Source of the DNA: an uncultured virus (IMG/VR IMGVR_UViG_3300030060_004020)
Taxonomy: Duplodnaviria; Heunggongvirae; Uroviricota; Caudoviricetes
Virus record (IMG/VR): IMGVR_UViG_3300030060_004020
Location: 1 to 64,000 of that record
Reading direction: 5' to 3' (one strand)
Length of the DNA: 64,000 nt
The notes under the pieces are model-generated. The model worked only from the letters and a program-made list of their open reading frames with translations, was not told the DNA's origin and searched no databases. The translations under genes and the position numbers were made by a program. Below are positions 1-64,000 of the stretch, one piece after another (the stretch's first letter is position 1; each line of letters opens with the position of its first letter).

Positions 1-2
1 CT

Positions 3-347
3 ATTACTACTGCTAAATATGGAGAAGGCTCAAGAGCAAATGTGTTTGGAACTTTTGGTATTTCTGTAAAGAGCGATAGTGGCTTCAAATCAATAGGTTC
101 AATTGGAACAGGGTTTAGTGATGCTGATTTAGTTTGGCTAACCAATGAACTTAGAAAGAATGTTGAAACTTACGATAACGGAACATATAACTTATTACCG
201 AGAGTTGTTTTGGAAGTATCAGCAGACTTGATTACTCAAGATGTAAAGGGTAATTATGGATTAAGATTCCCTAGATGTAAAAGAATACGACATGATAAGT
301 TTGTGGCTGATATTAATACAATAGAAGATGTGGAGGATTTAGTATAA
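3..347 (+). CDS. lig: ATP-dependent DNA ligase, C-terminal OB domain (5'-truncated by window)
   Basis: Frame open from window edge; YGEGSRA, IGTGFSD, VLEVSAD, LRFPRCKRIRHDK (ligase motif VI). Confidence 0.9.
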   Translation: MTTAKYGEGSRANVFGTFGISVKSDSGFKSIGSIGTGFSDADLVWLTNELRKNVETYDNGTYNLLPRVVLEVSADLITQDVKGNYGLRFPRCKRIRHDKFVADINTIEDVEDLV

Positions 348-520
348 TGTGTTATAATTGTGGAGAAGAATCAGTGAAATATTTAGTTATGACACCGATA
401 GGACAAAGAGCCTTTTGTAGTGAAGAGTGTTATTGTCTATATGTCGGTCTTCCTTATCACGGTGAAGGCTATTATGGTTTAAACAGATACAATATTAATA
501 ATGTGGAGAGGCTAGAATGA
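347..520 (+). CDS. Small Zn-binding protein (TRASH/YHS-like), 57 aa
   Basis: Hand-translated MCYNCGEE...FCSEEC; overlaps both neighbours; GGAGG upstream. Confidence 0.6.
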   Translation: MCYNCGEESVKYLVMTPIGQRAFCSEECYCLYVGLPYHGEGYYGLNRYNINNVERLE

Positions 521-939
521 GCGAAGATATGTTTGATACAGTAAAATACGACAGTGATGATTTATTTAGTCCTAAAGAAGTCAAGGCAATAGTTGATAAA
601 TTTGGAAAAGCCTCTATATTTTCTTATGCAGTTTATAGTGAAATGACCGATGAAGATTTATTTGTTTTAACTAAAGGACTGTATGTTGCTTTGGCTTGTC
701 ATGGTGAAATAATCCTCGGCGACGATTTTGAAAAGAATATGGTTATAATTCAAGCAAAGGAAGATGTGAAAACGGCTGCTATGTTTAACAGAGTAGAAAA
801 TGTAAATTTTAATATTGTCTTGGGAGGTTGCTTCAAAAAACATACCGATTTTATAGAAAAATTACTTCTTGAGGGTTTAAACTATATGCAAGTTGAATGT
901 GAGTTTATTGGGTTTTTTGAGGTCGAATCCAATGTATAG
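517..939 (+). CDS. Hypothetical protein
   Basis: 140 aa ORF coupled in operon. Confidence 0.6.
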   Translation: MSEDMFDTVKYDSDDLFSPKEVKAIVDKFGKASIFSYAVYSEMTDEDLFVLTKGLYVALACHGEIILGDDFEKNMVIIQAKEDVKTAAMFNRVENVNFNIVLGGCFKKHTDFIEKLLLEGLNYMQVECEFIGFFEVESNV

Positions 940-1330
940 TAAAGATATGTTAATAGGTATTTTTCTTGCTAGAGCCAACGGACACATCAGCCTTACAAGA
1001 AATAAACAGATACTTATAGGTTATAGGACTAAACTTAGTATTAATATTAGAGGTAGTGCTAATTTTTTATTGGCAGTGAAAAGAAGTTTGGGCCAATATA
1101 ATATATTTCCTAAGTATAGAACTAGACAAAGTGAGAATAGACCAACACCAATTCTAACAATTACAGGGGTTAGACAAATAGCATTAGTCGTCACTAATTT
1201 TTTAGTTGACTTACCGGATGCTAATAACAATCTTGCTAATTTTAAACAAGCAGTGAAAATTGTCGCTGAATCGAGACATTTACAATTAGAAGGATTAGAA
1301 GAATTATTTAAATTAAAAGGGGTAATGTAA
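932..1330 (+). CDS. Degenerate single-motif LAGLIDADG-fold protein
   Basis: MLIGIFLARANGHISL, GYRTKLSINI, C-terminal HLQLEGLEELFKLK as in I-CreI-like enzymes; acidic catalytic residue missing; start moved to ATG 932. Confidence 0.65.
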   Translation: MYSKDMLIGIFLARANGHISLTRNKQILIGYRTKLSINIRGSANFLLAVKRSLGQYNIFPKYRTRQSENRPTPILTITGVRQIALVVTNFLVDLPDANNNLANFKQAVKIVAESRHLQLEGLEELFKLKGVM

Positions 1331-2175
1331 TGGGATTAACCAATATGAATAGAAATAGACCAATAATAATAACAGGAAAAACAGGAACAGGAAAAACAAC
1401 AAAAGCAAAAGAGATGCTTCCAGACGCTTTGGTTATATTTAGTGATGAATTAGAAATAGACTCAAATTCAATTAATGTTGAAAATGGACTTATTATCGAA
1501 GATATTCATTATAATAGCGATAAAGAACGCTTATTGAATATAATTAGACGGTATAGAGGTAAACTAGTAATGACCTCGCTTAATGAAAAAGACATTCCAA
1601 AGGAAGTGAAGCCTCTTTGCCAAATAAAAAGAGCAGGAACTAAAAATCACTTGTTAGAATCAATCAAAGAACTAGCACCTAGAAGTGAAGAACCGTTTTC
1701 ATCGAAAATGGACACCTTTAGTTTAGTGAATTTCTTTTTGAAAGAAAGTGATAGAGAAGAAGTTTGTAGGGTTTTGAAGATTAACAAACCATCCGATACT
1801 CAAATATTGAATTGGCTTTGTGTAAATTCAAATCCGAATAAGTTGTTATTCATTGATGGTAGAGTTAGAAGAAGATGGTCGCAAGATTACTTCTATGAAA
1901 TGTTAGCATACGCTTATGATGGTAGGTTTTATGGTAGGTTGAATATGCCAACTAGAAAACAATATTCTAAAGTTCCTTCTTTGTTAAGAAGGCTTGGTAT
2001 TAAAAACGCTGATAAGAGAGTCTTTAAGCAATTAATACAAGATGAAAGTTTTGTTAAATTTGCTAAAAGCAAACTAAATAATAGCGAGTGTCGCCTAATG
2101 AATTTAGGAGAAAAGCGGGTGCGTAAAGCAAAGCCCGTTAAGAAAAAACAGGTTAGTTTGGGTGACTACTTATGA
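1330..2175 (+). CDS. rfcL: Clamp loader (RFC) large subunit-like AAA+ ATPase
   Basis: Walker A GKTGTGKT, Walker B LIIEDI, C-terminal PIP box QVSLGDYL. Confidence 0.7.
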   Translation: MGLTNMNRNRPIIITGKTGTGKTTKAKEMLPDALVIFSDELEIDSNSINVENGLIIEDIHYNSDKERLLNIIRRYRGKLVMTSLNEKDIPKEVKPLCQIKRAGTKNHLLESIKELAPRSEEPFSSKMDTFSLVNFFLKESDREEVCRVLKINKPSDTQILNWLCVNSNPNKLLFIDGRVRRRWSQDYFYEMLAYAYDGRFYGRLNMPTRKQYSKVPSLLRRLGIKNADKRVFKQLIQDESFVKFAKSKLNNSECRLMNLGEKRVRKAKPVKKKQVSLGDYL

Positions 2176-2471
2176 AGATTAGAAAAGGAAAAAAGAGAGT
2201 AGTCATGCGACTGATAAATATAGTCGGTAGTAATCAATTAACTACTAGAGAAATATACAATAGGATGGTAGAACATCCTTCTAAAAACAGTATGAAAAGA
2301 AATGGCGGAGATTTAACAATCCACCAACTAAGTAATATTCTCTCATCTTATTTTGATAAGGTGGGTTTTAGTAAAAAAGATAATAATATAATATGGAAAA
2401 ATAGAGATGAGAATTATGGGAAGAAAAGGAAACAAAATGATAATAAAGAAAATAAAAATGATGTTAGATGA
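2172..2471 (+). CDS. Putative winged-helix DNA-binding protein
   Basis: LTTREIYNRM...LTIHQLSNIL; paralog of next gene. Confidence 0.55.
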   Translation: MKIRKGKKRVVMRLINIVGSNQLTTREIYNRMVEHPSKNSMKRNGGDLTIHQLSNILSSYFDKVGFSKKDNNIIWKNRDENYGKKRKQNDNKENKNDVR

Positions 2472-2667
2472 AACACCTAATATGACAACAGGACAAATAT
2501 ACGATTTATTACACAATACAAAAAGTGTAAATACGGCAGGAAGGAAAAAATTTCCTGCTTGGGGAATAACGATTAATCAGTTATCTTCTGTATTGGGTCG
2601 TAGGTTTGAGAAGGCATATTTTGATGAAAAAGTAAGACAGGTTGCTTGGAAGAATAAGGAGGAATAA
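2407..2667 (+). CDS. Putative winged-helix DNA-binding protein
   Basis: MTTGQIYDLL...ITINQLSSVL...WKNKEE. Confidence 0.55.
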   Translation: MRIMGRKGNKMIIKKIKMMLDETPNMTTGQIYDLLHNTKSVNTAGRKKFPAWGITINQLSSVLGRRFEKAYFDEKVRQVAWKNKEE

Positions 2668-2669
2668 AA

Positions 2670-3128
2670 ATGGAAAAAGAGATTAAGTTAAAAACTGAAA
2701 AAGAAATTAGAAAAGAATTTGAAGAACAAATACAGAAACTTAGATTACTGTTAGAGATAGTTCCAATGGGTGTAACTAGCGAATATATAAATTCAATAGT
2801 AGAAGAACTAACAAAATTAAACGCATATCCAAGAACAAGATATGAAAGATTAAAGATAAAATCACCGGAGAGGTATAAGCGAAAGTGGAGTCATAAAAAT
2901 AGAAGCCCCGAAGCACAAAAACAATTTAACGAATATAATAAGTTAAGGTCAAAGATGGTTAGAAACGGCACTTGGGAAAAATACATGGATTATAGGGCTA
3001 ACTTCAAATTAGAAAGAAGGAAGAAGATGAAGGGCAAATTTATGAGCCTACATGAAATAACCCATGATTATAATAAAACAGATTTGACAGTTATGAGAGA
3101 GTTTTACGAAGGAAAAAGAGAGGAATAG
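2670..3128 (+). CDS. Hypothetical basic protein
   Basis: 152 aa ORF with GGAGG RBS. Confidence 0.6.
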   Translation: MEKEIKLKTEKEIRKEFEEQIQKLRLLLEIVPMGVTSEYINSIVEELTKLNAYPRTRYERLKIKSPERYKRKWSHKNRSPEAQKQFNEYNKLRSKMVRNGTWEKYMDYRANFKLERRKKMKGKFMSLHEITHDYNKTDLTVMREFYEGKREE

Positions 3129-3130
3129 AA

Positions 3131-3343
3131 ATGAAGCCGCTAGATAAAATAAGAAGAATAACACAAAAATTAACAGATTATAGAGAATTATTAGAGTCGC
3201 TAGAAGAAATAGACACTATTTATGAAACCTTAGATTGGGTTGATATTTACAAACCCCATCATATAGGTATGGAATTATCTCAAGCAATATATGATGTTAT
3301 GAATAAGATAGAAGAAATAGAATATAAATTGGAGGCTTTATGA
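3131..3343 (+). CDS. Hypothetical coiled-coil protein
   Basis: 70 aa ORF coupled to rfcS. Confidence 0.55.
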   Translation: MKPLDKIRRITQKLTDYRELLESLEEIDTIYETLDWVDIYKPHHIGMELSQAIYDVMNKIEEIEYKLEAL

Positions 3344-4254
3344 TGTTATGGACAGAAAAATACAGACCAAGTAAATTAAGTGATATTGTAGGACAGGAGC
3401 ATTTTGTATTAGATGCTGAACAATGGGTATTAGAAAAGAATATGCCTAATGTTCTTGCTTATGGAATGCAAGGAACAGGTAAAACAGGTGCGGCGATTGC
3501 ACTTGCTAAGTCTATGTTAGGAGATTTATTCAAGGATAACTTCTTTGAAGTAAATGCTAGTGACGATAGAAGATTAGAAACTGTTAGGACTACAATTAAA
3601 CAAGTAGCACAAAGCGGAACTATTGGTGATGCACCATTTAGAATAATGTTATTAGATGAAATGGATGGTATGACTAGTGATGCTCAAAACGCTTTGAAAA
3701 GAATAATGGAAAGATATGCAAATAATATTAGATTTATTATTACTTGTAATGATAAGTCTAGGATTATCTTTCCACTACAAAGTAGGTGTGCTAATTATAG
3801 ATTTAACCCATTGAAGAATGAAGTTGTTCTTGAAGTTATCAAGAATATTCTTGAGAATGAAGGGGTCAATGGCTTCGCCGATGAAGACTTGGCTCGCTTT
3901 ATATATCAATTAGATGGAGATTTACGCAGGGCAATTACAGAAATACAGGCTGCCAATGCCTCAAACTTTACACTAAGAAAACAAGTGCAAAATTCATTTA
4001 AAGAATTTGATGGAATACTAAAATTAATAATCGATAAAAAACCTAATGAAACATTAGATAAATTACATGACATATTGTATGGAGGAAGAAGTGTGAAGGA
4101 GATTTGTTTAGCATTACATAACTCTGTACTAGAGGCACAAGGTTTAGAGTCCAAAGAGAAGTTTAAACTTCTTAGGATAATAGGGGAAGCAGAATATCGT
4201 TCTACTACCATGACCCCTAAAGTAATAATTTCATGGATGGTAGGACAATTTTAA
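3340..4254 (+). CDS. rfcS: Replication factor C small subunit
   Basis: LWTEKYRP, GTGKT, EVNASDDR, LLDEMD, AQNALKR, LQSRC, GDLRRAI. Confidence 0.95.
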   Translation: MMLWTEKYRPSKLSDIVGQEHFVLDAEQWVLEKNMPNVLAYGMQGTGKTGAAIALAKSMLGDLFKDNFFEVNASDDRRLETVRTTIKQVAQSGTIGDAPFRIMLLDEMDGMTSDAQNALKRIMERYANNIRFIITCNDKSRIIFPLQSRCANYRFNPLKNEVVLEVIKNILENEGVNGFADEDLARFIYQLDGDLRRAITEIQAANASNFTLRKQVQNSFKEFDGILKLIIDKKPNETLDKLHDILYGGRSVKEICLALHNSVLEAQGLESKEKFKLLRIIGEAEYRSTTMTPKVIISWMVGQF

Positions 4255-4266
4255 GGAGGAAAAAAT

Positions 4267-5496
4267 ATGAAAGAAATAAATGAAAAAATGATGAAAGAAA
4301 TAGAAATAGGAAGTAAGCACATAGGAATTACTGTTGATGAAATGGTAACAAAATTCCGTTCCATGTGTGAAGAGAATGGAATAGAGTTAGATAACGATAT
4401 TGCAGTTTCACTACTTAGAAATTATGTGCGTGGTAATATGCCAACAAAGAAAACAAACAACAGTGGTTCTAACAGTTTAGTTAAGAGCGCATTCGGTTTC
4501 TTTGTAAGCCTAGAAGCACCAAGAGATATGATGAGTTGGAGTAGAAACAAAGCAAGAGAAGAATACCTAAGAGATGGTGAAAAAGCATTATCCGATGGCG
4601 TTATTGCAGTTGCTACCGATAACGGAGATGAAACCTATAATCTTGAAAGATACTACAAAGGTGACTATCAAGAAACTATGGTAAATAAACTACCCGATGG
4701 TGCGGAAGAATTGGAAGATGGAACTATTATTATTCCATTAGACAACATGCCTAATTACACAAGTGGGGCTGAAAATAAAAGATATGGTAAGCCTTTGCCT
4801 AAGAATGAATTTAGAAGAAATGGTATTTTCTTCGGTAGCATTGATGGTGGAGATATGAAGTCTTACTACTTCTCTTATAAGAATCAAGGTGGAATAGATT
4901 TTGCACCCGAAACTTTTGATTGGGTTCACTTTAAGACTATTCCTAGTGATGATGGAACAAACTTGTATGGTATGACTATGGCTACTAAAGATAGTTTGAT
5001 TAGAAATGTCGATGTAAACCCCGAAGGTGACGAATACAGAGATATGAGTTCTTTTGACTTTGCATCTTGTTTATATGAAAACTATCCTAAGAATGGAACA
5101 CCATTGGTGGATTTAGATAGACTACATACTAATTTACAAATGGAACAAACAAAAGATAGATTTGCTATTGTTGAAGGAACGGTTGTTAATCAAAGAATGA
5201 CACCGACTGCTAACGGTAACAGAATTTTATCTATTACTGATAAGGCATCCGATATGGAATTAACAGAAGATGAAGAAGAGAATCTAGCAACTACTTGTTG
5301 GATTCCCGAACACATCAATATTAACTTCGGTATTGGTTCGACAGTATTAGTAGTTGGAAGAACTTCTCAAAGAATTATTGACGGAGAAGCCGAACCAATT
5401 ACAATTAATACTAGTGGTTTGTTAGTTCAAGAGGCATTTGGTAATCCGGTTGCCGAAGAACAAGGCGTAGAGGATGAAGACATTGTTTGGTTTTGA
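4267..5496 (+). CDS. Single-stranded DNA-binding protein (RPA-like, OB folds)
   Basis: OB-like C-terminal part (IVEGTVV...ILSITD...GIGSTVLVVGRTS), acidic aromatic tail EDEDIVWF, position in replisome operon. Confidence 0.65.
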   Translation: MKEINEKMMKEIEIGSKHIGITVDEMVTKFRSMCEENGIELDNDIAVSLLRNYVRGNMPTKKTNNSGSNSLVKSAFGFFVSLEAPRDMMSWSRNKAREEYLRDGEKALSDGVIAVATDNGDETYNLERYYKGDYQETMVNKLPDGAEELEDGTIIIPLDNMPNYTSGAENKRYGKPLPKNEFRRNGIFFGSIDGGDMKSYYFSYKNQGGIDFAPETFDWVHFKTIPSDDGTNLYGMTMATKDSLIRNVDVNPEGDEYRDMSSFDFASCLYENYPKNGTPLVDLDRLHTNLQMEQTKDRFAIVEGTVVNQRMTPTANGNRILSITDKASDMELTEDEEENLATTCWIPEHININFGIGSTVLVVGRTSQRIIDGEAEPITINTSGLLVQEAFGNPVAEEQGVEDEDIVWF

Positions 5497-5507
5497 TTAG
5501 ATTCCAA

Positions 5508-5598
5508 AGGGGTTTGTTGTTTCCCCTAAGCATGTCCAAGTGTAAGTGTGAACTTGAGGAAGAAATTGATGCTCGGATAGGTGCGAAGCCTATTTTTT
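5508..5598 (+). promoter_or_regulatory. Structured intergenic element ending in hairpin + T6 (terminator/attenuator-like)
   Basis: AGGGG/CCCCT, AGCAT/ATGCT enclosing CAAGT/ACTTG, ATAGG/CCTAT then TTTTTT. Confidence 0.45.
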
Positions 5599-5610
5599 AG
5601 AGGAATAAAA

Positions 5611-5880
5611 ATGTATAGAAAAGGAATTATAGAAGAGAGATTCCTTCTAAAAAATGAAAGTTATATTATTGATTTAAATAATGTAGACTTTATTACTTGG
5701 AAGGAAAATGAAAACAAAAAAGATAGTTATTGGATTAAACTTCATGTTGGAACTAAGGAGACAAGATATGTTTGTGAAGGCAAAGGTGAATTGTGTCGTA
5801 TATTAAACGCATGGGGATTATTGAAAGAAACAGAATTATTATTAGATAAAAATGAGATAGGTGAAAATTATGAGTTTTAG
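5611..5880 (+). CDS. Hypothetical protein
   Basis: ATG 5611 after GAGGA RBS. Confidence 0.6.
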   Translation: MYRKGIIEERFLLKNESYIIDLNNVDFITWKENENKKDSYWIKLHVGTKETRYVCEGKGELCRILNAWGLLKETELLLDKNEIGENYEF

Positions 5881-6631
5881 AAAAGAGAAAATAAATTTTA
5901 GTGAATTAATGAAAATGAAAAGAGAGAATAGAAAACCTAGAATGGTATTAGGTATTTGGGGAGAGCCAAAGACGGGTAAAACCGGACTTGCATTAGACTT
6001 CCCCGAAAGAAAGATATTTGTTTTAGATTGGGATAGAGGCGTTGAATCAACTTGGTTTCAACACCACGATGCAACAGATAGAATAGAAGTATTTTGTCCT
6101 ATTGTAATGAATAAAGATAACATTATTGATATTAACGAAAGTGAATCACGCTCGTTAGAATTTATCAATCATGCTAAACAATCAATAGATGCAGGAGATA
6201 AACCTATCTTTGTTATTGATGGAGTAGATACTTGGCTTTCTTCATGTATGTTGAAAGTTAATCCTAATCCTAGAGTGGTAACAAAGATTATGCCGTTCCA
6301 ATATGGTAACAGAAACAAGGCATTCTACTATTTATTAGACACTATATACAACTTAGAATGTGATGTAATATTTATTACGCATGATACTGAAAAGTATGTC
6401 GATAATGTACCTGTTGGAGTTCAGCCAATGTGGAAAGATTGGGGAGGTAAACTTGAACAAGAGATTTACTGTTCTAAAAAGAAAGTAAAGGGAGAACTAC
6501 ATTTCTTTGCTGAATTATTAGGTAGTAGAACTAATGGTAAACTTGTAGGTTCTAAGTGGACTACAAGACAAGGAACTCCACCTAACATTACATGGAATGG
6601 ACTAAAGGAATTAAGAGAGGGAGCAATATGA
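5870..6631 (+). CDS. RecA-superfamily ATPase (AAA_24/Sak4-like annealing protein)
   Basis: Walker A GEPKTGKT, VLDWDRG, FVIDGVD, VIFITH. Confidence 0.75.
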   Translation: MSFRKEKINFSELMKMKRENRKPRMVLGIWGEPKTGKTGLALDFPERKIFVLDWDRGVESTWFQHHDATDRIEVFCPIVMNKDNIIDINESESRSLEFINHAKQSIDAGDKPIFVIDGVDTWLSSCMLKVNPNPRVVTKIMPFQYGNRNKAFYYLLDTIYNLECDVIFITHDTEKYVDNVPVGVQPMWKDWGGKLEQEIYCSKKKVKGELHFFAELLGSRTNGKLVGSKWTTRQGTPPNITWNGLKELREGAI

Positions 6632-7401
6632 AATTTACAGTAGATGCTAAAGAATTAGTCAAAGCATTAACAGATATACAATTGAAAGGAAAATACTTCA
6701 ATGGTGCAAGTCTAACTAATAATACTTTAATAGAGTATTTTTACGCTAAATTGCACAATAATACATTGAGTTTATGGAATTGTGATTCTATTAATTCATT
6801 AATAGTTAGAGTCAATATAACTGTTGAAGGTGATGAAGACGGAACGGTTGTTGGTGAAACCGGAGAGTTGTTGAAATATCTAAAGAAGTTCAGTGGTGAT
6901 GTAGTAGTAAACTGTGGTGATATTATTACTATGACAAATAACAATAGTAAACTTTCACAACCTACTATTGCGAATCATCCTAATATGGACACATTAAATC
7001 GTATGGGTCAGCATGTCCTAAATACACACTTTGAGGAAAACCTAGAAACTTTGTTTAACTTTAACAAAGAAAAATATGAAGGTGCATTTCAATTAGACTC
7101 AAATACATTTAGTGAAACTATGAAACTTTGTGAGTTAATTGGTAGTGGTGTTTATCACCTAAACTATGAACATGATAAGAATAAGTTATCACTGTCTAGT
7201 GCTACTAACAACTCAAATAAGTTTGAAACTTCTATTGAGTTAGAAGGCAATATTGGAGAATCAGCAACGCTAGATTTTTCTAGTCCATTACATGTATTGT
7301 TTGACAATGAAATGTTGAACTTTTATGTCAAAGATGATTTCCCGATGTTGATTATATCGGAGAATAAACTTTTGATTAAAGCACCACACTTAGCAAATTG
7401 A
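6628..7401 (+). CDS. pcn: DNA sliding clamp (PCNA-like)
   Basis: About 257 aa, MKFTVDAKEL start, ends FYVKDDFPMLI...LIKAP; next to polB and RFC. Confidence 0.75.
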   Translation: MKFTVDAKELVKALTDIQLKGKYFNGASLTNNTLIEYFYAKLHNNTLSLWNCDSINSLIVRVNITVEGDEDGTVVGETGELLKYLKKFSGDVVVNCGDIITMTNNNSKLSQPTIANHPNMDTLNRMGQHVLNTHFEENLETLFNFNKEKYEGAFQLDSNTFSETMKLCELIGSGVYHLNYEHDKNKLSLSSATNNSNKFETSIELEGNIGESATLDFSSPLHVLFDNEMLNFYVKDDFPMLIISENKLLIKAPHLAN

Positions 7402-7410
7402 GGAATATAA

Positions 7411-9075
7411 ATGATAATAAGTAATAAAAATGGAAATACAATATACAAATCTTGGAGAGAAAACGGAAAAAGAAAAAGCGAAGAGGTAGAGTTTCGACCC
7501 TACTTCTATGTTTTAGAAGATGAGGTAGAAAGAAATTACTATCCTTTGAACAAATATACCAATGGTAGATTTAAATATGAAAATGGAGATTGGAAAAGCC
7601 TAGAAGGTGAACCTTTGAAGAGAGTCTATGTTGAAAAATCATATGACATAAATAGTGCTAGGCAACTCTTTACTAAAACATATGAGGCTGATGTGCCTTA
7701 TACATTTAGATATGCAGTTGATGAAGTTAATGAGATGCCCGAATACAATATGCGTAAGTGGTATTGGGATATGGAATGGCAACAAGGAGGAGAACATGAT
7801 GGTTGCATTACTACTATTGTAGTGTATGATAACTACGATAAGAAATATATTCAGTGGACTTGGTTTCCCGAAGGCCATCAATATTATGTCTCGTCTCAAA
7901 GAATAGGTTATAATGAAGAAACAAAACATAATACTTATTTTTGTCGTGATGAAAAATTTATGCTTGAAGTCTTTATGGGAACTATGATTGCTAAAGACCC
8001 CGATATGTTAATTGCATGGTTTGGTCTTAAGTTCGACTTACCTAAGTTATTAGATAGGGCATGTGCTTTAGGATTGAATCCTTTAATTATGTCGCCTTAT
8101 TATAAGATAGATGGAGTTAAGCAACTTAAGAAAGGTTGTAGTTTTAAGAGACAAGATGGTTATTCACCAATTGAACAACCTATTGGTGGAAGACTTACTC
8201 TTAACTTAGACTTAGCATTTGAAAGACAATGGAATGATTCACAAAGAGGAACATTACCTTCACTAAGTCTTGATTATGTTTCTAAGATATTGTTCGATGA
8301 AGGAAAGGTAATGGAAACTAAATTTGAAGACCCTAACGAATTTTATCGTAGAGCATGGCTAGAAGATACAGAAGCCTATTTACATTATGCTTTAGTAGAT
8401 GTAGAACTCTTAGTTAGAATAGATGAATCAAACTATTGTAGTGAAGCAATACTATCTCTACAAAGACTACTAAAAGCACCTTTCAAGGCTTGCTTCTATG
8501 CTTCACATATGGGTTCTATTTACTTTATGAGAAATGCTGATTGGAAAGCACCAACAGGTATCAAAAGTGCCGATAGAAGAGAATATCAAGGGGCTATGAT
8601 TTATGACCCGCTTAGTGAAAACACTAATGGTTTACATCTTAATGTGGCAGCCTTTGATTTTGCAGGGCTATATCCTTCAATGATGGTTGCTAGAAACATA
8701 TCTTGGGAAACTAAAAGCGAAACTCCTACTGAATTTGGGGTTAATATCTTAACTCCAAGAGATTTCAGCGAAGTGGAAGGAGAGCGAATGTACTATTATA
8801 GAACTGATGAACTAGGACTATTACCTAGAGCAGTTCTTGAATTGAAAGAGTTAAGGAATGATTACAAGAAAAGAATGAAGAACTCCGAAGGTGATGAGTA
8901 TGTTAAATGGTATAATAATCAAATGGCGGTCAAGAGACTAATGGCTTCTTTTTATGGTGTATTGGCGTTTCAAGGTTTTGGTTGGGCTGATGTAGATTTG
9001 GCGGCGAGCATTACTGCTAGTGCTAGAGAAGCGATTAGACTAGCCGCATTTAAAGCGAAGGAGTTGAAAGTATAA
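7411..9075 (+). CDS. polB: Family B DNA polymerase, N-terminal subunit (exonuclease, motifs A and B)
   Basis: WDME, FDLPKL, YALVDV exo motifs; FDFAGLYPS; QMAVKRLMASFYG; stops before motif C. Confidence 0.95.
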   Translation: MIISNKNGNTIYKSWRENGKRKSEEVEFRPYFYVLEDEVERNYYPLNKYTNGRFKYENGDWKSLEGEPLKRVYVEKSYDINSARQLFTKTYEADVPYTFRYAVDEVNEMPEYNMRKWYWDMEWQQGGEHDGCITTIVVYDNYDKKYIQWTWFPEGHQYYVSSQRIGYNEETKHNTYFCRDEKFMLEVFMGTMIAKDPDMLIAWFGLKFDLPKLLDRACALGLNPLIMSPYYKIDGVKQLKKGCSFKRQDGYSPIEQPIGGRLTLNLDLAFERQWNDSQRGTLPSLSLDYVSKILFDEGKVMETKFEDPNEFYRRAWLEDTEAYLHYALVDVELLVRIDESNYCSEAILSLQRLLKAPFKACFYASHMGSIYFMRNADWKAPTGIKSADRREYQGAMIYDPLSENTNGLHLNVAAFDFAGLYPSMMVARNISWETKSETPTEFGVNILTPRDFSEVEGERMYYYRTDELGLLPRAVLELKELRNDYKKRMKNSEGDEYVKWYNNQMAVKRLMASFYGVLAFQGFGWADVDLAASITASAREAIRLAAFKAKELKV

Positions 9076-9230
9076 TGGGAACTATGGAATGTATGATATG
9101 TAATGAAGATGAATATCTTAAGAGATTTCATTTAGGAAATGAAGAATGGTTGGTATGCAGAAATTGTGTGGACTATGGCCTTATTATGTTAATAAATAAA
9201 GTGAAACCAAAAAAGGAGTTGGAAATATGA
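9075..9230 (+). CDS. Small Zn-finger protein, 51 aa
   Basis: Hand-translated CMIC...CRNC; coupled both ends. Confidence 0.6.
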   Translation: MGTMECMICNEDEYLKRFHLGNEEWLVCRNCVDYGLIMLINKVKPKKELEI

Positions 9231-9499
9231 AAGATAAAGATAAAATTTGTAAGAATGAAATGCAAAGAGCATGGGAAAACAGAAAGAAAGAGTTAGTAGA
9301 TAAATATCGTAAAGATTATGAAAGTGATAAAAAAGGCTATACTTTTGAAGAATGGCTTTGTTGTTATCTTAATATGGTTGAAGACGAGTATGAAGTGATA
9401 GAAGAAGAATTTACTAAGTTAAATACAGAAATGCACAGGACAGGTAAAATAAATAGAAAGACTGAATTTAGAAAGAGGTTTGAAGATGAGTACGCTTAA
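9227..9499 (+). CDS. Hypothetical protein
   Basis: 90 aa ORF with GGAG RBS. Confidence 0.6.
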   Translation: MKDKDKICKNEMQRAWENRKKELVDKYRKDYESDKKGYTFEEWLCCYLNMVEDEYEVIEEEFTKLNTEMHRTGKINRKTEFRKRFEDEYA

Positions 9500-9598
9500 G
9501 AGAGTAATATGTATGAAANNNNNNNNNNCATAATCCTCAATTTGAGGGTAAGTTTCATTGTAAAAGATGTGCAGAAGAAATAAAAATGAGGAATAAAA

Positions 9599-10045
9599 AT
9601 GAGTATAACAACAGAATGTAGAGAATGTAGGCAGGTTTTTAGAAAAAGGTCTTTAAAATCAACAGAAAAAATATGCGAGGCTTGTAGAGGTAGCGGAGGA
9701 AGAAACAGATACAAGGTTATGGCTAATAAAACTGTTAATGCAATAGCAATAGTAGATAATATGGAAAAGCAAATAGAAGATTTAAAATCATCTATTGATG
9801 TATTACATAGCACTATCGGAGTTGAAGTTCAGCACCAAATAACTAATGATATAAAACCTATTGTAGAAAAAATAGTAGATGAAAAAGTTAGTGAGTTAAA
9901 AGATGTTATTATCTCTTCTATGACTAAATCACAAAAAGCACAAGAAGAAATCAAAGAACTTACTAAAACAATAAACTTACAAAAGGGTTCTATTACAAGA
10001 ATGAGGAATAAGATAAAAGCATTTGAAAAGAGGTTGGAAATATGA
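9599..10045 (+). CDS. Zn-finger plus coiled-coil protein
   Basis: CREC...CEAC then heptad-rich helix. Confidence 0.65.
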   Translation: MSITTECRECRQVFRKRSLKSTEKICEACRGSGGRNRYKVMANKTVNAIAIVDNMEKQIEDLKSSIDVLHSTIGVEVQHQITNDIKPIVEKIVDEKVSELKDVIISSMTKSQKAQEEIKELTKTINLQKGSITRMRNKIKAFEKRLEI

Positions 10046-10179
10046 AGTGTCCTAGATGTGGAGGTTCAATAACCTATGTGGAATTAAAACCTAAAACAAA
10101 TTATTCTTATGCTCGACATACTAAGAGAAGGGCTAAATTAGCCTGTAATTCTTGCGACTATGAGGAGGTATTTAGTTGA
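10042..10179 (+). CDS. Small Zn-ribbon protein, 45 aa
   Basis: Hand-translated MKCPRCGG...CNSCDYEE. Confidence 0.6.
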   Translation: MKCPRCGGSITYVELKPKTNYSYARHTKRRAKLACNSCDYEEVFS

Positions 10180-10385
10180 ATAAGTTTTTTAAAAAATGGA
10201 TTCTTGAAGCAGTAGAAGAAATGGATGAAATATTTACTGTTCATCAAATCGTTTCTAATATTGTTGAAAAGAAAGGAACTAGTATGTATGTCGGCAACTC
10301 ACAAGAAGTAGGAAGCCTATTATCTTCTCTACCCAAATTAGTAGAGAGATTAGGCGACGGAAAATATAGGAGGTTAGATATATGA
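10176..10385 (+). CDS. Small winged-helix-like protein
   Basis: FTVHQIVSNI...QEVGSLLS...VERLGDGKYR. Confidence 0.5.
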   Translation: MNKFFKKWILEAVEEMDEIFTVHQIVSNIVEKKGTSMYVGNSQEVGSLLSSLPKLVERLGDGKYRRLDI

Positions 10386-10528
10386 AATACACAAAATATA
10401 TAATAACTAAAGTGGAGTACGATACAGAAGAAACTTGGGAAGAGACTGTAAAAGACATTAATGATATAATAGAAATGCTAACAAATCTAAAGCGTAGAGC
10501 AACTATTATAGAAATCAAGGAGGAATAA
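10382..10528 (+). CDS. Hypothetical protein, 48 aa
   Basis: Hand-translated MKYTKYIITK...IEIKEE; GGAGG RBS. Confidence 0.55.
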   Translation: MKYTKYIITKVEYDTEETWEETVKDINDIIEMLTNLKRRATIIEIKEE

Positions 10529-10530
10529 TA

Positions 10531-10665
10531 ATGTCAATGATGGACAAGACAAATGAACTCCTTGAGGAATTACTCGCTATGATTGCTAAAAGCAATAAAA
10601 TATTAATGATGGTAAATATTGTAAACATAGCGACCATTATAACAATAATAACGGTGATATTATGA
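10531..10665 (+). CDS. Small C-terminally membrane-anchored protein, 44 aa
   Basis: Ends ILMMVNIVNIATIITIITVIL; GGAGG RBS. Confidence 0.55.
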   Translation: MSMMDKTNELLEELLAMIAKSNKILMMVNIVNIATIITIITVIL

Positions 10666-10859
10666 ATGAAAAAGAAATGAAAAATAAAATAGAAAGATTA
10701 GAAGAAAGAATTGAAGGCTTAGAAAGGCAATTGGATGAAATGTATTTGGAGTTGGAAAGAACTCACATTACTAGGGCTAGTATGCGAGAAGTCATGGAAG
10801 AAGTTGCTAAGTTAGCAAATCAACCTGTTGGAATGATGTTTAATACTTATAGTGCGTGA
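10662..10859 (+). CDS. Coiled-coil protein
   Basis: 65 aa, GGTGA RBS. Confidence 0.55.
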   Translation: MNEKEMKNKIERLEERIEGLERQLDEMYLELERTHITRASMREVMEEVAKLANQPVGMMFNTYSA

Positions 10860-10863
10860 TATT

Positions 10864-11769
10864 ATGAAAGTAGTTTACGGACATACAGATTCGATTTATG
10901 TTCAAATCGATTCTGTTGAAAAGGCACAAGACGCTATTAAAGAAATAGAGTCTAGTGTTAGAGAACACTTTCCTAATGTTATGGGATTAGAACAACACCC
11001 TGTAGTGCTAGAGTTTGAGAAATACTATTCAGCATTAGGTGTTGGAACGACTAAGAATAGAAATGCAGGTATGATAACTTGGAAAGATGGAGAATGGTTA
11101 GATGAGCCGGAGTTTATTATGACAGGTTTTACCGCCAAGAGAGTTAGTGAAACCAAACTTGCTAAAGAAGTTCAAACTGATGTATTGACAATGTGGGTGA
11201 ATGAAAAACCTATGTTAGAAATCAACAAATATCTACACAATAAATACATGTCAGTATTGGATGGAAAGGTCGAACTACAAGATATTATTAAAAGAAGTAG
11301 GCTTAAAGAAAATAGATTGAAAGTAAAATGCTCTAAAGTTACAGAGCATGGATGGGGTTGTAAATCAAGATACACTTTACATGATTGCTTACCTTTAAGA
11401 TGGTGTAAAAAATGTGGTGAAGATGTTAAGAACTTTAGGACTTTAGATGGTAAAAAACCAACAATAGGTTCGGGTATTGCAGGTGTATTACATGCGAAGC
11501 AAAAAGACATTACATTTGACGACTCTTACTTATACCTTAAAGTAGCAAAGTCCGGTGAAGTATTTACACACCCACTAACTAAAGAAGTGAAGACTGTTGA
11601 ATATGTAGCAGGTTCTCGGTATGTTGATTTTGATAAGTATAAACCCGATTATCAACATTATGCCGAGCAAGTAATAAAGAAGGCCGAACCAATTTATAAG
11701 GCTATGAATTGGGATTTGTCTAATATTAAATCGGGTAAAATACAAACAAATTTGGAGGAATGGTTTTGA
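10864..11769 (+). CDS. polB: Family B DNA polymerase, C-terminal subunit (motif C, thumb)
   Basis: MKVVYGHTDSIYV, LEFEKYY, KNRNAG, Cys-rich insert, PIP box QTNLEEWF. Confidence 0.92.
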   Translation: MKVVYGHTDSIYVQIDSVEKAQDAIKEIESSVREHFPNVMGLEQHPVVLEFEKYYSALGVGTTKNRNAGMITWKDGEWLDEPEFIMTGFTAKRVSETKLAKEVQTDVLTMWVNEKPMLEINKYLHNKYMSVLDGKVELQDIIKRSRLKENRLKVKCSKVTEHGWGCKSRYTLHDCLPLRWCKKCGEDVKNFRTLDGKKPTIGSGIAGVLHAKQKDITFDDSYLYLKVAKSGEVFTHPLTKEVKTVEYVAGSRYVDFDKYKPDYQHYAEQVIKKAEPIYKAMNWDLSNIKSGKIQTNLEEWF

Positions 11770-12671
11770 ATAACAATGAAAAATATGAAGCGATAATTAA
11801 ATCAATGGATGAATATACTTATGATTGGAAGCCGGAAAATTACGACGACCCATCTTTGCCTATATTGAAAATAACTAAATCTTCTTTGGGGGCTTTCGAT
11901 TGGTGTCCCAAGAAATACAACTTTAGTTATGTGCAAAGATTACCACAAGACCAAACAGAGGCTATGCGTAAAGGAACTATATTACATGTTCATAGAGAGA
12001 ACTTCTTTAATGACTTTGATGTTAAGAAAGCAGAAAATATGTCGGCTGATGAAATACATGATTATTGCGCCGGACTTACACCAATAGATGAGTATTTTGA
12101 TTTGTCTATGACTGTTGCTGCTTTTGAGGCTCAAAGGTTTATTGATGCTAGAGCAGAAGATAAGATTGATGAATATTTGCCTGTTTGTAATGAAGGATTG
12201 TTCGATGCTGAAATAACAATAGAGGCTAATACTAATCCTAAGTTTCCACTTAGGAGAGATTACAAGATACATATTCAAGGCATTATTGATAGAGTTTTTC
12301 AAGAAAACGGGGGCTATGTTCCTTTTGAATATAAGACCGGAGCATGGAAAGATTACAAGGCTACTTCTATGAGAAAAGAAATGGCTTTCTATCAATTACT
12401 CATTGAGAATGCGGAAGATGAAGTTCTAATTAAAAATGGATTAGAGCCAAATGTTCCTGTGACTCATTGGGGTTGGTATTATCCGGCTTCTAATTATGTA
12501 TTTGCTGAAAATGCAAAGGCTAGAAATCTAAAGTCAGTCTATAAAAACATAGCAAAGTTGATTTGGCACTACGAGCATGAAACATATCCAACAAAGTTTT
12601 TCTTTAAGACATGTTCTCATTGTAGTTATTTTAGTATGTGCGACGCTGCCGAAGAAGATTCATGGGTGTGA
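11760..12671 (+). CDS. Cas4/RecB-like PD-(D/E)xK exonuclease
   Basis: WCPKKY, GTILH, GIIDRV, EYKTG, CSHCSYFSMC. Confidence 0.85.
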   Translation: MVLNNNEKYEAIIKSMDEYTYDWKPENYDDPSLPILKITKSSLGAFDWCPKKYNFSYVQRLPQDQTEAMRKGTILHVHRENFFNDFDVKKAENMSADEIHDYCAGLTPIDEYFDLSMTVAAFEAQRFIDARAEDKIDEYLPVCNEGLFDAEITIEANTNPKFPLRRDYKIHIQGIIDRVFQENGGYVPFEYKTGAWKDYKATSMRKEMAFYQLLIENAEDEVLIKNGLEPNVPVTHWGWYYPASNYVFAENAKARNLKSVYKNIAKLIWHYEHETYPTKFFFKTCSHCSYFSMCDAAEEDSWV

Positions 12672-12675
12672 TAAT

Positions 12676-12900
12676 ATGATTTATGAATTTGATAATGGAA
12701 CGGTAGTTTCTAAACCGGACACTACACCTAATGGAACTAATATAGCAAGAGTATATTTTAAAGAATATATAGACTGCCAAAAATTATATGATGAGATAAA
12801 GGATTGGGCTAATAGAATAGGTTGTGAAACTACTATTCTATTGAAAAGAAATAGTGAACCCTATGTCGTAGTATCTCCTAGATTGGGGGCAGTAGAATGA
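12676..12900 (+). CDS. Hypothetical protein
   Basis: ATG 12676 after GTGA RBS. Confidence 0.5.
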   Translation: MIYEFDNGTVVSKPDTTPNGTNIARVYFKEYIDCQKLYDEIKDWANRIGCETTILLKRNSEPYVVVSPRLGAVE

Positions 12901-13010
12901 ATGATTCAATATATAGAATAGCGATAGATGCAATAACAATCATACAACATTTAGGACATGATGATTTGGCTAAGATGTTGTTGGATAGATACGAGAAGGT
13001 GATAAAATGA
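12897..13010 (+). CDS. Hypothetical peptide, 37 aa
   Basis: ATGA-coupled at both ends. Confidence 0.45.
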   Translation: MNDSIYRIAIDAITIIQHLGHDDLAKMLLDRYEKVIK

Positions 13011-13285
13011 ATGATAAAATAATAAAATGTAAATTATGTGAAGTAGAGATGAAAGAGTTTGAGGGTAATAATCCTCAACCTCTTCTTGAGAATTTTGAAG
13101 ATAGAGTATGTAGAGACTGTAATGATTATGTCACGGCAACTAGACTATTACTTAGAAGTTTAGACCCTTACGAGCATGAATTAGTTTGTTTTTACATAGC
13201 GTCAGTTATGAAAACGGCTAGTTCTCTAAAAAGAAGCCGATTGAAAGCCTTTGAACAGTTAAAGGAGTTGAAAGAAAGTGAATGA
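13007..13285 (+). CDS. Zn-finger protein
   Basis: CKLC...GNNPQP...VCRDCN. Confidence 0.6.
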   Translation: MNDKIIKCKLCEVEMKEFEGNNPQPLLENFEDRVCRDCNDYVTATRLLLRSLDPYEHELVCFYIASVMKTASSLKRSRLKAFEQLKELKESE

Positions 13286-13646
13286 TATAATAAAACAAAA
13301 AGTATTAGCAAAGAATTGGACATTTAATGAAATAGCCGATTTAAAGCAAACAATAGAAAGTCTTGCTACTGATATATACGAGGAGATGAAACTAATAGAA
13401 AGATTTGAGTTAATTAGAGAAATTAGAATCAAAGAAACTTATGTCGGCGAAGTCTTTGAAGATGTAATGAAGCAAACGGTTATGATTGCTCTAAGAGCAG
13501 AAGTAGCAGATACAGTAAGGAATATGTTAAATAACGCAACAGTTAATTTTGGAGGTAATAAAAATGATGAAGTTTCCGAGAGAAGTGTGGTCGGGGAGTC
13601 AAATGAAAAACGCTCCTCCACTACCAAGAAGAATAGTAAGAAGTAA
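13278..13646 (+). CDS. Hypothetical protein
   Basis: 122 aa ORF in operon. Confidence 0.55.
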   Translation: MNDIIKQKVLAKNWTFNEIADLKQTIESLATDIYEEMKLIERFELIREIRIKETYVGEVFEDVMKQTVMIALRAEVADTVRNMLNNATVNFGGNKNDEVSERSVVGESNEKRSSTTKKNSKK

Positions 13647-14616
13647 AGAAGAATACTTGAGTTATGTAAAGGCTCAAAATAATAGAACTAATGTTTACAC
13701 TAGTGTTTATGATTTTGCCGAGTTTGCAGAAAAGGCCAAGATAGATTCATCAGTTATACTTGATAGAATCTTTCTTGACTTTGATGCTCACGGTGAAAGT
13801 ATTGAGAAAGCATGGAGAGATGTTAAAGTTGTTATGACTCATGTTATTGAGAATGATTATCAACACACTCTTTTCTTTTCGGGTAGAGGCTTTCACTTGT
13901 TCATCTTTGGTGAAATTGCAGACACTATTAGAAACATACAGGTTTTCTTTAGAGGCATTAAGGAATATTTAATATCTAAAGTTGGTAATGATACTACCCT
14001 TGATGATAGAGTAGGACAAGCAACAAGACTTAGAAGAATACCTAATACTGTTAATATGAGTTCAAGAGATGAGAATGGAAATCCATATTTCTGTATTCCT
14101 TTGTTAGAAGAAGACTTACAGAAAGACATTATATCAATACTTGAGTTAGCAAAGAAGCCTAGAAAAATTCCTTTTAGAATAAGTGGTTCTGTAAAAGTTG
14201 TATTTCCCGAAGCACCTTCTTTTGAGGAGATAAGTGGTGAAATAGCAGTTCCTAAAACAACAGGCTCTTTGCCTATATTGCCTTGTTTATACAATGCTAT
14301 TATGACCGAGAATCCTTCACATATGGCTAGAGCATATTTAGTTTCATGGTATAGAGATTTATTGTCCGGTTGTAGAAAGGTAGAAAGTAAGGAAGATAAA
14401 GACAAAATACTAGATGCAATAGTAGATGAAATAAGAAATTTGGTAGAAACCAATAAAGAAATATGGCTAGATTGGAACGAGAACGAAACTAGAAAACATG
14501 CAAGATTTACTGTGCATGGTAATTATAGTAGTCCTCATTGTAAGACTGTATTAATACCTAATGGTTATTGTGTTGGTAAATGTTGGAGATACCCCGAACA
14601 TGCGGAGGAAGTATAA
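13564..14616 (+). CDS. Archaeo-eukaryotic primase, catalytic domain fused to PriL-like Cys domain
   Basis: FLDFD, FSGRGFH, RLRRIPNT; C-terminal LPC...PHC...YCVGKC. Confidence 0.85.
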   Translation: MMKFPREVWSGSQMKNAPPLPRRIVRSKEEYLSYVKAQNNRTNVYTSVYDFAEFAEKAKIDSSVILDRIFLDFDAHGESIEKAWRDVKVVMTHVIENDYQHTLFFSGRGFHLFIFGEIADTIRNIQVFFRGIKEYLISKVGNDTTLDDRVGQATRLRRIPNTVNMSSRDENGNPYFCIPLLEEDLQKDIISILELAKKPRKIPFRISGSVKVVFPEAPSFEEISGEIAVPKTTGSLPILPCLYNAIMTENPSHMARAYLVSWYRDLLSGCRKVESKEDKDKILDAIVDEIRNLVETNKEIWLDWNENETRKHARFTVHGNYSSPHCKTVLIPNGYCVGKCWRYPEHAEEV

Positions 14617-15326
14617 TGCTAGTAATAGATAGTAGAGAAAAGAAAGGTTCTAAACTTGTAGAACTAGTAGAGAGTGAAGCACTAAAGATGAAGATACCAT
14701 ATGAAAAAAGATGGCTAGAGATAGGTGATTATGTTTACGATGATGTATGTTTTGAGGCTAAGTCAGCCCATGATTTTATTAGTTCAGTAATGAGTAAAAG
14801 AATGTGGACACAATTAGATAACATGGATAGACACTATCAAACTAATGTAGTTATTATTTATGGTAGTATTGATGAAGGGATTATGCAATATAAGAAATAC
14901 ATTAAGAGTAAAAATAAGTTAAGTTCTGCACAACACGCTAATTGGTCTAATAAACTTAGGAATAAGTTTCTTGGGGCTATTGGTAGAATAACATTAGATA
15001 CTGATGCTAAGGCATTTTGGGTATCTAGTGAAAAAGAAGCATCGTTAATTATCGCTTCAATATGTAAAATGAAACCCCTTAGTAGGGAAGTAATAAGGCC
15101 GGAGATATTCAAAAGAATATCAACGGATGATTTGAGGGTAGATATATTAACAACAATTAAAGGCTTGTCGGTAAGCAAAGCAAATGCGCTGATTAAGGCG
15201 TATGGTTCGATTATGGAAATAGGCGAACAAACCGAAGACGAACTACAAGAAATGGATGGTATAGGAAGAACCTTAGCCAAAAGAATCTTGACAGTTCTAC
15301 ATTCCGAAGGGAAGGTGAAAATATGA
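14616..15326 (+). CDS. ERCC4/XPF-type structure-specific nuclease with HhH motifs
   Basis: VIDSRE, IGDY, EAKS..DF..S, MDGIGRTLA. Confidence 0.88.
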   Translation: MLVIDSREKKGSKLVELVESEALKMKIPYEKRWLEIGDYVYDDVCFEAKSAHDFISSVMSKRMWTQLDNMDRHYQTNVVIIYGSIDEGIMQYKKYIKSKNKLSSAQHANWSNKLRNKFLGAIGRITLDTDAKAFWVSSEKEASLIIASICKMKPLSREVIRPEIFKRISTDDLRVDILTTIKGLSVSKANALIKAYGSIMEIGEQTEDELQEMDGIGRTLAKRILTVLHSEGKVKI

Positions 15327-16895
15327 ATGAAGATATAAATTATGAAGAAATTGAAATGAGCAAAGAAGAAGAAGAATACCTGTATGCAGTAGATGAAAAC
15401 ACTAAAGTTTTCAATACTAACTTGCCTAGTTTTATTAGGCGTTTTCAGCAAGATGCAGTTAAGGTGGCCTTCAAGAATGATATACCCGCAGCGTTAAGTT
15501 GTTTTGTTATACTAGGACAAATAGTGAAAGACTTTGTGCAAATACCAAACGGTAGAAGCATAGAAGATAGCCGAGTGCATATGTGTCAAATACAAACTTC
15601 GGGTTCGGGTAAATCTACCTTGTGGGCTNNNNNNNNNNGCTTTCCTAAAACCTGTAATTGAAAAATTATATGCTAAGATAAATGCTAGTGAAGGCCATCC
15701 TGTAAATAAACATGTTAGTTCCGATGGTTCGGTAGATTATGCACAATGGGATGGAGAAGGTGAAGTTCCTACTTATGCCCCTAAGAAATTTAACATTATG
15801 TCCACTACTGAATATACCGACGCTGCGCTTATAGGTGGCCATGAAGAAGAGATGGTAGAGAAGGAAGATGACGACGGAAACACAAAGAAAGTTCTTGAGT
15901 GGGTTAGAGATGCAGGTTTGTTGGAAGGTAGCGGATTAGCACATTGGGATGAGTTTGAATATAGCGGTATCTTCAAACAAAGCCAAAACAAAGAACAAGC
16001 AATTGTTTATCTTAATACTCTTATGAATACATTAGCGGGTGAATCTTGGAAAATAAGTAAGAAACTAAAGAGAGGTAGCATGATGAACTGCTACTGTGAA
16101 AGGTCTATCTTAGCCATGACTTATCCACCGGAAAAGTTAGCGAAAGTTATTGCTAACAAAGGTGTATTACAAAGAATGATTTTGTTTATTTGGGATGTTC
16201 CTGAAAGTGTGCTAGATGTAATGAGAAGAATGCAAATAGCAAAGGCAGGTAAACTTGAAGAGATTAATGCTCCTATTGAAGCATTTGCAGATGAGTTCTT
16301 TGAGATATATGAAGTTATGAAAGAAAGGTTTGAGGAGGTTGGTAAAGACCCACTAAAAGCGATGAACTATACCCAAGACTTCAATGATGTTCTATTATTA
16401 GAATATGAAACCATGCAACAATTCATTAGGTCTAGCGACCCCGTAGTTAGAAAAATTGCTTCTAACTTCACAACTAGACTACTTAAGATACTGATTAAAA
16501 TGTCAGTTCTTTGTTCTATTGCGGAAGCAAAGGACATAAAGAACAAGAACAAGAGGTTTATTGTTAGTGGTAGAAATGTTAGACAAGCAGGAAATATCGT
16601 GCGACAATGTTATAATACATTGGTCTTATGGTTAGAACGAAGCCTAAAGGTCACTAGGAGGGTCGGAAAGCAAACTCAATCACCAAATGAGCAATTGTTT
16701 TTGGAAACTATTAGGGCTACTAAAAAGGATGAGAATGGATTTTTCAGTAAAAGAAAGGTTGTAGATGAACTAGAATCAACAGTAAATGAAAGAACCGTTA
16801 GAAGAATGTTCGATAAATATGAAGCAAAGAATCTATTAGAAAAAGATAAAGTAGGGCGTTCCGTTTATTATAAATTGAAGGAGGAGAAGAAATGA
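15323..16895 (+). CDS. MCM-like AAA+ helicase with C-terminal winged helix (one gene across the N gap)
   Basis: Walker A TSGSGKS before the gap; open frame after the gap AFLKPVIEK joins the 15798 ORF; Walker B HWDEFE, LQRM, TRL. Confidence 0.65.
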
Positions 16896-17113
16896 AATAC
16901 GAAAATACATATGTGGTGTTTGATGTAACAAAAGGGCCGAAAGTAATAATTGAAACATTAGATACTTACGGTGATGAAGGTTGGGAATGTTGTTCCATGC
17001 TAAGTATAGCAGGTGCAAACATTGTCGCTTTTCTAAAGAGAAGAATTGGTGCAGATGAACCATCAGTAGATGAAGAAGCAGAAAAGATTAGTAAACTTTG
17101 GTCTAGTGATTAA
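16892..17113 (+). CDS. DUF4177-like small protein
   Basis: MKYE...LDTYGDEGWE...FLKR. Confidence 0.6.
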   Translation: MKYENTYVVFDVTKGPKVIIETLDTYGDEGWECCSMLSIAGANIVAFLKRRIGADEPSVDEEAEKISKLWSSD

Positions 17114-17115
17114 GC

Positions 17116-17709
17116 ATGTCAGTTCTAGCATTAGATATTGAAACTAAAAACATGTCACATGAGATTGGTGGCTTTAGTAATACGCATATGTTTCAAGTAT
17201 CGACAGTGGCAACATGGGATGGTTCTAATGGAACTGTTTATGTTGATGAACCCGTTGATTCTTTTGCTAAGTCCGGTCATATAGTTAAAAGTCTAGGTGA
17301 ACTAAAATATGATTTAGACGACCACTTATTTAAAGGTGGTAAGATTCTAGGTCACAATATCGCAGTATTTGATTTACCGATTCTTAGGGATTCTATGGAT
17401 ATATATTGTATTCATAAATATTTGGGGGATGAAAATTATATTGACACTAGCAAGATATTACTTAAAGAACATGGAGAAAGATTCCCACTTAAGAATCTTG
17501 TAAAATGCACCATGAATGATTTTAAGTTAATGGATAGTGCCGATGCACCTAAGTTATGGAAGATGGGTCAATACGATGAGGTAGTTGAATACTGCATGAA
17601 AGATACACAATTAGTTTATGACTTATGGAAGTATGGACAAGAACATGGGATTGTTAAAGCATTCTCGATAGAAAAAGAGGAATTTGTAAATTTGGAGGTT
17701 GATTGGTAA
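17116..17709 (+). CDS. DEDD/RNase H-like 3'-5' exonuclease
   Basis: LDIET, GHNIAVFDLP, IDT, YCMKDT. Confidence 0.85.
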   Translation: MSVLALDIETKNMSHEIGGFSNTHMFQVSTVATWDGSNGTVYVDEPVDSFAKSGHIVKSLGELKYDLDDHLFKGGKILGHNIAVFDLPILRDSMDIYCIHKYLGDENYIDTSKILLKEHGERFPLKNLVKCTMNDFKLMDSADAPKLWKMGQYDEVVEYCMKDTQLVYDLWKYGQEHGIVKAFSIEKEEFVNLEVDW

Positions 17710-17858
17710 TGTCTACGGCAGAATGGTTCGGCTTATTCATCTTTATGATTATCTTGACGCTATTGTTTTTCGCCGCTTTTGGTGGAACAAACATTACAGA
17801 ACAAAGCGTTGATGATTATATCAAAAGATTGATGGGTCAAACGGAAGAGAAGAAATGA
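17709..17858 (+). CDS. Small membrane protein, 49 aa
   Basis: WFGLFIFMIILTLLFFAAFG; GGAGG RBS. Confidence 0.6.
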   Translation: MSTAEWFGLFIFMIILTLLFFAAFGGTNITEQSVDDYIKRLMGQTEEKK

Positions 17859-18001
17859 GTTTGAAACAAAAGTGCGCCTATTGTGGAGAGAAGACTTTAG
17901 CAAAGAGAATCTTAGGGTTTTATGTTGGTTCTAGCGACCAAGTAAAACTTTGGGAGTGTAGGTCTTGTAAGGGTATATGGTCGGTAGACACTAAAATTTA
18001 G
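17855..18001 (+). CDS. Zn-ribbon protein, 48 aa (TFS C-domain-like spacing)
   Basis: CAYC...SSDQVKLWECRSCKGIW. Confidence 0.6.
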   Translation: MSLKQKCAYCGEKTLAKRILGFYVGSSDQVKLWECRSCKGIWSVDTKI

Positions 18002-18042
18002 AGGGAGAGTAGTTTAGGCTACTCTCCTTCTACTTTTTTTTT
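17999..18042 (+). terminator. Intrinsic terminator at convergence of the two arms
   Basis: TAGAGGGAGAGTAG / CTACTCTCCTTCTA 14-bp stem (one G-U) then T9 and more T tracts. Confidence 0.8.
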
Positions 18043-18225
18043 CGCAAATTTTTTTGAAAAATTTTTTTTTTCGATTTTTTCTGCATAAGTGCAAACTTCA
18101 TCTTCCGTTGAATTTAAAATAATAACACCTAATGGTTTATCTTCATCATAAAGTAGCCAAGTAATTGTAAATCCCCATATAATGCCAATGATTGAAATTA
18201 AAACTATGTAAGTTAAAAATGACAT
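18019..18225 (-). CDS. Small membrane protein
   Basis: N-terminal TM helix; C-terminus runs into the terminator. Confidence 0.45.
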   Translation of the reverse strand: MSFLTYIVLISIIGIIWGFTITWLLYDEDKPLGVIILNSTEDEVCTYAEKIEKKNFSKKFAKKKVEGE

Positions 18226-18231
18226 GTTGAA

Positions 18232-18789
18232 CTATTGCGGTGGTAAACTTCCCCAAAAGCCAATTTCGGTGCAATAACTAGAGTATTTATTTCTCATAAG
18301 AGTCTCATATTCTGCACAACTTAATGGATTATTAGAAACCCATGTATCAAACCAAGCAACATCCCATTGAGAACCCGAAGGAGGAATCCAAGTTTCTATA
18401 TCAGCCTGTATTAAATTAAATCGGTTGTCTTTGGCACAATGAGGCCAAACTAAATTAATTACATCTTGTGAATTTTCTATAATTGTAACAGAAGTAACAT
18501 TTGGGTTAGTAAGTAAAGCCACATTAACCATACCTATTCCTAAACCTCCGATTAACACATGACCTGTTGCATTATCCCATAACCACTGATGTTCTCTATA
18601 TTCTCCTTCGGAGTCTTGCATAATCGGCATAGGGCAACCATTCTGCAATAAAACACAATAGTTTAAGTTGGATTCATTTTTCATTTCAAGATATAGTTGC
18701 CATTGTTTATCTGTAGTAGTATTAGTATAATGTGCAACTTCAAAGTCTCCCGATGTTCCTTGTGGTATATTAACTGTTATTCTCGTCAT
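18232..18789 (-). CDS. Class I SAM-dependent methyltransferase (spermidine-synthase-like)
   Basis: VLIGGLGIG, VTIIE, IQADI, WDVAWFDTW. Confidence 0.8.
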   Translation of the reverse strand: MTRITVNIPQGTSGDFEVAHYTNTTTDKQWQLYLEMKNESNLNYCVLLQNGCPMPIMQDSEGEYREHQWLWDNATGHVLIGGLGIGMVNVALLTNPNVTSVTIIENSQDVINLVWPHCAKDNRFNLIQADIETWIPPSGSQWDVAWFDTWVSNNPLSCAEYETLMRNKYSSYCTEIGFWGSLPPQ

Positions 18790-18803
18790 TTTTAATCCCT
18801 CAA

Positions 18804-19547
18804 TTAGAATGTGACTATAATATCATGGACTACTTCTTGGGCAACTCCACCAATAGTTCCTTCGGCACTTAATCTAAGAGTAAAAGTATCATTAGTTGCA
18901 GGAAAAGTAGTGCTTCCCCTACCTCCTCCTAACTGTAGTGAAGCAAAATAAATACTAGCAGAACCCGAAACTCCGAACGCATAAATTCCTCCGGTGTGGT
19001 CTATACTAGCGGAAGGCATAGCCGTATTATCTTGAATAGGTGTTCTATCTCTATAAGTACCCGAAATATTGGAAGGATGAACAGAAGTTATTTGGGAGAA
19101 TGTTATGGAAGTTCCATTACTCATACTACTACTTACTAATCCCCCCGATTCAACTTTCCAATTTATACTGCTTACACCGCTATTGTTGGCAGTAGTAGAA
19201 TCATCCCATCCTCTAAGATACCCTCCTATAACAAAACTTAAAGCACCAAAGGCACTACTAGAATGTGCGCTTTGTATTGTTGAAGTTGCTAGTGTGGCTG
19301 ATTGTGTTGTTCTAGTTGGAGAAGATGCAGTACCAAGTCCACTTGACCCGTCAAATATTGCTCCTATTACAGTAGTTCCTTGAAAAAAACCAAATTTAAC
19401 TGCTCCACCACTAGAACTGTTGGGATAATTACCACTAGCACTAGTAGCAATTTGTATAAAATCACTTGCCCCTCCCCCACCGGAAGCGGGAAATTGAATG
19501 TATGAATTTATTATATGAACAGGTATAACATCACGCCCTATAACCAT
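18804..19547 (-). CDS. Putative receptor-binding/tail fibre-associated protein
   Basis: Ser/Gly/Thr-rich beta protein after the fibre gene. Confidence 0.5.
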   Translation of the reverse strand: MVIGRDVIPVHIINSYIQFPASGGGGASDFIQIATSASGNYPNSSSGGAVKFGFFQGTTVIGAIFDGSSGLGTASSPTRTTQSATLATSTIQSAHSSSAFGALSFVIGGYLRGWDDSTTANNSGVSSINWKVESGGLVSSSMSNGTSITFSQITSVHPSNISGTYRDRTPIQDNTAMPSASIDHTGGIYAFGVSGSASIYFASLQLGGGRGSTTFPATNDTFTLRLSAEGTIGGVAQEVVHDIIVTF

Positions 19548-21138
19548 ATAGTGTAACTTTTAATCCTTTACCGGCAGTTGAAGAACCTATTTGGTCTATA
19601 TCAAAAGTAATTAAAGCATCATTGGCTAAGGCAGTATCGCTTATTACTGCTGCCGAAGCAGCCGAAGTGGAAGTAAGTTCGCTTGCATCAATAGATAATT
19701 TAGTGCTTAGTATTGTAGAACCTGCTTCATTAATGTCTACTATAATTGTAGAACCTACCGGAGCAGTCGTGCAGTTTGCTTTAACTGCGGTTAATGTCAT
19801 AGCAAATGGCATATTGAAACTTGCCTTAGCAGTTCCCGTAGTTAAGTCGGTAGTTTCATCCGATAAAGCCACAATAAAAACTTCTTCTGTAACTTTTACA
19901 TCCGTTCCTGCACCATTAATAAAATGTAAATGATTATCAGCATTAGTGTATAATTGCCCTCTATCAGCAGTATTACTAGGGGCGGATATTTCATCTAAAG
20001 ATATAGCACCTTCTACTGTTAATACTGCATTAGCATCATTAGTATTAGTTCCAATACCAACATTATCATTACCTGCGTCTACAAATAACATATTAGCATT
20101 CCCATTAGATTCAATTCTAAAATTCATATCTTTTGATTCGTCGTTGAAAACAAATCCTTCCGAACCGCTTAATCTTAAAATTTCAACATTATCTGTGCCG
20201 CCTTTTGCGACCATAAATAAGAATCGACCATCTTCTGTTCCTGCCGTTTCATCTTGAGCATCTACAAACACGCTACCGTAAGTATGCGTATCCCCTCCAT
20301 CATCTAAAGCCTTAAATTTAATATGCCCTATATCTTGAGATTGTCCCGCAGTTCCCGTTCTTTGAAAAATTATTTCCGCTTCTCCATCTTCTGTTCCTGT
20401 ATTTTCTATTTTAATAGTCGGAGAACTTGCCGAGGCAGACTTTAGATGTAGCATTGAATCGGGAGTAATTTCACCAATACCGATTCTTGATGAAGAACCA
20501 TCTATTCTCATTACTTCGGTTGGTGTTCCTCCATCATTTACTTTGAAAATAATATCTTTATTACTTACTTTATTTTCTATTGTAGTGTCTCCGGCATTTG
20601 CACTTATTGACATAGCCTCCGTATAAGCCGAAGTTCCATACCCAATACTTACATTGTTAGCAACTTTACTTGTTGTTAAGAATTGAACATTCATGGCATT
20701 GAAACCTGTTGTGTATGTAATAATAGCAATTATCGTATCTCCATCGTCATAAGAAGGTATTTTGTTTGGGGTAGAACTTCCAAATTTTCTTATTTGTAAA
20801 GTATTATCGCTTGCTTGAGCAACTAGTAAATGATGATTATTAGCAACTGCGTTAAAATCACTAGCAGTAAAATTTGTGTCATTACCGTTATTGATAGTAT
20901 GTAATGCACCATCACGGAATATTTTACCGGATTTCACAACAACAACATTCCCACTGCTTGCTTGAGTAATGTCAAAATCTGTTGCCGAACCCTTAACCAC
21001 ATAATTTCCTCTAACTCCTAAACTCAATGCTTTTATTAATCCTGTATGGGGAAAATCTGTATCGTCTGTTATTTGTGCTATGCTAGTTTCATCATTGTCT
21101 ACTGTCGAATAGTGATGTGGATTATGTTCATTTGTCAT
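19531..21138 (-). CDS. Tail fibre protein
   Basis: RIDGSSSRIGIGEITPDSMLH and NVGIGT fibre repeats; C-terminal FDIDQIGSSTAGKGLKVTL domain. Confidence 0.75.
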   Translation of the reverse strand: MTNEHNPHHYSTVDNDETSIAQITDDTDFPHTGLIKALSLGVRGNYVVKGSATDFDITQASSGNVVVVKSGKIFRDGALHTINNGNDTNFTASDFNAVANNHHLLVAQASDNTLQIRKFGSSTPNKIPSYDDGDTIIAIITYTTGFNAMNVQFLTTSKVANNVSIGYGTSAYTEAMSISANAGDTTIENKVSNKDIIFKVNDGGTPTEVMRIDGSSSRIGIGEITPDSMLHLKSASASSPTIKIENTGTEDGEAEIIFQRTGTAGQSQDIGHIKFKALDDGGDTHTYGSVFVDAQDETAGTEDGRFLFMVAKGGTDNVEILRLSGSEGFVFNDESKDMNFRIESNGNANMLFVDAGNDNVGIGTNTNDANAVLTVEGAISLDEISAPSNTADRGQLYTNADNHLHFINGAGTDVKVTEEVFIVALSDETTDLTTGTAKASFNMPFAMTLTAVKANCTTAPVGSTIIVDINEAGSTILSTKLSIDASELTSTSAASAAVISDTALANDALITFDIDQIGSSTAGKGLKVTLYGYRA

Positions 21139-21139
21139 T

Positions 21140-21481
21140 CTACTCTACCTCCAAAAATATAAAAAATTCTACTGTTTCATTAGAAGCAAAAGGCCCAATG
21201 CCATCAAAATTTTGCCTAATTAACATATTAGAACTACTATCAAAAACACCTACTTCTCTAAGTACTTGACCTGCTAATGTTCCTCCACCGGAAATTGAAA
21301 CTTTCACTTGAACTACATTTTCATCCGACTTTGTAGCGGATGTACTTGTAGCATTTGCTAATTCAATATCTAAACCTGTTTGAGAACTAAAAGTAGAATT
21401 GCCTCCAAGACCTACCTTTCCACTACTTACCAAACTTACTATTTGGTCGGCTAGTAAAGATTGTAATTTATCAACTATCAA
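21140..21481 (-). CDS. Tail fibre attachment/baseplate protein
   Basis: LREVGVFD motif typical of fibre-proximal domains. Confidence 0.55.
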   Translation of the reverse strand: MIVDKLQSLLADQIVSLVSSGKVGLGGNSTFSSQTGLDIELANATSTSATKSDENVVQVKVSISGGGTLAGQVLREVGVFDSSSNMLIRQNFDGIGPFASNETVEFFIFLEVE

Positions 21482-24400
21482 TGTTCTTCCTCCGTAAGTG
21501 TGGTAAAGGTAGTAGTTCCTATGTTAAGTGGAGAGGCACTTGTATTTAGCATTGTTGAAAAGGTATTGAGGGTGAATCCTCCGGTCACCGTCTTTTTCCT
21601 AATTACTGTTTTTATTGGTTTTATTTTTACCTTTCCTAAGAAATTAAATTGGTTTTTATCCGAATCGATTAAATCTTCATTTAATCTGTTTTTGGTTTTT
21701 CTATTTTCTATTGCTAATTCAGCAAATCTATCTTCTAGTCCTTTGATGTATTTACCCAAATGTAGTTTCATTATTCCCGAAAGAGTATGCTCGATACTCA
21801 ATACTAAAAATTCTGTTCTTGCTATATTCTCTTCAAGAATTTCAACAGTTATTATGTCACCCGCTTTCAATTGTGACATGTTTTTATAGCCCACTTCCAA
21901 GTCTAAATTGAAGTTTTGTTCATTGTGTAATTTTAAAAGTTCTGTTGCTCTTTTATCTACTGATGATTGAGTAACAAGTTCTTCTTCAAATACTTGTAGT
22001 GACTTAAGACCTTTCTTTTTAATACTATTCATTTCTTTTCTAACGGCTTTGTGAAATCTTCCAAAGACTGTAATATCATTAAAAATATCAAAAGAACTTT
22101 TAGTTCTCTTATAACTAAATATATCATTATCTGTTGATTTTGTAGTTAAAAATAACTTAGATTGGAAAGAACTATCGTCATCTTTTATAGAAAATGAACT
22201 ACTATCCTCTATTAATTTTTTATTCTTTTTACCCATTAAAAATTTAATCGCTGAGTATAATTCTACTCCCTTGAAATTAGGAGCAACTATTAATGGGAAT
22301 GTTTCATTTTTAGTTAATGTGAATTGTATGCTTTGGTCTTCCAATAAATCATTGATTAGTAAATCACTATCAGTTCCTATATTAACAACACTTCCTATTA
22401 ATGCTCTTTTAGCCCCACTATCTACCTGTTGTGGAACAGTAATAGTAAATGTCTCGGAAGCAGAAACCACTCCTAATAGTTCTTCTTGTGATTCTAAAGA
22501 AATATAATATCCTATATCATCCCCTTCATCTATAAATTCAACTGCCGTATGGTTTTGATTTTCTCCATCGCTAAATAACATCTTAGTCGTTTCATTTTGT
22601 ATAATATTATTTCTAAGATTACTTGGGTTTCTAACCACTAAATGTCCGTCATTAGTTTGGTTATCGGGGTCAACTATAACATACATAGATAAAACACCCT
22701 CGTTGTCACCTTCCTTAGTAGAATCCCCTACCATATCGGGATAATTATAATGGTTTATATTTCCATATACTTGTTCCGAATCGGGTCGTTTTGTGTATTT
22801 TGAAGACATTTCATTTATTCTAATTTTCTTAGGGCTAAAATCATAAAAGCAAGTATGATTAGGTTGCATAACTCTAAAACCTTTTATTCTTTGATAGTGG
22901 TTCATTCTATGATAGCATCCTTTGTTAGTATCATCGGAGTCAGCAATATTTGAAATCATAATAGGGTCGGGTATTTCACCACTAACTGTTATTATGTGTT
23001 TTCTAATAGCAGAAGTAGTGTCTATTTCATGTGATAGAATATACAGAATATATCTAGGAGTAAAGCCATTTATACTTTGAACTTCACTGTGACTACTTTC
23101 AAATATACCGTGTCCTCCCGAATAAGGAGTTCCTGTTCTTGAAAAACTAATCGTTTCATTATAATTAGGAGTCAAAATTCCTGTATCTCTATAATATTGA
23201 TTTCCTTCTTCCGAGACTAAATAACAACCTGTTAAATCTACTTGGCTAAGCCATAATGGATTCAAAGTATATCCTAGCAATTCGGGATATATTGCTGAAT
23301 CGTTAGGATTGTAAAGGTCACTATCTGTTAAATAAAACACATGAACATTAGTATTATTTGCTGCTTTTTTAGTGCCTACAAAATTCCTACTAACAACTAT
23401 TTCATTATCAGTTGTTGCTTGTAGTGCATTCTTGTTCATATTAACTTTATATGTATTACTAGACACTGTTGAAGTAAAGAAATTTATAGCCGTTCCAAAT
23501 GGGATTGTAGCATTAGAAGTGCGATTTTCTCCTGTCACAATATAATGAAAAGTAGCACCCGACCTATCATTAGTGTGGTAATTTTCGCACTGTGCATCAC
23601 TTAAACCCGCACCATCCATAATAAACGGTGTGTTGGCATTCATTACTGCCTCCGCCTTACTAGTTCCGGTAGTAAAATCTACATCGGGTAATTGATAGCC
23701 AAAATCTAATTTGATTAATGGTTTTAATCCGTAGAAAACACCGTCAGCATCCTTTTGATAATCCCTACTGTTTAGACTTTCACTCTCCGGTGTTTTGCTC
23801 ATAGCGAAACCACTATTTCTAAGAGTAGAACTAGCAAATGTTCTTTTCATAGACATTCCTATTCTAGTAGAATAATAATTAGCATTTGCTACATAAGTAG
23901 TCTTAGTTGTTTTTGCTATTCTTGTTCCTGTCATTCCAATATCGGCTTTTGCCCCCGAACCTCCTTCTATGTTAAATCTATCAAGAAATACGGGTTTAAA
24001 GTTCTGTAATAATATACCCTTTGATTCGGCTATTTTGGCTTGAAGATTACTTGTTTGTTGTTGACTATAATTAGATATGCCTATGCTATCAGCAGTGGAA
24101 GTGAAGGCAGAAGTAACCGTATCTAAGTATTGTGTTATCAAAGGAAACGGTGAACTACTATTAGAAAGGTTTCTAGTTTGATTCCTAGAAGTTTGAAAAA
24201 TATTTGGCTTATATCCTAAGTTTATTGGAAGCCATAAATTAATGTCGTGCCACCTACTACCTAATCCATTATTATTAGTGCTTTCAGTTCCAATAAAACT
24301 AACATAATCATATCCTTCTCCATGTGCAAAATTACCAACTTCTGTATACCAAGTAGTATCGGTTTCGTTAGAATCATCTCCCCCAAAACCGGCACTATGA

Positions 24401-27400
24401 TTCCCCCTGTTTAGGTGAGTTCCTGTGACTTGTGAGCCGGAGGATTGTTCGGCAATACCTCTCATAACGGCACTTTTTAGCAAATGAATACCAAAACTCA
24501 TGTCATTAAATCTATTTGTTGTAGCCAATCCTCTAACAACTGCATGTCCTCTTTTATTATTTGGCGAAGCAGATTGCATATTATTTGCTTTAAGATAATA
24601 TAATGGTGAGTTAGAAGAACTAGTAGGCACACTACCTGCTCTATTAAGTGTGTAATCTTTGTGTTCTGTGCTTACACCATCCGACTTTACCGTTGTTTTA
24701 TGAGGAACTTCTTCTAATGTTATGCTATTAGTCCCAAAAGAAGCAATTACTCCTATATACCTACCTTCACCATCTATTAAAATATCTCCAACTGCTGCTC
24801 CGGTATTAATAACAGATTCAGCAGATTGTGAAGCATTTTGATTATCTTGTAAATTAATTGTTTTGCTTGATATGCTATCAATATAAAGACCTTTATTACT
24901 AACTCCTGAGTGCATCAATCTAGTTACTTCGTAGTTAGGTAAGTCAAAGGAAGGAATTACTTGTTCATTTGATGGAGGATTTTCGGGGTCAAATTGATTA
25001 AAGGCAAAATCATATACTACCTCTGTTAATCTCATTATGCTAAATCTCTTCAAGTCTTTTAATTGTGGTGATGAATCCGATACGGAAGATATAGCACTAG
25101 AAGTATATGAACTGTCTAACCTAGTTATTGGGTTAGTATTTCCAACAATATTATCTTTTATTTCATTGTCTAAAGAATCAGTTTCTTTACCTAAAAACAT
25201 TACATTGTATTTAGTTAAATCTCTATTGGCGTTCTTATACATAATGCTATCTTTTCTAGTAGAAGAATGTGGTAAAAGGTCACAATTAGAGAACAAAAAC
25301 ATTCTAGCAACTTTAGAATCAATATGCTCTAATCTATCTTTTACTGTTAATGGACTATGTAAATTAGTAGTAACAGTAAATGTTCTATCAGCAGTATTAG
25401 AGCCTGTTGCACTAGCACTCATTGTTATGGCCGAAGATGAAGAAATCGCAGTAATAGTAGTTCCCGTAGGAATGTCAGTTCCCGATATTACCATACCTAC
25501 ATTTAATCTTCCGGTGTCCGAAAAACCATCTAAAGTAGTATTGCCGTTAGTATCACACGCTAATGTAATGGTGTTTGTTTTTTGTTCTTCGGCAACTATT
25601 GGATTCGGAGGTAAAAGAACTATTGGGTAGTTTCCTTGATGAAATCTAGCGTTGTGTTGAGTCGGTACTAAATTTGGTAATTCTATAATTTCATATGATT
25701 TTTTTTCTAGGGTTTTCATATCAAAAAACTTACTTCCCATACACGATACATAGCCCCTAGATTCGGGGATTCTTTTATTGTCAAATGAAAAATAATCCGC
25801 TTCAACATCAAGCGCACTAGAATTACCCGTTGAATTATTAGACAAAATCACTTCCCCTACATAAGAACCCGAAGAACCTGTTTTTGAGGTAATGGAGGTC
25901 ACAAAGGTATTAGAGGGAATATTACTAGCAACTACTTTTTGTCCAACTCTAGGAACTTCAAGGCTATTTACATCGGGATTACTTGCAGAAATATTTTGCA
26001 CATTTTCATAGTCAACATGAGCATCACCACTATATGTTTCTAGTAAATTAGTTCCTGTCCAAATCAACCCCATAATATCTGTTCCAATAATATTATGTTC
26101 ATCAATTCCATCAATGTAATATCCGGCATTAAATCTATATGCACTAGCATAATATTTAATGTTACTTAGAGTTTCTAAATAATATTGTATGTTTGTAGAA
26201 TATACAACTTTGGGCAGGGACTTATTGTAATTTCCTTTTTCTATATTTAATAATCTATACATAGGAGTCCCATAGACTTCTTGTGAGGATTTAGGAACTT
26301 CATCTATAATTGCAGAAGTTCCATCATAACTAGCACAAAAAGCAGAACTACCGCCACTAGTCAATCTTTGTCTAAACGGTTGTTCATAGGATAAAGGATA
26401 ATTTAACAAACTACAAGCGTTGTTAGTCGCCGCAGTATTTAGTAATGGATGAAGTAGCCCTATTGTTTTAGCACCATGCAGGTGTGCAGCATTTATAAAA
26501 TTCAATTCATGTGTTAATTTAGAACTTTCTTTTGTTTCAGTTGTTGCTTTTGTTAATACTGAAACATCTTCATTTGCATGTCCTCTAAGTTTATCGACAT
26601 ACATACCCGCCTTGAGAACAAAAGTAAATGTGTTTTTTCCTGTGGCAGTTGCATTAGCACTTATGGTTATCTTTGTTTTGCTATTTATTTTAGTGACGGT
26701 TGTTGAGGCCGGTATTCCCGTTCCACTAATACCCATACCAACAAATATTTTTTCTGTTGAGGTCATAGCAACAACACTATCGCTTGATATAGTTGAGCCA
26801 CTTAAAGAAACAACTCCCACTTCTCTATCTAAATATATTCTAGTTTGTGTTGAAGGTAAAGTAAATTGTGTAGTAGTGTCGGTAGCACTATTAGTAGCAC
26901 TAGCACTCATTGTAAGGCTTGTTTCTCCTAATGAAGATATTGTTGTTCCATTAGGTATTCCCGAATGAGTTCCATTGACTATTTCCATACCATTAGATAA
27001 ATTATCTGTATTAGCAGTTAAAGTAGTATTACCATTTGTAGTTGTGCTTATAGTAGTTTCAAAGTTCTTAACACTTTGAACAATATTTGCTAAAAATTTA
27101 CCATTGATATAAATAGGCTTACCATGCAAATTTCTATTTCCTCTAATCTCATTAATACTAGACAAAACTCTTTCCGAGTCCACTTCAATGTGTTTTCTAG
27201 CAATAGACATATCATTGGTTAATTTACCCAAATTGTTTTCCGAAAAAGTTGTATCATTAGTGTTAGCATAATTAATGTCCACTCTTCCTAGTGTTAAAGG
27301 AACATAAGGTGCTAATGTCACTTGTGTTGAGTTTCCTACGGTGTTTGTTTTAACTATTTCAAAATCCATAAGAGTATTTATTGTGTCGAAAGTAGAACTT

Positions 27401-30075
27401 TCTAATGTGCTTTGGAAGTAAGGGTCACTTTTCATTCTTTTTACTTCATTTATATTATAACCTAATGCGTCTTGATGAGTGCTATGACTAGTTCCAACTA
27501 AGTCTGTTGTTTCTAATCCCGAAGAATCTAATTTTGTTCCCGACTTAAAAAATAGTCCTTTGTTTGAAGTGCCTCCTAAACTAGTAGAAGATTGAACATA
27601 AGCATTACTAGCAAGGGCTTTATTCATTACATAATTAGTGTTCGATTCTTTGAATCCTGCCATAGTAGTTCCTTCGGCTCTTGGAAAATCTACCAATGTA
27701 AAACTAGTTCCTGTTGCTCCCGAAGATATTTCACCAACATAACTCATCATACCTGTTGGAAATTTGATGTGTATTTTATCTCCCGTTGCTAGAGTTATGC
27801 TAGTAGAAGCAGTAATTGTTTGACTATTAAAAGTGCAAGTAAAATTAGCCCCTGCTGATGTTAACTTATTGTAAGGGCTTTGTGATGAGTAAATTATATC
27901 TTCCGAAAATAAAGCATTTTTATTTATGATAGGTGAAATTAATTTTCTAATATTACTTCTTCCTATAATTACCATTTGTGTTAAACCGTCTTCTTTGTAT
28001 TCTTCGATTTTTTCAATCTCTCCATCAAACCTTTGTAAATTAATTGAATACTTTCCTAGCATATAATCTAAAGAATTTCCTAATGAATGGTAAGACTCTT
28101 CATTTGAAGTTCCTCCATCCGAGTCAAAATATGCTTTATCGGGAAAACTTAGAGTTAGTAGTTTTTTATTCTCATCTATATTAGATACAGAAGCATATAG
28201 GAATGAAAAATTCTTTGATAGCATTTTTATAAATACATCTTGTTTTCTATCATTAATTCCTTTAAAGTCAGTTAGTAATGTTTTGTCTTTTTTATTGTAG
28301 GCTCTTCTTAATAATTCATCTTCCGCTTGTAAAGTATATGTTGCACTAGAAACAATCGATTCTGTTTCTAATCTTCTTTTTGCCTCAAGAACTAATGTTT
28401 GTGTTCCGCCGCTAAAGTCAGCAGTAATACTAGATACATAATAGATGTAATTACCTACCTTTACTTCATCACCCGCATTTAAAAAATTTGTAAGATTATG
28501 TTCTGTTCTCACTGTATAAGAAGTAGCAGCCGAAGAAGGAGTTGTTGCTATCTTTGCCCCAAACGATTTAAATTCGTTAAAGTCGCCTCTAAAAACTTGT
28601 TGTTTAACTCTAAAAGAATCTCCTTCTTTTATTTTCTTTGGTAATACTCTATAAGGGTCTGCTATTTTTATTTCTGCCAAACTTCCTTTTTCACCAAATG
28701 ATTCTTCTAAAACACAATCTATTACATTATAAGATAGATTTGATTTATCCTTTGAATAACCGTAAGAAACATATCTGTATTGTCCATTGTAGTCTTGACT
28801 TGCAGTATCAGTTATTGTATCGTTATCATCTCTTCTAGCATTAGTAAAACAAGCGTCGTTTGTAAATGGAGTATAGTCTAAAATTGTATTGCCTTCATTA
28901 CTTGTATGAGTGGTTGGATTATCTTGTTCTTTTAGTTTATCTATTAATTTAGTTTTTAGAGTGAAGTTGCTATAATCAATTATTGTAGTTCCAAAGTCCT
29001 CTTTAGTAGTAAAGTGGCTATCTATTGCCAATGTTTCAGTAGCATTAGAAACATAGTCTCCTTCTTTGAACATGATAGTGTGCTTTATGTCGTGGTCTAA
29101 TTCATTCTTTTTATCTAAATATTCATTAAAGAAATAAAATAGTGGCCTAGCACAATGTAATTCAAAGGTTGGATTATTTTTAATTCCCGCCCCTATAACT
29201 AATGGATGATTACTAGTTGGTATAGGAAAAGAAAACAATCTAAATTTAACTCCATTAGCCACTTCATTTCCTAATTTTGGCTCAAATTCAAAAGCATCTC
29301 CCTCTACATCTTGAGTTAATTTTTCTGTGACTCTAACAAAATGATGTTTTGAAAAATCATCGGAATGAATCATAGCGAATAAATAATGAGTATCTTCATT
29401 CCAACTATTTATTCTAACTCCTGTATCACTAGTATTATCATAACATTTTATTTTAAAGCCATCTGTCGTTGCTAAGTTAGCATATTCTAAACCTAGAACA
29501 ACAGTTTGACTGCTTGCAGTAGTGCCTGTTGCCCTTTTAGAAATGGTGAATGAAGTTGAGGAAAGTATGTTGTCAATAGTAGTATCATCTTGTAATTTAG
29601 AATGATGAATACTTTGTCCAACAAATAAATCGTCTGTATTGCCACTTGATAATGAAATCAAAGAACTGTTTTGTGTAATGGTGCAATTGGCTAAAGTGCT
29701 TCTTCCTAATGGAGTTAATACAACGCTTCCTGTGCTTTCGGGAGTAATTGCTATATTTAATCTACTAGTAGTTAGTGCTGAATCAAAAACATAAAGCATT
29801 GGATTAGTAGGACAAAGATATGCGGTCTTTGTAAATGTAAAAGACCTACTAGTAGTTATTGCATCATTAGAATTTTTATTCATTGTTGCCGTATTAGCCC
29901 CACTATTAATAGAAGTAATTATGCTTCCATCGGCTATTCCTGTTCCCGAAACTTTCATCCCAACAAATAAATTCGTAGTGGTTAAATTGCTAATAACCGC
30001 ACTACCTGTTCCGGCAGTAGTTCCTGTTAAAACAACAGTATTTGGGCTAGAAGAAATGGCTACTATCTCGGTCAT
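21478..30075 (-). CDS. Giant tail tip/hub-adhesin protein, 2865 aa
   Basis: Follows TMP and Dit-like genes; hub-like segments (FDGEIEKI; FNDITVFG...LKAGDIITV...FLVLSIEH); repeated VG...G.GIP..T.I..I modules. Confidence 0.7.
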   Translation of the reverse strand: MTEIVAISSSPNTVVLTGTTAGTGSAVISNLTTTNLFVGMKVSGTGIADGSIITSINSGANTATMNKNSNDAITTSRSFTFTKTAYLCPTNPMLYVFDSALTTSRLNIAITPESTGSVVLTPLGRSTLANCTITQNSSLISLSSGNTDDLFVGQSIHHSKLQDDTTIDNILSSTSFTISKRATGTTASSQTVVLGLEYANLATTDGFKIKCYDNTSDTGVRINSWNEDTHYLFAMIHSDDFSKHHFVRVTEKLTQDVEGDAFEFEPKLGNEVANGVKFRLFSFPIPTSNHPLVIGAGIKNNPTFELHCARPLFYFFNEYLDKKNELDHDIKHTIMFKEGDYVSNATETLAIDSHFTTKEDFGTTIIDYSNFTLKTKLIDKLKEQDNPTTHTSNEGNTILDYTPFTNDACFTNARRDDNDTITDTASQDYNGQYRYVSYGYSKDKSNLSYNVIDCVLEESFGEKGSLAEIKIADPYRVLPKKIKEGDSFRVKQQVFRGDFNEFKSFGAKIATTPSSAATSYTVRTEHNLTNFLNAGDEVKVGNYIYYVSSITADFSGGTQTLVLEAKRRLETESIVSSATYTLQAEDELLRRAYNKKDKTLLTDFKGINDRKQDVFIKMLSKNFSFLYASVSNIDENKKLLTLSFPDKAYFDSDGGTSNEESYHSLGNSLDYMLGKYSINLQRFDGEIEKIEEYKEDGLTQMVIIGRSNIRKLISPIINKNALFSEDIIYSSQSPYNKLTSAGANFTCTFNSQTITASTSITLATGDKIHIKFPTGMMSYVGEISSGATGTSFTLVDFPRAEGTTMAGFKESNTNYVMNKALASNAYVQSSTSLGGTSNKGLFFKSGTKLDSSGLETTDLVGTSHSTHQDALGYNINEVKRMKSDPYFQSTLESSTFDTINTLMDFEIVKTNTVGNSTQVTLAPYVPLTLGRVDINYANTNDTTFSENNLGKLTNDMSIARKHIEVDSERVLSSINEIRGNRNLHGKPIYINGKFLANIVQSVKNFETTISTTTNGNTTLTANTDNLSNGMEIVNGTHSGIPNGTTISSLGETSLTMSASATNSATDTTTQFTLPSTQTRIYLDREVGVVSLSGSTISSDSVVAMTSTEKIFVGMGISGTGIPASTTVTKINSKTKITISANATATGKNTFTFVLKAGMYVDKLRGHANEDVSVLTKATTETKESSKLTHELNFINAAHLHGAKTIGLLHPLLNTAATNNACSLLNYPLSYEQPFRQRLTSGGSSAFCASYDGTSAIIDEVPKSSQEVYGTPMYRLLNIEKGNYNKSLPKVVYSTNIQYYLETLSNIKYYASAYRFNAGYYIDGIDEHNIIGTDIMGLIWTGTNLLETYSGDAHVDYENVQNISASNPDVNSLEVPRVGQKVVASNIPSNTFVTSITSKTGSSGSYVGEVILSNNSTGNSSALDVEADYFSFDNKRIPESRGYVSCMGSKFFDMKTLEKKSYEIIELPNLVPTQHNARFHQGNYPIVLLPPNPIVAEEQKTNTITLACDTNGNTTLDGFSDTGRLNVGMVISGTDIPTGTTITAISSSSAITMSASATGSNTADRTFTVTTNLHSPLTVKDRLEHIDSKVARMFLFSNCDLLPHSSTRKDSIMYKNANRDLTKYNVMFLGKETDSLDNEIKDNIVGNTNPITRLDSSYTSSAISSVSDSSPQLKDLKRFSIMRLTEVVYDFAFNQFDPENPPSNEQVIPSFDLPNYEVTRLMHSGVSNKGLYIDSISSKTINLQDNQNASQSAESVINTGAAVGDILIDGEGRYIGVIASFGTNSITLEEVPHKTTVKSDGVSTEHKDYTLNRAGSVPTSSSNSPLYYLKANNMQSASPNNKRGHAVVRGLATTNRFNDMSFGIHLLKSAVMRGIAEQSSGSQVTGTHLNRGNHSAGFGGDDSNETDTTWYTEVGNFAHGEGYDYVSFIGTESTNNNGLGSRWHDINLWLPINLGYKPNIFQTSRNQTRNLSNSSSPFPLITQYLDTVTSAFTSTADSIGISNYSQQQTSNLQAKIAESKGILLQNFKPVFLDRFNIEGGSGAKADIGMTGTRIAKTTKTTYVANANYYSTRIGMSMKRTFASSTLRNSGFAMSKTPESESLNSRDYQKDADGVFYGLKPLIKLDFGYQLPDVDFTTGTSKAEAVMNANTPFIMDGAGLSDAQCENYHTNDRSGATFHYIVTGENRTSNATIPFGTAINFFTSTVSSNTYKVNMNKNALQATTDNEIVVSRNFVGTKKAANNTNVHVFYLTDSDLYNPNDSAIYPELLGYTLNPLWLSQVDLTGCYLVSEEGNQYYRDTGILTPNYNETISFSRTGTPYSGGHGIFESSHSEVQSINGFTPRYILYILSHEIDTTSAIRKHIITVSGEIPDPIMISNIADSDDTNKGCYHRMNHYQRIKGFRVMQPNHTCFYDFSPKKIRINEMSSKYTKRPDSEQVYGNINHYNYPDMVGDSTKEGDNEGVLSMYVIVDPDNQTNDGHLVVRNPSNLRNNIIQNETTKMLFSDGENQNHTAVEFIDEGDDIGYYISLESQEELLGVVSASETFTITVPQQVDSGAKRALIGSVVNIGTDSDLLINDLLEDQSIQFTLTKNETFPLIVAPNFKGVELYSAIKFLMGKKNKKLIEDSSSFSIKDDDSSFQSKLFLTTKSTDNDIFSYKRTKSSFDIFNDITVFGRFHKAVRKEMNSIKKKGLKSLQVFEEELVTQSSVDKRATELLKLHNEQNFNLDLEVGYKNMSQLKAGDIITVEILEENIARTEFLVLSIEHTLSGIMKLHLGKYIKGLEDRFAELAIENRKTKNRLNEDLIDSDKNQFNFLGKVKIKPIKTVIRKKTVTGGFTLNTFSTMLNTSASPLNIGTTTFTTLTEEEH

Positions 30076-31175
30076 TCGTCTATCTCCTCAAATCTAAAAT
30101 AAAATAAAGTATCTTTTAAACTAGGTAATAAATTATTAATTAAGAATTTATTTCTTATTGTTGTAGTCATGCACATTTCATGTAGTTCTCCCATAAACTG
30201 TTTGTTAGCCGTAGCACTATCTTCTCCTACTCCTTGATTGTCGTTAGAACCAATAAACAAATCTTCCTGCGCCATAGAAAAATTAGAACTTACATCTATG
30301 CTTTGGCTTTTTTCAAGTTTTCCATCTAAATAAATATAGATGTTTTTTGTTATATCATTATAACAACAAGCAATATGATATTGATTTTCAATGTAAGAAG
30401 GATTCTTATAAGACGATATGAATATTTTTGTTCCACTACCTATACTACTAGAGGGAGCAGTGTTTAGAACAATACTAACACCGGAATTGATAGAAGCGAT
30501 AGTTCCTAAAGATGTAAATGTAAATTCATTTCTTGTAAATACTTCTTGCCCTACATGAAACTTAGCAGTAGAAGCAACCGGAACTGTTGTAGTGCTATTA
30601 GTGCCATCAGTAGTTCCACCAATGACATGTGTTTGTCTACTGTTGGTGTCAAATCCTTCTAATGTGTCCGAAGTATAAAAATGAGTAAATCCGGTAGTAG
30701 AAGTAATAACTGCATTATCTGTTGTTGCGGTATAATCAGTTCCTCCTATTTTCAAACCCACTTTAATTTTATATTCAGCAGGTTGATTTTCATTATGTAG
30801 TGTCGAGTTTAGCAAAGACACATAAAAATTAGTGCTAGAAAATATTCTCATTTCATGGGTTAGCCTAGCACTTTGAGTTAGGTAATCTTCACTTTGATGA
30901 TTAGCACTATTAGCACTACTAAATATAACACTAGGAATTACTTTTTGTGTAGAAGTTGTATTTGGTCTTGAAGTAGCCGAGTATTGCCCTACTCCATTTA
31001 TGTCATAAGGAGTCAATATACTTTCAAAAGTAAATGAACCTGTATGCGCCCAAATTCCATAATTTATATTATCTGTTGTAGAAGGAACATTGTCGCTATA
31101 ATCTATTTTAACATGAGCATTACACATAACGGGGAATATTAATCCCCTTTGTTTACCCACCAAAACATCATACAT
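30072..31175 (-). CDS. LamG/concanavalin-like tail protein
   Basis: SFTFES, YHIACCY, IYLDGKL, LFIGS, FMGELHE. Confidence 0.7.
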   Translation of the reverse strand: MYDVLVGKQRGLIFPVMCNAHVKIDYSDNVPSTTDNINYGIWAHTGSFTFESILTPYDINGVGQYSATSRPNTTSTQKVIPSVIFSSANSANHQSEDYLTQSARLTHEMRIFSSTNFYVSLLNSTLHNENQPAEYKIKVGLKIGGTDYTATTDNAVITSTTGFTHFYTSDTLEGFDTNSRQTHVIGGTTDGTNSTTTVPVASTAKFHVGQEVFTRNEFTFTSLGTIASINSGVSIVLNTAPSSSIGSGTKIFISSYKNPSYIENQYHIACCYNDITKNIYIYLDGKLEKSQSIDVSSNFSMAQEDLFIGSNDNQGVGEDSATANKQFMGELHEMCMTTTIRNKFLINNLLPSLKDTLFYFRFEEIDE

Positions 31176-31183
31176 GCTATCAC

Positions 31184-31816
31184 CTATGGAATAATAATTG
31201 CCGTTTCAAATTCTAAACTAAAGGATAACTCATAAGTTTCTCCGCTTATATCGCAACTAAAACTTCTAATGAATCCTGTCAATCCTGTATCTGTTTGTGC
31301 ATCGGGAAATGAAGATATTTTTGCAGGAACTCCTACATTATCTAAAGCATTATTCTCTCCTCTTGAAGCAAAGGTAAATGGAACTAAAGTCCCTGTTTCT
31401 CTATCTGCCGTATCAATGCCTCCTCTTTGAACATAATTTGAATCAACAAAAGAAGGCATTAAAACTACTAATTCATTAAATGCTTGGTTTTCTGCAAATC
31501 CTGTCGAATCTACTCCCGACGCTATTAATTGAGCAATTTCATGTGCGGTAAAAACAACATCTGTTTCTGAGCCATCATGTGTTTTTTTGATTTGTTGGTC
31601 TAATATAATTCCTTGAACTGATACTGTCTTTTGAGCCATTCCTAAATCTAAAGCAGCAGTAATTGATTCACCCGTAGCAACACCGGACAAAGGAATAGGA
31701 AATGCAGGGATTGTTTTACTTACTGATATAGAAACCGAATTAGCCTTAAGAGGTATAGTGTTAATGTTCAAATCACTACCCGAAAAACTTTGTAGTTTTA
31801 AATATACATAACTCAT
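31184..31816 (-). CDS. Distal tail (Dit)-like protein
   Basis: Directly after TMP; LDLG...VSVQGII, GFIRSFS...FSLEF. Confidence 0.55.
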   Translation of the reverse strand: MSYVYLKLQSFSGSDLNINTIPLKANSVSISVSKTIPAFPIPLSGVATGESITAALDLGMAQKTVSVQGIILDQQIKKTHDGSETDVVFTAHEIAQLIASGVDSTGFAENQAFNELVVLMPSFVDSNYVQRGGIDTADRETGTLVPFTFASRGENNALDNVGVPAKISSFPDAQTDTGLTGFIRSFSCDISGETYELSFSLEFETAIIIP

Positions 31817-31820
31817 ATCA

Positions 31821-33482
31821 TCACCTTACAAATCCACTAGAAGAAGTTCTCCTATTCAATTTGCCTGTTATCATATCGGCTAGTTTTTGCGCTATTCTTC
31901 TAAGTTCAGCATCCGAAGTATCTTTGGCATTTATTGTAACGCTAACATTATTGTTCACTACACCACCGCCCATTTTCTTACTTTCATTATTGTTATGAAC
32001 TCTAGCCCCTTTTGGTAAATTAACTAACTCCGGCCCTCTTTCTCCAACAACTGCCATACCGCCTCCCGAAACTCCTCCGTTAGCAAAAAAGTCTAATTTG
32101 AAAGTGTCTTTTATAATGTCACCTAATTTTTTAACTACTGCAAAAAGCAAAGCAGTAAGACCAAGAATCATTAAAGCGGGAAGAGCATAAATAGCAACTA
32201 CTGTTAGCATTTGAATCATTATTTGTTTCACTACATAGGCTGCTAAAAAGATAAATAAGGCTTTCTTCGCTATTTTAAACACTGTGCTTCTAAATTGTTC
32301 GTCGGTTAAGAATTTATGAATGAGGTCTAATCCCGTATAAAACACCCCTATTGCTAGTGCCAATAGACCTTTTAATACTACTCCAAGCAAATTCAATCCT
32401 ATTAATAATAAATTATCAACAAATTCTAAAGCATAGTCTAAAAATGTATAAATATCTCCCGATAATAAAGCACCTATCATACTAAATATTAACATAACAT
32501 TATCTAATACTAATGACCCTATTCTCATTATATCATCTATTACTCCCAAATCTTGTAGTATTCCTAATGAATCATGGATAAATTTAGCCAATACCAAGAA
32601 TCCCATAATTCCAAGCATTAGCATTATTAACACTTTAAAGGCATAATTAAGAACAGGCTTCATAGTTTTTTGAAGACCAATCATCCCTTTTCTATATTTT
32701 AAAGTTTTTTTAGCCATTTTTTCTTGAAATTTTTGCCGTCTTTCTCCTAGTCTAAGAGTAGCGGAAATCTTATCTTCTATCTCTTTAAATATTTCAAGTT
32801 GAGTAGTTGCTTGTGGTTTCTTTTTAGTTAAAAAGAACTCTTCTTTTAATGCCCTTTCTTGAGAGCGAATACCGGATTTTATTTTACCTCTACCTGCTTT
32901 TGATTCTAAATTTTCATCAAAAATTGCTTGTTTTTGTGCCGCCTCAAACACTTTACTTTGCTGAACCCCTTTATCTAGTAGTTCTTCTATTCCTGCTAAT
33001 ACTTGTTCATCCACACTCTTCATTGTTAGTTTAGCATTGGCATATGCGGCAGTTCCTTTTATTGCTTCTTGCATAGCCTTATTTTCTTTTAGCATATCAA
33101 CTGCGGCTTGCTGACTTCCTTCCTGTATTAGTTTTTTTACTTTATTTACTTCGACTAATTCTTTTGTGAGTTTTCCATGCGAGGAAACTAAATCAATAAG
33201 TTGTTTTTGTTCCTTAGAAGCGGCTAGAGTATTTTTCTTAGATGCTTCTTCTATTTGTGCCAATATATCCACAAATGCTCTTACTTTATTTTGTAGTCTC
33301 CATAACGGACTACCGGAAACAAGCCTAGCAAAAATTGTCCATTTTTTACCAGCGTCACTTGTTGCTTTAGAATATCCAATAATTCTTTTTGTGAAGCCTT
33401 GAAAACCCTTATCCGCTAATTTAGTAACATCGTTAAGACTACCAAGACTATCTGCGAGTTTTTCGACTTCATTCTCGGCCAT
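31821..33482 (-). CDS. Tail tape measure protein
   Basis: Helical with hydrophobic stretches; FANGG...VVGERGPELV; follows chaperones. Confidence 0.85.
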   Translation of the reverse strand: MAENEVEKLADSLGSLNDVTKLADKGFQGFTKRIIGYSKATSDAGKKWTIFARLVSGSPLWRLQNKVRAFVDILAQIEEASKKNTLAASKEQKQLIDLVSSHGKLTKELVEVNKVKKLIQEGSQQAAVDMLKENKAMQEAIKGTAAYANAKLTMKSVDEQVLAGIEELLDKGVQQSKVFEAAQKQAIFDENLESKAGRGKIKSGIRSQERALKEEFFLTKKKPQATTQLEIFKEIEDKISATLRLGERRQKFQEKMAKKTLKYRKGMIGLQKTMKPVLNYAFKVLIMLMLGIMGFLVLAKFIHDSLGILQDLGVIDDIMRIGSLVLDNVMLIFSMIGALLSGDIYTFLDYALEFVDNLLLIGLNLLGVVLKGLLALAIGVFYTGLDLIHKFLTDEQFRSTVFKIAKKALFIFLAAYVVKQIMIQMLTVVAIYALPALMILGLTALLFAVVKKLGDIIKDTFKLDFFANGGVSGGGMAVVGERGPELVNLPKGARVHNNNESKKMGGGVVNNNVSVTINAKDTSDAELRRIAQKLADMITGKLNRRTSSSGFVR

Positions 33483-33483
33483 G

Positions 33484-33696
33484 TTATCTACCTGCGTTCT
33501 TTTTTGCTTTCTCTAACTCGTCATGTTTAATCTTTTCCATACTAAAATGAACTCTCAATAAATCCATCACTAAACTTGATGGCATTTTATAAATTTCTAG
33601 TGGACTTATAGATAAAGCCGAAGCCAATGTATAAGTCATAATTAAGAATACTGTTTCGGGAGTAGTCCCCTTCCCCTTAATAGCATTCTCAATCAC
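33484..33696 (-). CDS. Tail assembly chaperone extension (gpT-like, -1 frameshift product)
   Basis: In the -1 frame of the upstream gene; ISPLEIYKMP motif. Confidence 0.7.
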   Translation of the reverse strand: MIENAIKGKGTTPETVFLIMTYTLASALSISPLEIYKMPSSLVMDLLRVHFSMEKIKHDELEKAKKNAGR

Positions 33697-34058
33697 TCGT
33701 TTTTTTCTTCATCCTCCTGTAAAACATTCATAGGATTAGGTAGGATTTCTTTTAATTGATTGCCAACATAAGGACTTAGCCTTAGCATATCAAGTGTTGA
33801 GAGTGAGGGTTCTGTTTTAGATATAAAATTCTCTACCATATAACGATACATGGCGTTAATATCAATATCTACATTTTGTGTTCTAGTGTCTATTTTCATA
33901 ACACTATTCATGGCTTTTTCAGCCTCTAGCCATGTAGGTTCTTTTACCCACACTTTTAGATATTCTTCTTGTTCGGGTGCTACTTTAACATAGTGTAGCG
34001 TAGGCTCTTGTAGTGCGAATAGCACATTCTTATCTTTTATTACTTTCTTTTCAGTCAT
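33693..34058 (-). CDS. Tail assembly chaperone (gpG-like)
   Basis: Between tail tube and TMP; ends in slippery heptamer. Confidence 0.75.
   Translation of the reverse strand: MTEKKVIKDKNVLFALQEPTLHYVKVAPEQEEYLKVWVKEPTWLEAEKAMNSVMKIDTRTQNVDIDINAMYRYMVENFISKTEPSLSTLDMLRLSPYVGNQLKEILPNPMNVLQEDEEKNE
33699..33705 (-). promoter_or_regulatory. -1 ribosomal frameshift slippery site A AAA AAC
   Basis: GAA AAA AAC GAG TGA; -1 slip reads CGA GTG ATT GAG into the next ORF. Confidence 0.75.
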
Positions 34059-34110
34059 ATTATCCACCTTCAAAACCAACAAACAAACAAACGGTGTTGG
34101 TGGAATTTAA

Positions 34111-34221
34111 TCACTTGGCTATTGGAGTTTTCTTTTTCTCCTCCTTAGCCTTCTTTTTTGCTTTAGCCTTTTCTTGTTTTTCCGCTAAAGCCTTTAATCT
34201 TAATTTTTCTCTTTTATCCAA
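34111..34221 (-). CDS. Lys/Glu-rich peptide, 36 aa
   Basis: TTG start after GGTGA; MDKREKLRLKALAEKQEKAKAKKK... Confidence 0.4.
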   Translation of the reverse strand: MDKREKLRLKALAEKQEKAKAKKKAKEEKKKTPIAK

Positions 34222-34225
34222 AGAA

Positions 34226-35863
34226 TCACCCCTGTAAAACCCAATGTGTTGTTACTTCACACAAATGTAAGTCTCTCGGCATTACTGTTCCTTCAATAGT
34301 AATTGGCCCTTTGTCGTCGGGAATAGTAACATTAGCCGCACTTAAGAAATAATTTTTCAATTGTATTTTTATCTTCTCTCCATTGTCTTTATCAAATTCT
34401 AAATTTAATAAACCATTCGCTACTGTATCGGTGGCAATTTCTTCTGTTTGTGAATTAACCCCAACTAATTCTTCATAGAGTTTATCATCAGTAATCATAG
34501 CGGTAAAAGAAATTTCATATGTTCTTTGAGCAGGTATAGCGTCTTTTATCTTTTTATTTCCTATTCCTAAAAATCTCTTGTCTTGTAGGTTGTTGTTGAT
34601 TGTCAAAGTAAAATTAGTTATCTTCAAAAATTGTTGTCCAAATATACTAAAAGAACCACTTGAGAAAAAGAATGGCTCTAGCGATTCTGCCCCTGTTGCT
34701 GCTAAAGTATTTGAGCCGCTACCATAATTAAATAGAGTTGTGTTGGTTAAATCTGAATTTCCTCCTCTTGCTTGGTATGCTTCTTGTTGTTTTAGAGTAT
34801 GAACTGTTCTAGTGTTTAAATCCATAGTCATTTTAACTTCTTCATTTTCATTAGCCGTCATAGTTAATGTATTGACTCTATTGCCTCTTGCTATTCTAAC
34901 AAAATTCTTTGACTCGGAAGCCGCCGTCGTTTCTGTATTGTAGGTATTGGAAGATTCTAATTTACTTAGCGTTTGTTCAAGAGCAAAAGAAGGTAAGTCT
35001 TCTCCGTTTGCTTCTGCAAATGTATATTTGATTGGGTCTTGAATAACACCCGAAGCATTGTGACTAGGTAATGTAAGTAATGCAAAATGTGTAGCAGTAT
35101 CTTGGTGCGCTACAGGAGGTATCATAAATGAAGAATCAGTGGCAGTTCTATAAAATATAGGGCCTGTTGAAGTGTGTCCTTCTAAAGTATCGCTAAATGT
35201 TTTAGCGGTAGCGGTTTCTCCAATATCTAAATAATGAACATTATTAGCATGTGCAGTATAAGGTGGAGTTGCAGGGTCTAATGAACTTGAACCTGTAAAT
35301 GTAGCATTAACCTTAGAACATTGTCCTAGCGCATAATATAACCATGCTCCATGATTTGTAATGTATGCTAAATTCCCACCACTAGAAGTTTCGATACCTT
35401 TGTATTGATGAGTAAAATTTCTTTTTCCTCCTAATGAAAGATTGAGTTGTTTCATCTCAACCTCAACACTTGGGAAGGTTGCAGTTTCTAAAATACCTAG
35501 CCAATTGTCAGCACTTAATCTAGCAATCGAGCCTGTTTTAGTAGTAGGGGCGGGTGTTCCATAAGCATGTAATACAATAAAATCTGTTGCATCTTGTATA
35601 GTTAAAGTATGTGCGGGGGTTATAGTAAAAGAAGTTGTGTCATTTGATGAAACAGTATGTGTTGAAACATAAGTTCCATTATCATACAAGTCAACCTTAC
35701 AACCAACATATAAGTCTTCAACCAATCTTACATTGTCACTCCATAAAGCATCAGCAACTAATTGAGTGCTTGAACTTGAACTGTCTAAAATAATCTTTAA
35801 GTCTAACTCCGGTATGAATGTTAAACTTGCTCCACTTCCTAAAAATATATCTGTATTTGTCAT
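34226..35863 (-). CDS. Major tail (tube) protein
   Basis: LPSFALE, RVNTLTMTA, ITNFTLTINNNL, RTYEISFT. Confidence 0.8.
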   Translation of the reverse strand: MTNTDIFLGSGASLTFIPELDLKIILDSSSSSTQLVADALWSDNVRLVEDLYVGCKVDLYDNGTYVSTHTVSSNDTTSFTITPAHTLTIQDATDFIVLHAYGTPAPTTKTGSIARLSADNWLGILETATFPSVEVEMKQLNLSLGGKRNFTHQYKGIETSSGGNLAYITNHGAWLYYALGQCSKVNATFTGSSSLDPATPPYTAHANNVHYLDIGETATAKTFSDTLEGHTSTGPIFYRTATDSSFMIPPVAHQDTATHFALLTLPSHNASGVIQDPIKYTFAEANGEDLPSFALEQTLSKLESSNTYNTETTAASESKNFVRIARGNRVNTLTMTANENEEVKMTMDLNTRTVHTLKQQEAYQARGGNSDLTNTTLFNYGSGSNTLAATGAESLEPFFFSSGSFSIFGQQFLKITNFTLTINNNLQDKRFLGIGNKKIKDAIPAQRTYEISFTAMITDDKLYEELVGVNSQTEEIATDTVANGLLNLEFDKDNGEKIKIQLKNYFLSAANVTIPDDKGPITIEGTVMPRDLHLCEVTTHWVLQG

Positions 35864-35892
35864 GCTTATCTCCCCTCTCCTTTACTTACTTA

Positions 35893-36402
35893 CTAGGGAA
35901 TACTTAATGCGAATCGTTTTGCTTCTACTGTTAATTTATATCCGAATAACCTCTTTGCTCTATCGTTGCTCTCGCTTCTTGAACCTACAAACACTTGATT
36001 AAACTTAGAACCATCACTTGCAGTATATCCCTTACGACCTCGCTCAAGCGTATGACGGGCTATCAAGTATAAAGCCTTTAGCCTATCTTTACCAAAGGCG
36101 GCATCTGTTCCGGCTCTTTCATCATGTATGGTTCTCATGTGCATTGTAAATGAATAGGTTTCATTTCTTACATCAAAATGAACTGTTGGATATTCTATAT
36201 TTTGAGAGTCTTCAAAGAATACTATAACATCTTTCGCCGTTAAATCATATCTAACTCCTCTATTCTTATCTAATGTTCTAACATCAACAAAGTTAGGAGT
36301 TCCTGCATGGTCGGCAGTTATTTTTCCTTCACTAATTAATGTTGTAACAGAAGAACTCCAATTAGTAGAGACTAAATCAATAAGTAAACTTACTTCATCC
36401 AT
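35893..36402 (-). CDS. Tail terminator/completion protein
   Basis: Size and position before tail tube. Confidence 0.5.
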   Translation of the reverse strand: MDEVSLLIDLVSTNWSSSVTTLISEGKITADHAGTPNFVDVRTLDKNRGVRYDLTAKDVIVFFEDSQNIEYPTVHFDVRNETYSFTMHMRTIHDERAGTDAAFGKDRLKALYLIARHTLERGRKGYTASDGSKFNQVFVGSRSESNDRAKRLFGYKLTVEAKRFALSIP

Positions 36403-36403
36403 A

Positions 36404-36610
36404 TTATCGCCTCAATGCTTTTTTAAAATCATCACTTATTTTTTGAGATAAAGCCCTGCTAAAGTTTTCTTGAGCATTCTTTATTATTTCTTTATTGCTA
36501 AACGATACATCAATTCCTAATACTTCCGATAATTCTTGCATAGCCTTTTGTCTTTCCATTTCTATTTCTAAAAATTTCTTGAACATCTGTATTTCTTGCA
36601 TACAAATCAC
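36404..36610 (-). CDS. Hypothetical neck-region protein
   Basis: 68 aa ORF in operon. Confidence 0.45.
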   Translation of the reverse strand: MICMQEIQMFKKFLEIEMERQKAMQELSEVLGIDVSFSNKEIIKNAQENFSRALSQKISDDFKKALRR

Positions 36611-37725
36611 TCAAGTAAATAAACTAAGTCTCCCTTTCCTTTCAGTATATCCATAGCCTCTTTTGTTAGAATATCATATTTTTCTTTAGTTGAAATATTA
36701 CCGCCTGTTTCAGCAATCATTATTGTTTGGTCGTCATGTCTTAACAATTCAGCCGCAACTAACATTGTAGTTGCTTTATGTATAGCCGAAGGAACTCTTG
36801 AAGAACCCGCAACATAAGTAATTATAATTGAGTTTTGAGTGTGATATGGATAATCTCTTAGGAAAAATATTCTTCCATCATCTTTAATACTCCAAAAACT
36901 ACCCAATCTTTTCATGTCTTGCATATCTGTAAATGCTTCCGAAGTTGATTGTGAATCTTGACCTGCTTTATCTGTAAGTGTTATTGTGCATCCCGAACCA
37001 TCTTCTCCTGCTAACAAACTTGAAATATTAATCTTATATCCATTATCGGGGTCAATAGAAGCATAAAAGAAATCACTTATGCTTAAATTATTAGGTGAAG
37101 AAGTTCTTTCTTTTTCTCTATTAGCCCCTGTAAATTGAGCAGTATTAGCAGGAAACTCTTCATTAATTAAATGGCAAATATCCCTAGCAGTTGTCTTTGC
37201 ACCGAATCTACTATCAAATGTATTATGTGCCGACATAGTTCCTTCCCCTTGAAAAAACAACTCAAAGGTATCGCCACTATTAGGAAGTTGTAAAGTTATT
37301 TTTCTAAGATGTTGAAAACTATCGGGGTTTAGTGTGACGCTTGCTTGAGCCGAAGCCAACTCTTGATAACTATTGCCTTGCCAAACTTTCAAAGATATTA
37401 CTTTCTTTAATTTCATTGTGGCTAATTGTATAAATCCAACATAGCCACCATAGTATGCTTGCATTGGGTGTCTAACAAATTCAAAATCATGGAACTCGTC
37501 TTTATGAATAATAGGTCTGTATGACCTCTTTACTTTATCATCAACAATACCTTCTATGTTTTTTATAATTTTACCAACTTGGGCTTGACTAGGATAAGTA
37601 GAAGATGAAAATGCAGGAACTTGTAGCATATCCGATACTGCATCTTTATCAGTGTAGAAACCTTTTCCTGTTGAATAATCAACATCAATAGATGTATAGT
37701 CGCTTGGGGATGATGCTATTGCCAT
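36607..37725 (-). CDS. Head-tail adaptor with inserted domain
   Basis: YTDKDAV N-terminus; IIITYVAG..VPSAIHKATTMLVA. Confidence 0.7.
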   Translation of the reverse strand: MAIASSPSDYTSIDVDYSTGKGFYTDKDAVSDMLQVPAFSSSTYPSQAQVGKIIKNIEGIVDDKVKRSYRPIIHKDEFHDFEFVRHPMQAYYGGYVGFIQLATMKLKKVISLKVWQGNSYQELASAQASVTLNPDSFQHLRKITLQLPNSGDTFELFFQGEGTMSAHNTFDSRFGAKTTARDICHLINEEFPANTAQFTGANREKERTSSPNNLSISDFFYASIDPDNGYKINISSLLAGEDGSGCTITLTDKAGQDSQSTSEAFTDMQDMKRLGSFWSIKDDGRIFFLRDYPYHTQNSIIITYVAGSSRVPSAIHKATTMLVAAELLRHDDQTIMIAETGGNISTKEKYDILTKEAMDILKGKGDLVYLLE

Positions 37726-37726
37726 T

Positions 37727-39382
37727 TTAAATACCTACCTCTAGTGTTTTTACTCTACTTAATATCGAATTTATAAATGTGTTTAAATGAGAAATATCTA
37801 CTCTACTTTCTATAATACGAGTTTTTTTCTTTTTAGGATTGAAACTTCCTCCTTGAAATATTATAGATGTAGGAGTAGCGTATAATCTTTTTATTTTATA
37901 ATTAGTTGATTTTTTTGTTTTTGTTTTTTCCACTTCAAAATCAATTTTATACGCATTTTCCAAATCATTCAAGTATGGTTTTAATCTTTTTTTTAAGAAA
38001 TCTTTTGTTTTTTCAAAAGAATTTTTTCCGTCGTCACTACTAAACTTACTAGGAGCATCTTTATATTTTTTATAAAATTCACTTTCCATTTTTTCTACTT
38101 CTTCTTTTTTAGCATTAATAATTGTTTTTGTTTTAGTTTCTAATGCAGGTGACTTTTCAAAAATATTATCCTTGCCATCAAAAAAATCCTCATAAGTAAA
38201 TTCTTGAAACTTGTCTATCGAGTTTGCTTTTTTGTCGCCAAGTAATTCCGGTGAAGAAGTCCCTCTAAAAATATTAGCCAAAGTAAGCCCTGTTTCTCCT
38301 ATTAGTTTTTCTACTTCTTTTTGAAAATCAAATAATTCTGTTGCTAGTTTATTAGAAATTTCTTGTTTTTTGGCTTCTTTTTCTAAGTCTTTAAGTGTAG
38401 GTCTAACTATATTTACTTCTTTTCCCTTTTTATCTTTTACTTCATCTAATTTTCTATCTATTTCTCTTTCCTTTTCATCTTCAAAATCAAGTAACATTTT
38501 TCGATATTCAGTTTTGAATGTTCTATTTATTTCATTCCTTAATTTTTTTTCAAGATTTTTTATTTGCCTATATTTAGCAACTTCTTCTTTATTATTATCT
38601 TCATATTTTTTACCTAATTGAACAACTATTGGGTCTACTGCGCTTGTTGGGGTAACAGTTCTTCTGCTTCCCATAGTTTCTACAACCAATGGAATAACTT
38701 GGTCTGTTAGTGTAGAAACTAAATCCGAAGGAGTGTCTTTTCCTAACTGTGGGTTTTTTCCTTGTTCCGCCAAATCACCGGAAGTTTTTGTGTAGGGTTC
38801 TGCAAGTTTAATATTAGTAAATCCTAAATTAACTAAGGTTTTGAATTTATCTCCATCTTTGAATTTGTTTAATTCATCTATTTTAACTCGCTTAATATTA
38901 TCAGCATCAGTTGTTATATTATACAAATCATCAAAGTAAGAATCATAATCTTCAACTCCTTTCTTTAATTGGACTTTTGTTTCTTTAGAGTCTAGTGGGA
39001 ACTCATACATTCTTTTCAAAGTGCTAGGAGTAAGTTCATTCAACTTATAATCCATAATTCTATCATCTAACTTGACAGAATTAAATCTTTTTTTAACTTT
39101 TTTATTTCCTAATAGTTCTTTTAAAGTAGTATCTTTGATTTTATCTAGGGCTTGTTTGTATATTTTTTTATATTCTCTCGCTTTGCCTTGATTTACTTTC
39201 TTTAAATTATCCCACTCGTAGTTATCATCGATGTTATTATTAGCCTTTCTTATTCCGACCTTTATATCTAAAATATTATTTAAGATATATTTCAAAAAAA
39301 CATCATTTGCTATGTCACTATTCCATTGTTTAGGCACACCGTTTATAATGACTTTCAAAAAAATCACCTTCACATTAACCAT
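37727..39382 (-). CDS. Hypothetical Lys-rich protein
   Basis: 551 aa ORF. Confidence 0.6.
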   Translation of the reverse strand: MVNVKVIFLKVIINGVPKQWNSDIANDVFLKYILNNILDIKVGIRKANNNIDDNYEWDNLKKVNQGKAREYKKIYKQALDKIKDTTLKELLGNKKVKKRFNSVKLDDRIMDYKLNELTPSTLKRMYEFPLDSKETKVQLKKGVEDYDSYFDDLYNITTDADNIKRVKIDELNKFKDGDKFKTLVNLGFTNIKLAEPYTKTSGDLAEQGKNPQLGKDTPSDLVSTLTDQVIPLVVETMGSRRTVTPTSAVDPIVVQLGKKYEDNNKEEVAKYRQIKNLEKKLRNEINRTFKTEYRKMLLDFEDEKEREIDRKLDEVKDKKGKEVNIVRPTLKDLEKEAKKQEISNKLATELFDFQKEVEKLIGETGLTLANIFRGTSSPELLGDKKANSIDKFQEFTYEDFFDGKDNIFEKSPALETKTKTIINAKKEEVEKMESEFYKKYKDAPSKFSSDDGKNSFEKTKDFLKKRLKPYLNDLENAYKIDFEVEKTKTKKSTNYKIKRLYATPTSIIFQGGSFNPKKKKTRIIESRVDISHLNTFINSILSRVKTLEVGI

Positions 39383-40047
39383 TTAGCCCAAGCCGCACCT
39401 TTCTGTATGGCACTACCTAAACCTAAACCGCTTGAAGGTGGCTCATAACTCATTTGTCCTTGAGCATCTATCCAATATGGCCTACCATAATTGTCAGTTC
39501 CCGATGGTGGAATAGGATAACCACTACCATTATTCATAGCCCCTTGTACTTGTTGATATTGTTGAACATTACCTGTTAGTCCCGCTACTGCCATACCTGC
39601 TGATGCCTGTTGCATAGGCATTTGTCCTGCTCCTCCACTAAATCCTTGTGATTCTAAGTATTGTTGCTTCGCCAATTTTCTTTGATTAACAACTTCTGTA
39701 TTAATCGCAGCGTCTAGTATTCTTTGTATATCTAACTCAATGTTTTCTTGAGTAATCTTTTCAAACTCTCTCATAGCATCATTATGAATCTTTAACATTC
39801 CTGTTGTAGAATCAGTTGTGAATTGTAATTTAGCCAACATCTTACTAACTACTCTTTCTACAACATCTTCCATGAGTTTTTCCATCTGTGTCAAAAACAT
39901 TTGACCGTGATATTGAAAGAACTCTTCAACATGATTATCTTGTAAAGAAAGTAAATTATTTACATTCTTAAATTGTTGGTCGCTTTGTTGTTGAACTGCC
40001 CCTAAAACTGTGCTATTACTTGTTCCTAAAATCCCCATATTACTCAC
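39370..40047 (-). CDS. Gln/Gly-rich protein with amphipathic C-terminus
   Basis: Helical core, Q/G-rich linker, ends LGSAIQKGAAWAKWLM. Confidence 0.65.
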   Translation of the reverse strand: MSNMGILGTSNSTVLGAVQQQSDQQFKNVNNLLSLQDNHVEEFFQYHGQMFLTQMEKLMEDVVERVVSKMLAKLQFTTDSTTGMLKIHNDAMREFEKITQENIELDIQRILDAAINTEVVNQRKLAKQQYLESQGFSGGAGQMPMQQASAGMAVAGLTGNVQQYQQVQGAMNNGSGYPIPPSGTDNYGRPYWIDAQGQMSYEPPSSGLGLGSAIQKGAAWAKWLM

Positions 40048-40672
40048 CCTGCTCTCCTTTAATTAGATAATTAATCCTTTCTGTATTTAATTGTATTTCC
40101 GCCGTCAATCTAACTATTTCTGCCATTTGTGTTTCTGCATCTTTAGCCGGAGTTGGTGGCGTTATAGTCCACCCCATGCTAGTCAGCCTCATAACATCTT
40201 CTTTAGTTAATGTGTTTAATTGTTGTCTTTTTAACATAGAAGGCATTTTCGCTTTAGGAATAAATGCTTTAAAATCTAAGCCGTGTTCATCAGCCAATAT
40301 TTGTTGTTGTAGCATTTCCATTTGTTTATGAATTGCTGCGTGTTTTTGACAATAAGTTCCTCTCAGTGGCCTACCTTTCTCTACTTTGTCTAATGGTATT
40401 GGTGGTCTTAGATAATCACCGGACTCCCAAACATGATGAGTTCCACATACTACGCATCTATCTTTAAAGTTAAACTTATAGCCGTATTTTAAGAAAAGAA
40501 TCTTTTTCTTCTCCGGTAGTAATACTTTTCTTATTTCTTTCATTTGTTTCTTTGGTTTTAGTGCATCATATTTGTAGTCCTCAATTGGCCCAACTGCTCT
40601 ATATTGTTGCAGTTTGGGTAAAAAAGCATTCTTCGCTTGTTGCGTCTGTATTAAATTCGGTTGTTGATACAT
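40040..40672 (-). CDS. Zn-binding protein with C-terminal coiled coil
   Basis: CVVCG...YCQKH. Confidence 0.65.
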   Translation of the reverse strand: MYQQPNLIQTQQAKNAFLPKLQQYRAVGPIEDYKYDALKPKKQMKEIRKVLLPEKKKILFLKYGYKFNFKDRCVVCGTHHVWESGDYLRPPIPLDKVEKGRPLRGTYCQKHAAIHKQMEMLQQQILADEHGLDFKAFIPKAKMPSMLKRQQLNTLTKEDVMRLTSMGWTITPPTPAKDAETQMAEIVRLTAEIQLNTERINYLIKGEQGE

Positions 40673-40674
40673 CT

Positions 40675-41250
40675 TTAATCATCCTCGTAAAGTTCTCTTC
40701 TTTCTCGCTTTATTCTCTCGCTTTCTTTTCGGTGTCTTTCTTCTACTTCTTTAACTTTTTTAACTTTAACATTATTAACATTCCAAATACAACCCGAATC
40801 CATATCCCAACTATCGGGCCAATAAAGTTTATGCCAATTATAATCAACATTTCTAATTTCAATACCATCGTAGTCTTCTGTCACTGCGGGTAATTCGGGT
40901 TTAGTAGGGTTTTTAACCCATCTTATTTCATTTCCAAATGTTTTTGTTTTAACTCCGTATTTATCATCGAAGTCTTGTAGTTGTTTTTCACCATTTATTT
41001 TTAAAATTTTAACATTAGACACATCTAATTCTAAGATATAATTATATTTGTCTATCCAACCATAATCATATAAGGTTCTTGATAGCCAACCCCCTGCACC
41101 TAATGTAAAAGAATACCACAACCCCGTTTGCCCCCCACTAATAGAGCGAGGCTTATTAGAAACAGGTTTTAATTCATATGTTCTTTTTTCTATTTTGTGA
41201 TTCTTAGATAAAGCAAATCTTCTAACAGACTTTAGCAAATTAAACCACAT
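40675..41250 (-). CDS. Hypothetical protein with N-terminal WxxLLK tag
   Basis: MWFNLLKS; GLWYS, YDGIEI, WDMDSGCIWN. Confidence 0.6.
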   Translation of the reverse strand: MWFNLLKSVRRFALSKNHKIEKRTYELKPVSNKPRSISGGQTGLWYSFTLGAGGWLSRTLYDYGWIDKYNYILELDVSNVKILKINGEKQLQDFDDKYGVKTKTFGNEIRWVKNPTKPELPAVTEDYDGIEIRNVDYNWHKLYWPDSWDMDSGCIWNVNNVKVKKVKEVEERHRKESERIKRERRELYEDD

Positions 41251-41254
41251 AATA

Positions 41255-41917
41255 TCAATAATCCTTTATCATAGTAGTTATTCCTTTATACACCATTTCG
41301 GGGTCGGACTTTGCTGATACTATATATTTAAAACAAGGTATTCCCTTGTCATTCAACTGCCTCATCCCATATGTAAACGGTTCAAATATTTCATGTTTGT
41401 CTATGGGTCTTTCGCTTTTATACTTCTCTCCCCACATATCATATTTGTTAGCCCATATACCAACTGCCATAGGATAGTCTACTTCTTTTTTCTTTCTACC
41501 CGAAGGCCACCTTTCTGCTACGATAGTATCTACTAAAAATTTCCATGCTAACTGATGGTCTAAATTAGAAGGAGAATCTAAATGCCTATGGTCTATCATA
41601 AAAATAATATATCTTACTCTACGCTTTTGCATATCTTTAACCCATTCTTTCCAATAAATTGCTTCTCCTCCTAAGTCAGCACTTTTAATTGTATGAGAAT
41701 CTCCATCAATTTTTACATTCTTTCTAGTGGCTCTATGTAAACCAACTGTTCTATCATTTATTGTAGGGACTTCCCCTCTTGTTCTAAGTTGGTGGCTTAA
41801 TGTTGTTTTACCAACCATTGTAGAACCATAGACTCCAAAGTTAATTGCATGGACTCTTTTGTAAAATCCTATAATTGCTTCACCTACTAATATAGCAAAG
41901 CCTGTCATTATGGACAT
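41255..41917 (-). CDS. Ras-superfamily small GTPase (Arf/Sar1-like)
   Basis: G1 GSTMVGKTT, G2 RTVG, G3 DLGG, G4 NKYD, G5 SAK; hydrophobic N-terminal helix. Confidence 0.88.
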   Translation of the reverse strand: MSIMTGFAILVGEAIIGFYKRVHAINFGVYGSTMVGKTTLSHQLRTRGEVPTINDRTVGLHRATRKNVKIDGDSHTIKSADLGGEAIYWKEWVKDMQKRRVRYIIFMIDHRHLDSPSNLDHQLAWKFLVDTIVAERWPSGRKKKEVDYPMAVGIWANKYDMWGEKYKSERPIDKHEIFEPFTYGMRQLNDKGIPCFKYIVSAKSDPEMVYKGITTMIKDY

Positions 41918-42136
41918 TTAATGCCCCCAAATATCTTTAGCCCTCTCTATAATCCAACCCATTATATTAATGTCAAAGACTCCCATTATATTACCAACTA
42001 GAAAAGCGGATAGTGCTAAACAACTTCCCCAAAAATACATTTTCATTTTAATAAAAAACATATCTGCTGAATGCGCCCTACTTTGATTATACACATAGTC
42101 GGACTCACTAAAGCCCATTATGTCTCCAAAGACCAA
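41918..42136 (-). CDS. Small membrane protein
   Basis: YFWGSCLALSAFLVGNIMGVF. Confidence 0.65.
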   Translation of the reverse strand: MVFGDIMGFSESDYVYNQSRAHSADMFFIKMKMYFWGSCLALSAFLVGNIMGVFDINIMGWIIERAKDIWGH

Positions 42137-42147
42137 TTAATCACAAC

Positions 42148-42564
42148 CTATTGTTGTATAGTTGCTAGGAACTCATTACTGATAGTGTTGTCTTCAAAGG
42201 TAGCGGTAGGTTCTTCCGCTACTACATTGTTTCTCCAACTATCTCTTCTAGCCGTTCCAAATTGCCTCATGCTTTCTTGAAGTTTAGCCTTGATTTGTTC
42301 TTCTCTTTGTAGTCTTTGGAAGTGGTTTTCTATCTGTCTATCCAACAATCTAATTTCTATCTTGTCATTGAGTGACAAGTCGAATAGTGCTTTCATAACC
42401 ATTATTCCCCCTACTGTAATAAGACCAAATAAAACAGAATGTGCTAATGCTCCATATGGGAAGTTTAATCCATATGCGGAGTAGAAATATACATTTGCTC
42501 CGCTAACTGTTCCGACAAATAAAATTGTCATAATCAATCTTGTATCTTGACTTAGTGCCGCCAT
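42148..42564 (-). CDS. Two-TM membrane protein with coiled-coil tail (holin-like topology)
   Basis: Two hydrophobic helices, then charged helical tail. Confidence 0.65.
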   Translation of the reverse strand: MAALSQDTRLIMTILFVGTVSGANVYFYSAYGLNFPYGALAHSVLFGLITVGGIMVMKALFDLSLNDKIEIRLLDRQIENHFQRLQREEQIKAKLQESMRQFGTARRDSWRNNVVAEEPTATFEDNTISNEFLATIQQ

Positions 42565-42573
42565 AATAAAACC

Positions 42574-42879
42574 TCAATTAAACTCTACTGAAATGTTAGC
42601 AGTAGAACTTCCGGCTTCTGTTATTTCTAGGAAAATACCGTTCCTACAAAGAACTCCGTGCATATCATATTCTAAATTATAATGTCCATTAGTTGCTTGA
42701 TGTATTCTAGCAATTTCTGTCCCGCCGTTATCAGTTCCGTTGAATACCTTAACTGTTACTGCGTCTCCACCCGATATTGAAATCGCCGAATGTATGCTAA
42801 TTAACTTAGCCCCTTCATTACTCACAATCGCACTTGAGCCTAAAACTCCACTACTTCTACAACCGCCTATGCCCGTCAT
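42574..42879 (-). CDS. Small beta-rich virion protein
   Basis: 101 aa beta-rich; GVLCRNGIFL. Confidence 0.5.
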   Translation of the reverse strand: MTGIGGCRSSGVLGSSAIVSNEGAKLISIHSAISISGGDAVTVKVFNGTDNGGTEIARIHQATNGHYNLEYDMHGVLCRNGIFLEITEAGSSTANISVEFN

Positions 42880-42931
42880 ACTATCACCTGTTCATTCAAT
42901 GGAGATAGACTCCACCTATTTAATGTAGCGA

Positions 42932-43270
42932 TTACTCTTTCTTAGATTTAGAAGGAGTTTTTGCCTTTGTTTTAGGCTTAGGCTTGGGTTTAGGTTTTAC
43001 CTTTTTTGGTAAAAGTTCATCCGCTAATTCCTTAACAGTTGAAATATCCTTGCCTGTTTCTTTACATCCCAATAGAACGATTTTTTCATCCAATGCTAAT
43101 AATTCTTCTCGGTCTTCTTCATTAAACACAAAGAAATAGTTAGGGTCGGAAAGACGAAGAACCGCCCATTTTACTGAAACGGTTTCTTCATCTTTCCTTG
43201 TAATTTCTTTCTTTGGTGTAATGTTAAGTCTACCGATTTTAGAATCATCAGTTAATCTAACTGTTACCAA
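42932..43270 (-). CDS. Hypothetical protein with KP-repeat tail
   Basis: Ends KPKPKPKPKTKAKTPSKSKKE. Confidence 0.55.
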   Translation of the reverse strand: MVTVRLTDDSKIGRLNITPKKEITRKDEETVSVKWAVLRLSDPNYFFVFNEEDREELLALDEKIVLLGCKETGKDISTVKELADELLPKKVKPKPKPKPKTKAKTPSKSKKE

Positions 43271-43280
43271 TTAAATCCCC

Positions 43281-43634
43281 TCAAAGGTTGCCCCAAACTC
43301 TCAATCTAACAGAGCCACCGTTGCCATCATCGGAAACAGTAGCGTTTGTTCCATCGAGTGAAGTAAACATAAGAGCAAGTGAAGTGCTTGACTCATAAGC
43401 CCCTGTTGCTGAACACTCAATTTGTGGTTGTATTCCGTTAGCGTTATCAAAACCTGTAATTGTTGCACAATGTATTGTAGATAATCCAAAGTCAGCCGCA
43501 GGTATAACTGAACCTGCCGCAACAATAGATGTTACATCAACTAGTGCATCAACAACATATTCATCACCGCATACTTTAGGTCTAGTTACCCCCTTGTGGT
43601 CTGCTAGTAACTTTACTGTAAATGCCAATGCCAT
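43281..43634 (-). CDS. Putative capsid decoration/minor head protein
   Basis: Beta-rich, downstream of MCP. Confidence 0.5.
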   Translation of the reverse strand: MALAFTVKLLADHKGVTRPKVCGDEYVVDALVDVTSIVAAGSVIPAADFGLSTIHCATITGFDNANGIQPQIECSATGAYESSTSLALMFTSLDGTNATVSDDGNGGSVRLRVWGNL

Positions 43635-43645
43635 TTAAAATCACC

Positions 43646-43909
43646 TTACTGTCCAATAGCCATGAAATAAACTACATCACCGCTAACACAATGTATTGCT
43701 ACATCACCACTTGCTAGTGGTAAATCTGCATTAACTACTGCTGCTGCCGCTTCTTCTGCTGTACCTTTATGGGTAAAAACTAGACTTTCAACTAGTGATA
43801 GTCCAGTTTCAATGTTTCCATCGGTGCTGTCCGAAGTAGTTTGACCACAAACTATCTTTCTGTTTCCTTCTAAATTCATTTCTAAATGTATTACTGTCGC
43901 AAATGCCAT
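43646..43909 (-). CDS. Putative capsid decoration/minor head protein
   Basis: IETGL motif, immediately after MCP, GGAGAGG RBS. Confidence 0.5.
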   Translation of the reverse strand: MAFATVIHLEMNLEGNRKIVCGQTTSDSTDGNIETGLSLVESLVFTHKGTAEEAAAAVVNADLPLASGDVAIHCVSGDVVYFMAIGQ

Positions 43910-43930
43910 ATATATCCTCTCCTTTTTTCC

Positions 43931-45268
43931 TCATTGTATGTTTGTTATCTTTCCTTGACCTTTGAAGAAGGAACATCCGACTTCACCAATTGTTCGATAC
44001 AAAGCCCTGTTACCTAGAGTTCCGACACCGAATGGATTTCCATTAGCGATACCATCTTCAAAGTATTGTGTTGGCTTCATAACCGATAGCCACAAATGGT
44101 CTGTATCAAGGAATAGTAAATCACTTAGTTTTGTTGAAGCACTACCTGTTTGGCACATATCCTTAACAGGGATTAGTGGAATATCGTAGTATGTTGCTAC
44201 TCTAAATCCAACTTCTTGTCCTTTAACTCCTCTAACACCGTTTACAGTTGGCACAACTTCTTTTCTGTCCATGAATCTTTCTTGGCTTTGTAACAAGTCA
44301 GCAATTGCTTGAATTGTATCATATCCAGTTAGAATAACCTTTGGAGAACCACCGGCTAGTCTTAGGTTTCTAATCATATCATTAAGTCTAGTTAGAGTTA
44401 GTGAACGAACATCGCCGGAAGTGTAGCCAGTTCCACAATCTACTTCTGCATCAAGGAAAGATGCCGCAGTAAATCTCTCACTACCGTAAATCTTTCCTAG
44501 AGCGTTAGAAGCGGAAGTTGTATCAGTAGCGATAACTCCCTCGTCAATTTTTAGCAATTCATCTCTTGAAGTAATAACCTTGTTTAGAGAAGTATAGTTG
44601 TTTCCGATATTTGGCATAGCGGATGATTCACCATAATGCTCTAGTGGCATAACCAACATTTTGTTTTGTACTTCAGCATGGTGCTTACCCATATCTTCAC
44701 GCATTTGCGCTCTAATATCGCCAATACCATCATCAATTTGTGCCATTTCCATAGCAAGTTCGCTGAAATCAAATTGGTGTGCAACTACTTTAGGACTCAT
44801 GTTTAGTTGAGCGTAAGTTGGTGCAATTGGGCCAAGTCCATCTTGTGCTGTTGATAGTCCCGCATTCTCCGGTACACCACCAATCATATCTGCTCTTGGA
44901 CTATCGGAACCTAGTTCTGCTAAGTTTTCTGTTCCAGTTGCGTCAACAGTAAACAAGTTACCGCTTCCACCGGCAGGTCGTGACTTTAGAACTCTCCATC
45001 CACTAGATGAATAAGGTCTTTTTGAAATCATTGAAAGAGCGTTAACTTCTCTATTCAACATTGACCATACTTTTTGTCCATAAACAATATTGTATAATGC
45101 AGATACATCACTAACAGCACTACCGGAGAATGCCGGAGAACCATCATGTCCTGTGTGTATTCCACCAATAGCACCTGCTTGCTTCAAAAGAGCGTTACCG
45201 GCAGGTAGATTGTTTATTCCATATGTGCTTGCTTCTAAATCTGCGATTGTGTTAATATAACCTGTCAT
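43931..45268 (-). CDS. Major capsid protein (HK97 fold)
   Basis: After protease; PTYAQLNMSPKVVAH, YYDIPLIP, LLFLDTDHL. Confidence 0.9.
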   Translation of the reverse strand: MTGYINTIADLEASTYGINNLPAGNALLKQAGAIGGIHTGHDGSPAFSGSAVSDVSALYNIVYGQKVWSMLNREVNALSMISKRPYSSSGWRVLKSRPAGGSGNLFTVDATGTENLAELGSDSPRADMIGGVPENAGLSTAQDGLGPIAPTYAQLNMSPKVVAHQFDFSELAMEMAQIDDGIGDIRAQMREDMGKHHAEVQNKMLVMPLEHYGESSAMPNIGNNYTSLNKVITSRDELLKIDEGVIATDTTSASNALGKIYGSERFTAASFLDAEVDCGTGYTSGDVRSLTLTRLNDMIRNLRLAGGSPKVILTGYDTIQAIADLLQSQERFMDRKEVVPTVNGVRGVKGQEVGFRVATYYDIPLIPVKDMCQTGSASTKLSDLLFLDTDHLWLSVMKPTQYFEDGIANGNPFGVGTLGNRALYRTIGEVGCSFFKGQGKITNIQ

Positions 45269-45269
45269 C

Positions 45270-46502
45270 TTAAATTCCTCCTACCATTTTGTGAATGTCC
45301 GACCAATCCATGTTAGCCATTTCATCCATACTTGGGAGTTGTACTGCGGATTCTTCTTGAGCCTTTAGAATAGTTTCCTTTTCTGCTGTCAAAGATTTCC
45401 TTAGTTGTGTAAATTCATCTTTAAGAGAAGCAATTTCGCTTTGTGCATCATAGTTTTGCTTTGCGATTGTGTTTTCCCTTGATGTAATTTCAGTAGCGAA
45501 TCTTGCTTCAAATGATTTCTTTAGGTTATCATAAGCAAGAGTTTCTAACTGCTCTTGTCGGAAAGCCTCATAAGCCTTCTCGATGTTTCCAACTGACAAA
45601 TCAAGAGTATCGAACTCTCCATTGTTAAATGCCTTTACAACAGGCATGTCGGAAGCAGTTGGCTTACCGTTGTTAATAACAATACGGTCAGCAGGTTCTC
45701 CAATTTGGTTTCCTGCACCATCAAGGGTTCTTAGATATGCTTTGTTTGAATCGTCTTGGTATTCGCCCATGTTTTCATCTTCTACATCAGCATGTTCCAT
45801 GTCTTCTTCATCAGTCATTTCGGAGTCTCCTCTTTCCATGTAATCTGCCATTTCTTCATCTTTGTGCATGCCCTTTTCATCGAGCAACTCTTCTTCTTTA
45901 CGAAGCGTATTTACTTCTTCTAGCAAAGTATCTAACTCCGCTAATGCTTTTTCTAGTTTTTCACTCATATCATTGTCTCCTTTATCTTGTTTCAAAATAT
46001 CGAATCTCGCTTCGGGGTTAATTCCTTTTTCGCATATAGTAATTTCATGCAACTCTAACTTGCTGATTTCATTATACTCACCTAAGTTTTCATTACTTTT
46101 CTTTACTTTTTGGAGGGCTTGACCTCCTATGCTAAAAGACCTCAATGACCCTTTGCGAATGTTTCTGCCAACTTCTTTGGCTTTCTCTATATCATCTCGT
46201 AGTTTAATTACTACAAAGAAACCAACATCATCTACTTCGGATTTCCAAAGCCTACCTGTGCTGTCTCTATAAGAATCTACAACTTCTCCAACTTGAACAT
46301 TGGAATGGTTTGTCATGACATTTCTAAATTTAGAATCTTTCATGAACTTAATAACTGCTTCTTCCAATGCAGGTAAAGTAATTAAATCATTTTGTTTATC
46401 TACAATTTCAATACTAGCGTAGCCACCAATCATTAATTCATCACTTCTAGCCTTGAGGATGGAAAACCCATCATTTCTCGTTGCTAAAACTGCCGATGTC
46501 AT
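45270..46502 (-). CDS. Prohead protease with C-terminal scaffold domain
   Basis: IGGYAS..VDKQND, MTNH, FSIGG, LHEITIC..GINPEA; acidic coiled-coil C-half; start moved to ATG 46502. Confidence 0.92.
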   Translation of the reverse strand: MTSAVLATRNDGFSILKARSDELMIGGYASIEIVDKQNDLITLPALEEAVIKFMKDSKFRNVMTNHSNVQVGEVVDSYRDSTGRLWKSEVDDVGFFVVIKLRDDIEKAKEVGRNIRKGSLRSFSIGGQALQKVKKSNENLGEYNEISKLELHEITICEKGINPEARFDILKQDKGDNDMSEKLEKALAELDTLLEEVNTLRKEEELLDEKGMHKDEEMADYMERGDSEMTDEEDMEHADVEDENMGEYQDDSNKAYLRTLDGAGNQIGEPADRIVINNGKPTASDMPVVKAFNNGEFDTLDLSVGNIEKAYEAFRQEQLETLAYDNLKKSFEARFATEITSRENTIAKQNYDAQSEIASLKDEFTQLRKSLTAEKETILKAQEESAVQLPSMDEMANMDWSDIHKMVGGI

Positions 46503-46524
46503 TTCGCTCAAAGGGAAAAAATTT

Positions 46525-46545
46525 CCTTTTAATATATAATACACA
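46525..46545 (-). promoter_or_regulatory. Putative TATA-box promoter of protease-MCP unit
   Basis: TTATATATTAAAA about 30 nt upstream of the ATG. Confidence 0.4.
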
Positions 46546-46561
46546 CGGTTATTTTAAACTA

Positions 46562-49120
46562 TTAATCCTCTTTTGGAGGTAATTTAAGACTACTATACTT
46601 ATCTTCGTAAATATTCCACAATCCTTTATCTGCGTCAGTATCAGCAGGTTTCTGTTCATAGCCTGTCCATGCTAACCACATTCTTTTTCCTTTAACTTCA
46701 AGCATTCTAACATGAAGTTTAGTTTCAAACTTATTACCATCTAGGAAATATTCGTGATAGCCTTCCTTTTGAACGCCCAACTTAACATCACCACTATCAA
46801 TTAGTTTCCGCTTAGATATATTCTTAGCAACAATAGCAGGGAATTTGCCCGCCTTTCCAAATAATTCAAACACATCATCTTGTGAATCTAATCTAACCAT
46901 CCAATTGATACTTTCATCACCTAACTTCATTACTATGTTTAGATTATCGTCATCTCTAAGGTATATCTTAAACTCACCACTTCTATATTTTTCAGGAGTT
47001 TCGTATTCTTTCTTAATGGTGTCCATCAATATTTTATCATTTTCAGCAAACAACTTTTTTGTTTTAGCATCAAATGATATGCCGTCTCTATTTTCAAACC
47101 AATCCTTAACTCGGCTTTCTTTACTTTCTAGTATGTCTTGATATTCTTTTTTGTGATTTTTAACTAAGAAATTGTGAACAACTTTTGGTACTTGTGCGCC
47201 CTTCTCCTTTAAGAAATTAAATACAGCAACAGTAAGTTTAGATTGTTTTGTTTTCATTATCTCTTCTGCTTGTTCTTTCCACAAGTCTAAATCCATTAGT
47301 GCATTCTTAGCCATTAGATTGTTTTCTTCAAATCCATAGATAGTAAAACCATCCATGTCTCCTTTGATTATAATATTGGCTTCACCGTGAATATGGTCAG
47401 AAACTACAATACCTTTCTCTACTTCTTCTACATTATATTTCAAAGATTTATCCGTATCATTAATTAGCATTTGTAGAGTAACTAACTTATCCGGTGTCTT
47501 ACTTTCAGCGATTTCATTTATCTTTGCTGAATAAACAACCGGCTTACCCTTAACTTCTTTTACCTTATCAATAGAAACTCTAACCACTTCTCCGACATCT
47601 GCTGAAACTTTAGTATTAGTGGCACTACCAACATTAAGATAATTTACTCCTTCTATCTTTTCACCTTCCTCTTCAACCGGCCCTGCTCCTAATTTGTAAG
47701 AAAAGTTAGAACCACTTTTCTTTTTATCAAGAACAATTAAATCTAATTCTACAAATGGTTTCCAACGAATCCACTTAGGATTCTTTTTTGTTCCTAAGAA
47801 ATATGTAGATGTAGAATCTTTAATCATAGCCCCTTCTGCTGTCGGCATTTCCATAATTTTCTTAGCGTATTCTTCTACATCTTTTAGATTATCTGCAACT
47901 CTAGTATCTTTTTTAGATGGGAATGTCAAGTCTTCACTAGAATGTATAGAATAGTTGTTAAACATTATCTGCATTCTGTTTTGTAGTGTATCTTCCATGA
48001 GGTTTTCTTCATTGTGTCTCATGATGTCAAACACATGAATTCTAACCTTGCCCTCTCTTTTTCCCTCTAAGTATTCTACTGCATCTTTTCTTTTAAGAGA
48101 GTCATCTCCATCAAATAAAACTAAAGAAGCATCCAAGATACAATCACCAAAATGTTTTTTCTTTAGTTCCTCAACGGCTTCTTTACACTTTGATGTAATA
48201 TCTTTTCCTGTATAATCATAAACTTTTATATTCTTATCTATTTTATGTAATTGAATTCTAAAACCATCGTATTTTTCTTGAACATAAAACTCACCACTGA
48301 ATCCCTTTAATTCGTTCATATCTTCTATTGTAAATATTCTATACATTGGTTTGTTAGGGATTATGAAATCACTTTGGGCTTTTTCTTCATCGGACTTCTT
48401 TTCTTTTAAAATAATTTTATCATTTTCTTTTTTATTACCCTTTTCGTCTTTAGCCTTAGCCTCATCTAAATCTGTATCTATATCTTCTAGTTCAGCCCAT
48501 TCTTCTTTAGTATTCTTAGATAAGAATATTAATTCTAACATATTCATAGCGGCCTTTACCTTAGACTCCACTTTCTTAGAATCTTTATCGTCACCATAAT
48601 GCTCTATGATATAAAGTGCAACATCATCTACTTCTAAATCTAATCCCATAAGTCCTTCTGTAATGTCATCGGGCTTCATGTCTTTAATTGAATATGCTTC
48701 TTTTGGTAGTGCCTTATCATCTTCTCTAATAGCATAGTGAACAAACTTAATCATAAGTTCGGGTGATTCTAATAATGCCTCTAATACATTACCTTTAAAT
48801 TTTTTAGCGAAGGGGTCACTAACTTCTTCCGAAGAATACCTAAGTGCCTTTATTGCTTCATACAATTTTTCAGCATTATTTGTTGTTGAGTCGGAAACAT
48901 CATTTGATTCTAATAAATCTTCATCAATATAATCCTTAAGTTCATTTGAAAGAGCATCCGTCATTTCATATGCGTCTTTAATTTTATTTACTGCGTTTCT
49001 CCACTTAGAACCGTATTCCTTTGGGTCGGTTCTTGCTGAAAGATAAGCGACTCTTGTTCTTTCAAAGAGTCTTAGAATATCTGTGGATATTGACTTATCC
49101 TTCTCAATAAGAAGCGGCAT
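46562..49120 (-). CDS. ATP-dependent ligase-like multidomain protein in head module
   Basis: QEKYDGFR, VFDIM, EGAMIK, KWIRWKP; helical N-domain; possible LigD-phosphoesterase-like C-domain. Confidence 0.8.
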   Translation of the reverse strand: MPLLIEKDKSISTDILRLFERTRVAYLSARTDPKEYGSKWRNAVNKIKDAYEMTDALSNELKDYIDEDLLESNDVSDSTTNNAEKLYEAIKALRYSSEEVSDPFAKKFKGNVLEALLESPELMIKFVHYAIREDDKALPKEAYSIKDMKPDDITEGLMGLDLEVDDVALYIIEHYGDDKDSKKVESKVKAAMNMLELIFLSKNTKEEWAELEDIDTDLDEAKAKDEKGNKKENDKIILKEKKSDEEKAQSDFIIPNKPMYRIFTIEDMNELKGFSGEFYVQEKYDGFRIQLHKIDKNIKVYDYTGKDITSKCKEAVEELKKKHFGDCILDASLVLFDGDDSLKRKDAVEYLEGKREGKVRIHVFDIMRHNEENLMEDTLQNRMQIMFNNYSIHSSEDLTFPSKKDTRVADNLKDVEEYAKKIMEMPTAEGAMIKDSTSTYFLGTKKNPKWIRWKPFVELDLIVLDKKKSGSNFSYKLGAGPVEEEGEKIEGVNYLNVGSATNTKVSADVGEVVRVSIDKVKEVKGKPVVYSAKINEIAESKTPDKLVTLQMLINDTDKSLKYNVEEVEKGIVVSDHIHGEANIIIKGDMDGFTIYGFEENNLMAKNALMDLDLWKEQAEEIMKTKQSKLTVAVFNFLKEKGAQVPKVVHNFLVKNHKKEYQDILESKESRVKDWFENRDGISFDAKTKKLFAENDKILMDTIKKEYETPEKYRSGEFKIYLRDDDNLNIVMKLGDESINWMVRLDSQDDVFELFGKAGKFPAIVAKNISKRKLIDSGDVKLGVQKEGYHEYFLDGNKFETKLHVRMLEVKGKRMWLAWTGYEQKPADTDADKGLWNIYEDKYSSLKLPPKED

Positions 49121-49130
49121 GTAAAATACC

Positions 49131-49892
49131 TCAAATAATAGATTCAATGTTTTGCACTATTGATAGTATTCCATTATCGGGGTCACTAATGCGTTCTCTA
49201 ATAGTTTCTATCTTATCTAAATTTCTTCTATTCTCTTTAGTTTCATTTTCTCTAAAGTTTTTTTCCATGTCTCTAATTAATAAAGGTAACATAAGGTCTA
49301 AATCTTTAATTCGGTCTTTTATTCTTCTATATCTCATTTGTATAGGTTTCTTAGTTTTATCTTGTTTCTTTAAACTCTTTGTTATCGGCCCAACTCTATC
49401 TTTTTTGAGTCTTGGACTTGTTGGAGGAATGACTTTTATTTTTTCAATAATATATCTTTCCGAACTACCATCGGCTGACTTGGCTATAATCTGTAATTTT
49501 GCATCAGCAATAAAACTAGGATTAGATGAGGAAGAAGATTCTTGTTTTACATCACTAAATCGGTTAGCAAGAGTTTCCGTAAGTTTATCCATAGAAAATG
49601 TTTTACCAATCAAGGATTTTCCAACTAATTGTAAACCCCCCTCATCTTGTTTCTTTAAACTCTCACCTGCTAAACCATATCCTTCTTTCTTTTGAGTTTG
49701 ATTAGTAATCTTAGAAGCATCTTGCACCTTTGGCCTCTTAATCTTTTCAACTTCGGGGTCTGTATCTATTTCCAATACTTGAGTTGGCTCAATGTTCTTT
49801 CTTTTCTTTGCGCTTAATTCTTCTTTAGCCTTTCTTGCTTTTTCAATAGCAAGGCTAACTATTCTTTCTTCTTTTGTTACTCTTTCCGGCAT
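49131..49892 (-). CDS. Modular basic head-region protein
   Basis: Two SLKKQD motifs separate three segments. Confidence 0.6.
   Translation of the reverse strand: MPERVTKEERIVSLAIEKARKAKEELSAKKRKNIEPTQVLEIDTDPEVEKIKRPKVQDASKITNQTQKKEGYGLAGESLKKQDEGGLQLVGKSLIGKTFSMDKLTETLANRFSDVKQESSSSSNPSFIADAKLQIIAKSADGSSERYIIEKIKVIPPTSPRLKKDRVGPITKSLKKQDKTKKPIQMRYRRIKDRIKDLDLMLPLLIRDMEKNFRENETKENRRNLDKIETIRERISDPDNGILSIVQNIESII
49359..49663. repeat. 20-bp perfect direct repeat ATCTTGTTTCTTTAAACTCT (49359-49378, 49644-49663)
   Basis: Read directly; copies 285 bp (95 codons) apart. Confidence 0.85.
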
Positions 49893-49899
49893 AGTATCA

Positions 49900-50193
49900 T
49901 CACTCCAAATAAAACACTAAATCTCGATTAGTTAGTGTTATTTTTTCGTAGCCCATATTTTCGTATAATTTATTTGCTACCTCTAATGCTTTTTCTCTAC
50001 TCATATCTAAATCCTCTAAAGTATCAATAAAGGCATAAGTTTTTTTTCTTTTTCCTGCGCTTTCGATTATAGGGTCTACAATTTCTTCAAACAATTTTTC
50101 ATATTCTTTCATAGAAAGATTATCATTTTTTGGCACTTCATCTGCTCTTGGATTCCTAATCGGTGGCATCTTTAACACATCTTCCCAACTCAT
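49900..50193 (-). CDS. Small protein with N-terminal WxxVLK tag
   Basis: MSWEDVLKM. Confidence 0.65.
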   Translation of the reverse strand: MSWEDVLKMPPIRNPRADEVPKNDNLSMKEYEKLFEEIVDPIIESAGKRKKTYAFIDTLEDLDMSREKALEVANKLYENMGYEKITLTNRDLVFYLE

Positions 50194-50442
50194 CTATTGA
50201 CCCCCTACATTCTCTACCATTTTATGAATATCTTTCCAGTCCATGTTTCCAACATCCTTTAGTGGTGAACCACCGATAGTTCCGTTATTCATCTTGGGAG
50301 TCGGACTATCAACAACAACAAAACCGGACTTCATTAGTAAGTTATCATCATTGTAAACTGCTTTCTCTAAACTCTCTATCTTAGCACTAAGGGCTTTGAT
50401 AATCTCAAGTAGTTCTTCATTAATTGTATTTTCTTCGCTCAT
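50194..50442 (-). CDS. Mini-scaffold-like coiled-coil protein
   Basis: Coiled coil; ends NMDWKDIHKMV like the protease C-terminus. Confidence 0.65.
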   Translation of the reverse strand: MSEENTINEELLEIIKALSAKIESLEKAVYNDDNLLMKSGFVVVDSPTPKMNNGTIGGSPLKDVGNMDWKDIHKMVENVGGQ

Positions 50443-50801
50443 CTCTTTTCCTCCTTTGGTGGATATACTAAATCTCTTAATTGTCTGTAAAGCAACTCAT
50501 AGTCCTTACGAAGTTCCGTAGCCGAAGCAACTATATCTATATTCCGTTCATCCATAGACTTCATTTTCTTTGTAAGTTTCTTATCGGACTTAACTAACTC
50601 TACATCTTTTAATGCAGTAATCAATTCACCTAGTTTTGTAAAGTCCTGTCCAAAAAATTCAGTTGGTTGTGCCGCCTGTAATACTTTCTTTAGACGCTTA
50701 GTTTGTTTCTTATCCAGTGTGTCTAATATATTCTTCTTTACTTTCTCTTCTTTCTTTATGGTAAATTCTTTACCTTCTTCATAATAATCCCATGTCATCA
50801 C
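50439..50801 (-). CDS. Hypothetical head-region protein
   Basis: 120 aa ORF in operon. Confidence 0.6.
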   Translation of the reverse strand: MMTWDYYEEGKEFTIKKEEKVKKNILDTLDKKQTKRLKKVLQAAQPTEFFGQDFTKLGELITALKDVELVKSDKKLTKKMKSMDERNIDIVASATELRKDYELLYRQLRDLVYPPKEEKR

Positions 50802-53800
50802 TTATCACCTTTTTTTCCAATACCCAAAGACTGACTATAAACAGACAATATTCTTTCTAAATATCCCAACGGTTCTGTTTTGTCATCTAATTGTCCTTTT
50901 TCATCTATTTTATTCAAATTATTTTCTAGTGTTTTAAGTTGCTCTATTCTAAAATCTACTACATCTATAAATTGAACTTCTAGTTTATTTGCGGCCTTAA
51001 CTGATTCTTCGTGTTCTTTTTCTAATCTTCTTAACTCTTTTAGATAGTCTCTAAACTCATCAACTGCAAAGGCCGCTAATGTCATTCGACTAAAACCTTC
51101 TTTTTCGGGGTCTAATATTTCTGCTGTTTTTTCTTCTTTTATTTGTCTACCAATATCAAAAGCATCATATAAAGAAACATTTTCTTTCTCTCCTTGTCTT
51201 CCCTCAACCATAGGTATATATTCAAAGGTCAATTGGGACAAGTCTATAAAAGTTTTATTTTTACTAAATGTTTCTATTAAATTATCAATTCCTTTGTTTA
51301 ATTCCTCGATACCTTCATTGTATTTGTCAATAATTCCTTTAGACCTATCTCTAACTTTATCCGTTGAAATATATTCTTCGATTGCTCTTTTTATCTGTTT
51401 TAATGCTCCCTTATACACTCTAGGTTTTCTTAATGGTTGCCCGCCATCAAATACCTCTAGTATAATATCGAAACTAGGGAATAGTTTACTTACAATGCTG
51501 AATACTTCCGAACCTGCTAATGGAATAATATCTTTTGTTAAGGACACGGGTAAACTTACATCCATTCTTAACTTATCTAATGTTTCCTTAGTAGACATTT
51601 CTTTAAGAGCATTAGTAACAGTTACTTCTTTAGGTTTTTTGCTGTAGCCTCCACCTTTGAAATCTCTAACATCAAGTTTATCCATAAATTTTAATTCTTC
51701 TTTTATGGTTGTCAATTTCTTTACAGTATTAGCATCAACAAGCACTTGTTCAAACTTTTTAGTATAGGCTTGCGCTATTTTTGCTATTCTTTTCTTATCT
51801 TTCCCTGCATAGATAGATTCTCTTTCGCCTTCTAATTGCGATATCATATTTTTGAAACTTTCAAACATTTCAGTAAAGTCATCTAGTGCATCAAAAAGAT
51901 TTTCTCCGGTTTCAGCATCTTTTATATTTTTCTTCAAAAATTCAGAAATAGCCTTGTGGTTCTTTTCTGCCCTAGACTTATTTTGTTCGGAAAATTCTTT
52001 CTTCATTGATTGATTAGACTTCATTAATATCCGTAGTTCTTGACGAATCTTATCTAGTAATTTTTGTCCCTCTTTACTTAGAGTTTTCTCCTTTATCTTT
52101 CCCTCTTTAGGGTCAAAATCTTGAAGACCGGCTATTGTCTTTATCTTCTTTTTGATTTGTTCTTCAGTATAATTTAAAATTTGTATTTGTTTAGAGGGTT
52201 TACCGGCCTTCAACTCTTTTTCTAGTTCTTCTGCTCTTTCTATATATCTATCCCAAACCTGTTCTAATACTTCGGGAGTTGTTAGTTTCTCATTATCTTT
52301 TGATTCTATTGAAGGAAAGTAAGAAACATATTTTGGTTTCTCTATTTCTTTGTTATACTTCAAACCCTTTTCATCTAAGGTTATTTTCTTTACCATCGGT
52401 GTAACAGTTTTTGCTCGAACCTTCAAATCTCCTTCAGTGTCTTTTGTATCATTTACAACTATGCTGTCATCTACCATAAATACTCCACGAACTATTCTCA
52501 TCTTAGCAAGTCTTTCTAATACTTTGAATAGTCCTGTGGATGCTTCTTCTTCTGCCTTTATGTATTTATTTACGACAGTCTTTGGTATTCCTATACCTGC
52601 TATCATCATTTTTCTGCGTCTATCTGTTATCTTTTTGAATCTCTTTTCTTTGATACTTCTCAACTTCTTTCTTTTCTTTTTAGTTTCAGTATCTATACCT
52701 TGAACACTCCTTCCTGTAAGTTCCTCAAATGCATCTACAACAGCATTCATTACTTCGCTATCTTTCAAAATACTACTAAGACCATCTATTACTGCTTTTA
52801 GCGTATTAACTCCGGCTTCTCCATCAGCGAGTGGAAATTGTCTAACATCCCACACCCACTTTCCTTTTACTTTCTTAGCATCAAAATACCTAAACATTTC
52901 ACCAGTATCTTGTTTCTTGAATTGTAATTTTTTTCTTTCTGCTTCTCTCATTCTTTTTGAAGCCTCCGATAATGCCCCTTTCCTACCTTGAGGTCTTCTT
53001 CCTCTTATTCTTTCTTTATCAAAGACTTCCCTTCCAAACAACTTTCTTTTAGGGTATTTATCTTCTGGAAGACTAAGCACTTCCGGTTTTGCTTTCGGGG
53101 GTTCTTCTTTTGGCTTCATTTTGTTTAAAACAATATTTATTCCATCCATAATAAATTGAGGATTATCATAATTAGTATTTTTAAACATAGTTCTTAATTT
53201 ATTAGAAGCGGCAGTTTTACCACCTTTCTCTAAGTTTTCTTTTGCCTCTTCAAGATTCTTCAACAAGAAATTAAAAAATTTAGGAGTGCTTTCACTAACT
53301 TCTTGTTCTTTTCTTTCGTCAGCAAACAGTTTGTTATCTACTACTTCCTTTCTGTTTGCTAGCGTATCTATGAAGTCTTGAATTTTCTTTCCTTTTTCGG
53401 GATTTTCTTTCTTTGTTTTGTTAAGAGCAGTAACTAGTTGATTGTATATTTTGATATAAGTGTCTTTTATTTTTCCATATCCTAAAGTATCTTTCATTCC
53501 CTTCGGTTTTTCTTTACCCGACGCTAATCTATTTAGTTGGGTTTTTATCTGTTTATCACTTAACTTCTTTCCTTTGCGCTGTAGCCTAATTGTTTTCTTA
53601 GACATTGTATCTAATACTCTTTTAACTTCGGGATTATCTTTGAGTGTTTCTAATTCTGCTACAGTATCTTTACCGCTATAAATTCCCAACAATCTTTTTG
53701 GGCTTATTGCTTCAAAATCGCTTTCTTCCGGTGAAGTCGGTTGAAAAAAAGGCTTGCCGCTTTTACTTTCACGACGCTTTACTTCCTTTATTCTTTCTTT

Positions 53801-54322
53801 TAATTCTTTAGCCTCCATAATTTGCTTTAGTCGCTTGCTTTCATTATCTGCAACCCAATCGAGTATTTCTTCTTGATATTTTTCCTCTAATTCCGCAAGG
53901 GCTTCTTGTAATTCTTTGTCTTCACGGGATGAAGAGACTCTTTTAAAATCTAATTTTACAGGAAGTTTGTTAAATTTTGCACTTCTTTCTTTAGCCTCTC
54001 TAAATAATGTAACTTTTTCTTTATCACCAACTAAATCTAAAAGTCTTTTCATGGCTAGTTTAGTCTTGTCGTATCTTTTTGTTGCTCTCGATGATTCGCC
54101 AGTCGTCGCTCTTTCCCCTCTTTTGTAATCTAAGTCCGGTAATGCTCCTAATTCCACTAACTTTTTTTCTGCTTTATCTTTTACATCGTTGGCTAATTTA
54201 TCTTTAGGCATATCTTTTTGTGCAACTTTTAGAATAGAATTATCCTGTAACTCTTCTATCAAACACTTCAAAAGAAAATGAAGGTCATCTTCTCTATTGT
54301 GTAAGATAGCCTTCATAAACAT
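50798..54322 (-). CDS. Large Lys/Glu-rich helical protein (putative internal head protein)
   Basis: 1174 aa; between portal and protease. Confidence 0.6.
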   Translation of the reverse strand: MFMKAILHNREDDLHFLLKCLIEELQDNSILKVAQKDMPKDKLANDVKDKAEKKLVELGALPDLDYKRGERATTGESSRATKRYDKTKLAMKRLLDLVGDKEKVTLFREAKERSAKFNKLPVKLDFKRVSSSREDKELQEALAELEEKYQEEILDWVADNESKRLKQIMEAKELKERIKEVKRRESKSGKPFFQPTSPEESDFEAISPKRLLGIYSGKDTVAELETLKDNPEVKRVLDTMSKKTIRLQRKGKKLSDKQIKTQLNRLASGKEKPKGMKDTLGYGKIKDTYIKIYNQLVTALNKTKKENPEKGKKIQDFIDTLANRKEVVDNKLFADERKEQEVSESTPKFFNFLLKNLEEAKENLEKGGKTAASNKLRTMFKNTNYDNPQFIMDGINIVLNKMKPKEEPPKAKPEVLSLPEDKYPKRKLFGREVFDKERIRGRRPQGRKGALSEASKRMREAERKKLQFKKQDTGEMFRYFDAKKVKGKWVWDVRQFPLADGEAGVNTLKAVIDGLSSILKDSEVMNAVVDAFEELTGRSVQGIDTETKKKRKKLRSIKEKRFKKITDRRRKMMIAGIGIPKTVVNKYIKAEEEASTGLFKVLERLAKMRIVRGVFMVDDSIVVNDTKDTEGDLKVRAKTVTPMVKKITLDEKGLKYNKEIEKPKYVSYFPSIESKDNEKLTTPEVLEQVWDRYIERAEELEKELKAGKPSKQIQILNYTEEQIKKKIKTIAGLQDFDPKEGKIKEKTLSKEGQKLLDKIRQELRILMKSNQSMKKEFSEQNKSRAEKNHKAISEFLKKNIKDAETGENLFDALDDFTEMFESFKNMISQLEGERESIYAGKDKKRIAKIAQAYTKKFEQVLVDANTVKKLTTIKEELKFMDKLDVRDFKGGGYSKKPKEVTVTNALKEMSTKETLDKLRMDVSLPVSLTKDIIPLAGSEVFSIVSKLFPSFDIILEVFDGGQPLRKPRVYKGALKQIKRAIEEYISTDKVRDRSKGIIDKYNEGIEELNKGIDNLIETFSKNKTFIDLSQLTFEYIPMVEGRQGEKENVSLYDAFDIGRQIKEEKTAEILDPEKEGFSRMTLAAFAVDEFRDYLKELRRLEKEHEESVKAANKLEVQFIDVVDFRIEQLKTLENNLNKIDEKGQLDDKTEPLGYLERILSVYSQSLGIGKKGDK

Positions 54323-54331
54323 ATTATCGCC

Positions 54332-54559
54332 TCAAAACGGAATATTCTCTTTCTTACCTCTCCTTTTTTGTGGGGGTAAGATAACATCGGGAACATCATT
54401 AGATGCTCTTGTTGCTTTATGAGTTGTGTCCGGTGGTAATCCACCAACAGAAAAATCACGATTCTTCGTAGTCTTTCTAGTTTCATTTGCATTCTGTGTT
54501 CTAACTCTCGCTAATTCTTTCTTTAGTCTAATCTCTTTCTGTCTATTATCTTCTGTCAT
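54332..54559 (-). CDS. Small basic protein
   Basis: 75 aa, coupled to portal. Confidence 0.55.
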   Translation of the reverse strand: MTEDNRQKEIRLKKELARVRTQNANETRKTTKNRDFSVGGLPPDTTHKATRASNDVPDVILPPQKRRGKKENIPF

Positions 54560-56205
54560 TAACCTGTCCTCCTTTCACTTCTTCTATCTACATTTTGATT
54601 ACCTGCGTCTTCCGGTAATCCGCTTAATCTTTTATCCGGCCCAACACTCATAGATGGTTTATTCCTAGTAGCGGGTGGATTTTCTTGTGGCTTACTGCCG
54701 CCACCTTCTGCAAACTGTCTTGTTTGTTCGTCTAAATCTCTTTGGTCTAAATTAGAACCGGCTAATGGGTCTTTTTCCATTTGTCCATCTTCGCCTTGTG
54801 GTTGTTGTTCTTCCGGTTGTGGTTCGGGCTTCTTGTAAGTAAAATTACCATCTTCGTCCATATCAACTTCAAAGCCTAAGTTCTTTATTGATGCCGCAAT
54901 ATTAACTTCAATCTCTTTCTTTCTTAATCCTGCAATCTCATCTTCTTCTTCACTTGGAGGCAACTTTAGTTTCCAATCTGTAATACCAAATTGCTTTACA
55001 AGATAAGGGAATACATATTCATTGTAAACATTTTGAGCCATTTGAACGGCTCTATTAGTAACAAGAATTTGCATACCTTCATTATTCAATCCACCACTTG
55101 TAGTATTATCAGCCATAAAGACTTTGCTTACTCCATAAAACGCTGATATTCTATCTCTTAAATCATCCTTAACAGAAATATAATCCATTTCTTTTAGGCT
55201 ATCCATGAACTTAATCCATTCAACTGCACCCTTTCCACCTTCTGCTTCTATCCCCATAACAGGAATAAAATGAGGGTCTGCTTCCATCTTTTCTTTTACT
55301 CCTCTCCAAAAGGCTCTCATTGAATCCATGTTTCTAGTTTGAACTGCTAGTAATCCTCTCGGCATTCTACTCTTAGTATAGGCTGAATTAACATAATTCT
55401 CCATAGCAATTAAAGTCATAATGTGATTATACAATGTAATCACAGGAGAGAAACCATAAAGTCTTGAAGGACTATATTTACTGAAATGCAATACTTCTCC
55501 TTTAATGAAATACTGTTCATCGCCCTTTGCTCTATTAACATAGTGTATAGGCTTCAAAGGAGAACCACAAGTTTCGCAAGTATCGTGCGGTTCTGTTGAA
55601 ATAACATCTCTATGGTGAACACAAGTAAATCCTTTGTTACCTTTTACGCCATCTTCATCAGCATAGATAAACATAGTAACAGGGTCGCCACGATACACTT
55701 CCTTGACACGGTGCATTCTAATTTTACCATTACCGTCTAAGAAATATTCCTTAACCATAACTATGTATGCGTCATCCATAATATTCAAATCATCCTCTAG
55801 TTCTTTTAAGACATCAATAAACAATTGCTCGGATGAATTTACATATCCCTCTAAAAACTTTTCAGCATATTCTAATTGTTTAACATCGGGTATTTTTAAA
55901 TCAGTAGAGCCACATCTTGAACATTCTTGAACAGGTCTTGTGTGGGTTTTTCCGCAATTATTACACTTTGCTTCAAATGCTTTTTCCCAAACATAACCTC
56001 TCCTGTAGACTTCCTGCTTCAGTTGAGTTATACAAGTTCTAACAATAACTGATTGTTGAACCATAGAGTAGATGATGGGGGCGGTCATCATGTAGTTATT
56101 TTGCCTTTCTTGAATACCCATGTTGTAAATATTCCTGTCGGCAGGTTTTGGTGTAGTACGCCTGAAAAGATTTGTGAAAGAGAACCGTCTTCGTTTTTCT
56201 GCCAT
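54559..56205 (-). CDS. Portal protein with Zn-ribbon inserts
   Basis: EVLHF..YSP..LYGFSPV, MPRGLL, ISAFYGVS; CNNC/CSRC and CVHH/CETC pairs. Confidence 0.88.
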   Translation of the reverse strand: MAEKRRRFSFTNLFRRTTPKPADRNIYNMGIQERQNNYMMTAPIIYSMVQQSVIVRTCITQLKQEVYRRGYVWEKAFEAKCNNCGKTHTRPVQECSRCGSTDLKIPDVKQLEYAEKFLEGYVNSSEQLFIDVLKELEDDLNIMDDAYIVMVKEYFLDGNGKIRMHRVKEVYRGDPVTMFIYADEDGVKGNKGFTCVHHRDVISTEPHDTCETCGSPLKPIHYVNRAKGDEQYFIKGEVLHFSKYSPSRLYGFSPVITLYNHIMTLIAMENYVNSAYTKSRMPRGLLAVQTRNMDSMRAFWRGVKEKMEADPHFIPVMGIEAEGGKGAVEWIKFMDSLKEMDYISVKDDLRDRISAFYGVSKVFMADNTTSGGLNNEGMQILVTNRAVQMAQNVYNEYVFPYLVKQFGITDWKLKLPPSEEEDEIAGLRKKEIEVNIAASIKNLGFEVDMDEDGNFTYKKPEPQPEEQQPQGEDGQMEKDPLAGSNLDQRDLDEQTRQFAEGGGSKPQENPPATRNKPSMSVGPDKRLSGLPEDAGNQNVDRRSERRTG

Positions 56206-56242
56206 AACAACTACCCCCGTTTACTTTGGACTATTCTATCTA

Positions 56243-56482
56243 TTATAGAATCTTCGCAAAGGCTTTCCTCAAAACTCTACGCCAACCACCGCTAATGCTT
56301 TTCTTTCTTTTAGGTTTAGCATCATATTCTTTGGTGCTTTTATTAGCATACAAAGCGGCCATGTATTTCTTTGCTTTTGACTTAGACATGCCATGTTTGT
56401 TCTTTCTTTTATTGGTATCAGTATTAACAACATAGTAGCCGTTCTTTCCGACTCTTAATTCATAGGGCAAAATGTTCACCAC
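56243..56482 (-). CDS. Small basic protein with C-terminal WxxVLxK motif
   Basis: PY...YYVVN...MAALYAN; GGWRRVLRKA. Confidence 0.6.
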   Translation of the reverse strand: MVNILPYELRVGKNGYYVVNTDTNKRKNKHGMSKSKAKKYMAALYANKSTKEYDAKPKRKKSISGGWRRVLRKAFAKIL

Positions 56483-56763
56483 AATTTCTTACATGCTAGA
56501 CATTTAGGTGTTGTGATTCTACCTTTGCATTGGTCACAATTATGTCTTGATTTGAAATTAGCCCTGCGCTTTTTGTTGGTATGAGTTCCGCCTCCTCTAT
56601 TCTTTCCTTTACCTTTGTAATTGCCATATCCTTTAGCACCCGCATGAATCTTTTTTCCTTCATGAGTAAGCATCATAATTTTTTTACCTGCTCTATCGGA
56701 AGGATATACTCGACCTACTCTCATGTCTTTCTTATCTTTTTTACACACATCGAACCAAGTCAT
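56476..56763 (-). CDS. Small basic protein with WxxVxK tag
   Basis: MTWFDVCKK; SDRAGKK...KIHAGAKGY...RRANFKSRHNC. Confidence 0.65.
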   Translation of the reverse strand: MTWFDVCKKDKKDMRVGRVYPSDRAGKKIMMLTHEGKKIHAGAKGYGNYKGKGKNRGGGTHTNKKRRANFKSRHNCDQCKGRITTPKCLACKKLW

Positions 56764-57164
56764 TGTTTACCCCTCATTTGATTTTCTTTAGAACGCTTAT
56801 CGTCTTTTATCGGGCCACCTTTAGCCCATGTTCTACAAGACCTAGCAGAATGACATTTGAAATGGTGCATCCAACAATAACCTAGTTTACCATCATCATC
56901 TAATTCTAACGGCATACATTTTTCCATTCGAGGAGATATATCAAACGCTACACAATTACTACAGTTAGAATCCATAGCGGCATCTACCGATGTATTCCAA
57001 AAGTCTGCAATCTCTTCCCAATACCCTTCGGGCTTCTTTACATTAAGTGGGCCATATTGTATATGTTCTGCTTTTATGGCGGCATTTCTATTCTCAGTGT
57101 TTAACTTCAAATCCTGTGTTGCTCTAGGACATTCTAGTTGTTTAAGAATAATGTGCCAAGTCAT
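56760..57164 (-). CDS. Cys-rich protein with WxxILK tag
   Basis: MTWHIILKQ; CPRATQD, CSNCVAF, GYCWMHHFKCHSARSCRTW. Confidence 0.65.
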   Translation of the reverse strand: MTWHIILKQLECPRATQDLKLNTENRNAAIKAEHIQYGPLNVKKPEGYWEEIADFWNTSVDAAMDSNCSNCVAFDISPRMEKCMPLELDDDGKLGYCWMHHFKCHSARSCRTWAKGGPIKDDKRSKENQMRGKQ

Positions 57165-57168
57165 AAAA

Positions 57169-57585
57169 TCATCTCGGACTATGTGTGTAAATATCTCCAT
57201 CTTTGTGCATGAATATTTTACCTTCTTTTTCTAATTTCTTCAAGGCCGCTTTAATCTCAGTTTCCTTTCCAAATTGTTTTAGGTTTTTCATTCCTAATGC
57301 TCCGCCCTCTTTCTTAATTTCTCTTAAGATTTGACGCTCTAATTTTGCTGTCTTCATTCTAGGACTAATGTTCATGAAGTCTGTCATTTCTTCGGGGTCT
57401 TTACCAAAAATAGATTTCTTAACCTTTCTTCGTTTAAGTTCATCAAAATCTGCAACTGTTATTTTTCCTTTCGGTTTAGCCACATCTAATTCTTTCTGCC
57501 CACCATAAAGCATCTTTTCATCTTCTTTATGAGTTCCACAATGGGCTTTCTCTTCTTCTGTTTTTAGTATATATTTCCAATTCAT
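57169..57585 (-). CDS. Protein with WxxILK tag and C-terminal winged-helix-like region
   Basis: MNWKYILKT; LYGGQKELD; IKAALKKLEKEGKI. Confidence 0.65.
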   Translation of the reverse strand: MNWKYILKTEEEKAHCGTHKEDEKMLYGGQKELDVAKPKGKITVADFDELKRRKVKKSIFGKDPEEMTDFMNISPRMKTAKLERQILREIKKEGGALGMKNLKQFGKETEIKAALKKLEKEGKIFMHKDGDIYTHSPR

Positions 57586-57935
57586 CTTGTAAACGCTCCT
57601 CTACTTCTGCTCTTTGTTTTTTGCTTACTCGCTTCCTTTCTTTGTTTAGCGTAAGTATGTGCCGCTTTTAGCCTTTTCTTAGTATCGGGGTCTTTAGCAT
57701 TTTTAACTGCGGCTCGTAATCTTTGCTCCACTAAATTAATTATTTGTGATTGTCTTTTATGAGACTTAGATTTGAATGCACTACTACTAAATGTTTCTTG
57801 AACATCTTTTCTTGTTTTAAATTTTACAGGAACAGTATCTTTTGGGTTTTCATCTGTGTATAATCTTCTTGCTGAACCTTTTGGTTTTTTACCCGTTCCC
57901 TTTTTCGGGTCAGTCTTTAAGATATTTTGCCACAT
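57582..57935 (-). CDS. Basic protein with WxxILK tag
   Basis: MWQNILKT; GTGKKPKGSARRLYTDENPKDTV. Confidence 0.65.
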   Translation of the reverse strand: MWQNILKTDPKKGTGKKPKGSARRLYTDENPKDTVPVKFKTRKDVQETFSSSAFKSKSHKRQSQIINLVEQRLRAAVKNAKDPDTKKRLKAAHTYAKQRKEASKQKTKSRSRGAFTR

Positions 57936-57940
57936 AATAA

Positions 57941-58249
57941 TCACTTTTGACTAAACTTTTTTCCTGTCGGAACATGCTGAATACCTTTCTTACGACCCTT
58001 TCTTTTCTTAGCGTCTTGATACCTTAGAGTTTTTTTATCTGTTCTTTGATAAGTTGCTCTCGGCATATATCTTCCTTTAGTTCTTGACTTAGGCTTCTTT
58101 CCTTTTGCTTTCGCTCTATGCTGTTCGGCACTTCCCCAATCTTCTTGTGTCCATTGGGTTAAATCCTGTTGCCTTTTTGATTTGGCTTTTAGGATATTCC
58201 ACCATCTAATTACGATAGCCGCCACCTGCCGCTTTATATCTTCTAGCAA
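57941..58249 (-). CDS. Basic protein with WxxILK tag (start uncertain)
   Basis: IRWWNILKA; WTQEDW...GRYMP. Confidence 0.55.
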   Translation of the reverse strand: MLEDIKRQVAAIVIRWWNILKAKSKRQQDLTQWTQEDWGSAEQHRAKAKGKKPKSRTKGRYMPRATYQRTDKKTLRYQDAKKRKGRKKGIQHVPTGKKFSQK

Positions 58250-58457
58250 CTATCTGTGCTTTTCTAGCCGACCATTGACCTGCCGCCCCTCCTTTGCTTC
58301 CTCTTTTAACTTCATTGAATATTCTTCTACGAAGTGCAGGTTTAGTATAATTACCCGCTTGATTTACTGTTGATTTTCTCTTAGGCTTTTTTCTTTTTTT
58401 ACGGGCTTTCTTGCCTCTTCTACCGGATTTTCTTTTCAAAATTTCTTGCCAACTCAT
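58206..58457 (-). CDS. Basic protein with WxxILK tag (DUF5872-like N-half)
   Basis: MSWQEILKR; NYTKP...GQWSARKAQ...YKAAGGGY. Confidence 0.65.
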   Translation of the reverse strand: MSWQEILKRKSGRRGKKARKKRKKPKRKSTVNQAGNYTKPALRRRIFNEVKRGSKGGAAGQWSARKAQIVARRYKAAGGGYRN

Positions 58458-58600
58458 ACTTTCATCCCCTTTGGTTTACCCGCTTGCTCCCAACACTTTC
58501 TACAAAATCCAAATGGGTGAACATCTTTAACAGTAAAACATCTACCACAATACTTGAATTGTAGTTTCTGTTTACTAATTACCCATTCTTTTGTATTCAT
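58454..58600 (-). CDS. Small Zn-finger protein, 48 aa
   Basis: Hand-translated YCGRC...FCRKCW; ATGA overlap. Confidence 0.55.
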   Translation of the reverse strand: MNTKEWVISKQKLQFKYCGRCFTVKDVHPFGFCRKCWEQAGKPKGMKV

Positions 58601-58604
58601 ATTA

Positions 58605-60848
58605 TCACATCTTGTCTATTAAGTAAGCAACATGGTGGCTTAGTTTATCGTCGGGGTATTCTTTTAATTCATCAATAGTAATCCATTTGTAATCACTATG
58701 TTCAAACGATAGAGTGGGATTCCAGTCATCATCTACTTCTATCCTAAAACAATGGTATTTCTTTGGTGGTTTCATATTCCTATCAAAGTGAACGCCTAAT
58801 TTAGATGAAGGTTTTTTCTTTAATCCTAACTCTTCACCTGCTTCAATCATACAAACTTTTTCTGCATCGGGAGTTCCATCAGCATTAAACTCATCAAGTT
58901 CTTCTACTTTACCTCCGGCAAATTCCCACATACCTATCATAGTATCTTCTTCGGGAGAACGCTGAACAATTAAAACTTTATCTCCTTTGAAAACTGCCGC
59001 ACCTGCCGCATGTCTAACACCATCTTTATCCAATAAGAATTTCTTTTTGTTGTTTCCTTTAGCATACCAAGAAAGACCCTTATCTTCCATTTCCGACTTT
59101 TCAATAGTAGTTCCCGTAATAAAATCATCAATTGTATAGTTTTTATCAACAGAACCAACGGCTTTTCCGTAGCCTATATTCAACGCTATCTGCATTATCG
59201 CTTCAGCAGTTGGTTCTTTTCTTTGCGGTATTCTAACTAGTTGATTATAAAAATGAGAAGGCTTTGCACCATCATCATCAAAATCATCGGACTTATCATC
59301 TAAGTTTACCTTGCCATCTTTGATAGGGGTTTTCCATTCATAGTTCAGTGGCTCTTTACCAAACTCTTTTTCTATTTTTGGTATTTGCTCATTCCACCAT
59401 TTTCTACCATCAAAGTCTTTATCTTGTCTTAAGAAACCTTCAGCATCTTTTTTTAAATCCTCAAACATTTCATCCAATTCATCCATGCTCGCTTTGATAA
59501 TAACTCCGCCAATGTTTTCCATACTATCCATTATAGACATCTTACAGTTATCTTTGTATTTCTGTATGTTATCAAGATATATTCCTTCTTTTAGCCAATC
59601 GAAACCTACATGGTCTTTGTGATTCTCCCACTTCATTAACTTGAATATCTCATCGCATCTTTCTTTATACCAATCTTGTTTTTTGTAAGACTTCTTCATT
59701 CGTATAAGTTCCATAAGCAATTTAGCATTGCCTTTCTTTAGTCTAAAATGAGGAAGGCATTTTTCCAATAAACCATAAACATCATCTTGAGAATAAAAGT
59801 TTAATCTTTGAACAGGTCTAGTTTGTTGAGGAGACTTTTGATTTAGATGTAACTTACCGAAACCTATGCTCTTGTGCATTTCTTCCATGAATGCTCTACC
59901 TCTTTCTCCTGTGGCAATAAGTCCGACTCTAGGGTTGTGGTTTCTATCCATTGTGATATAACCATCCGAATCAATAAAAGCCGCAGTATAAGCCCAAATA
60001 TTTTTCTTAAGCATTGTTGGTAATTTATAATATGCCCCATCAACATTAGCAACATCTAACTTCTTTACCATTTTAGAAATCATATTTGTTGTTGTGCTTT
60101 TATGCAAAGTGTTTGGCATTCTATCATGTATTTGTTTAGCACCGATAGAAGGACTCTTGATAATTTCACTTTCAATAAATGACATGATTCTTTCTTTCTT
60201 GCTCTTAGTGATAGATTGGTCTGTAATGTTTTTTATCTGTTGCTTGTAGTCTCTTTTAGCAACTCGACATTCTTTTTCTAATTGAGCATATTCTTTAGAG
60301 TAAACCATATCTGTTTTCTTTAAGTCACCCTCCCAATACTTGCATATTGCATCAATAATATTTCTTCTACCATTTACAGAATCAATCTTATTTATTTTCA
60401 TTAGGTCTTTCTCACTAAAGCCCATCTTAAGTATTGCAGGTTTGTATGGTTTAATCCAATAAATAGAATCTATGCATTTGTTGATATGGTCGGAGTAGCC
60501 ATCAATAACAGTATCAATGGCCTTAGCCATTCTAGTTCTTTGCTCTCCCTTTAGTTTTCTTCGAGCCTTTCTCATTTTCTTTACGAGGTCGGGTATGTTT
60601 TCACCATCAATAGAATATTCACTTGGGAAAGAACTCAATTGTTTTCTAGCATCACTAGCGTTAATGTTTAGATTCTTAGATAGTAAATTTACTGCTTCAT
60701 AATCCGACATAATATAATCATTAACAGAAGCAAGTTTAGTTCCTAATACTTCTTCCATTTCATCCTTAGTATCTTCTTGTTCTTCTTCGAGTTCAGCGAG
60801 CCTAGCCATGTTTTGTGAACCTTGTCTATACTCTTCTGCTGTTGGCAT
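58605..60848 (-). CDS. Multidomain protein: helical, HTH, LAGLIDADG and Nudix
   Basis: YTAAFIDSDGYI; WEFAGGKVE...EAGEELGL; EHSDYKWI. Confidence 0.8.
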   Translation of the reverse strand: MPTAEEYRQGSQNMARLAELEEEQEDTKDEMEEVLGTKLASVNDYIMSDYEAVNLLSKNLNINASDARKQLSSFPSEYSIDGENIPDLVKKMRKARRKLKGEQRTRMAKAIDTVIDGYSDHINKCIDSIYWIKPYKPAILKMGFSEKDLMKINKIDSVNGRRNIIDAICKYWEGDLKKTDMVYSKEYAQLEKECRVAKRDYKQQIKNITDQSITKSKKERIMSFIESEIIKSPSIGAKQIHDRMPNTLHKSTTTNMISKMVKKLDVANVDGAYYKLPTMLKKNIWAYTAAFIDSDGYITMDRNHNPRVGLIATGERGRAFMEEMHKSIGFGKLHLNQKSPQQTRPVQRLNFYSQDDVYGLLEKCLPHFRLKKGNAKLLMELIRMKKSYKKQDWYKERCDEIFKLMKWENHKDHVGFDWLKEGIYLDNIQKYKDNCKMSIMDSMENIGGVIIKASMDELDEMFEDLKKDAEGFLRQDKDFDGRKWWNEQIPKIEKEFGKEPLNYEWKTPIKDGKVNLDDKSDDFDDDGAKPSHFYNQLVRIPQRKEPTAEAIMQIALNIGYGKAVGSVDKNYTIDDFITGTTIEKSEMEDKGLSWYAKGNNKKKFLLDKDGVRHAAGAAVFKGDKVLIVQRSPEEDTMIGMWEFAGGKVEELDEFNADGTPDAEKVCMIEAGEELGLKKKPSSKLGVHFDRNMKPPKKYHCFRIEVDDDWNPTLSFEHSDYKWITIDELKEYPDDKLSHHVAYLIDKM

Positions 60849-60858
60849 TTATATCACC

Positions 60859-62289
60859 TTAAAAATTAATTCCCATAACTCCTTGAGAGCGTTTATACTT
60901 ATTGACCTTTGGCGGGTCAAATAGTCCCATGTCATCTAAGAGTATGAATGTTTCACTCATTGTATGGGTGGCGGCATTAGCCAATGCTAAACTCATAACC
61001 ATGTCATCATGCGCTCCTATACCCTCAAACTTTCCTTTGTCTGTAATAGCAAACATAGATAGTTCTTCAATCAAAGTAGAAGTAACTCGACGGCTTTCTT
61101 CATTAGCGTAAGGTAATATTATCTTACCATTCTCAAAATTCATTTGTAAACTTAGAATAATCTCTTCTTTCTTTTTTCTAGTAGTATTAAAGTCATGAAC
61201 ATTTAAGTCTGTAACATTTCTAATCTCTTGTGTAAATGATTTAGCAAATGTATTTGTTTCAAACAATATTGCTTCGGGCTGAAACACTTTACCAATTAAT
61301 TTCACCTTCTGTATGTTCTCTCTAAACTCTACATTCTTAGAACGGTCAATAAACACAATAGTTTTATTATCATTTTCATCTACCTCTAATACAGTAATTA
61401 CATTGTAGTCACCATCAGTAGAGATAGCGGGGTCAATGCCAACATAGTATTTGTAGCCCTCTCTACGCATGGGTTTCAAAACATGGTCTTTGCTTTTTGC
61501 CGCTTCTAAATATTCGGGATTAAATAGAGAAGTTCCCGTAGATATAGGAACACACATATATTCTCTTGTAAACATTAGAGAGCCGACTTCAGCCTTTCTC
61601 GCCATAAGAGCATCATAATCCCATCTGTTCGGCCATAGCGGTTCATTAAGAGCATTAAGACAGGGGTATGTTCTAAGAGTATATGCAGGGTTTTCAGCGA
61701 GTTGTTGGTAAATATCTGTATAACTAAATGGAGTTCCAATAACTCTTAGAGAAGCAGTATGGTGAAGTGTTGGTATCATGTCACCATAAAACCAATCTGT
61801 AACCTTTTGAATTCCTGTCATACTAAACTCTTTCAACGGGTCATCAATAATAATCTCTTGAGGGTGAAGACCACGAATCTGTGAGCCAACAGAACGCTCT
61901 AAGATTTGATTACCATTAGTAAGTGTGATATTTCCAATTGCCCAACCCTTTGCCGGTTTGTATTTTTTTAACATTGGATGATTGAATAGTTTATCTATGT
62001 CTCTCATGTGAACCAAAGTCTGTTTTTGGTTAGAGGAAATATATAGCATTTGATATGGTGGTTCTCTAAAGACTAAATTCCATACAACCCAAGCATGCAT
62101 AAATACTGATTTACCGTGACCTCTTGAACAAATAATAACAGTCCTTTGTGTATCGTTCATCAAGTCATGCCACTCTTCTTGATGCTTGGCAAACTCCCAA
62201 CCTAAAACATTTTGAAAGAAATAAGGAAATGAGTTTTTGGATAGTTCCATATCCATTTGATGCTCAAAGTTAAATGCGTCTATATCCAT
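60859..62289 (-). CDS. terL: Terminase large subunit
   Basis: SRGHGKS, IIIDDP, VIGTP, VGIDPA, HDDMVMSLALA. Confidence 0.95.
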   Translation of the reverse strand: MDIDAFNFEHQMDMELSKNSFPYFFQNVLGWEFAKHQEEWHDLMNDTQRTVIICSRGHGKSVFMHAWVVWNLVFREPPYQMLYISSNQKQTLVHMRDIDKLFNHPMLKKYKPAKGWAIGNITLTNGNQILERSVGSQIRGLHPQEIIIDDPLKEFSMTGIQKVTDWFYGDMIPTLHHTASLRVIGTPFSYTDIYQQLAENPAYTLRTYPCLNALNEPLWPNRWDYDALMARKAEVGSLMFTREYMCVPISTGTSLFNPEYLEAAKSKDHVLKPMRREGYKYYVGIDPAISTDGDYNVITVLEVDENDNKTIVFIDRSKNVEFRENIQKVKLIGKVFQPEAILFETNTFAKSFTQEIRNVTDLNVHDFNTTRKKKEEIILSLQMNFENGKIILPYANEESRRVTSTLIEELSMFAITDKGKFEGIGAHDDMVMSLALANAATHTMSETFILLDDMGLFDPPKVNKYKRSQGVMGINF

Positions 62290-62297
62290 AATCCCAC

Positions 62298-63041
62298 CTA
62301 CTGATATAGTTCTCCCTTTCTTCTTTGAATAATCTTATTTAGTTCTTCTTTTAGTTGTTTACCATCTCTATATTTATTCTCTATTATATCAACAATTTTT
62401 CTAAATAGTTTCATAATATCTTTATGTTCAGCACCCTCTCCCATATAGGCAATCGTTTGTATTATATTTGTTATAGCAATCCAATCATGCCCTGCTCCTC
62501 TATCTAATCTTCCGTGCATTTCATATATTGAATTTATAAAAACTTGCATCCATTCTTCCATTTCATTTAATGGAGTAAAACTTTTTTTTAATACCATCTG
62601 CCATTTCTTTATCCCGAAGTCTTCTCCATACCTATTTCTAAACTGTTCTATTAATTTAGAGTCTATACCCATTTCATCTTCGGGAGGTATGTCGAAATTA
62701 TACACTTGTCTATTCTTTTCTTTCCAAGTTTCATTGGGTATTGTCTTTGCCTTGAATCCTGCAATCTTAGGCTTATCTCCTATTAACTCCAATCTTTTTT
62801 CGGACATCGGCCTCCAACTTTTTGAGTCTTCTTTGGATTTCATTCCGCCCAATATAGCATAAGTTCCCTTATCACTATACCCTGCAATACCAACTACTTT
62901 ACCATCTACTCTTCTTATAACATACTTATCCAAGTCATACCAAACAGGAACACTCCTATTTATTTTATCATCGGGATTATCATTATTCCAAGCACCTTCC
63001 GCTTCTGTTTTAGAATGTGGGCCGGTTACTTCATCAGTCAT
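62298..63041 (-). CDS. Two-domain protein, possible GNAT-like N-half, internal WxxVLK motif
   Basis: VDGKVVGIAG; KWQMVLKKS at the domain boundary. Confidence 0.5.
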   Translation of the reverse strand: MTDEVTGPHSKTEAEGAWNNDNPDDKINRSVPVWYDLDKYVIRRVDGKVVGIAGYSDKGTYAILGGMKSKEDSKSWRPMSEKRLELIGDKPKIAGFKAKTIPNETWKEKNRQVYNFDIPPEDEMGIDSKLIEQFRNRYGEDFGIKKWQMVLKKSFTPLNEMEEWMQVFINSIYEMHGRLDRGAGHDWIAITNIIQTIAYMGEGAEHKDIMKLFRKIVDIIENKYRDGKQLKEELNKIIQRRKGELYQ

Positions 63042-63045
63042 ATCA

Positions 63046-63999
63046 TCACCTAAAGTTAGCCTTAATAAAATACACATGCTCGCTATTTATTCCATATGTC
63101 TTACTAATGCTATCAAAAGAATCAATCTCATTAACAATACTTACTAATTCACTAGCCGACATATCAACATTATATTTAGTTTCCATTTTTTGTAAGATAG
63201 CATCCACATCGTCAAAGTCTTCTTCATTCCTCTTAGCAAAGAATATCTCTTTTCCTTTGAGTATTCTCAAAGAATCGTGTGCTTCCAATATTCTACTGTA
63301 AATAGTGGACTTGGCTATCCTATCAACTTGCTTCAAAAATTCTAAGGTTTGCTTATACAACGGCTCGTTTTCTGTTTCCAAAACTTTCTGTTTTTCTCTA
63401 AGAGTATCTATTAGAATCCTAATAGGTGTCATTTCATCAACATCATCAATGCCTCGACTTCTAAATGCGTCGGAGGTATCTAATCCCATAAACTTGTCAA
63501 GTATTTTTTTACCCGATGACATTGATTCTAAGCCGCCAAAAATAGATGCTACATCTTTCTTTATTTGTTGCTTTATGCTAGACTTACCCCTATATATTTC
63601 ACCAAGAGCATTAACAAAACTCTCGGCTTTCTTTTCACTTTGTTTTGGGTTTGTGAATATTTCACCGGAGTTTATTGACTCAAGGAAAGGTAGAAGTTTT
63701 TTCAATCTTCTTGGTTTAATGAATCTACTTTGCGAATCAACAATTTTATCATTCATCGTTCGATAGGCTTGATATTTTTCTCCGGTTATTTGAGTAGAAA
63801 CTATAATTCTCAAATGACCGTCTTTCGCAAATGGTAGTGCAACTCCTAATGTATTTTTGGAATGTATTGGCTCTAAAAATAATTCACCTATCATTTCCGA
63901 TATTTCCTTGAAAAGAGTTTTCATATCTTCTGTTATTTCTTTTGAGGCTCTAACCGTACCTCTTCTTCCCAATGTGGTTTTCATATACTTTTCATACGC
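63046..63999 (-). CDS. Hypothetical protein (5'-truncated by window)
   Basis: Frame stays open to the window edge. Confidence 0.6.
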   Translation of the reverse strand, partial: AYEKYMKTTLGRRGTVRASKEITEDMKTLFKEISEMIGELFLEPIHSKNTLGVALPFAKDGHLRIIVSTQITGEKYQAYRTMNDKIVDSQSRFIKPRRLKKLLPFLESINSGEIFTNPKQSEKKAESFVNALGEIYRGKSSIKQQIKKDVASIFGGLESMSSGKKILDKFMGLDTSDAFRSRGIDDVDEMTPIRILIDTLREKQKVLETENEPLYKQTLEFLKQVDRIAKSTIYSRILEAHDSLRILKGKEIFFAKRNEEDFDDVDAILQKMETKYNVDMSASELVSIVNEIDSFDSISKTYGINSEHVYFIKANFR

Positions 64000-64000
64000 T

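What the first reader, a model, noticed from the sequence alone, without database searches (positions are those of the whole stretch)
39370..42564. Arf/Sar1-like small GTPase in a membrane-protein cluster between head and neck genes
Seen: 220-aa protein with all five G motifs (GSTMVGKTT, RTVG, DLGGE, NKYD, SAK) and an N-terminal hydrophobic helix. It is tightly linked to a 2-TM coiled-coil protein, a small TM protein, a Zn/coiled-coil protein and a Q/G-rich protein with an amphipathic C-terminus. Established: DLGG plus an N-terminal membrane helix is Sar1/Arf-like, and those proteins bend membranes; Glu replaces the catalytic Gln/His. I recognised no other lysis module in the window. Inference: a GTP-switched membrane remodelling, egress or lysis-timing system, also relevant to the origin of eukaryote-like GTPases.
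Basis: partly seen in the sequence, partly recalled or inferred. Interest (0 to 1): 0.85.

Follow-up and report, generated by a model that had tools for sequence, protein, structure and literature searches.

The report
Magrovirus Arf-like GTPase membrane cassette
A tailed virus of the abundant ocean archaea Marine Group II carries its own very divergent Arf-type GTP switch with a membrane anchor, fixed in a gene block with two small membrane proteins and two orphan proteins; the block is an untested candidate for how such viruses act on, or leave through, the host membrane.

Summary
Window 41255-41917 (minus strand) encodes a 220-aa small GTPase with intact G1-G5 motifs and a hydrophobic N-terminal helix. 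It lies in a tightly packed minus-strand block with a 138-aa two-segment membrane protein, a 72-aa membrane protein, a Cys/His protein (p210) and a Gln/Gly-rich protein (p225).

Profile, fold and language-model comparisons all place the GTPase nearest the Arf/Sar1/SRbeta branch. The Pfam Arf model itself does not detect it.

The family is virus-only. Only 2 of its loci lie in 185,579 species' genomes, both in one probably mis-binned MAG, so it is not a recent host capture.

The five-gene block is kept in two magrovirus lineages whose GTPases are only about 35% identical. In the second lineage it sits upstream of the terminase gene, not between head and neck genes, so it moves as a unit. All its genes are under purifying selection.

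Function is untested. Membrane remodelling or egress is the best guess (about 0.4).

A new point: swappable genes on both sides of the GTPase gene, including the window's p191, share an N-terminal MW(K/F)(D/N)(I/L)LK tag.

This scan has already reported the same cassette on other DNA, in at least 32 genomes. No searchable paper describes it.

The parts
42148..42564 (-). TM138: 138-aa membrane protein with two hydrophobic segments (residues 10-28 weak, 38-65 strong) and a charged, Gln-rich helical tail
   Evidence: ORF. Hydropathy. No Pfam, PHROG or PADLOC family above noise. A homologous or analogous 178-218-aa (mostly 185-201) protein lies upstream of the GTPase in 73/73 close and 72/72 distant testable loci. 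dN/dS is 0.035-0.095 in close pairs.
41918..42136 (-). TM72: 72-aa single-pass membrane protein whose stop codon abuts the GTPase start
   Evidence: ORF. Hydrophobic segment at residues 35-63. A small hydrophobic ORF lies between the TM138-like gene and the GTPase in 76/76 close and 71/78 distant loci. dN/dS is 0.024-0.107 in close pairs.
41255..41917 (-). Divergent Arf/Sar/SRbeta-type small GTPase, 220 aa. Residues 1-19 form a hydrophobic N-terminal helix. G1 31-38, G2 T57, G3 DLGGE 81-85, G4 NKYD 157-160, G5 SAK 201-203.
   Evidence: The AF2 model has pLDDT 86.8. Top fold matches are Arf6 (Z 18.0), SRbeta (17.4) and Sar1 (17.1). dN/dS is 0.025-0.092 in 14 of 14 pairs.
40675..41250 (-). p191: variable insert in the slot between the GTPase and p210. 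It starts with MWFNLLK, the tag shared by unrelated slot inserts. Not part of the conserved core.
   Evidence: Found by tblastn in only 5 of 80 close loci (L002, L004, L005, L026, L065). Tag analysis. No family found.
40040..40672 (-). p210: 210-aa orphan with a Gln-rich N-terminus, a conserved core holding invariant C73, C108 and H111, and a C-terminal helix. It is the constant downstream partner of the GTPase.
   Evidence: Alignment A4 with the 294-339-aa proteins of the distant lineage. Present in 53/53 close and 80/80 distant testable loci. No Pfam, PHROG, PADLOC, PDB or Atlas relative. The AF2 model is unusable, pLDDT 51.
39370..40047 (-). p225: 225-aa protein rich in Gln, Gly, Asn and Met (27 Q, 22 G), with a helical middle and a small hydrophobic C-terminal tail (GLGLGSAIQKGAAWAKWLM)
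   Evidence: Alignment A5 with the 193-217-aa proteins of the distant lineage shows the same layout, with Q128, Q134 and G211 invariant. Present in 53/53 and 80/80 testable loci. It is 74-84% identical where the MCP is 64-68%.

Best explanation
This is a virus-specific, vertically kept five-gene membrane cassette of magroviruses (tailed viruses linked to Poseidoniales). It is built around a very divergent small GTPase of the Arf/Sar1/SRbeta type.

Shown by sequence:
- The GTPase has an intact nucleotide-binding site.
- Its N-terminal helix is hydrophobic enough to be a membrane anchor.
- It always sits behind two small membrane-protein genes and in front of two orphan soluble-protein genes.
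- The block lies in the same direction as the late (virion) genes, with no or tiny gaps.

Inferred mechanism:
1. Late in infection, TM138 and TM72 insert into the host cytoplasmic membrane.
2. The GTPase is tethered beside them with its G domain in the cytoplasm.
3. In the GTP form it gathers p210 and p225.
4. The assembly remodels or breaches the membrane so that virions get out.
5. The nucleotide state acts as the timer or licence.

The residue after DxGG drifts among E, Q, D, H and A. Hydrolysis is therefore probably slow or partner-dependent.
For: GTPase identity:
- AF2 model pLDDT 86.8.
- A family profile against PDB sequences ranks an Asgard GTP-binding protein (8oun, 1.6e-7) and Arl3, Arl8 and Arl5 above Rab33 (5.8e-6) and Ras (8.8e-6).
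- An all-against-48,161-chain fold search ranks Arf6 (Z 18.0, 17.9), SRbeta (17.4) and Sar1 (17.1) first.
- 9 of 17 family members match Pfam Arf. Arf is the best family for P0174 (57.2 bits), P0182 (36.5) and P0169 (27.2).
- The nearest named Atlas clusters carry PF00025.

Virus-only:
- 65 clusters among 1.84 billion representatives.
- 2 loci in 185,579 species' genomes, both in one MAG. One equals an IMG/VR viral contig in contig length and range.

Linkage:
- Close lineage: TM138-like 73/73, small TM 76/76, p210 53/53, p225 53/53.
- Distant lineage (GTPase about 35% identical): 72/72, 71/78, 80/80, 80/80.
- In the complete 118-kb record G002 the block lies at about 15-18.4 kb, upstream of TerL (24.2 kb). 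MCP (39.1-40.3 kb) and the p372 homologue (42.5 kb) are neighbours there.

Selection:
- dN/dS is under 0.11 for all five genes in close pairs.
- GTPase dN is 0.067-0.088 where MCP dN is 0.25-0.28.

By elimination:
- In the 78-kb record, the only other ORFs with hydrophobic segments and a plausible reading are the tape measure protein and two tiny ORFs. The 68-aa one has only 3 relatives in IMG/VR; the 51-aa one was not searched.

Context from papers:
- The egress machinery of archaeal tailed viruses is unknown (PMC10791045, passages).
- A small GTPase with an N-terminal helix drives vesicle formation in Haloferax (PMC10927574, passages and section 12).
Against: - No experiment or structure shows GTP binding, membrane binding or any partner contact.
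- No lytic enzyme or known holin family is present.
- No known lysis system uses a GTPase, and holins need none.
- Lysis proteins usually evolve fast. This GTPase is more conserved than the capsid protein (83-89% against 64-68%), which fits an interaction with a conserved host factor at least as well.
- The Pfam Arf model does not detect the window's protein.
- DxGG is not universal in the family: 4 loci have DIAGE and 2 sequences have DxPG.
- Late expression is inferred from gene order only. One metatranscriptome library holds two short contigs on p225 and p210, and DNA carry-over cannot be excluded.
- G000 is about 84% complete, so an unseen lysis gene is possible.
Confidence: 0.4

Rival explanations
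1. The cassette acts on the membrane for something other than release. Possibilities are superinfection exclusion, takeover of a host membrane process (division, secretion, SRP-type targeting), or anchoring of assembly sites. The highly conserved GTPase would mimic or bind a conserved host factor.
For: - The GTPase is far more conserved than the capsid protein and has dN/dS of 0.025-0.092, as expected for an interface with a slowly evolving host partner.
- The N-terminal helix is anchor-like, as in SRbeta.
- SRbeta is among the top fold matches (Z 17.4, 15.9, 15.0).
- The window's own protein gives a weak Pfam SRPRB hit (E 0.026).
Against: - Exclusion systems are usually one or two non-core, fast-changing genes. 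This is a five-gene core block co-oriented with virion genes in both lineages.
- No host partner was identified.
- No SRalpha-like, longin or roadblock partner was detected.
Confidence: 0.2
2. The cassette is a viral counterpart of the archaeal ArvA-ArvB-ArvC vesiculation system. The GTPase buds host membrane into vesicles, for non-lytic spread, decoys or membrane supply, rather than rupturing it.
For: - ArvA is a small GTPase with an N-terminal helix. It is annotated as MMR_HSR1 but is closest to Arf by profile search, and it is encoded with a Zn-ribbon protein (PMC10927574).
- The window's GTPase shows the same pattern. Its best direct Pfam hit is MMR_HSR1 (E 0.0034), its relatives hit Arf, and a Cys/His protein gene (p210) lies just downstream.
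Against: - The Pfam OapC (PF09845) and OapB (PF09846) models find nothing in G000 even at E <= 1.
- A head-tailed virion has no envelope.
- ArvA has no membrane-protein partners like TM138 and TM72.
- Homology to ArvA itself could not be tested, because no ArvA sequence was obtainable with these tools.
Confidence: 0.12
3. The cassette encodes virion-internal or ejection proteins. They would be packed in the head and released at entry to build a path through the host membrane. The MW-tagged swappable genes beside the GTPase would be packaged cargo. T-even phage internal proteins with a shared capsid-targeting leader would be a parallel (recalled, not from a call).
For: - In this lineage the block lies between capsid and neck genes.
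- At least 8 unrelated insert families flanking the GTPase gene share an N-terminal heptapeptide found nowhere else in 1.82 Mb.
- A prohead protease gene is nearby.
Against: - In the distant lineage the block lies about 21-24 kb from the capsid gene.
- The virus has a tape measure protein with hydrophobic segments, which would usually serve entry.
- I recall no phage ejection system that contains a GTPase, and GTP would not be available inside a capsid.
Confidence: 0.12
4. The GTPase is a recently captured host gene, and its neighbours are unrelated hitch-hikers.
For: Five of the 120 listed database rows carry the automatic name 'GTPase SAR1 family protein'.
Against: - No cellular relatives: 65 clusters in 1.84 billion, with the longest contigs of listed members about 60-118 kb and virus-like.
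- Only one MAG among 185,579 species holds it, on contigs that look viral.
- The neighbours co-vary with it over deep divergence.
Confidence: 0.02

Closest known systems
Arf family small GTPases (Arf1/Arf6, Arl3, Arl5, Arl8, Sar1; Asgard ArfR, PDB 8OUN/8OUM, bioRxiv 10.1101/2024.02.28.582541)
   Same: - Small-GTPase fold with G1-G5.
- D-x-G-G in G3, a Trp in switch II (W92), and an Asp closing strand 4 (D109).
- An N-terminal helix ahead of the G domain.
- Best profile, fold and language-model neighbours.
   Different: - The Pfam Arf model does not detect it.
- Glu stands in place of the catalytic Gln. Relatives have Q, D, H or A.
- The N-terminal helix is transmembrane-like (mean hydrophobicity 0.70, moment 0.19), not amphipathic.
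- It has extra basic loops and inserts (residues 133-150 and 161-190).
- It is virus-encoded, with membrane-protein partners that no Arf has.
- The interswitch toggle was not tested.
SRbeta, the signal-recognition-particle receptor beta subunit
   Same: - An Arf-like GTPase held in the membrane by an N-terminal hydrophobic anchor.
- High fold similarity (Z 17.4, rmsd 2.3 over 162 residues).
- A weak Pfam SRPRB hit.
   Different: - The SRPRB score of 14.4 bits is below the 25-bit cut-off.
- No SRalpha/SRX-like partner is present.
- G3 is DLGGE. I recall SRbeta's G3 as D-x-P-G-H; this comes from no call.
ArvA-ArvB-ArvC (OapABC), the archaeal vesiculating GTPase operon (PMC10927574)
   Same: - A small GTPase with an N-terminal hydrophobic helix that acts on the archaeal membrane.
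- Encoded in an operon with a Cys-rich small protein.
- The same odd Pfam behaviour: MMR_HSR1 directly, Arf by remote search.
   Different: - No OapB or OapC match in the genome.
- There are two membrane proteins and a Gln/Gly-rich protein in their place.
- It is viral, not cellular.
- Homology to ArvA was not testable here.
Holins of tailed phages and the pyramid protein PVAP of Sulfolobus viruses (compared by how they work only; features recalled or from PMC10791045)
   Same: TM138 and TM72 are small late-operon proteins with one or two hydrophobic segments and a charged tail. That is the general build of proteins that open the host membrane.
   Different: - No sequence family match.
- TM138 is longer than usual holins.
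- No endolysin is present.
- No known holin or PVAP works with a GTPase.
Virus-encoded small GTPases of giant viruses (mimivirus Rab, PDB 5XC5)
   Same: A virus carrying its own Ras-superfamily switch. Fold match Z 16.7.
   Different: - That one is a recognisable Rab in a virus of eukaryotes.
- This one is an orphan branch in a tailed archaeal virus, with its own membrane partners.

Membership tests
Ras-superfamily small GTPase (P-loop, TRAFAC class) | G1 GxxxxGK[ST], G2 Thr, G3 DxxG, G4 NKxD, G5 SAK-like, and a Rossmann-like G-domain fold | tested here: met
   All five motifs are present. They are invariant or nearly so in 136 unique relatives. The AF2 model has pLDDT 86.8. Foldseek gave at least 500 small-GTPase matches at E <= 0.001. 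NCBIfam small_GTP matched 11 of 17 members.
Arf family | Detected by the family's curated sequence model (Pfam PF00025, cut-off 22.3 bits) | tested here: not met
   There is no Arf hit for the window's protein at E <= 1 or in a six-frame search of G000. Three distant relatives pass: P0174 at 57.2 bits, P0182 at 36.5 and P0169 at 27.2. The model also rings over its cut-off in 13 of 14 control genomes, so passing it is not very specific.
Arf family | G3 written (W)DxGGQ, with a catalytic Gln and a conserved Trp in switch II | tested here: inconclusive
   The window has DLGGE plus W92. Among 136 relatives the residue after GG is E 75, Q 50, D 7, H 3, A 1. Four further loci have DIAGE.
Arf family | N-terminal amphipathic helix that is released onto membranes on GTP binding (interswitch toggle). 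Stated as the defining feature in bioRxiv 10.1101/2024.02.28.582541. | tested here: inconclusive
   A helix at residues 2-22 is predicted. Residues 2-19 are transmembrane-like (mean hydrophobicity 0.70, moment 0.19). Distant relatives are less hydrophobic (Kyte-Doolittle 1.0-1.5). The toggle itself cannot be tested with these tools.
Arf family | Closest fold among solved GTPases | tested here: met
   Arf6 has Z 18.0 (rmsd 2.5, 163 aligned) and 17.9. Sar1 has 17.1 and Arl13B 16.1. SRbeta (17.4), a Rag-like protein (16.8) and Galpha (16.6) are within 1-2 Z units, so the ranking is soft.
SRbeta | Pfam SRPRB above cut-off, and an SRalpha SRX-domain partner | tested here: not met
   SRPRB scores 14.4 bits against a cut-off of 25. 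No neighbour matches any known family.
ArvABC (OapABC) vesiculation operon | OapB (PF09846) and OapC (PF09845) genes next to the GTPase | tested here: not met
   No match in G000 at E <= 1 for either model. Both ring in the Haloferax volcanii control.
ArvABC (OapABC) vesiculation operon | GTPase homologous to ArvA (HVO_3014 family) | not testable with these tools
   No ArvA sequence could be fetched.
Holin | Membership of a described holin family; an adjacent lytic enzyme | tested here: not met
   No Pfam or PHROG lysis family matches TM138 or TM72. No lytic enzyme was found in the ORFs scanned.

The most novel reading that the evidence does not exclude
The cassette is a virus-encoded, GTP-switched sorting device, and the heptapeptide MW(K/F)(D/N)(I/L)LK is its address label. 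Swappable small enzymes encoded on either side of the GTPase gene would be clients. These include weak GNAT-like, metalloprotease-like and nucleotidyltransferase-like ORFs, and the window's p191. The membrane-anchored Arf-like GTPase and its partners would deliver these clients to or through the host membrane, or into the particle. That would be a cargo-tag system of the kind known from eukaryotic Arf/Sar1 trafficking, but in a tailed archaeal virus.
Probability: 0.1. Interest if true: 0.85.

Novelty: new variant of a known kind. Interest (0 to 1): 0.7.

Why it matters
- How any archaeal tailed virus leaves its host is unknown (PMC10791045).
- The cassette is conserved, virus-only and under strong selection. 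Its three hydrophobic proteins are, besides the tape measure protein, the only conserved membrane-protein candidates seen in this genome. That gives a concrete set of genes to express and test.
- It extends Arf-type membrane GTPases to a virus of non-Asgard archaea.
- The shared tag on swappable neighbour genes, if it is a targeting signal, would be a handle for finding what the device acts on.

Tried and rejected
**Structure and co-folding**
- AF2 of p210 with alignment A4 gave pLDDT 51 and pTM 0.29. It is unusable, so no fold search was run on it.
- Co-fold of the GTPase (A2) with p210 (A4), GTP and Mg gave no verdict: score 0.00 against a mark of 0.32. I do not count this either way.

**Partner searches with nothing significant**
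- PDB profile searches: for p210 the best hit was AP-1 sigma at E 0.45; for p225 the FAK FAT domain at E 0.036; for p191 troponin C at E 0.2.
- Atlas search for p210: best score 0.82, unnamed clusters.
- PADLOC gave only TM138 against PDC-M01B at E 0.0062, 14 bits. I treat this as noise.
- The Pfam SKI hit for TM138 (E 0.015) and the L13 hit for p225 (E 0.026) are also treated as noise.

**GTPase searches that led nowhere**
- phmmer of the GTPase against PDB: no hit.
- tblastn against 50,697 phage records: no match.
- Homologue search with P0174 returned only itself.
- Homologue search with profile A2 was filled by family members, so no cellular relatives were seen.

**Tool errors**
- The search for related loci with A3 and with A2 failed because the alignments had no conserved stretch.

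**RNA runs**
- X2-X4 cover only diverged relatives of the capsid and protease genes.
- Nothing was laid on TM138, TM72, the GTPase or p191. Contigs cannot show absence.

**Insert ORFs**
- Pfam on insert ORFs gave only borderline hits: GNAT at 20.7 bits (equal to the cut-off), WLM at E 0.03, DUF6932 at E 0.02.

**Papers**
- No mention of a GTPase in the main text of PMC5434244, PMC11706807, PMC10160649 or PMC8651126.
- None in the two held supplement files each of PMC5434244 and PMC11706807. Other supplements, such as the annotation tables S13 and S14 of PMC11706807, were not held and could name it.
- Library searches: 'magrovirus' (22 papers), 'magrovirus'+'GTP' (2 papers, which the listing treated as copies of one work; it concerns GTP cyclohydrolase), 'Poseidoniales'+'virus'+'GTPase' (3, none by title or abstract start on Poseidoniales viruses; texts not opened), 'archaeal virus'+'small GTPase' (16 papers, 15 listed, none by title or abstract start on magroviruses).

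Full report
**What is there.** From about 18 kb onward the window's genes run on the minus strand as one long virion-gene operon:
- large terminase, 60859-62289
- portal, 54559-56205
- an 861-aa protein with a DNA ligase domain, 46562-49147
- prohead protease, 45270-46544
- major capsid protein, 43931-45268
- four small ORFs
- the block in question
- a Lys/Glu-rich 551-aa ORF, then a 372-aa (phrog_17057), a 68-aa and a 169-aa ORF
- tail tube, 34226-35863
- a chaperone-like ORF, and a tape-measure-like protein at 31821-33482

The window is the first 64 kb of a 78,324-base virus record, about 84% complete. Its GTPase is 76% identical to gp088 of Poseidoniales virus YSH_150918, so this is a magrovirus.

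They are packed with 0-11 nt gaps or overlaps of 8 and 13 nt. A sixth ORF, p191 at 40675-41250, lies between the GTPase and p210 and was not described.

**The GTPase.** The 220-aa protein has GSTMVGKTT, RTVG, DLGGE, NKYD and SAK.

Direct searches are weak:
- Pfam gives only sub-threshold MMR_HSR1 (E 0.0034), SRPRB (0.026) and Roc (0.044).
- phmmer against PDB finds nothing.
- The Pfam Arf model finds nothing in the genome even at E <= 1.

Four indirect lines agree on the Arf/Sar/SRbeta branch:
1. A profile of 17 family members (A2) ranks 8oun (labelled 'GTP-binding protein' in the PDB copy; by recall and by earlier scan notes the Asgard ArfR GerdArfR1; E 1.6e-7) and then Arl3, Arl8 and Arl5 ahead of Rab33 (5.8e-6) and Ras (8.8e-6).
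2. The AF2 model (pLDDT 86.8) was aligned to 48,161 representative chains. Arf6 came first (Z 18.0 and 17.9), then SRbeta (17.4), Sar1 (17.1), a Lokiarchaeal Rag-like protein (16.8), mimivirus Rab (16.7), a chain of the tubulin-cofactor complex 9edr (16.7; Arl2 by recall) and Galpha (16.6). The spread is small, so this ranking is soft. Foldseek alone did not discriminate.
3. 9 of 17 family members match Pfam Arf. For three distant members it is the best family and above the cut-off.
4. The nearest named clusters in the ESM Atlas carry PF00025 on 17-100% of their members.

At motif level, D81-x-G-G, W92 and D109 line up with the Arf/Arl sequences in the profile alignments.

The N-terminal helix (residues 2-19) has mean hydrophobicity 0.70 and moment 0.19. 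That is the signature of a membrane-spanning anchor rather than a surface-seeking amphipathic helix. It is followed by Tyr-Lys-Arg. Distant relatives have milder N-termini (Kyte-Doolittle 1.0-1.5).

**The catalytic position.** Among 136 unique family sequences the residue after DxGG is E 75, Q 50, D 7, H 3 and A 1. It changes between near neighbours on the tree; for example, L141 has H and L146 has D with identical N-termini. Four loci dropped by my motif filter carry DIAGE. The nucleotide-binding residues themselves do not vary. I read this as a real GTP-binding switch whose hydrolysis is slow or supplied by a partner. That is inference.

**Who has it.**
- The close search found 362 proteins.
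- An exhaustive search of 1.84 billion cluster representatives found only 65 clusters at E <= 0.001. None was a canonical cellular Arf, Ras or Rab.
- Members lie on contigs of up to about 118 kb in IMG/VR.
- In one genome per 185,579 prokaryote species, only two loci turned up.
- The three Arf-positive intermediates are singletons on 1.5-2.4 kb contigs, so their origin is unknown.

This is not a recent host capture.

**The cassette.** In 80 close loci the order is: protease, MCP, small ORFs, TM138, TM72, GTPase, p210, p225, variable ORF, p372, p68, p169.

A second lineage was found with P0134, whose GTPase is about 35% identical to the window's. Its MCP is 43-47% identical. It has the layout below:
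- a 178-218-aa (mostly 185-201) membrane protein
- a roughly 80-aa membrane protein
- the GTPase (about 240 aa)
- a 294-339-aa protein
- a 193-217-aa protein
- an 80-89-aa two-segment membrane protein

Alignments show that:
- the 294-339-aa protein is homologous to p210 (Y33, C73, G77, W82, G100, R101, T106, Y107, C108 and H111 invariant);
- the 193-217-aa protein has the layout of p225;
- the first membrane protein has the layout of TM138.

Counts with HMMs built from these alignments:

| Gene | Close lineage | Distant lineage |
|---|---|---|
| TM138-like | 73/73 | 72/72 |
| small hydrophobic ORF | 76/76 | 71/78 |
| p210-like | 53/53 | 80/80 |
| p225-like | 53/53 | 80/80 |

The 7 misses for the small ORF leave a gap of about 250 nt. 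The profiles were built from members of both lineages, so these counts measure presence, not independent discovery.

In the complete 118-kb record G002 the block lies at about 15-18.4 kb on the same strand as, and upstream of, TerL (24.2 kb). MCP (39.1-40.3 kb) and the p372 homologue (42.5 kb) are only 2.2 kb apart there. The block has therefore moved as a unit between two places in the late region. This argues for a self-contained module and against a fixed role in head-neck structure.

**Selection and expression.**
- In 9 close pairs (dS 0.2-2.0), dN/dS is 0.02-0.11 for all five genes. The exception in coverage is p225, which had 8 such pairs because L027 is cut.
- For the GTPase, dN/dS is 0.025-0.092 in all 14 pairs computed. 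Its dN is 0.067-0.088 where the capsid protein's is 0.25-0.28.
- One marine metatranscriptome library holds two short contigs. One covers 39470-39632 in p225 with no differences. The other covers 40090-40267 in p210 with 4 differences. This is weak, because DNA can sit in RNA libraries.

**What it does.** Nothing here shows function. The case for egress rests on five points:
- position and direction with the late genes in both lineages;
- three or four hydrophobic proteins per block;
- the general build of TM138 and TM72;
- the lack of other conserved membrane proteins in the 78-kb record. Outside the cassette, one search flagged the tape measure protein, two tiny ORFs at 17703-17858 and 18019-18225, five single-segment hits in larger ORFs (893-1330, 15323-15661, 18232-18789, 43281-43634 and a 57-aa ORF at 13259-13432) that I take to be buried strands or chance ORFs, and one likely antisense ORF. 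The 68-aa ORF has 3 relatives in IMG/VR;
- the fact that the egress machinery of archaeal tailed viruses is unknown (PMC10791045). Predicted holins in Poseidoniales viruses have been reported only for Adrikavirales, outside the magroviruses (PMC11706807, passages).

Against it:
- Lysis genes normally evolve fast and need no GTPase.
- Conservation of the GTPase above that of the capsid protein suggests contact with a conserved host factor.

The rivals (another membrane function, ArvA-like vesiculation, virion-internal proteins) are not excluded. I put egress or membrane breaching at about 0.4.

**Known systems.** The closest working parallel is ArvA-ArvB-ArvC of Haloferax. ArvA is a small GTPase with an N-terminal helix, filed as MMR_HSR1 but nearest Arf by profile search. 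It is needed for vesicle formation and is encoded with a Zn-ribbon protein (PMC10927574). The Pfam models for OapB and OapC find nothing in this genome. ArvA itself could not be compared.

By family, the GTPase is an outlying branch of the Arf/Sar/SRbeta group that fails the Arf sequence model. I file it as Arf-like, not as an Arf.

**Novelty.** No paper in the searchable library mentions a GTPase in magroviruses. Unheld supplementary annotation tables could.

This scan has reported the same cassette on other DNA many times: 34 findings in at least 32 genomes. One of those reports was later marked 'part of it fell', without saying which part. For that reason I avoid calling p210 a zinc protein and avoid 'always'.

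The two junctions flanking the GTPase gene are insertion slots.
- 11 of 76 close loci have an extra ORF between TM72 and the GTPase.
- 15 of 70 have one between the GTPase and p210. The window's p191 is one of these.

The inserts fall into at least 8 families unrelated by BLASTP at 1e-5. Yet 28 of them begin with MW(K/F)(D/N)(I/V/L)(L/I)K. A six-frame scan of 1.82 Mb (160 loci) finds the motif 27 times. All are at ORF starts in these slots, with none elsewhere. There are none in the distant lineage or in G002, and only p191 in G000. The codons differ synonymously, which points to selection on the peptide. One 173-aa insert family (L001, L003, L018) lacks the tag.

What the tag is for is open. 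It could be a targeting signal, a protease or packaging leader, or a by-product of recombination at conserved junctions. L017 carries a duplicated 22-nt copy of the TM72 3' end between two inserts.

Noticed in passing
window 40675-41250 (p191); L008:5711-6001, L009:5474-5995, L012:6660-7073, L014:6660-7229, L017:5157-5995, L040:5007-5465, L056:6666-7235, L065:6669-7519: Two insertion slots flank the GTPase gene. At least 8 unrelated insert families share the N-terminal heptapeptide MW(K/F)(D/N)(I/V/L)(L/I)K. It occurs 27-28 times, only at these ORF starts, in 1.82 Mb scanned. The codons vary synonymously.
   Followed up: partly
L017:5450-5474: Between two tandem slot inserts lies a roughly 22-nt copy of the 3' end of the TM72 gene (GATATTTGGGGGCATTAAT). 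This suggests cassette shuffling by recombination at the conserved gene junction.
   Followed up: partly
L128:7727-7906 and 19 further distant-lineage loci: A 59-aa ORF family sits between the GTPase and the p210-like gene in 20 of 80 distant loci. By eye it resembles a small AbrB/SpoVT-type DNA-binding protein, but Pfam does not support this.
   Followed up: partly
window 17703-17858 (+) and 18019-18225 (-): Two tiny ORFs (51 and 68 aa) with strong N-terminal hydrophobic segments lie where the plus-strand and minus-strand gene blocks meet. The 68-aa one has a charged tail, which is holin-like in build. It has only 3 relatives in IMG/VR.
   Followed up: partly
window 46562-49147 (-): An 861-aa protein with an ATP-dependent DNA ligase domain (Pfam E 6e-23) sits inside the virion-gene operon, between the portal region and the prohead protease. 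Its homologue in G002 is a 2,395-aa ORF.
   Followed up: no
window 21478-30075 (-): A 2,865-aa ORF downstream of the tail genes has no Pfam or PHROG match. It is presumably a giant tail fibre or adhesin.
   Followed up: no
window 37727-39382 (-): A 551-aa Lys/Glu-rich ORF (111 K+R, 92 D+E) lies just downstream of the cassette. It is highly variable: 27-42% identity, or no detectable match, in loci where the flanking genes are about 90% identical.
   Followed up: no
window 58605-60848 (-): A 747-aa protein combines an HNH-endonuclease-like region (PHROG) with a C-terminal NUDIX domain, next to the large terminase gene.
   Followed up: no

Follow-up and report, generated by a model that had tools for sequence, protein, structure and literature searches.

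One C-terminal helix on two magrovirus proteins, the protease-scaffold and a small helical protein: a candidate docking handle in head assembly

The head-assembly module

The window analysed here, 64,000 nt of an uncultured member of the Caudoviricetes (IMG/VR IMGVR_UViG_3300030060_004020, positions 1 to 64,000), comes from a magrovirus, one of the tailed viruses that infect marine archaea, and represents its head-assembly module. All genes given below with coordinates lie on the minus strand. The 424-aa product of 45270..46544 is an S78 protease fused to a long helical C-terminal scaffold, with the S78 domain at about residues 28-188, followed by an acidic disordered stretch, long helices and a C-terminal W helix. 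It matches Pfam Peptidase_S78 (PF04586; E 4.2e-9, residues 39-185, 37.2 bits against a cut-off of 21) and the PHROG head maturation protease (E 4.7e-17). The gene at 43931..45268 encodes the major capsid protein, of 445 aa and HK97 fold (Pfam SU10_MCP, E 4.7e-6; PHROG major head protein, E 6.8e-22), which by analogy is the presumed docking partner of the helix described below. The portal gene (54559..56205; Pfam Phage_portal, E 1.9e-10; PHROG portal, E 5.6e-68) fixes the head-module context.

A small helical protein of 82 aa (a 'mini-scaffold'; 50194..50442) consists of a conserved N-terminal helix, a disordered linker and a C-terminal W helix, and matched no Pfam or PHROG family. Its gene lies near the portal, within a conserved array of genes that encode large internal proteins. 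Upstream of it, 50439..50801 encodes a conserved 120-aa protein with 47 homologous ORFs across 80 related loci, in which the N-terminus MTWDYYEEGKEF[IT][IL]K is kept. A variable 97-aa gene (49900..50193) starts with MSWEDVLKM, its N-terminal tag lying at 50167-50193. Between a 747-aa gene and the portal lie six small genes (56476..58457), four of them tagged M-x-W-x-x-[IV]-[LC]-K (MTWFDVCK, MTWHIILK, MNWKYILK and MSWQEILK) and two carrying variants, namely MWQNILK (57582-57944), with M directly before W and no residue between them, and WWNILK (57941-58249), in which position W-2 lacks the start Met. A further variant, MWFNLLK, opens a 191-aa gene (40675..41250), and its four orthologs keep MWF[ND][LVI][LI]K.

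A C-terminal motif shared by two proteins

The 424-aa ORF (45270-46544) ends in ...MANMDWSDIHKMVGGI and the 82-aa ORF in ...VGNMDWKDIHKMVENVGGQ. Their C-terminal 11-mers, NMDWSDIHKMV (residues 411-421 of 424; 45282..45314) and NMDWKDIHKMV (residues 66-76 of 82; 50215..50247), both fit NMDW[S/K]DIHKMV and are identical at 10 of 11 residues. We could thus confirm the shared ending reported in a preliminary description of this DNA; in a six-frame scan of the window, MDW.DI.KM occurs at these two sites only. BLASTP aligned the two proteins over a single 16-residue piece (10/16 identical, pairwise E 6e-6) and detected no homology of the small protein to the scaffold outside the motif. At the DNA level the 11-mers agree at 27 of 33 nt and show three synonymous differences, so that what is preserved is the protein sequence. 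Given these three differences within 33 nt, we reject a recent DNA duplication as its origin.

Low-confidence AlphaFold2 models of both proteins support the helices that had been proposed upstream of the motif. The small protein (mean pLDDT 63.6, low confidence) is modelled as a long helix (residues 3-38), a disordered linker (pLDDT below 50 at residues 42-62) and, at the C-terminus, a second, short helix (69-80). In the protease-scaffold (mean pLDDT 52.1, low confidence), helices are predicted at 193-223, 318-363, 367-399 and 414-423, with pLDDT of 71-88 in blocks covering 321-380, and the motif forms the terminal helix behind the long ones. An hhalign comparison with HK97 gp4 aligned the protease domains alone (residues 36-188 vs 23-162, 136 columns, E 2.6e-4), and the C-terminal part of gp4 showed neither a W helix nor homology to the motif region. 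Searching the PDB with the small-protein profile gave 0 scaffold chains in 11 matches at E<=10, the best being designed or GCN4 coiled coils (E 0.05-8), while the protease profile gave no match at E<=0.01; these profile searches found no sequence likeness of the motif to solved scaffold tails. For the capsid protein and the 82-aa protein, complex prediction from alignments of 51 and 47 rows, respectively, gave a score of 0.00 in each of two runs, a result that counts neither way.

Conservation in four virus lineages

For the lineage of the window (lineage 1), counts come from the 80 related loci. The motif M.W..IHKM is present in 66 of the 75 protease-like ORFs with a stop, the other nine being three with LDWSDIHKM, four with MDWSDIHRF, one truncated and one unrelated ORF. 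Among the small ORFs it is found in 46/48. In both sets the flanks vary, and the exceptions in lineage 1 still carry DW.DIH. The small protein was detected in 48 of the 80 loci and is missing from none of those whose upstream flank reaches 4.5 kb or more; its family comprises 170 proteins at E<=0.001, with lengths of 46-100 aa among the 120 matches listed. Within its motif, W69 and I72 are invariant across a 47-sequence alignment, M67, H73 and V76 reach 90% conservation or more, and K74 and M75 vary. W414 of the protease-scaffold is invariant in a 21-sequence alignment covering all four lineages.

The preliminary description had proposed conservation across relatives as a check, and the pair is indeed present in all four lineages examined. 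The other three (protease identity 58%, 46% and 46%) each possess a protease-scaffold and a small upstream W-helix ORF, with the motif pairs MSW[DE]EVH.LA and M[ST]W.[ED]IH[ED]MA, [MLIV]SW.DIH.. and M[SDK]W.[ED]I[HRN].., and L[ST]W[ED]EV[NE].L. and M[DE]W.[ED][IV]D[ED]LV. The core common to the four lineages is hydrophobic-x-W-x-[DE]-[IV]-x-x-[LMIF]. Sequence comparison indicates that the pairing of protease-scaffold and small ORF is old.

The identity observed between the two motifs of one locus was reached by none of 2000 cross-lineage shuffles (67 distinct pairs) and by 463 of 2000 within-lineage shuffles. Fine-scale covariation is not significant, and the concordance therefore holds at lineage level only and rests on four related groups; its source could be shared descent or gene conversion. 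In single loci one motif has changed, KM becoming RF in four proteases and EL in two small ORFs, with the partner motif unchanged.

A C-terminal W helix of a related type closes many distant S78 protease-scaffold proteins. Among 111 such S78 proteins (those of at least 330 aa among the best 150 of 1240 matches), 14 carry M[STDEN][WYF].[DEQN][ILVM] in the last 30 residues, against a chance expectation of about 0.2, and elsewhere in these proteins the pattern occurs 4 times in 58,020 residues. In the halovirus HVTV-1, the nearest cultured relative, the protease domain alone matches (29% identity) and the C-terminus has no clear motif. A search for related loci with the distant protease P0288 as query returned none.

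A proposed docking handle

The sequence data support the motif as a conserved, functional C-terminal element of the protease-scaffold and of a second small helical protein. We believe that the shared helix is probably a docking handle that fixes both proteins inside the assembling procapsid by contacting the capsid protein; the docking itself, and the capsid protein as its partner, we infer by analogy with scaffold tails of solved structure. The 82-aa protein would then be another internal assembly protein with a gene of its own. Each of the two ends in the short amphipathic helix hydrophobic-x-W-x-[DE]-[IV]-x-x-[LMIF]-x, carried on a flexible linker, and this helix would dock the protease-scaffold and the small protein onto the inner face of the procapsid, the same analogy placing the contact around the N-arm of the major capsid protein. 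At this contact the 82-aa protein would occupy the scaffold's own site, and its strongly conserved N-terminal helix would serve a further purpose, for instance dimerisation or the retention of another internal component.

N-terminal tags and the docking helix

In the 78-kb genome, 18 ORFs begin with the tag M-x-W-x-x-I-L-K, each of them on the minus strand, which is that of the structural genes. The pattern has 7-13 matches per record in lineages 1, 3 and 4 against 0-1 in controls. The likeness of the C-terminal motif to this tag, which the preliminary description had noticed, is statistically real: when 43,331 six-frame positions were ranked by a position matrix built solely from 16 N-terminal tags of the genome, the two C-terminal motifs took ranks 17 and 20 behind those training tags, and ranks 18 and 19 went to further N-terminal tags. 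Likewise, the MSWEDVLKM that starts the next gene (49900-50193) is identical to MDWSDIHKM at M, W, D, K and M, as had been suggested. The first half common to tag and C-motif is M-x-W-x-[DE]-[IV].

The tags could thus be mimics, copying the docking helix and loading about 18 small proteins into the capsid via the same capsid-protein pocket, a reading that we regard as tentative and rather doubtful. Besides the position of both C-terminal motifs directly among the N-terminal tags in a tag-trained ranking, it draws on other lineages, whose protease motif (MSWGDIH / MSWEEVH) comes even nearer to tags like MSWQDIL and MSWEDVL, and on position W-2, which is hydrophobic (M/L/I/V) in the C-motifs, where no start codon forces it. 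Moreover, the tags are restricted to the structural-gene strand (18/18 in the 78-kb genome), and they are under protein-level selection because their codons vary at synonymous sites.

However, lineage 2 has the C-terminal pair without the tags: its four near-complete records (95-107 kb) gave 0, 0, 0 and 1 matches, the last with a stop codon. The tag is also constant over lineages 1, 3 and 4, despite C-motifs that differ between lineages at W-1, W+4 and W+5. Near-invariant in the tags, L(+4) and K(+5) are free to vary in the C-motifs, and the hydrophobic residues at +6/+7 of the C-motifs are absent from the tags. Methionine aminopeptidase removes Met1 before S or T; most tags have one of these after Met, and Met1 is therefore probably removed, which also speaks against a copied helix. 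The 97-aa MSWEDVLKM gene has no homolog at E<=1e-5 in the 80 related loci, and in other loci the small protein has different tagged ORFs as neighbours. No tag-like internal joints that repeat were observed in the large proteins of the head module, either in the window or in lineage 2.

We take the N-terminal tags to be a more recent acquisition, restricted to certain lineages and subject to the additional requirement of L-K; judging from their sequence, they may share the site of the C-terminal helix. The preliminary reading of the tags as mimics of a docking helix is thus upheld in its sequence likeness, but the untagged lineage 2, the constant tag, the L-K mismatch and the 97-aa gene without ortholog all argue against simple mimicry. 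Taken as a whole, that description stands for the conserved shared C-terminal element with its scaffold-tail-like build and for the resemblance to the tags, and only partly for mimicry.

A possible protease site in the tags

Alternatively, the I-L-K of the tag may be a prohead-protease site, with the tag cut after Lys. The C-terminal W helix would then be a docking element in its own right, its likeness to the tag composite or coincidental and the lineage's K at W+5 incidental. We consider this conceivable but doubtful. In its favour, [IL]-L-K is conserved at three further places in core head proteins of all four lineages. The conserved N-arm of the capsid protein reads ..ALLKQ.., ..ELLKA.., ..ALLKA.. 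and ..[SG][LI]LK.. in the four lineages compared, with ..LLK.. at residues 27-29 and L28 and K29 invariant in a 51-sequence alignment; the protease N-terminus contains F.ILK[AS], K31 being at least 90% conserved; and the protease domain ends in F.ILK, of which F181, I183 and K185 are invariant. Furthermore, only lineage 1 has K at W+5 of its C-motif; elsewhere the position holds E, S, D, N or Q. The S78-family protease of HK97 offers a precedent, since it cuts its capsid protein after Lys. That the N-terminal capsid-targeting sequence of T4 is clipped by the head protease is stated in a reference title in PMC9958956. On the other hand, [IL]LK is a short tripeptide and a frequent one in proteins so rich in Lys. 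The three sites may be conserved for structural reasons, given that F.ILK closes the protease fold, and the residues past the tag Lys follow no conserved pattern. Cleavage would also account for L-K, but not for the M-x-W-x-[DE]-[IV] common to tags and C-motif.

Both halves of the tag would be covered if it were a two-part address, in which M-x-W-x-[DE]-[IV] copies the start of the docking helix and [IV]-L-K copies a protease site and is then clipped. We offer this as a speculative and rather unlikely reading of the sequences. About 10-20 small proteins in each genome, in changing combinations, would enter the procapsid on the scaffold's binding sites, [IV]-L-K resembling the site in the capsid protein N-arm and in the protease itself. 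If true, packaged cargo would be recognisable from its sequence, and an N-terminal targeting system would gain a concrete receptor; passages of PMC9958956 still call the receptor of T4 N-terminal capsid targeting unresolved.

Other docking partners

Instead of the capsid protein, the shared helix might dock to the portal, to another internal protein (for example a large variable protein or a ligase-domain protein from genes between portal and protease) or to the scaffold itself by self-association; the portal-proximal position of the small-protein gene in its conserved order would fit this, as would the T4 N-terminal targeting sequence, which according to parts of PMC9958956 leads to the scaffolding core by a mechanism called unresolved, but we find it unlikely, given that the mapped scaffold C-termini of 80alpha SP and CpmB touch capsid protein (sections of PMC5644958), that the capsid protein would be the sole partner required in hundreds of copies, as a scaffold tail implies, and that the large internal proteins vary strongly between lineages (551-2143 aa) as against the constant motif core.

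Significance

Magroviruses are abundant viruses of uncultured ocean archaea, and in the portions of the main texts of PMC5434244, PMC11706807 and PMC8651126 that were available we found nothing relevant on their head assembly. With docking through the shared helix as the preferred reading, a very conserved peptide and a conserved small partner protein offer handles for reconstituting procapsid assembly. If the tags use the site of the C-terminal helix, packaged cargo would become predictable from sequence, and foreign proteins could be addressed into the capsid of an archaeal virus.

Comparison with known systems

In herpesviruses (UL26/UL26.5), lambda (C/Nu3) and P2 (gpO), nested in-frame translation gives protease and scaffold a shared C-terminus, and the shared scaffold tail of herpesviruses binds the major capsid protein. 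The magrovirus resembles them in that a head protease and a scaffold-type protein carry the same C-terminal tail. It differs in that the second protein comes from a separate gene about 3.6 kb upstream and shares 16 residues; four genes lie between the 82-aa gene (50194-50442) and the protease gene, and the 82-aa protein is not a nested product.

The HK97 gp4 protease is reported to carry a C-terminal encapsidation signal, a finding attributed to Duda and colleagues in 2013. Like the magrovirus enzyme, gp4 is an S78-family prohead protease, and it enters the procapsid through its C-terminal part; unlike gp4, which has no scaffold domain, the magrovirus protease has both a scaffold and the W helix. 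Encapsulins likewise dock cargo inside an HK97-fold shell by a short terminal cargo-loading peptide, but the shell here is that of a virus with portal, terminase and protease, and the peptide sequences are unrelated.

For the N-terminal tags, the closest model is the capsid targeting sequence on the internal proteins of T4 (Mullaney and Black 1996, cited in PMC9958956), an N-terminal peptide of about 10 aa that, in the portions of that article we draw on, loads otherwise different proteins into the prohead. Here too a short N-terminal peptide is common to unrelated proteins of the structural strand, their packaging being putative. In contrast to T4 as described in those portions of PMC9958956, the magrovirus tag resembles the scaffold's own C-terminal helix.

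For the C-terminal pair, the scaffold gp46 (SP) of 80alpha and CpmB of SaPI1 (PDB 6B0X, 6B23) have, according to parts of Dearborn et al. 2017 (PMC5644958), a common C-terminal helix-and-hook, of which the 80alpha helix binds the N-arm and the A/P cleft of the capsid protein. In CpmB, modelled to residue 72, an N-terminal dimerisation domain is joined to the tail; the same parts also discuss the scaffold C-termini of P22 and phi29. A W-x-[DE]-[IV] helix stands here in place of helix and RIIK hook, with no detectable sequence relation, and the magrovirus scaffold, unlike that of 80alpha, is fused to a protease. CpmB is the product of a parasite and competes with the scaffold of the helper, whereas the small protein belongs to the virus itself and is conserved in four lineages. 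As far as that account of CpmB goes, the 82-aa protein is similarly predicted to have an N-terminal helix joined to a C-terminal tail, and, as in the 80alpha SP/CpmB pair described there, a scaffold and a small second protein share the C-terminal helix alone.

A C-terminal motif shared by the protease-scaffold and a small upstream protein

The 424-aa protease-scaffold of the window (Peptidase_S78; 45270-46544, minus strand) ends in MANMDWSDIHKMVGGI, and the 82-aa ORF at 50194-50442 (minus strand), hereafter the small protein, ends in VGNMDWKDIHKMVENVGGQ. The preliminary description had reported that both ORFs close on the same motif and that a neighbouring gene begins MSWEDVLKM, and both statements are correct. 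Across the six frames, MDW.DI.KM occurs only at these two tails, and pairwise comparison gave no alignment of the two proteins beyond the shared C-terminal piece. The two 33-nt stretches encoding the motif differ at three synonymous sites, and selection therefore acts on the peptide.

The motif is conserved in relatives, and the original observation is confirmed and extended. Among 80 loci with 68-90% protease identity, M.W..IHKM was present in 66 of the 75 protease-like ORFs reaching a stop; the other nine were three LDWSDIHKM, four MDWSDIHRF, one truncated ORF and one unrelated 662-aa ORF. The core was also found in 46/48 small-protein ORFs, with DIHELV in the other two, and every locus that extends 4.5 kb or more upstream has the small ORF. 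The sequence on either side of the core varies, in a comparison whose sequences were picked by the core pattern.

The small protein belongs to a family of 170 members at E<=0.001 (46-100 aa among the 120 listed). When it was aligned with 46 of these 120 (47 rows), W69 and I72 were invariant and M67, H73 and V76 at least 90% conserved, while K74/M75 were variable (KM, EL, SV, DV, EV). The N-terminal helix region is conserved better than the motif, with 18 invariant columns from N8 to P49.

Gene context

Replication genes occupy the plus strand of the window from 1 to 18 kb, and tail and head genes the minus strand from 18 to 64 kb, including the large terminase (60859-62289), the portal (54559-56205) and the major capsid protein (43931-45268). 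Close relatives of the protease are encoded on more than 570 IMG/VR stretches. The gene at 46562-49147 (minus strand), between portal and protease, encodes an 861-aa protein whose residues 281-463 match an ATP-dependent DNA ligase domain (Pfam E 6.1e-23); in lineage 1, to which the window belongs, it is kept at this position with 834-996 aa. A ligase within the magrovirus structural module was noted by Philosof et al. 2017, and PMC5434244 gives this ligase and a split DNA polymerase as traits of magrovirus groups A/B and B1. By analogy with group B1 as described there, two long plus-strand ORFs (7411-9075 and 10852-11769), separated by small ORFs at 9227-10045, putatively encode the two pieces of a split DNA polymerase B. 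The genome contains 20 N, with a run of them near 15.6 kb.

Between the terminase and the tagged small genes sits a 747-aa protein (58605-60848, minus strand) that resembles an HNH endonuclease at residues 286-404 (PHROG E 2.5e-6) and ends in a NUDIX domain (Pfam E 2.9e-11). Directly past the portal, a 75-aa gene (54332-54559, minus strand) ends in ...KRRGKKENIPF, which is conserved in lineage 1 (also at the related loci L022:88-315 and L054:2073-2300) and is a further conserved terminal peptide of the head module.

Depth of the motif pair

We gathered loci for three further lineages, with proteases of 46%, 58% and 46% identity; a fourth was sought, and no locus was found. In each of the three, a W helix ends both the protease-scaffold and a small ORF lying upstream. 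Protease and small-ORF motifs read, respectively, M[DE]W[SA]DIHKMV and M[DE]W[KS][DE]IHKMV in lineage 1, MSW[DE]EVH.LA and M[ST]W.[ED]IH[ED]MA in lineage 2, [MLIV]SW.DIH.[LIF][AVT] and M[SDK]W.[ED]I[HRN].[MI][TVI] in lineage 3, and L[ST]W[ED]EV[NE].L[VA] and M[DE]W.[ED][IV]D[ED]LV in lineage 4; the loose pattern of this comparison caught a few unrelated ORF tails, which are kept in its counts. The core common to all four is hydrophobic(-2)-x-W-x-[DE]-[IV]-x-x-[LMIF], counted from the W. Motifs of the same locus agree beyond random pairing (67 distinct pairs; 0/2000 shuffles match the observed identity), but shuffles within lineages match it in 463/2000 trials. The agreement is therefore carried by four related groups, which makes it weak evidence that the two motifs co-evolve with a common partner.

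Scoring the protease against 1.84 billion representatives gave 1240 matches at E<=0.001. Among the best 150 of these are many distant S78 proteins that extend far at the C-terminus and close on a related peptide, for example KMSWQELEAF, NMSWEEVHQLAG, LSWGDIHNLARGD and KTPWNEIHREV. In this set, M[STDEN][WYF].[DEQN][ILVM] falls within the last 30 residues of 14 of the 111 proteins of at least 330 aa, and elsewhere 4 times over 58,020 residues, a rate of about 0.002 for every 30. A second C-terminal class is MSL.DL.K[IV]PFS[KR]L. One distant S78 protease, P0384 (809 aa), has a rubrerythrin (ferritin-like) domain and DUF6582 fused to it and shows the related end TMSFSQVHEL...; it looks like a case of cargo built into the protease-scaffold chain, recalling the ferritin cargo of encapsulins.

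Relation of the N-terminal tag to the C-terminal motif

The pattern M-x-W-x-x-[ILVM]-[ILVMC]-[KR] starts 18 ORFs of the 78-kb genome, all on the structural strand. The preliminary description had proposed that these tags resemble, and mimic, the scaffold C-terminal helix. The resemblance holds: when a position matrix trained on 16 of the 18 tags was scanned across 43,331 positions, ranks 17-20, past the training tags, were taken by MDWKDIHK of the small-protein tail, two more N-terminal tags and MDWSDIHK of the protease tail. The ranks of the two C-tails (17 and 20) show that the likeness is real, and the common core is M-x-W-x-[DE]-[IV].

Simple mimicry fares less well. A scan of whole records for the tag pattern found 11 matches in a lineage 1 genome; lineage 3 records had 7+2, 9 and 9+1, and those of lineage 4 had 13 and 12 (0-1 in reversed-pattern controls), but four lineage 2 genomes of 95-107 kb had 0, 0, 0 and 1, the lone match having a stop codon. 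Lineage 2 has the C-terminal pair, so that the pair works without tags. Moreover, lineages 1, 3 and 4 share one tag despite C-motifs that diverge at W-1, W+4 and W+5; L(+4) and K(+5) hardly vary in tags but are free in C-motifs, and the hydrophobic +6/+7 of the C-motifs is not retained in tags. The interpretation of the preliminary description is partly supported.

A further point against simple mimicry is that the 97-aa gene starting MSWEDVLKM, which the preliminary description had aligned with the motif, has no homolog at E<=1e-5 among the 80 related loci; at its spot, other loci have different tagged ORFs. Between small protein and protease, lineage 2 has one giant gene of 1804-2143 aa (L092:3514-9945, L107:4516-9930, L134:4173-9971 and L152:4392-9965), in which a search for internal tag-like repeats found none. 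A few lineage 2 tail-side proteins (L134:14081-15395) have A-W-x-[VI]-L-K close to one terminus (KAWRVLKA, DAWSVLKS, which is at a C-terminus, and IAWSILKY), with a spacing one residue shorter than in the lineage 1 tag.

Two further genes touch on the tag. The 120-aa gene at 50439-50801 (minus strand), for which the 80 loci yield 47 homologous ORFs, has the conserved N-terminus MTWDYYEEGKEF[IT][IL]K, which looks like a tag into which 8 residues have been inserted (MTW ... ILK). An 83-aa tagged protein (58206-58457, minus strand) is very basic past its tag (MSWQEILKRKSGRRGKKARKKRKK...); its residues 22-82 cover phrog_17747 over the full length (E 9.4e-31), so that tag and basic stretch extend a known phage protein family at the N-terminus.

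A possible reconciliation comes from [IL]-L-K, which is conserved in four lineages at the capsid N-arm (invariant L-L-K, residues 27-29) and in two F-x-I-L-K strings of the protease, one at its N-terminus (residues 27-31) and one closing the protease fold (181-185). These strings are possible protease sites, and the related protease of HK97 reportedly cleaves after Lys. We infer from both that the tag could join the start of a docking helix to a candidate protease site; alternatively, the [IL]-L-K tripeptides may be simply structural.

A putative docking handle and its known counterparts

The AlphaFold2 model of the small protein (47-row alignment; mean pLDDT 63.6) has a helix at 3-38, a disordered stretch at 42-62 (pLDDT<50) and a helix at 69-80. 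The protease-scaffold model is of low quality as a whole (mean pLDDT 52.1). It is best in a pair of long helices, 318-363 and 367-399, after which come short helices at 406-410 and at 414-423, the latter being the motif. In a helix, W, +3, +4 and +7 share one face. The evidence best supports a reading of the W helix as a putative docking handle on a flexible tether, which would bring protease-scaffold and small protein to the inner side of the assembling shell, where the partner would probably be the capsid protein. Neither the C-terminal motif nor the N-terminal tag was found mentioned in the portions of the magrovirus literature that were searchable.

The closest solved case is 80alpha. According to PMC5644958, the last 16-21 residues of its scaffold form a helix and hook on the N-arm helix of the capsid protein and in the A/P cleft, and SaPI1 CpmB, which is small, has a dimerisation domain at its N-terminus and carries a nearly identical tail, competes for the site. 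The magrovirus motif is different from that of the 80alpha scaffold and CpmB, and no homology to them is detectable. Furthermore, the magrovirus small protein, unlike CpmB, is the virus's own conserved gene, and the magrovirus scaffold, unlike that of 80alpha, is fused to the protease.
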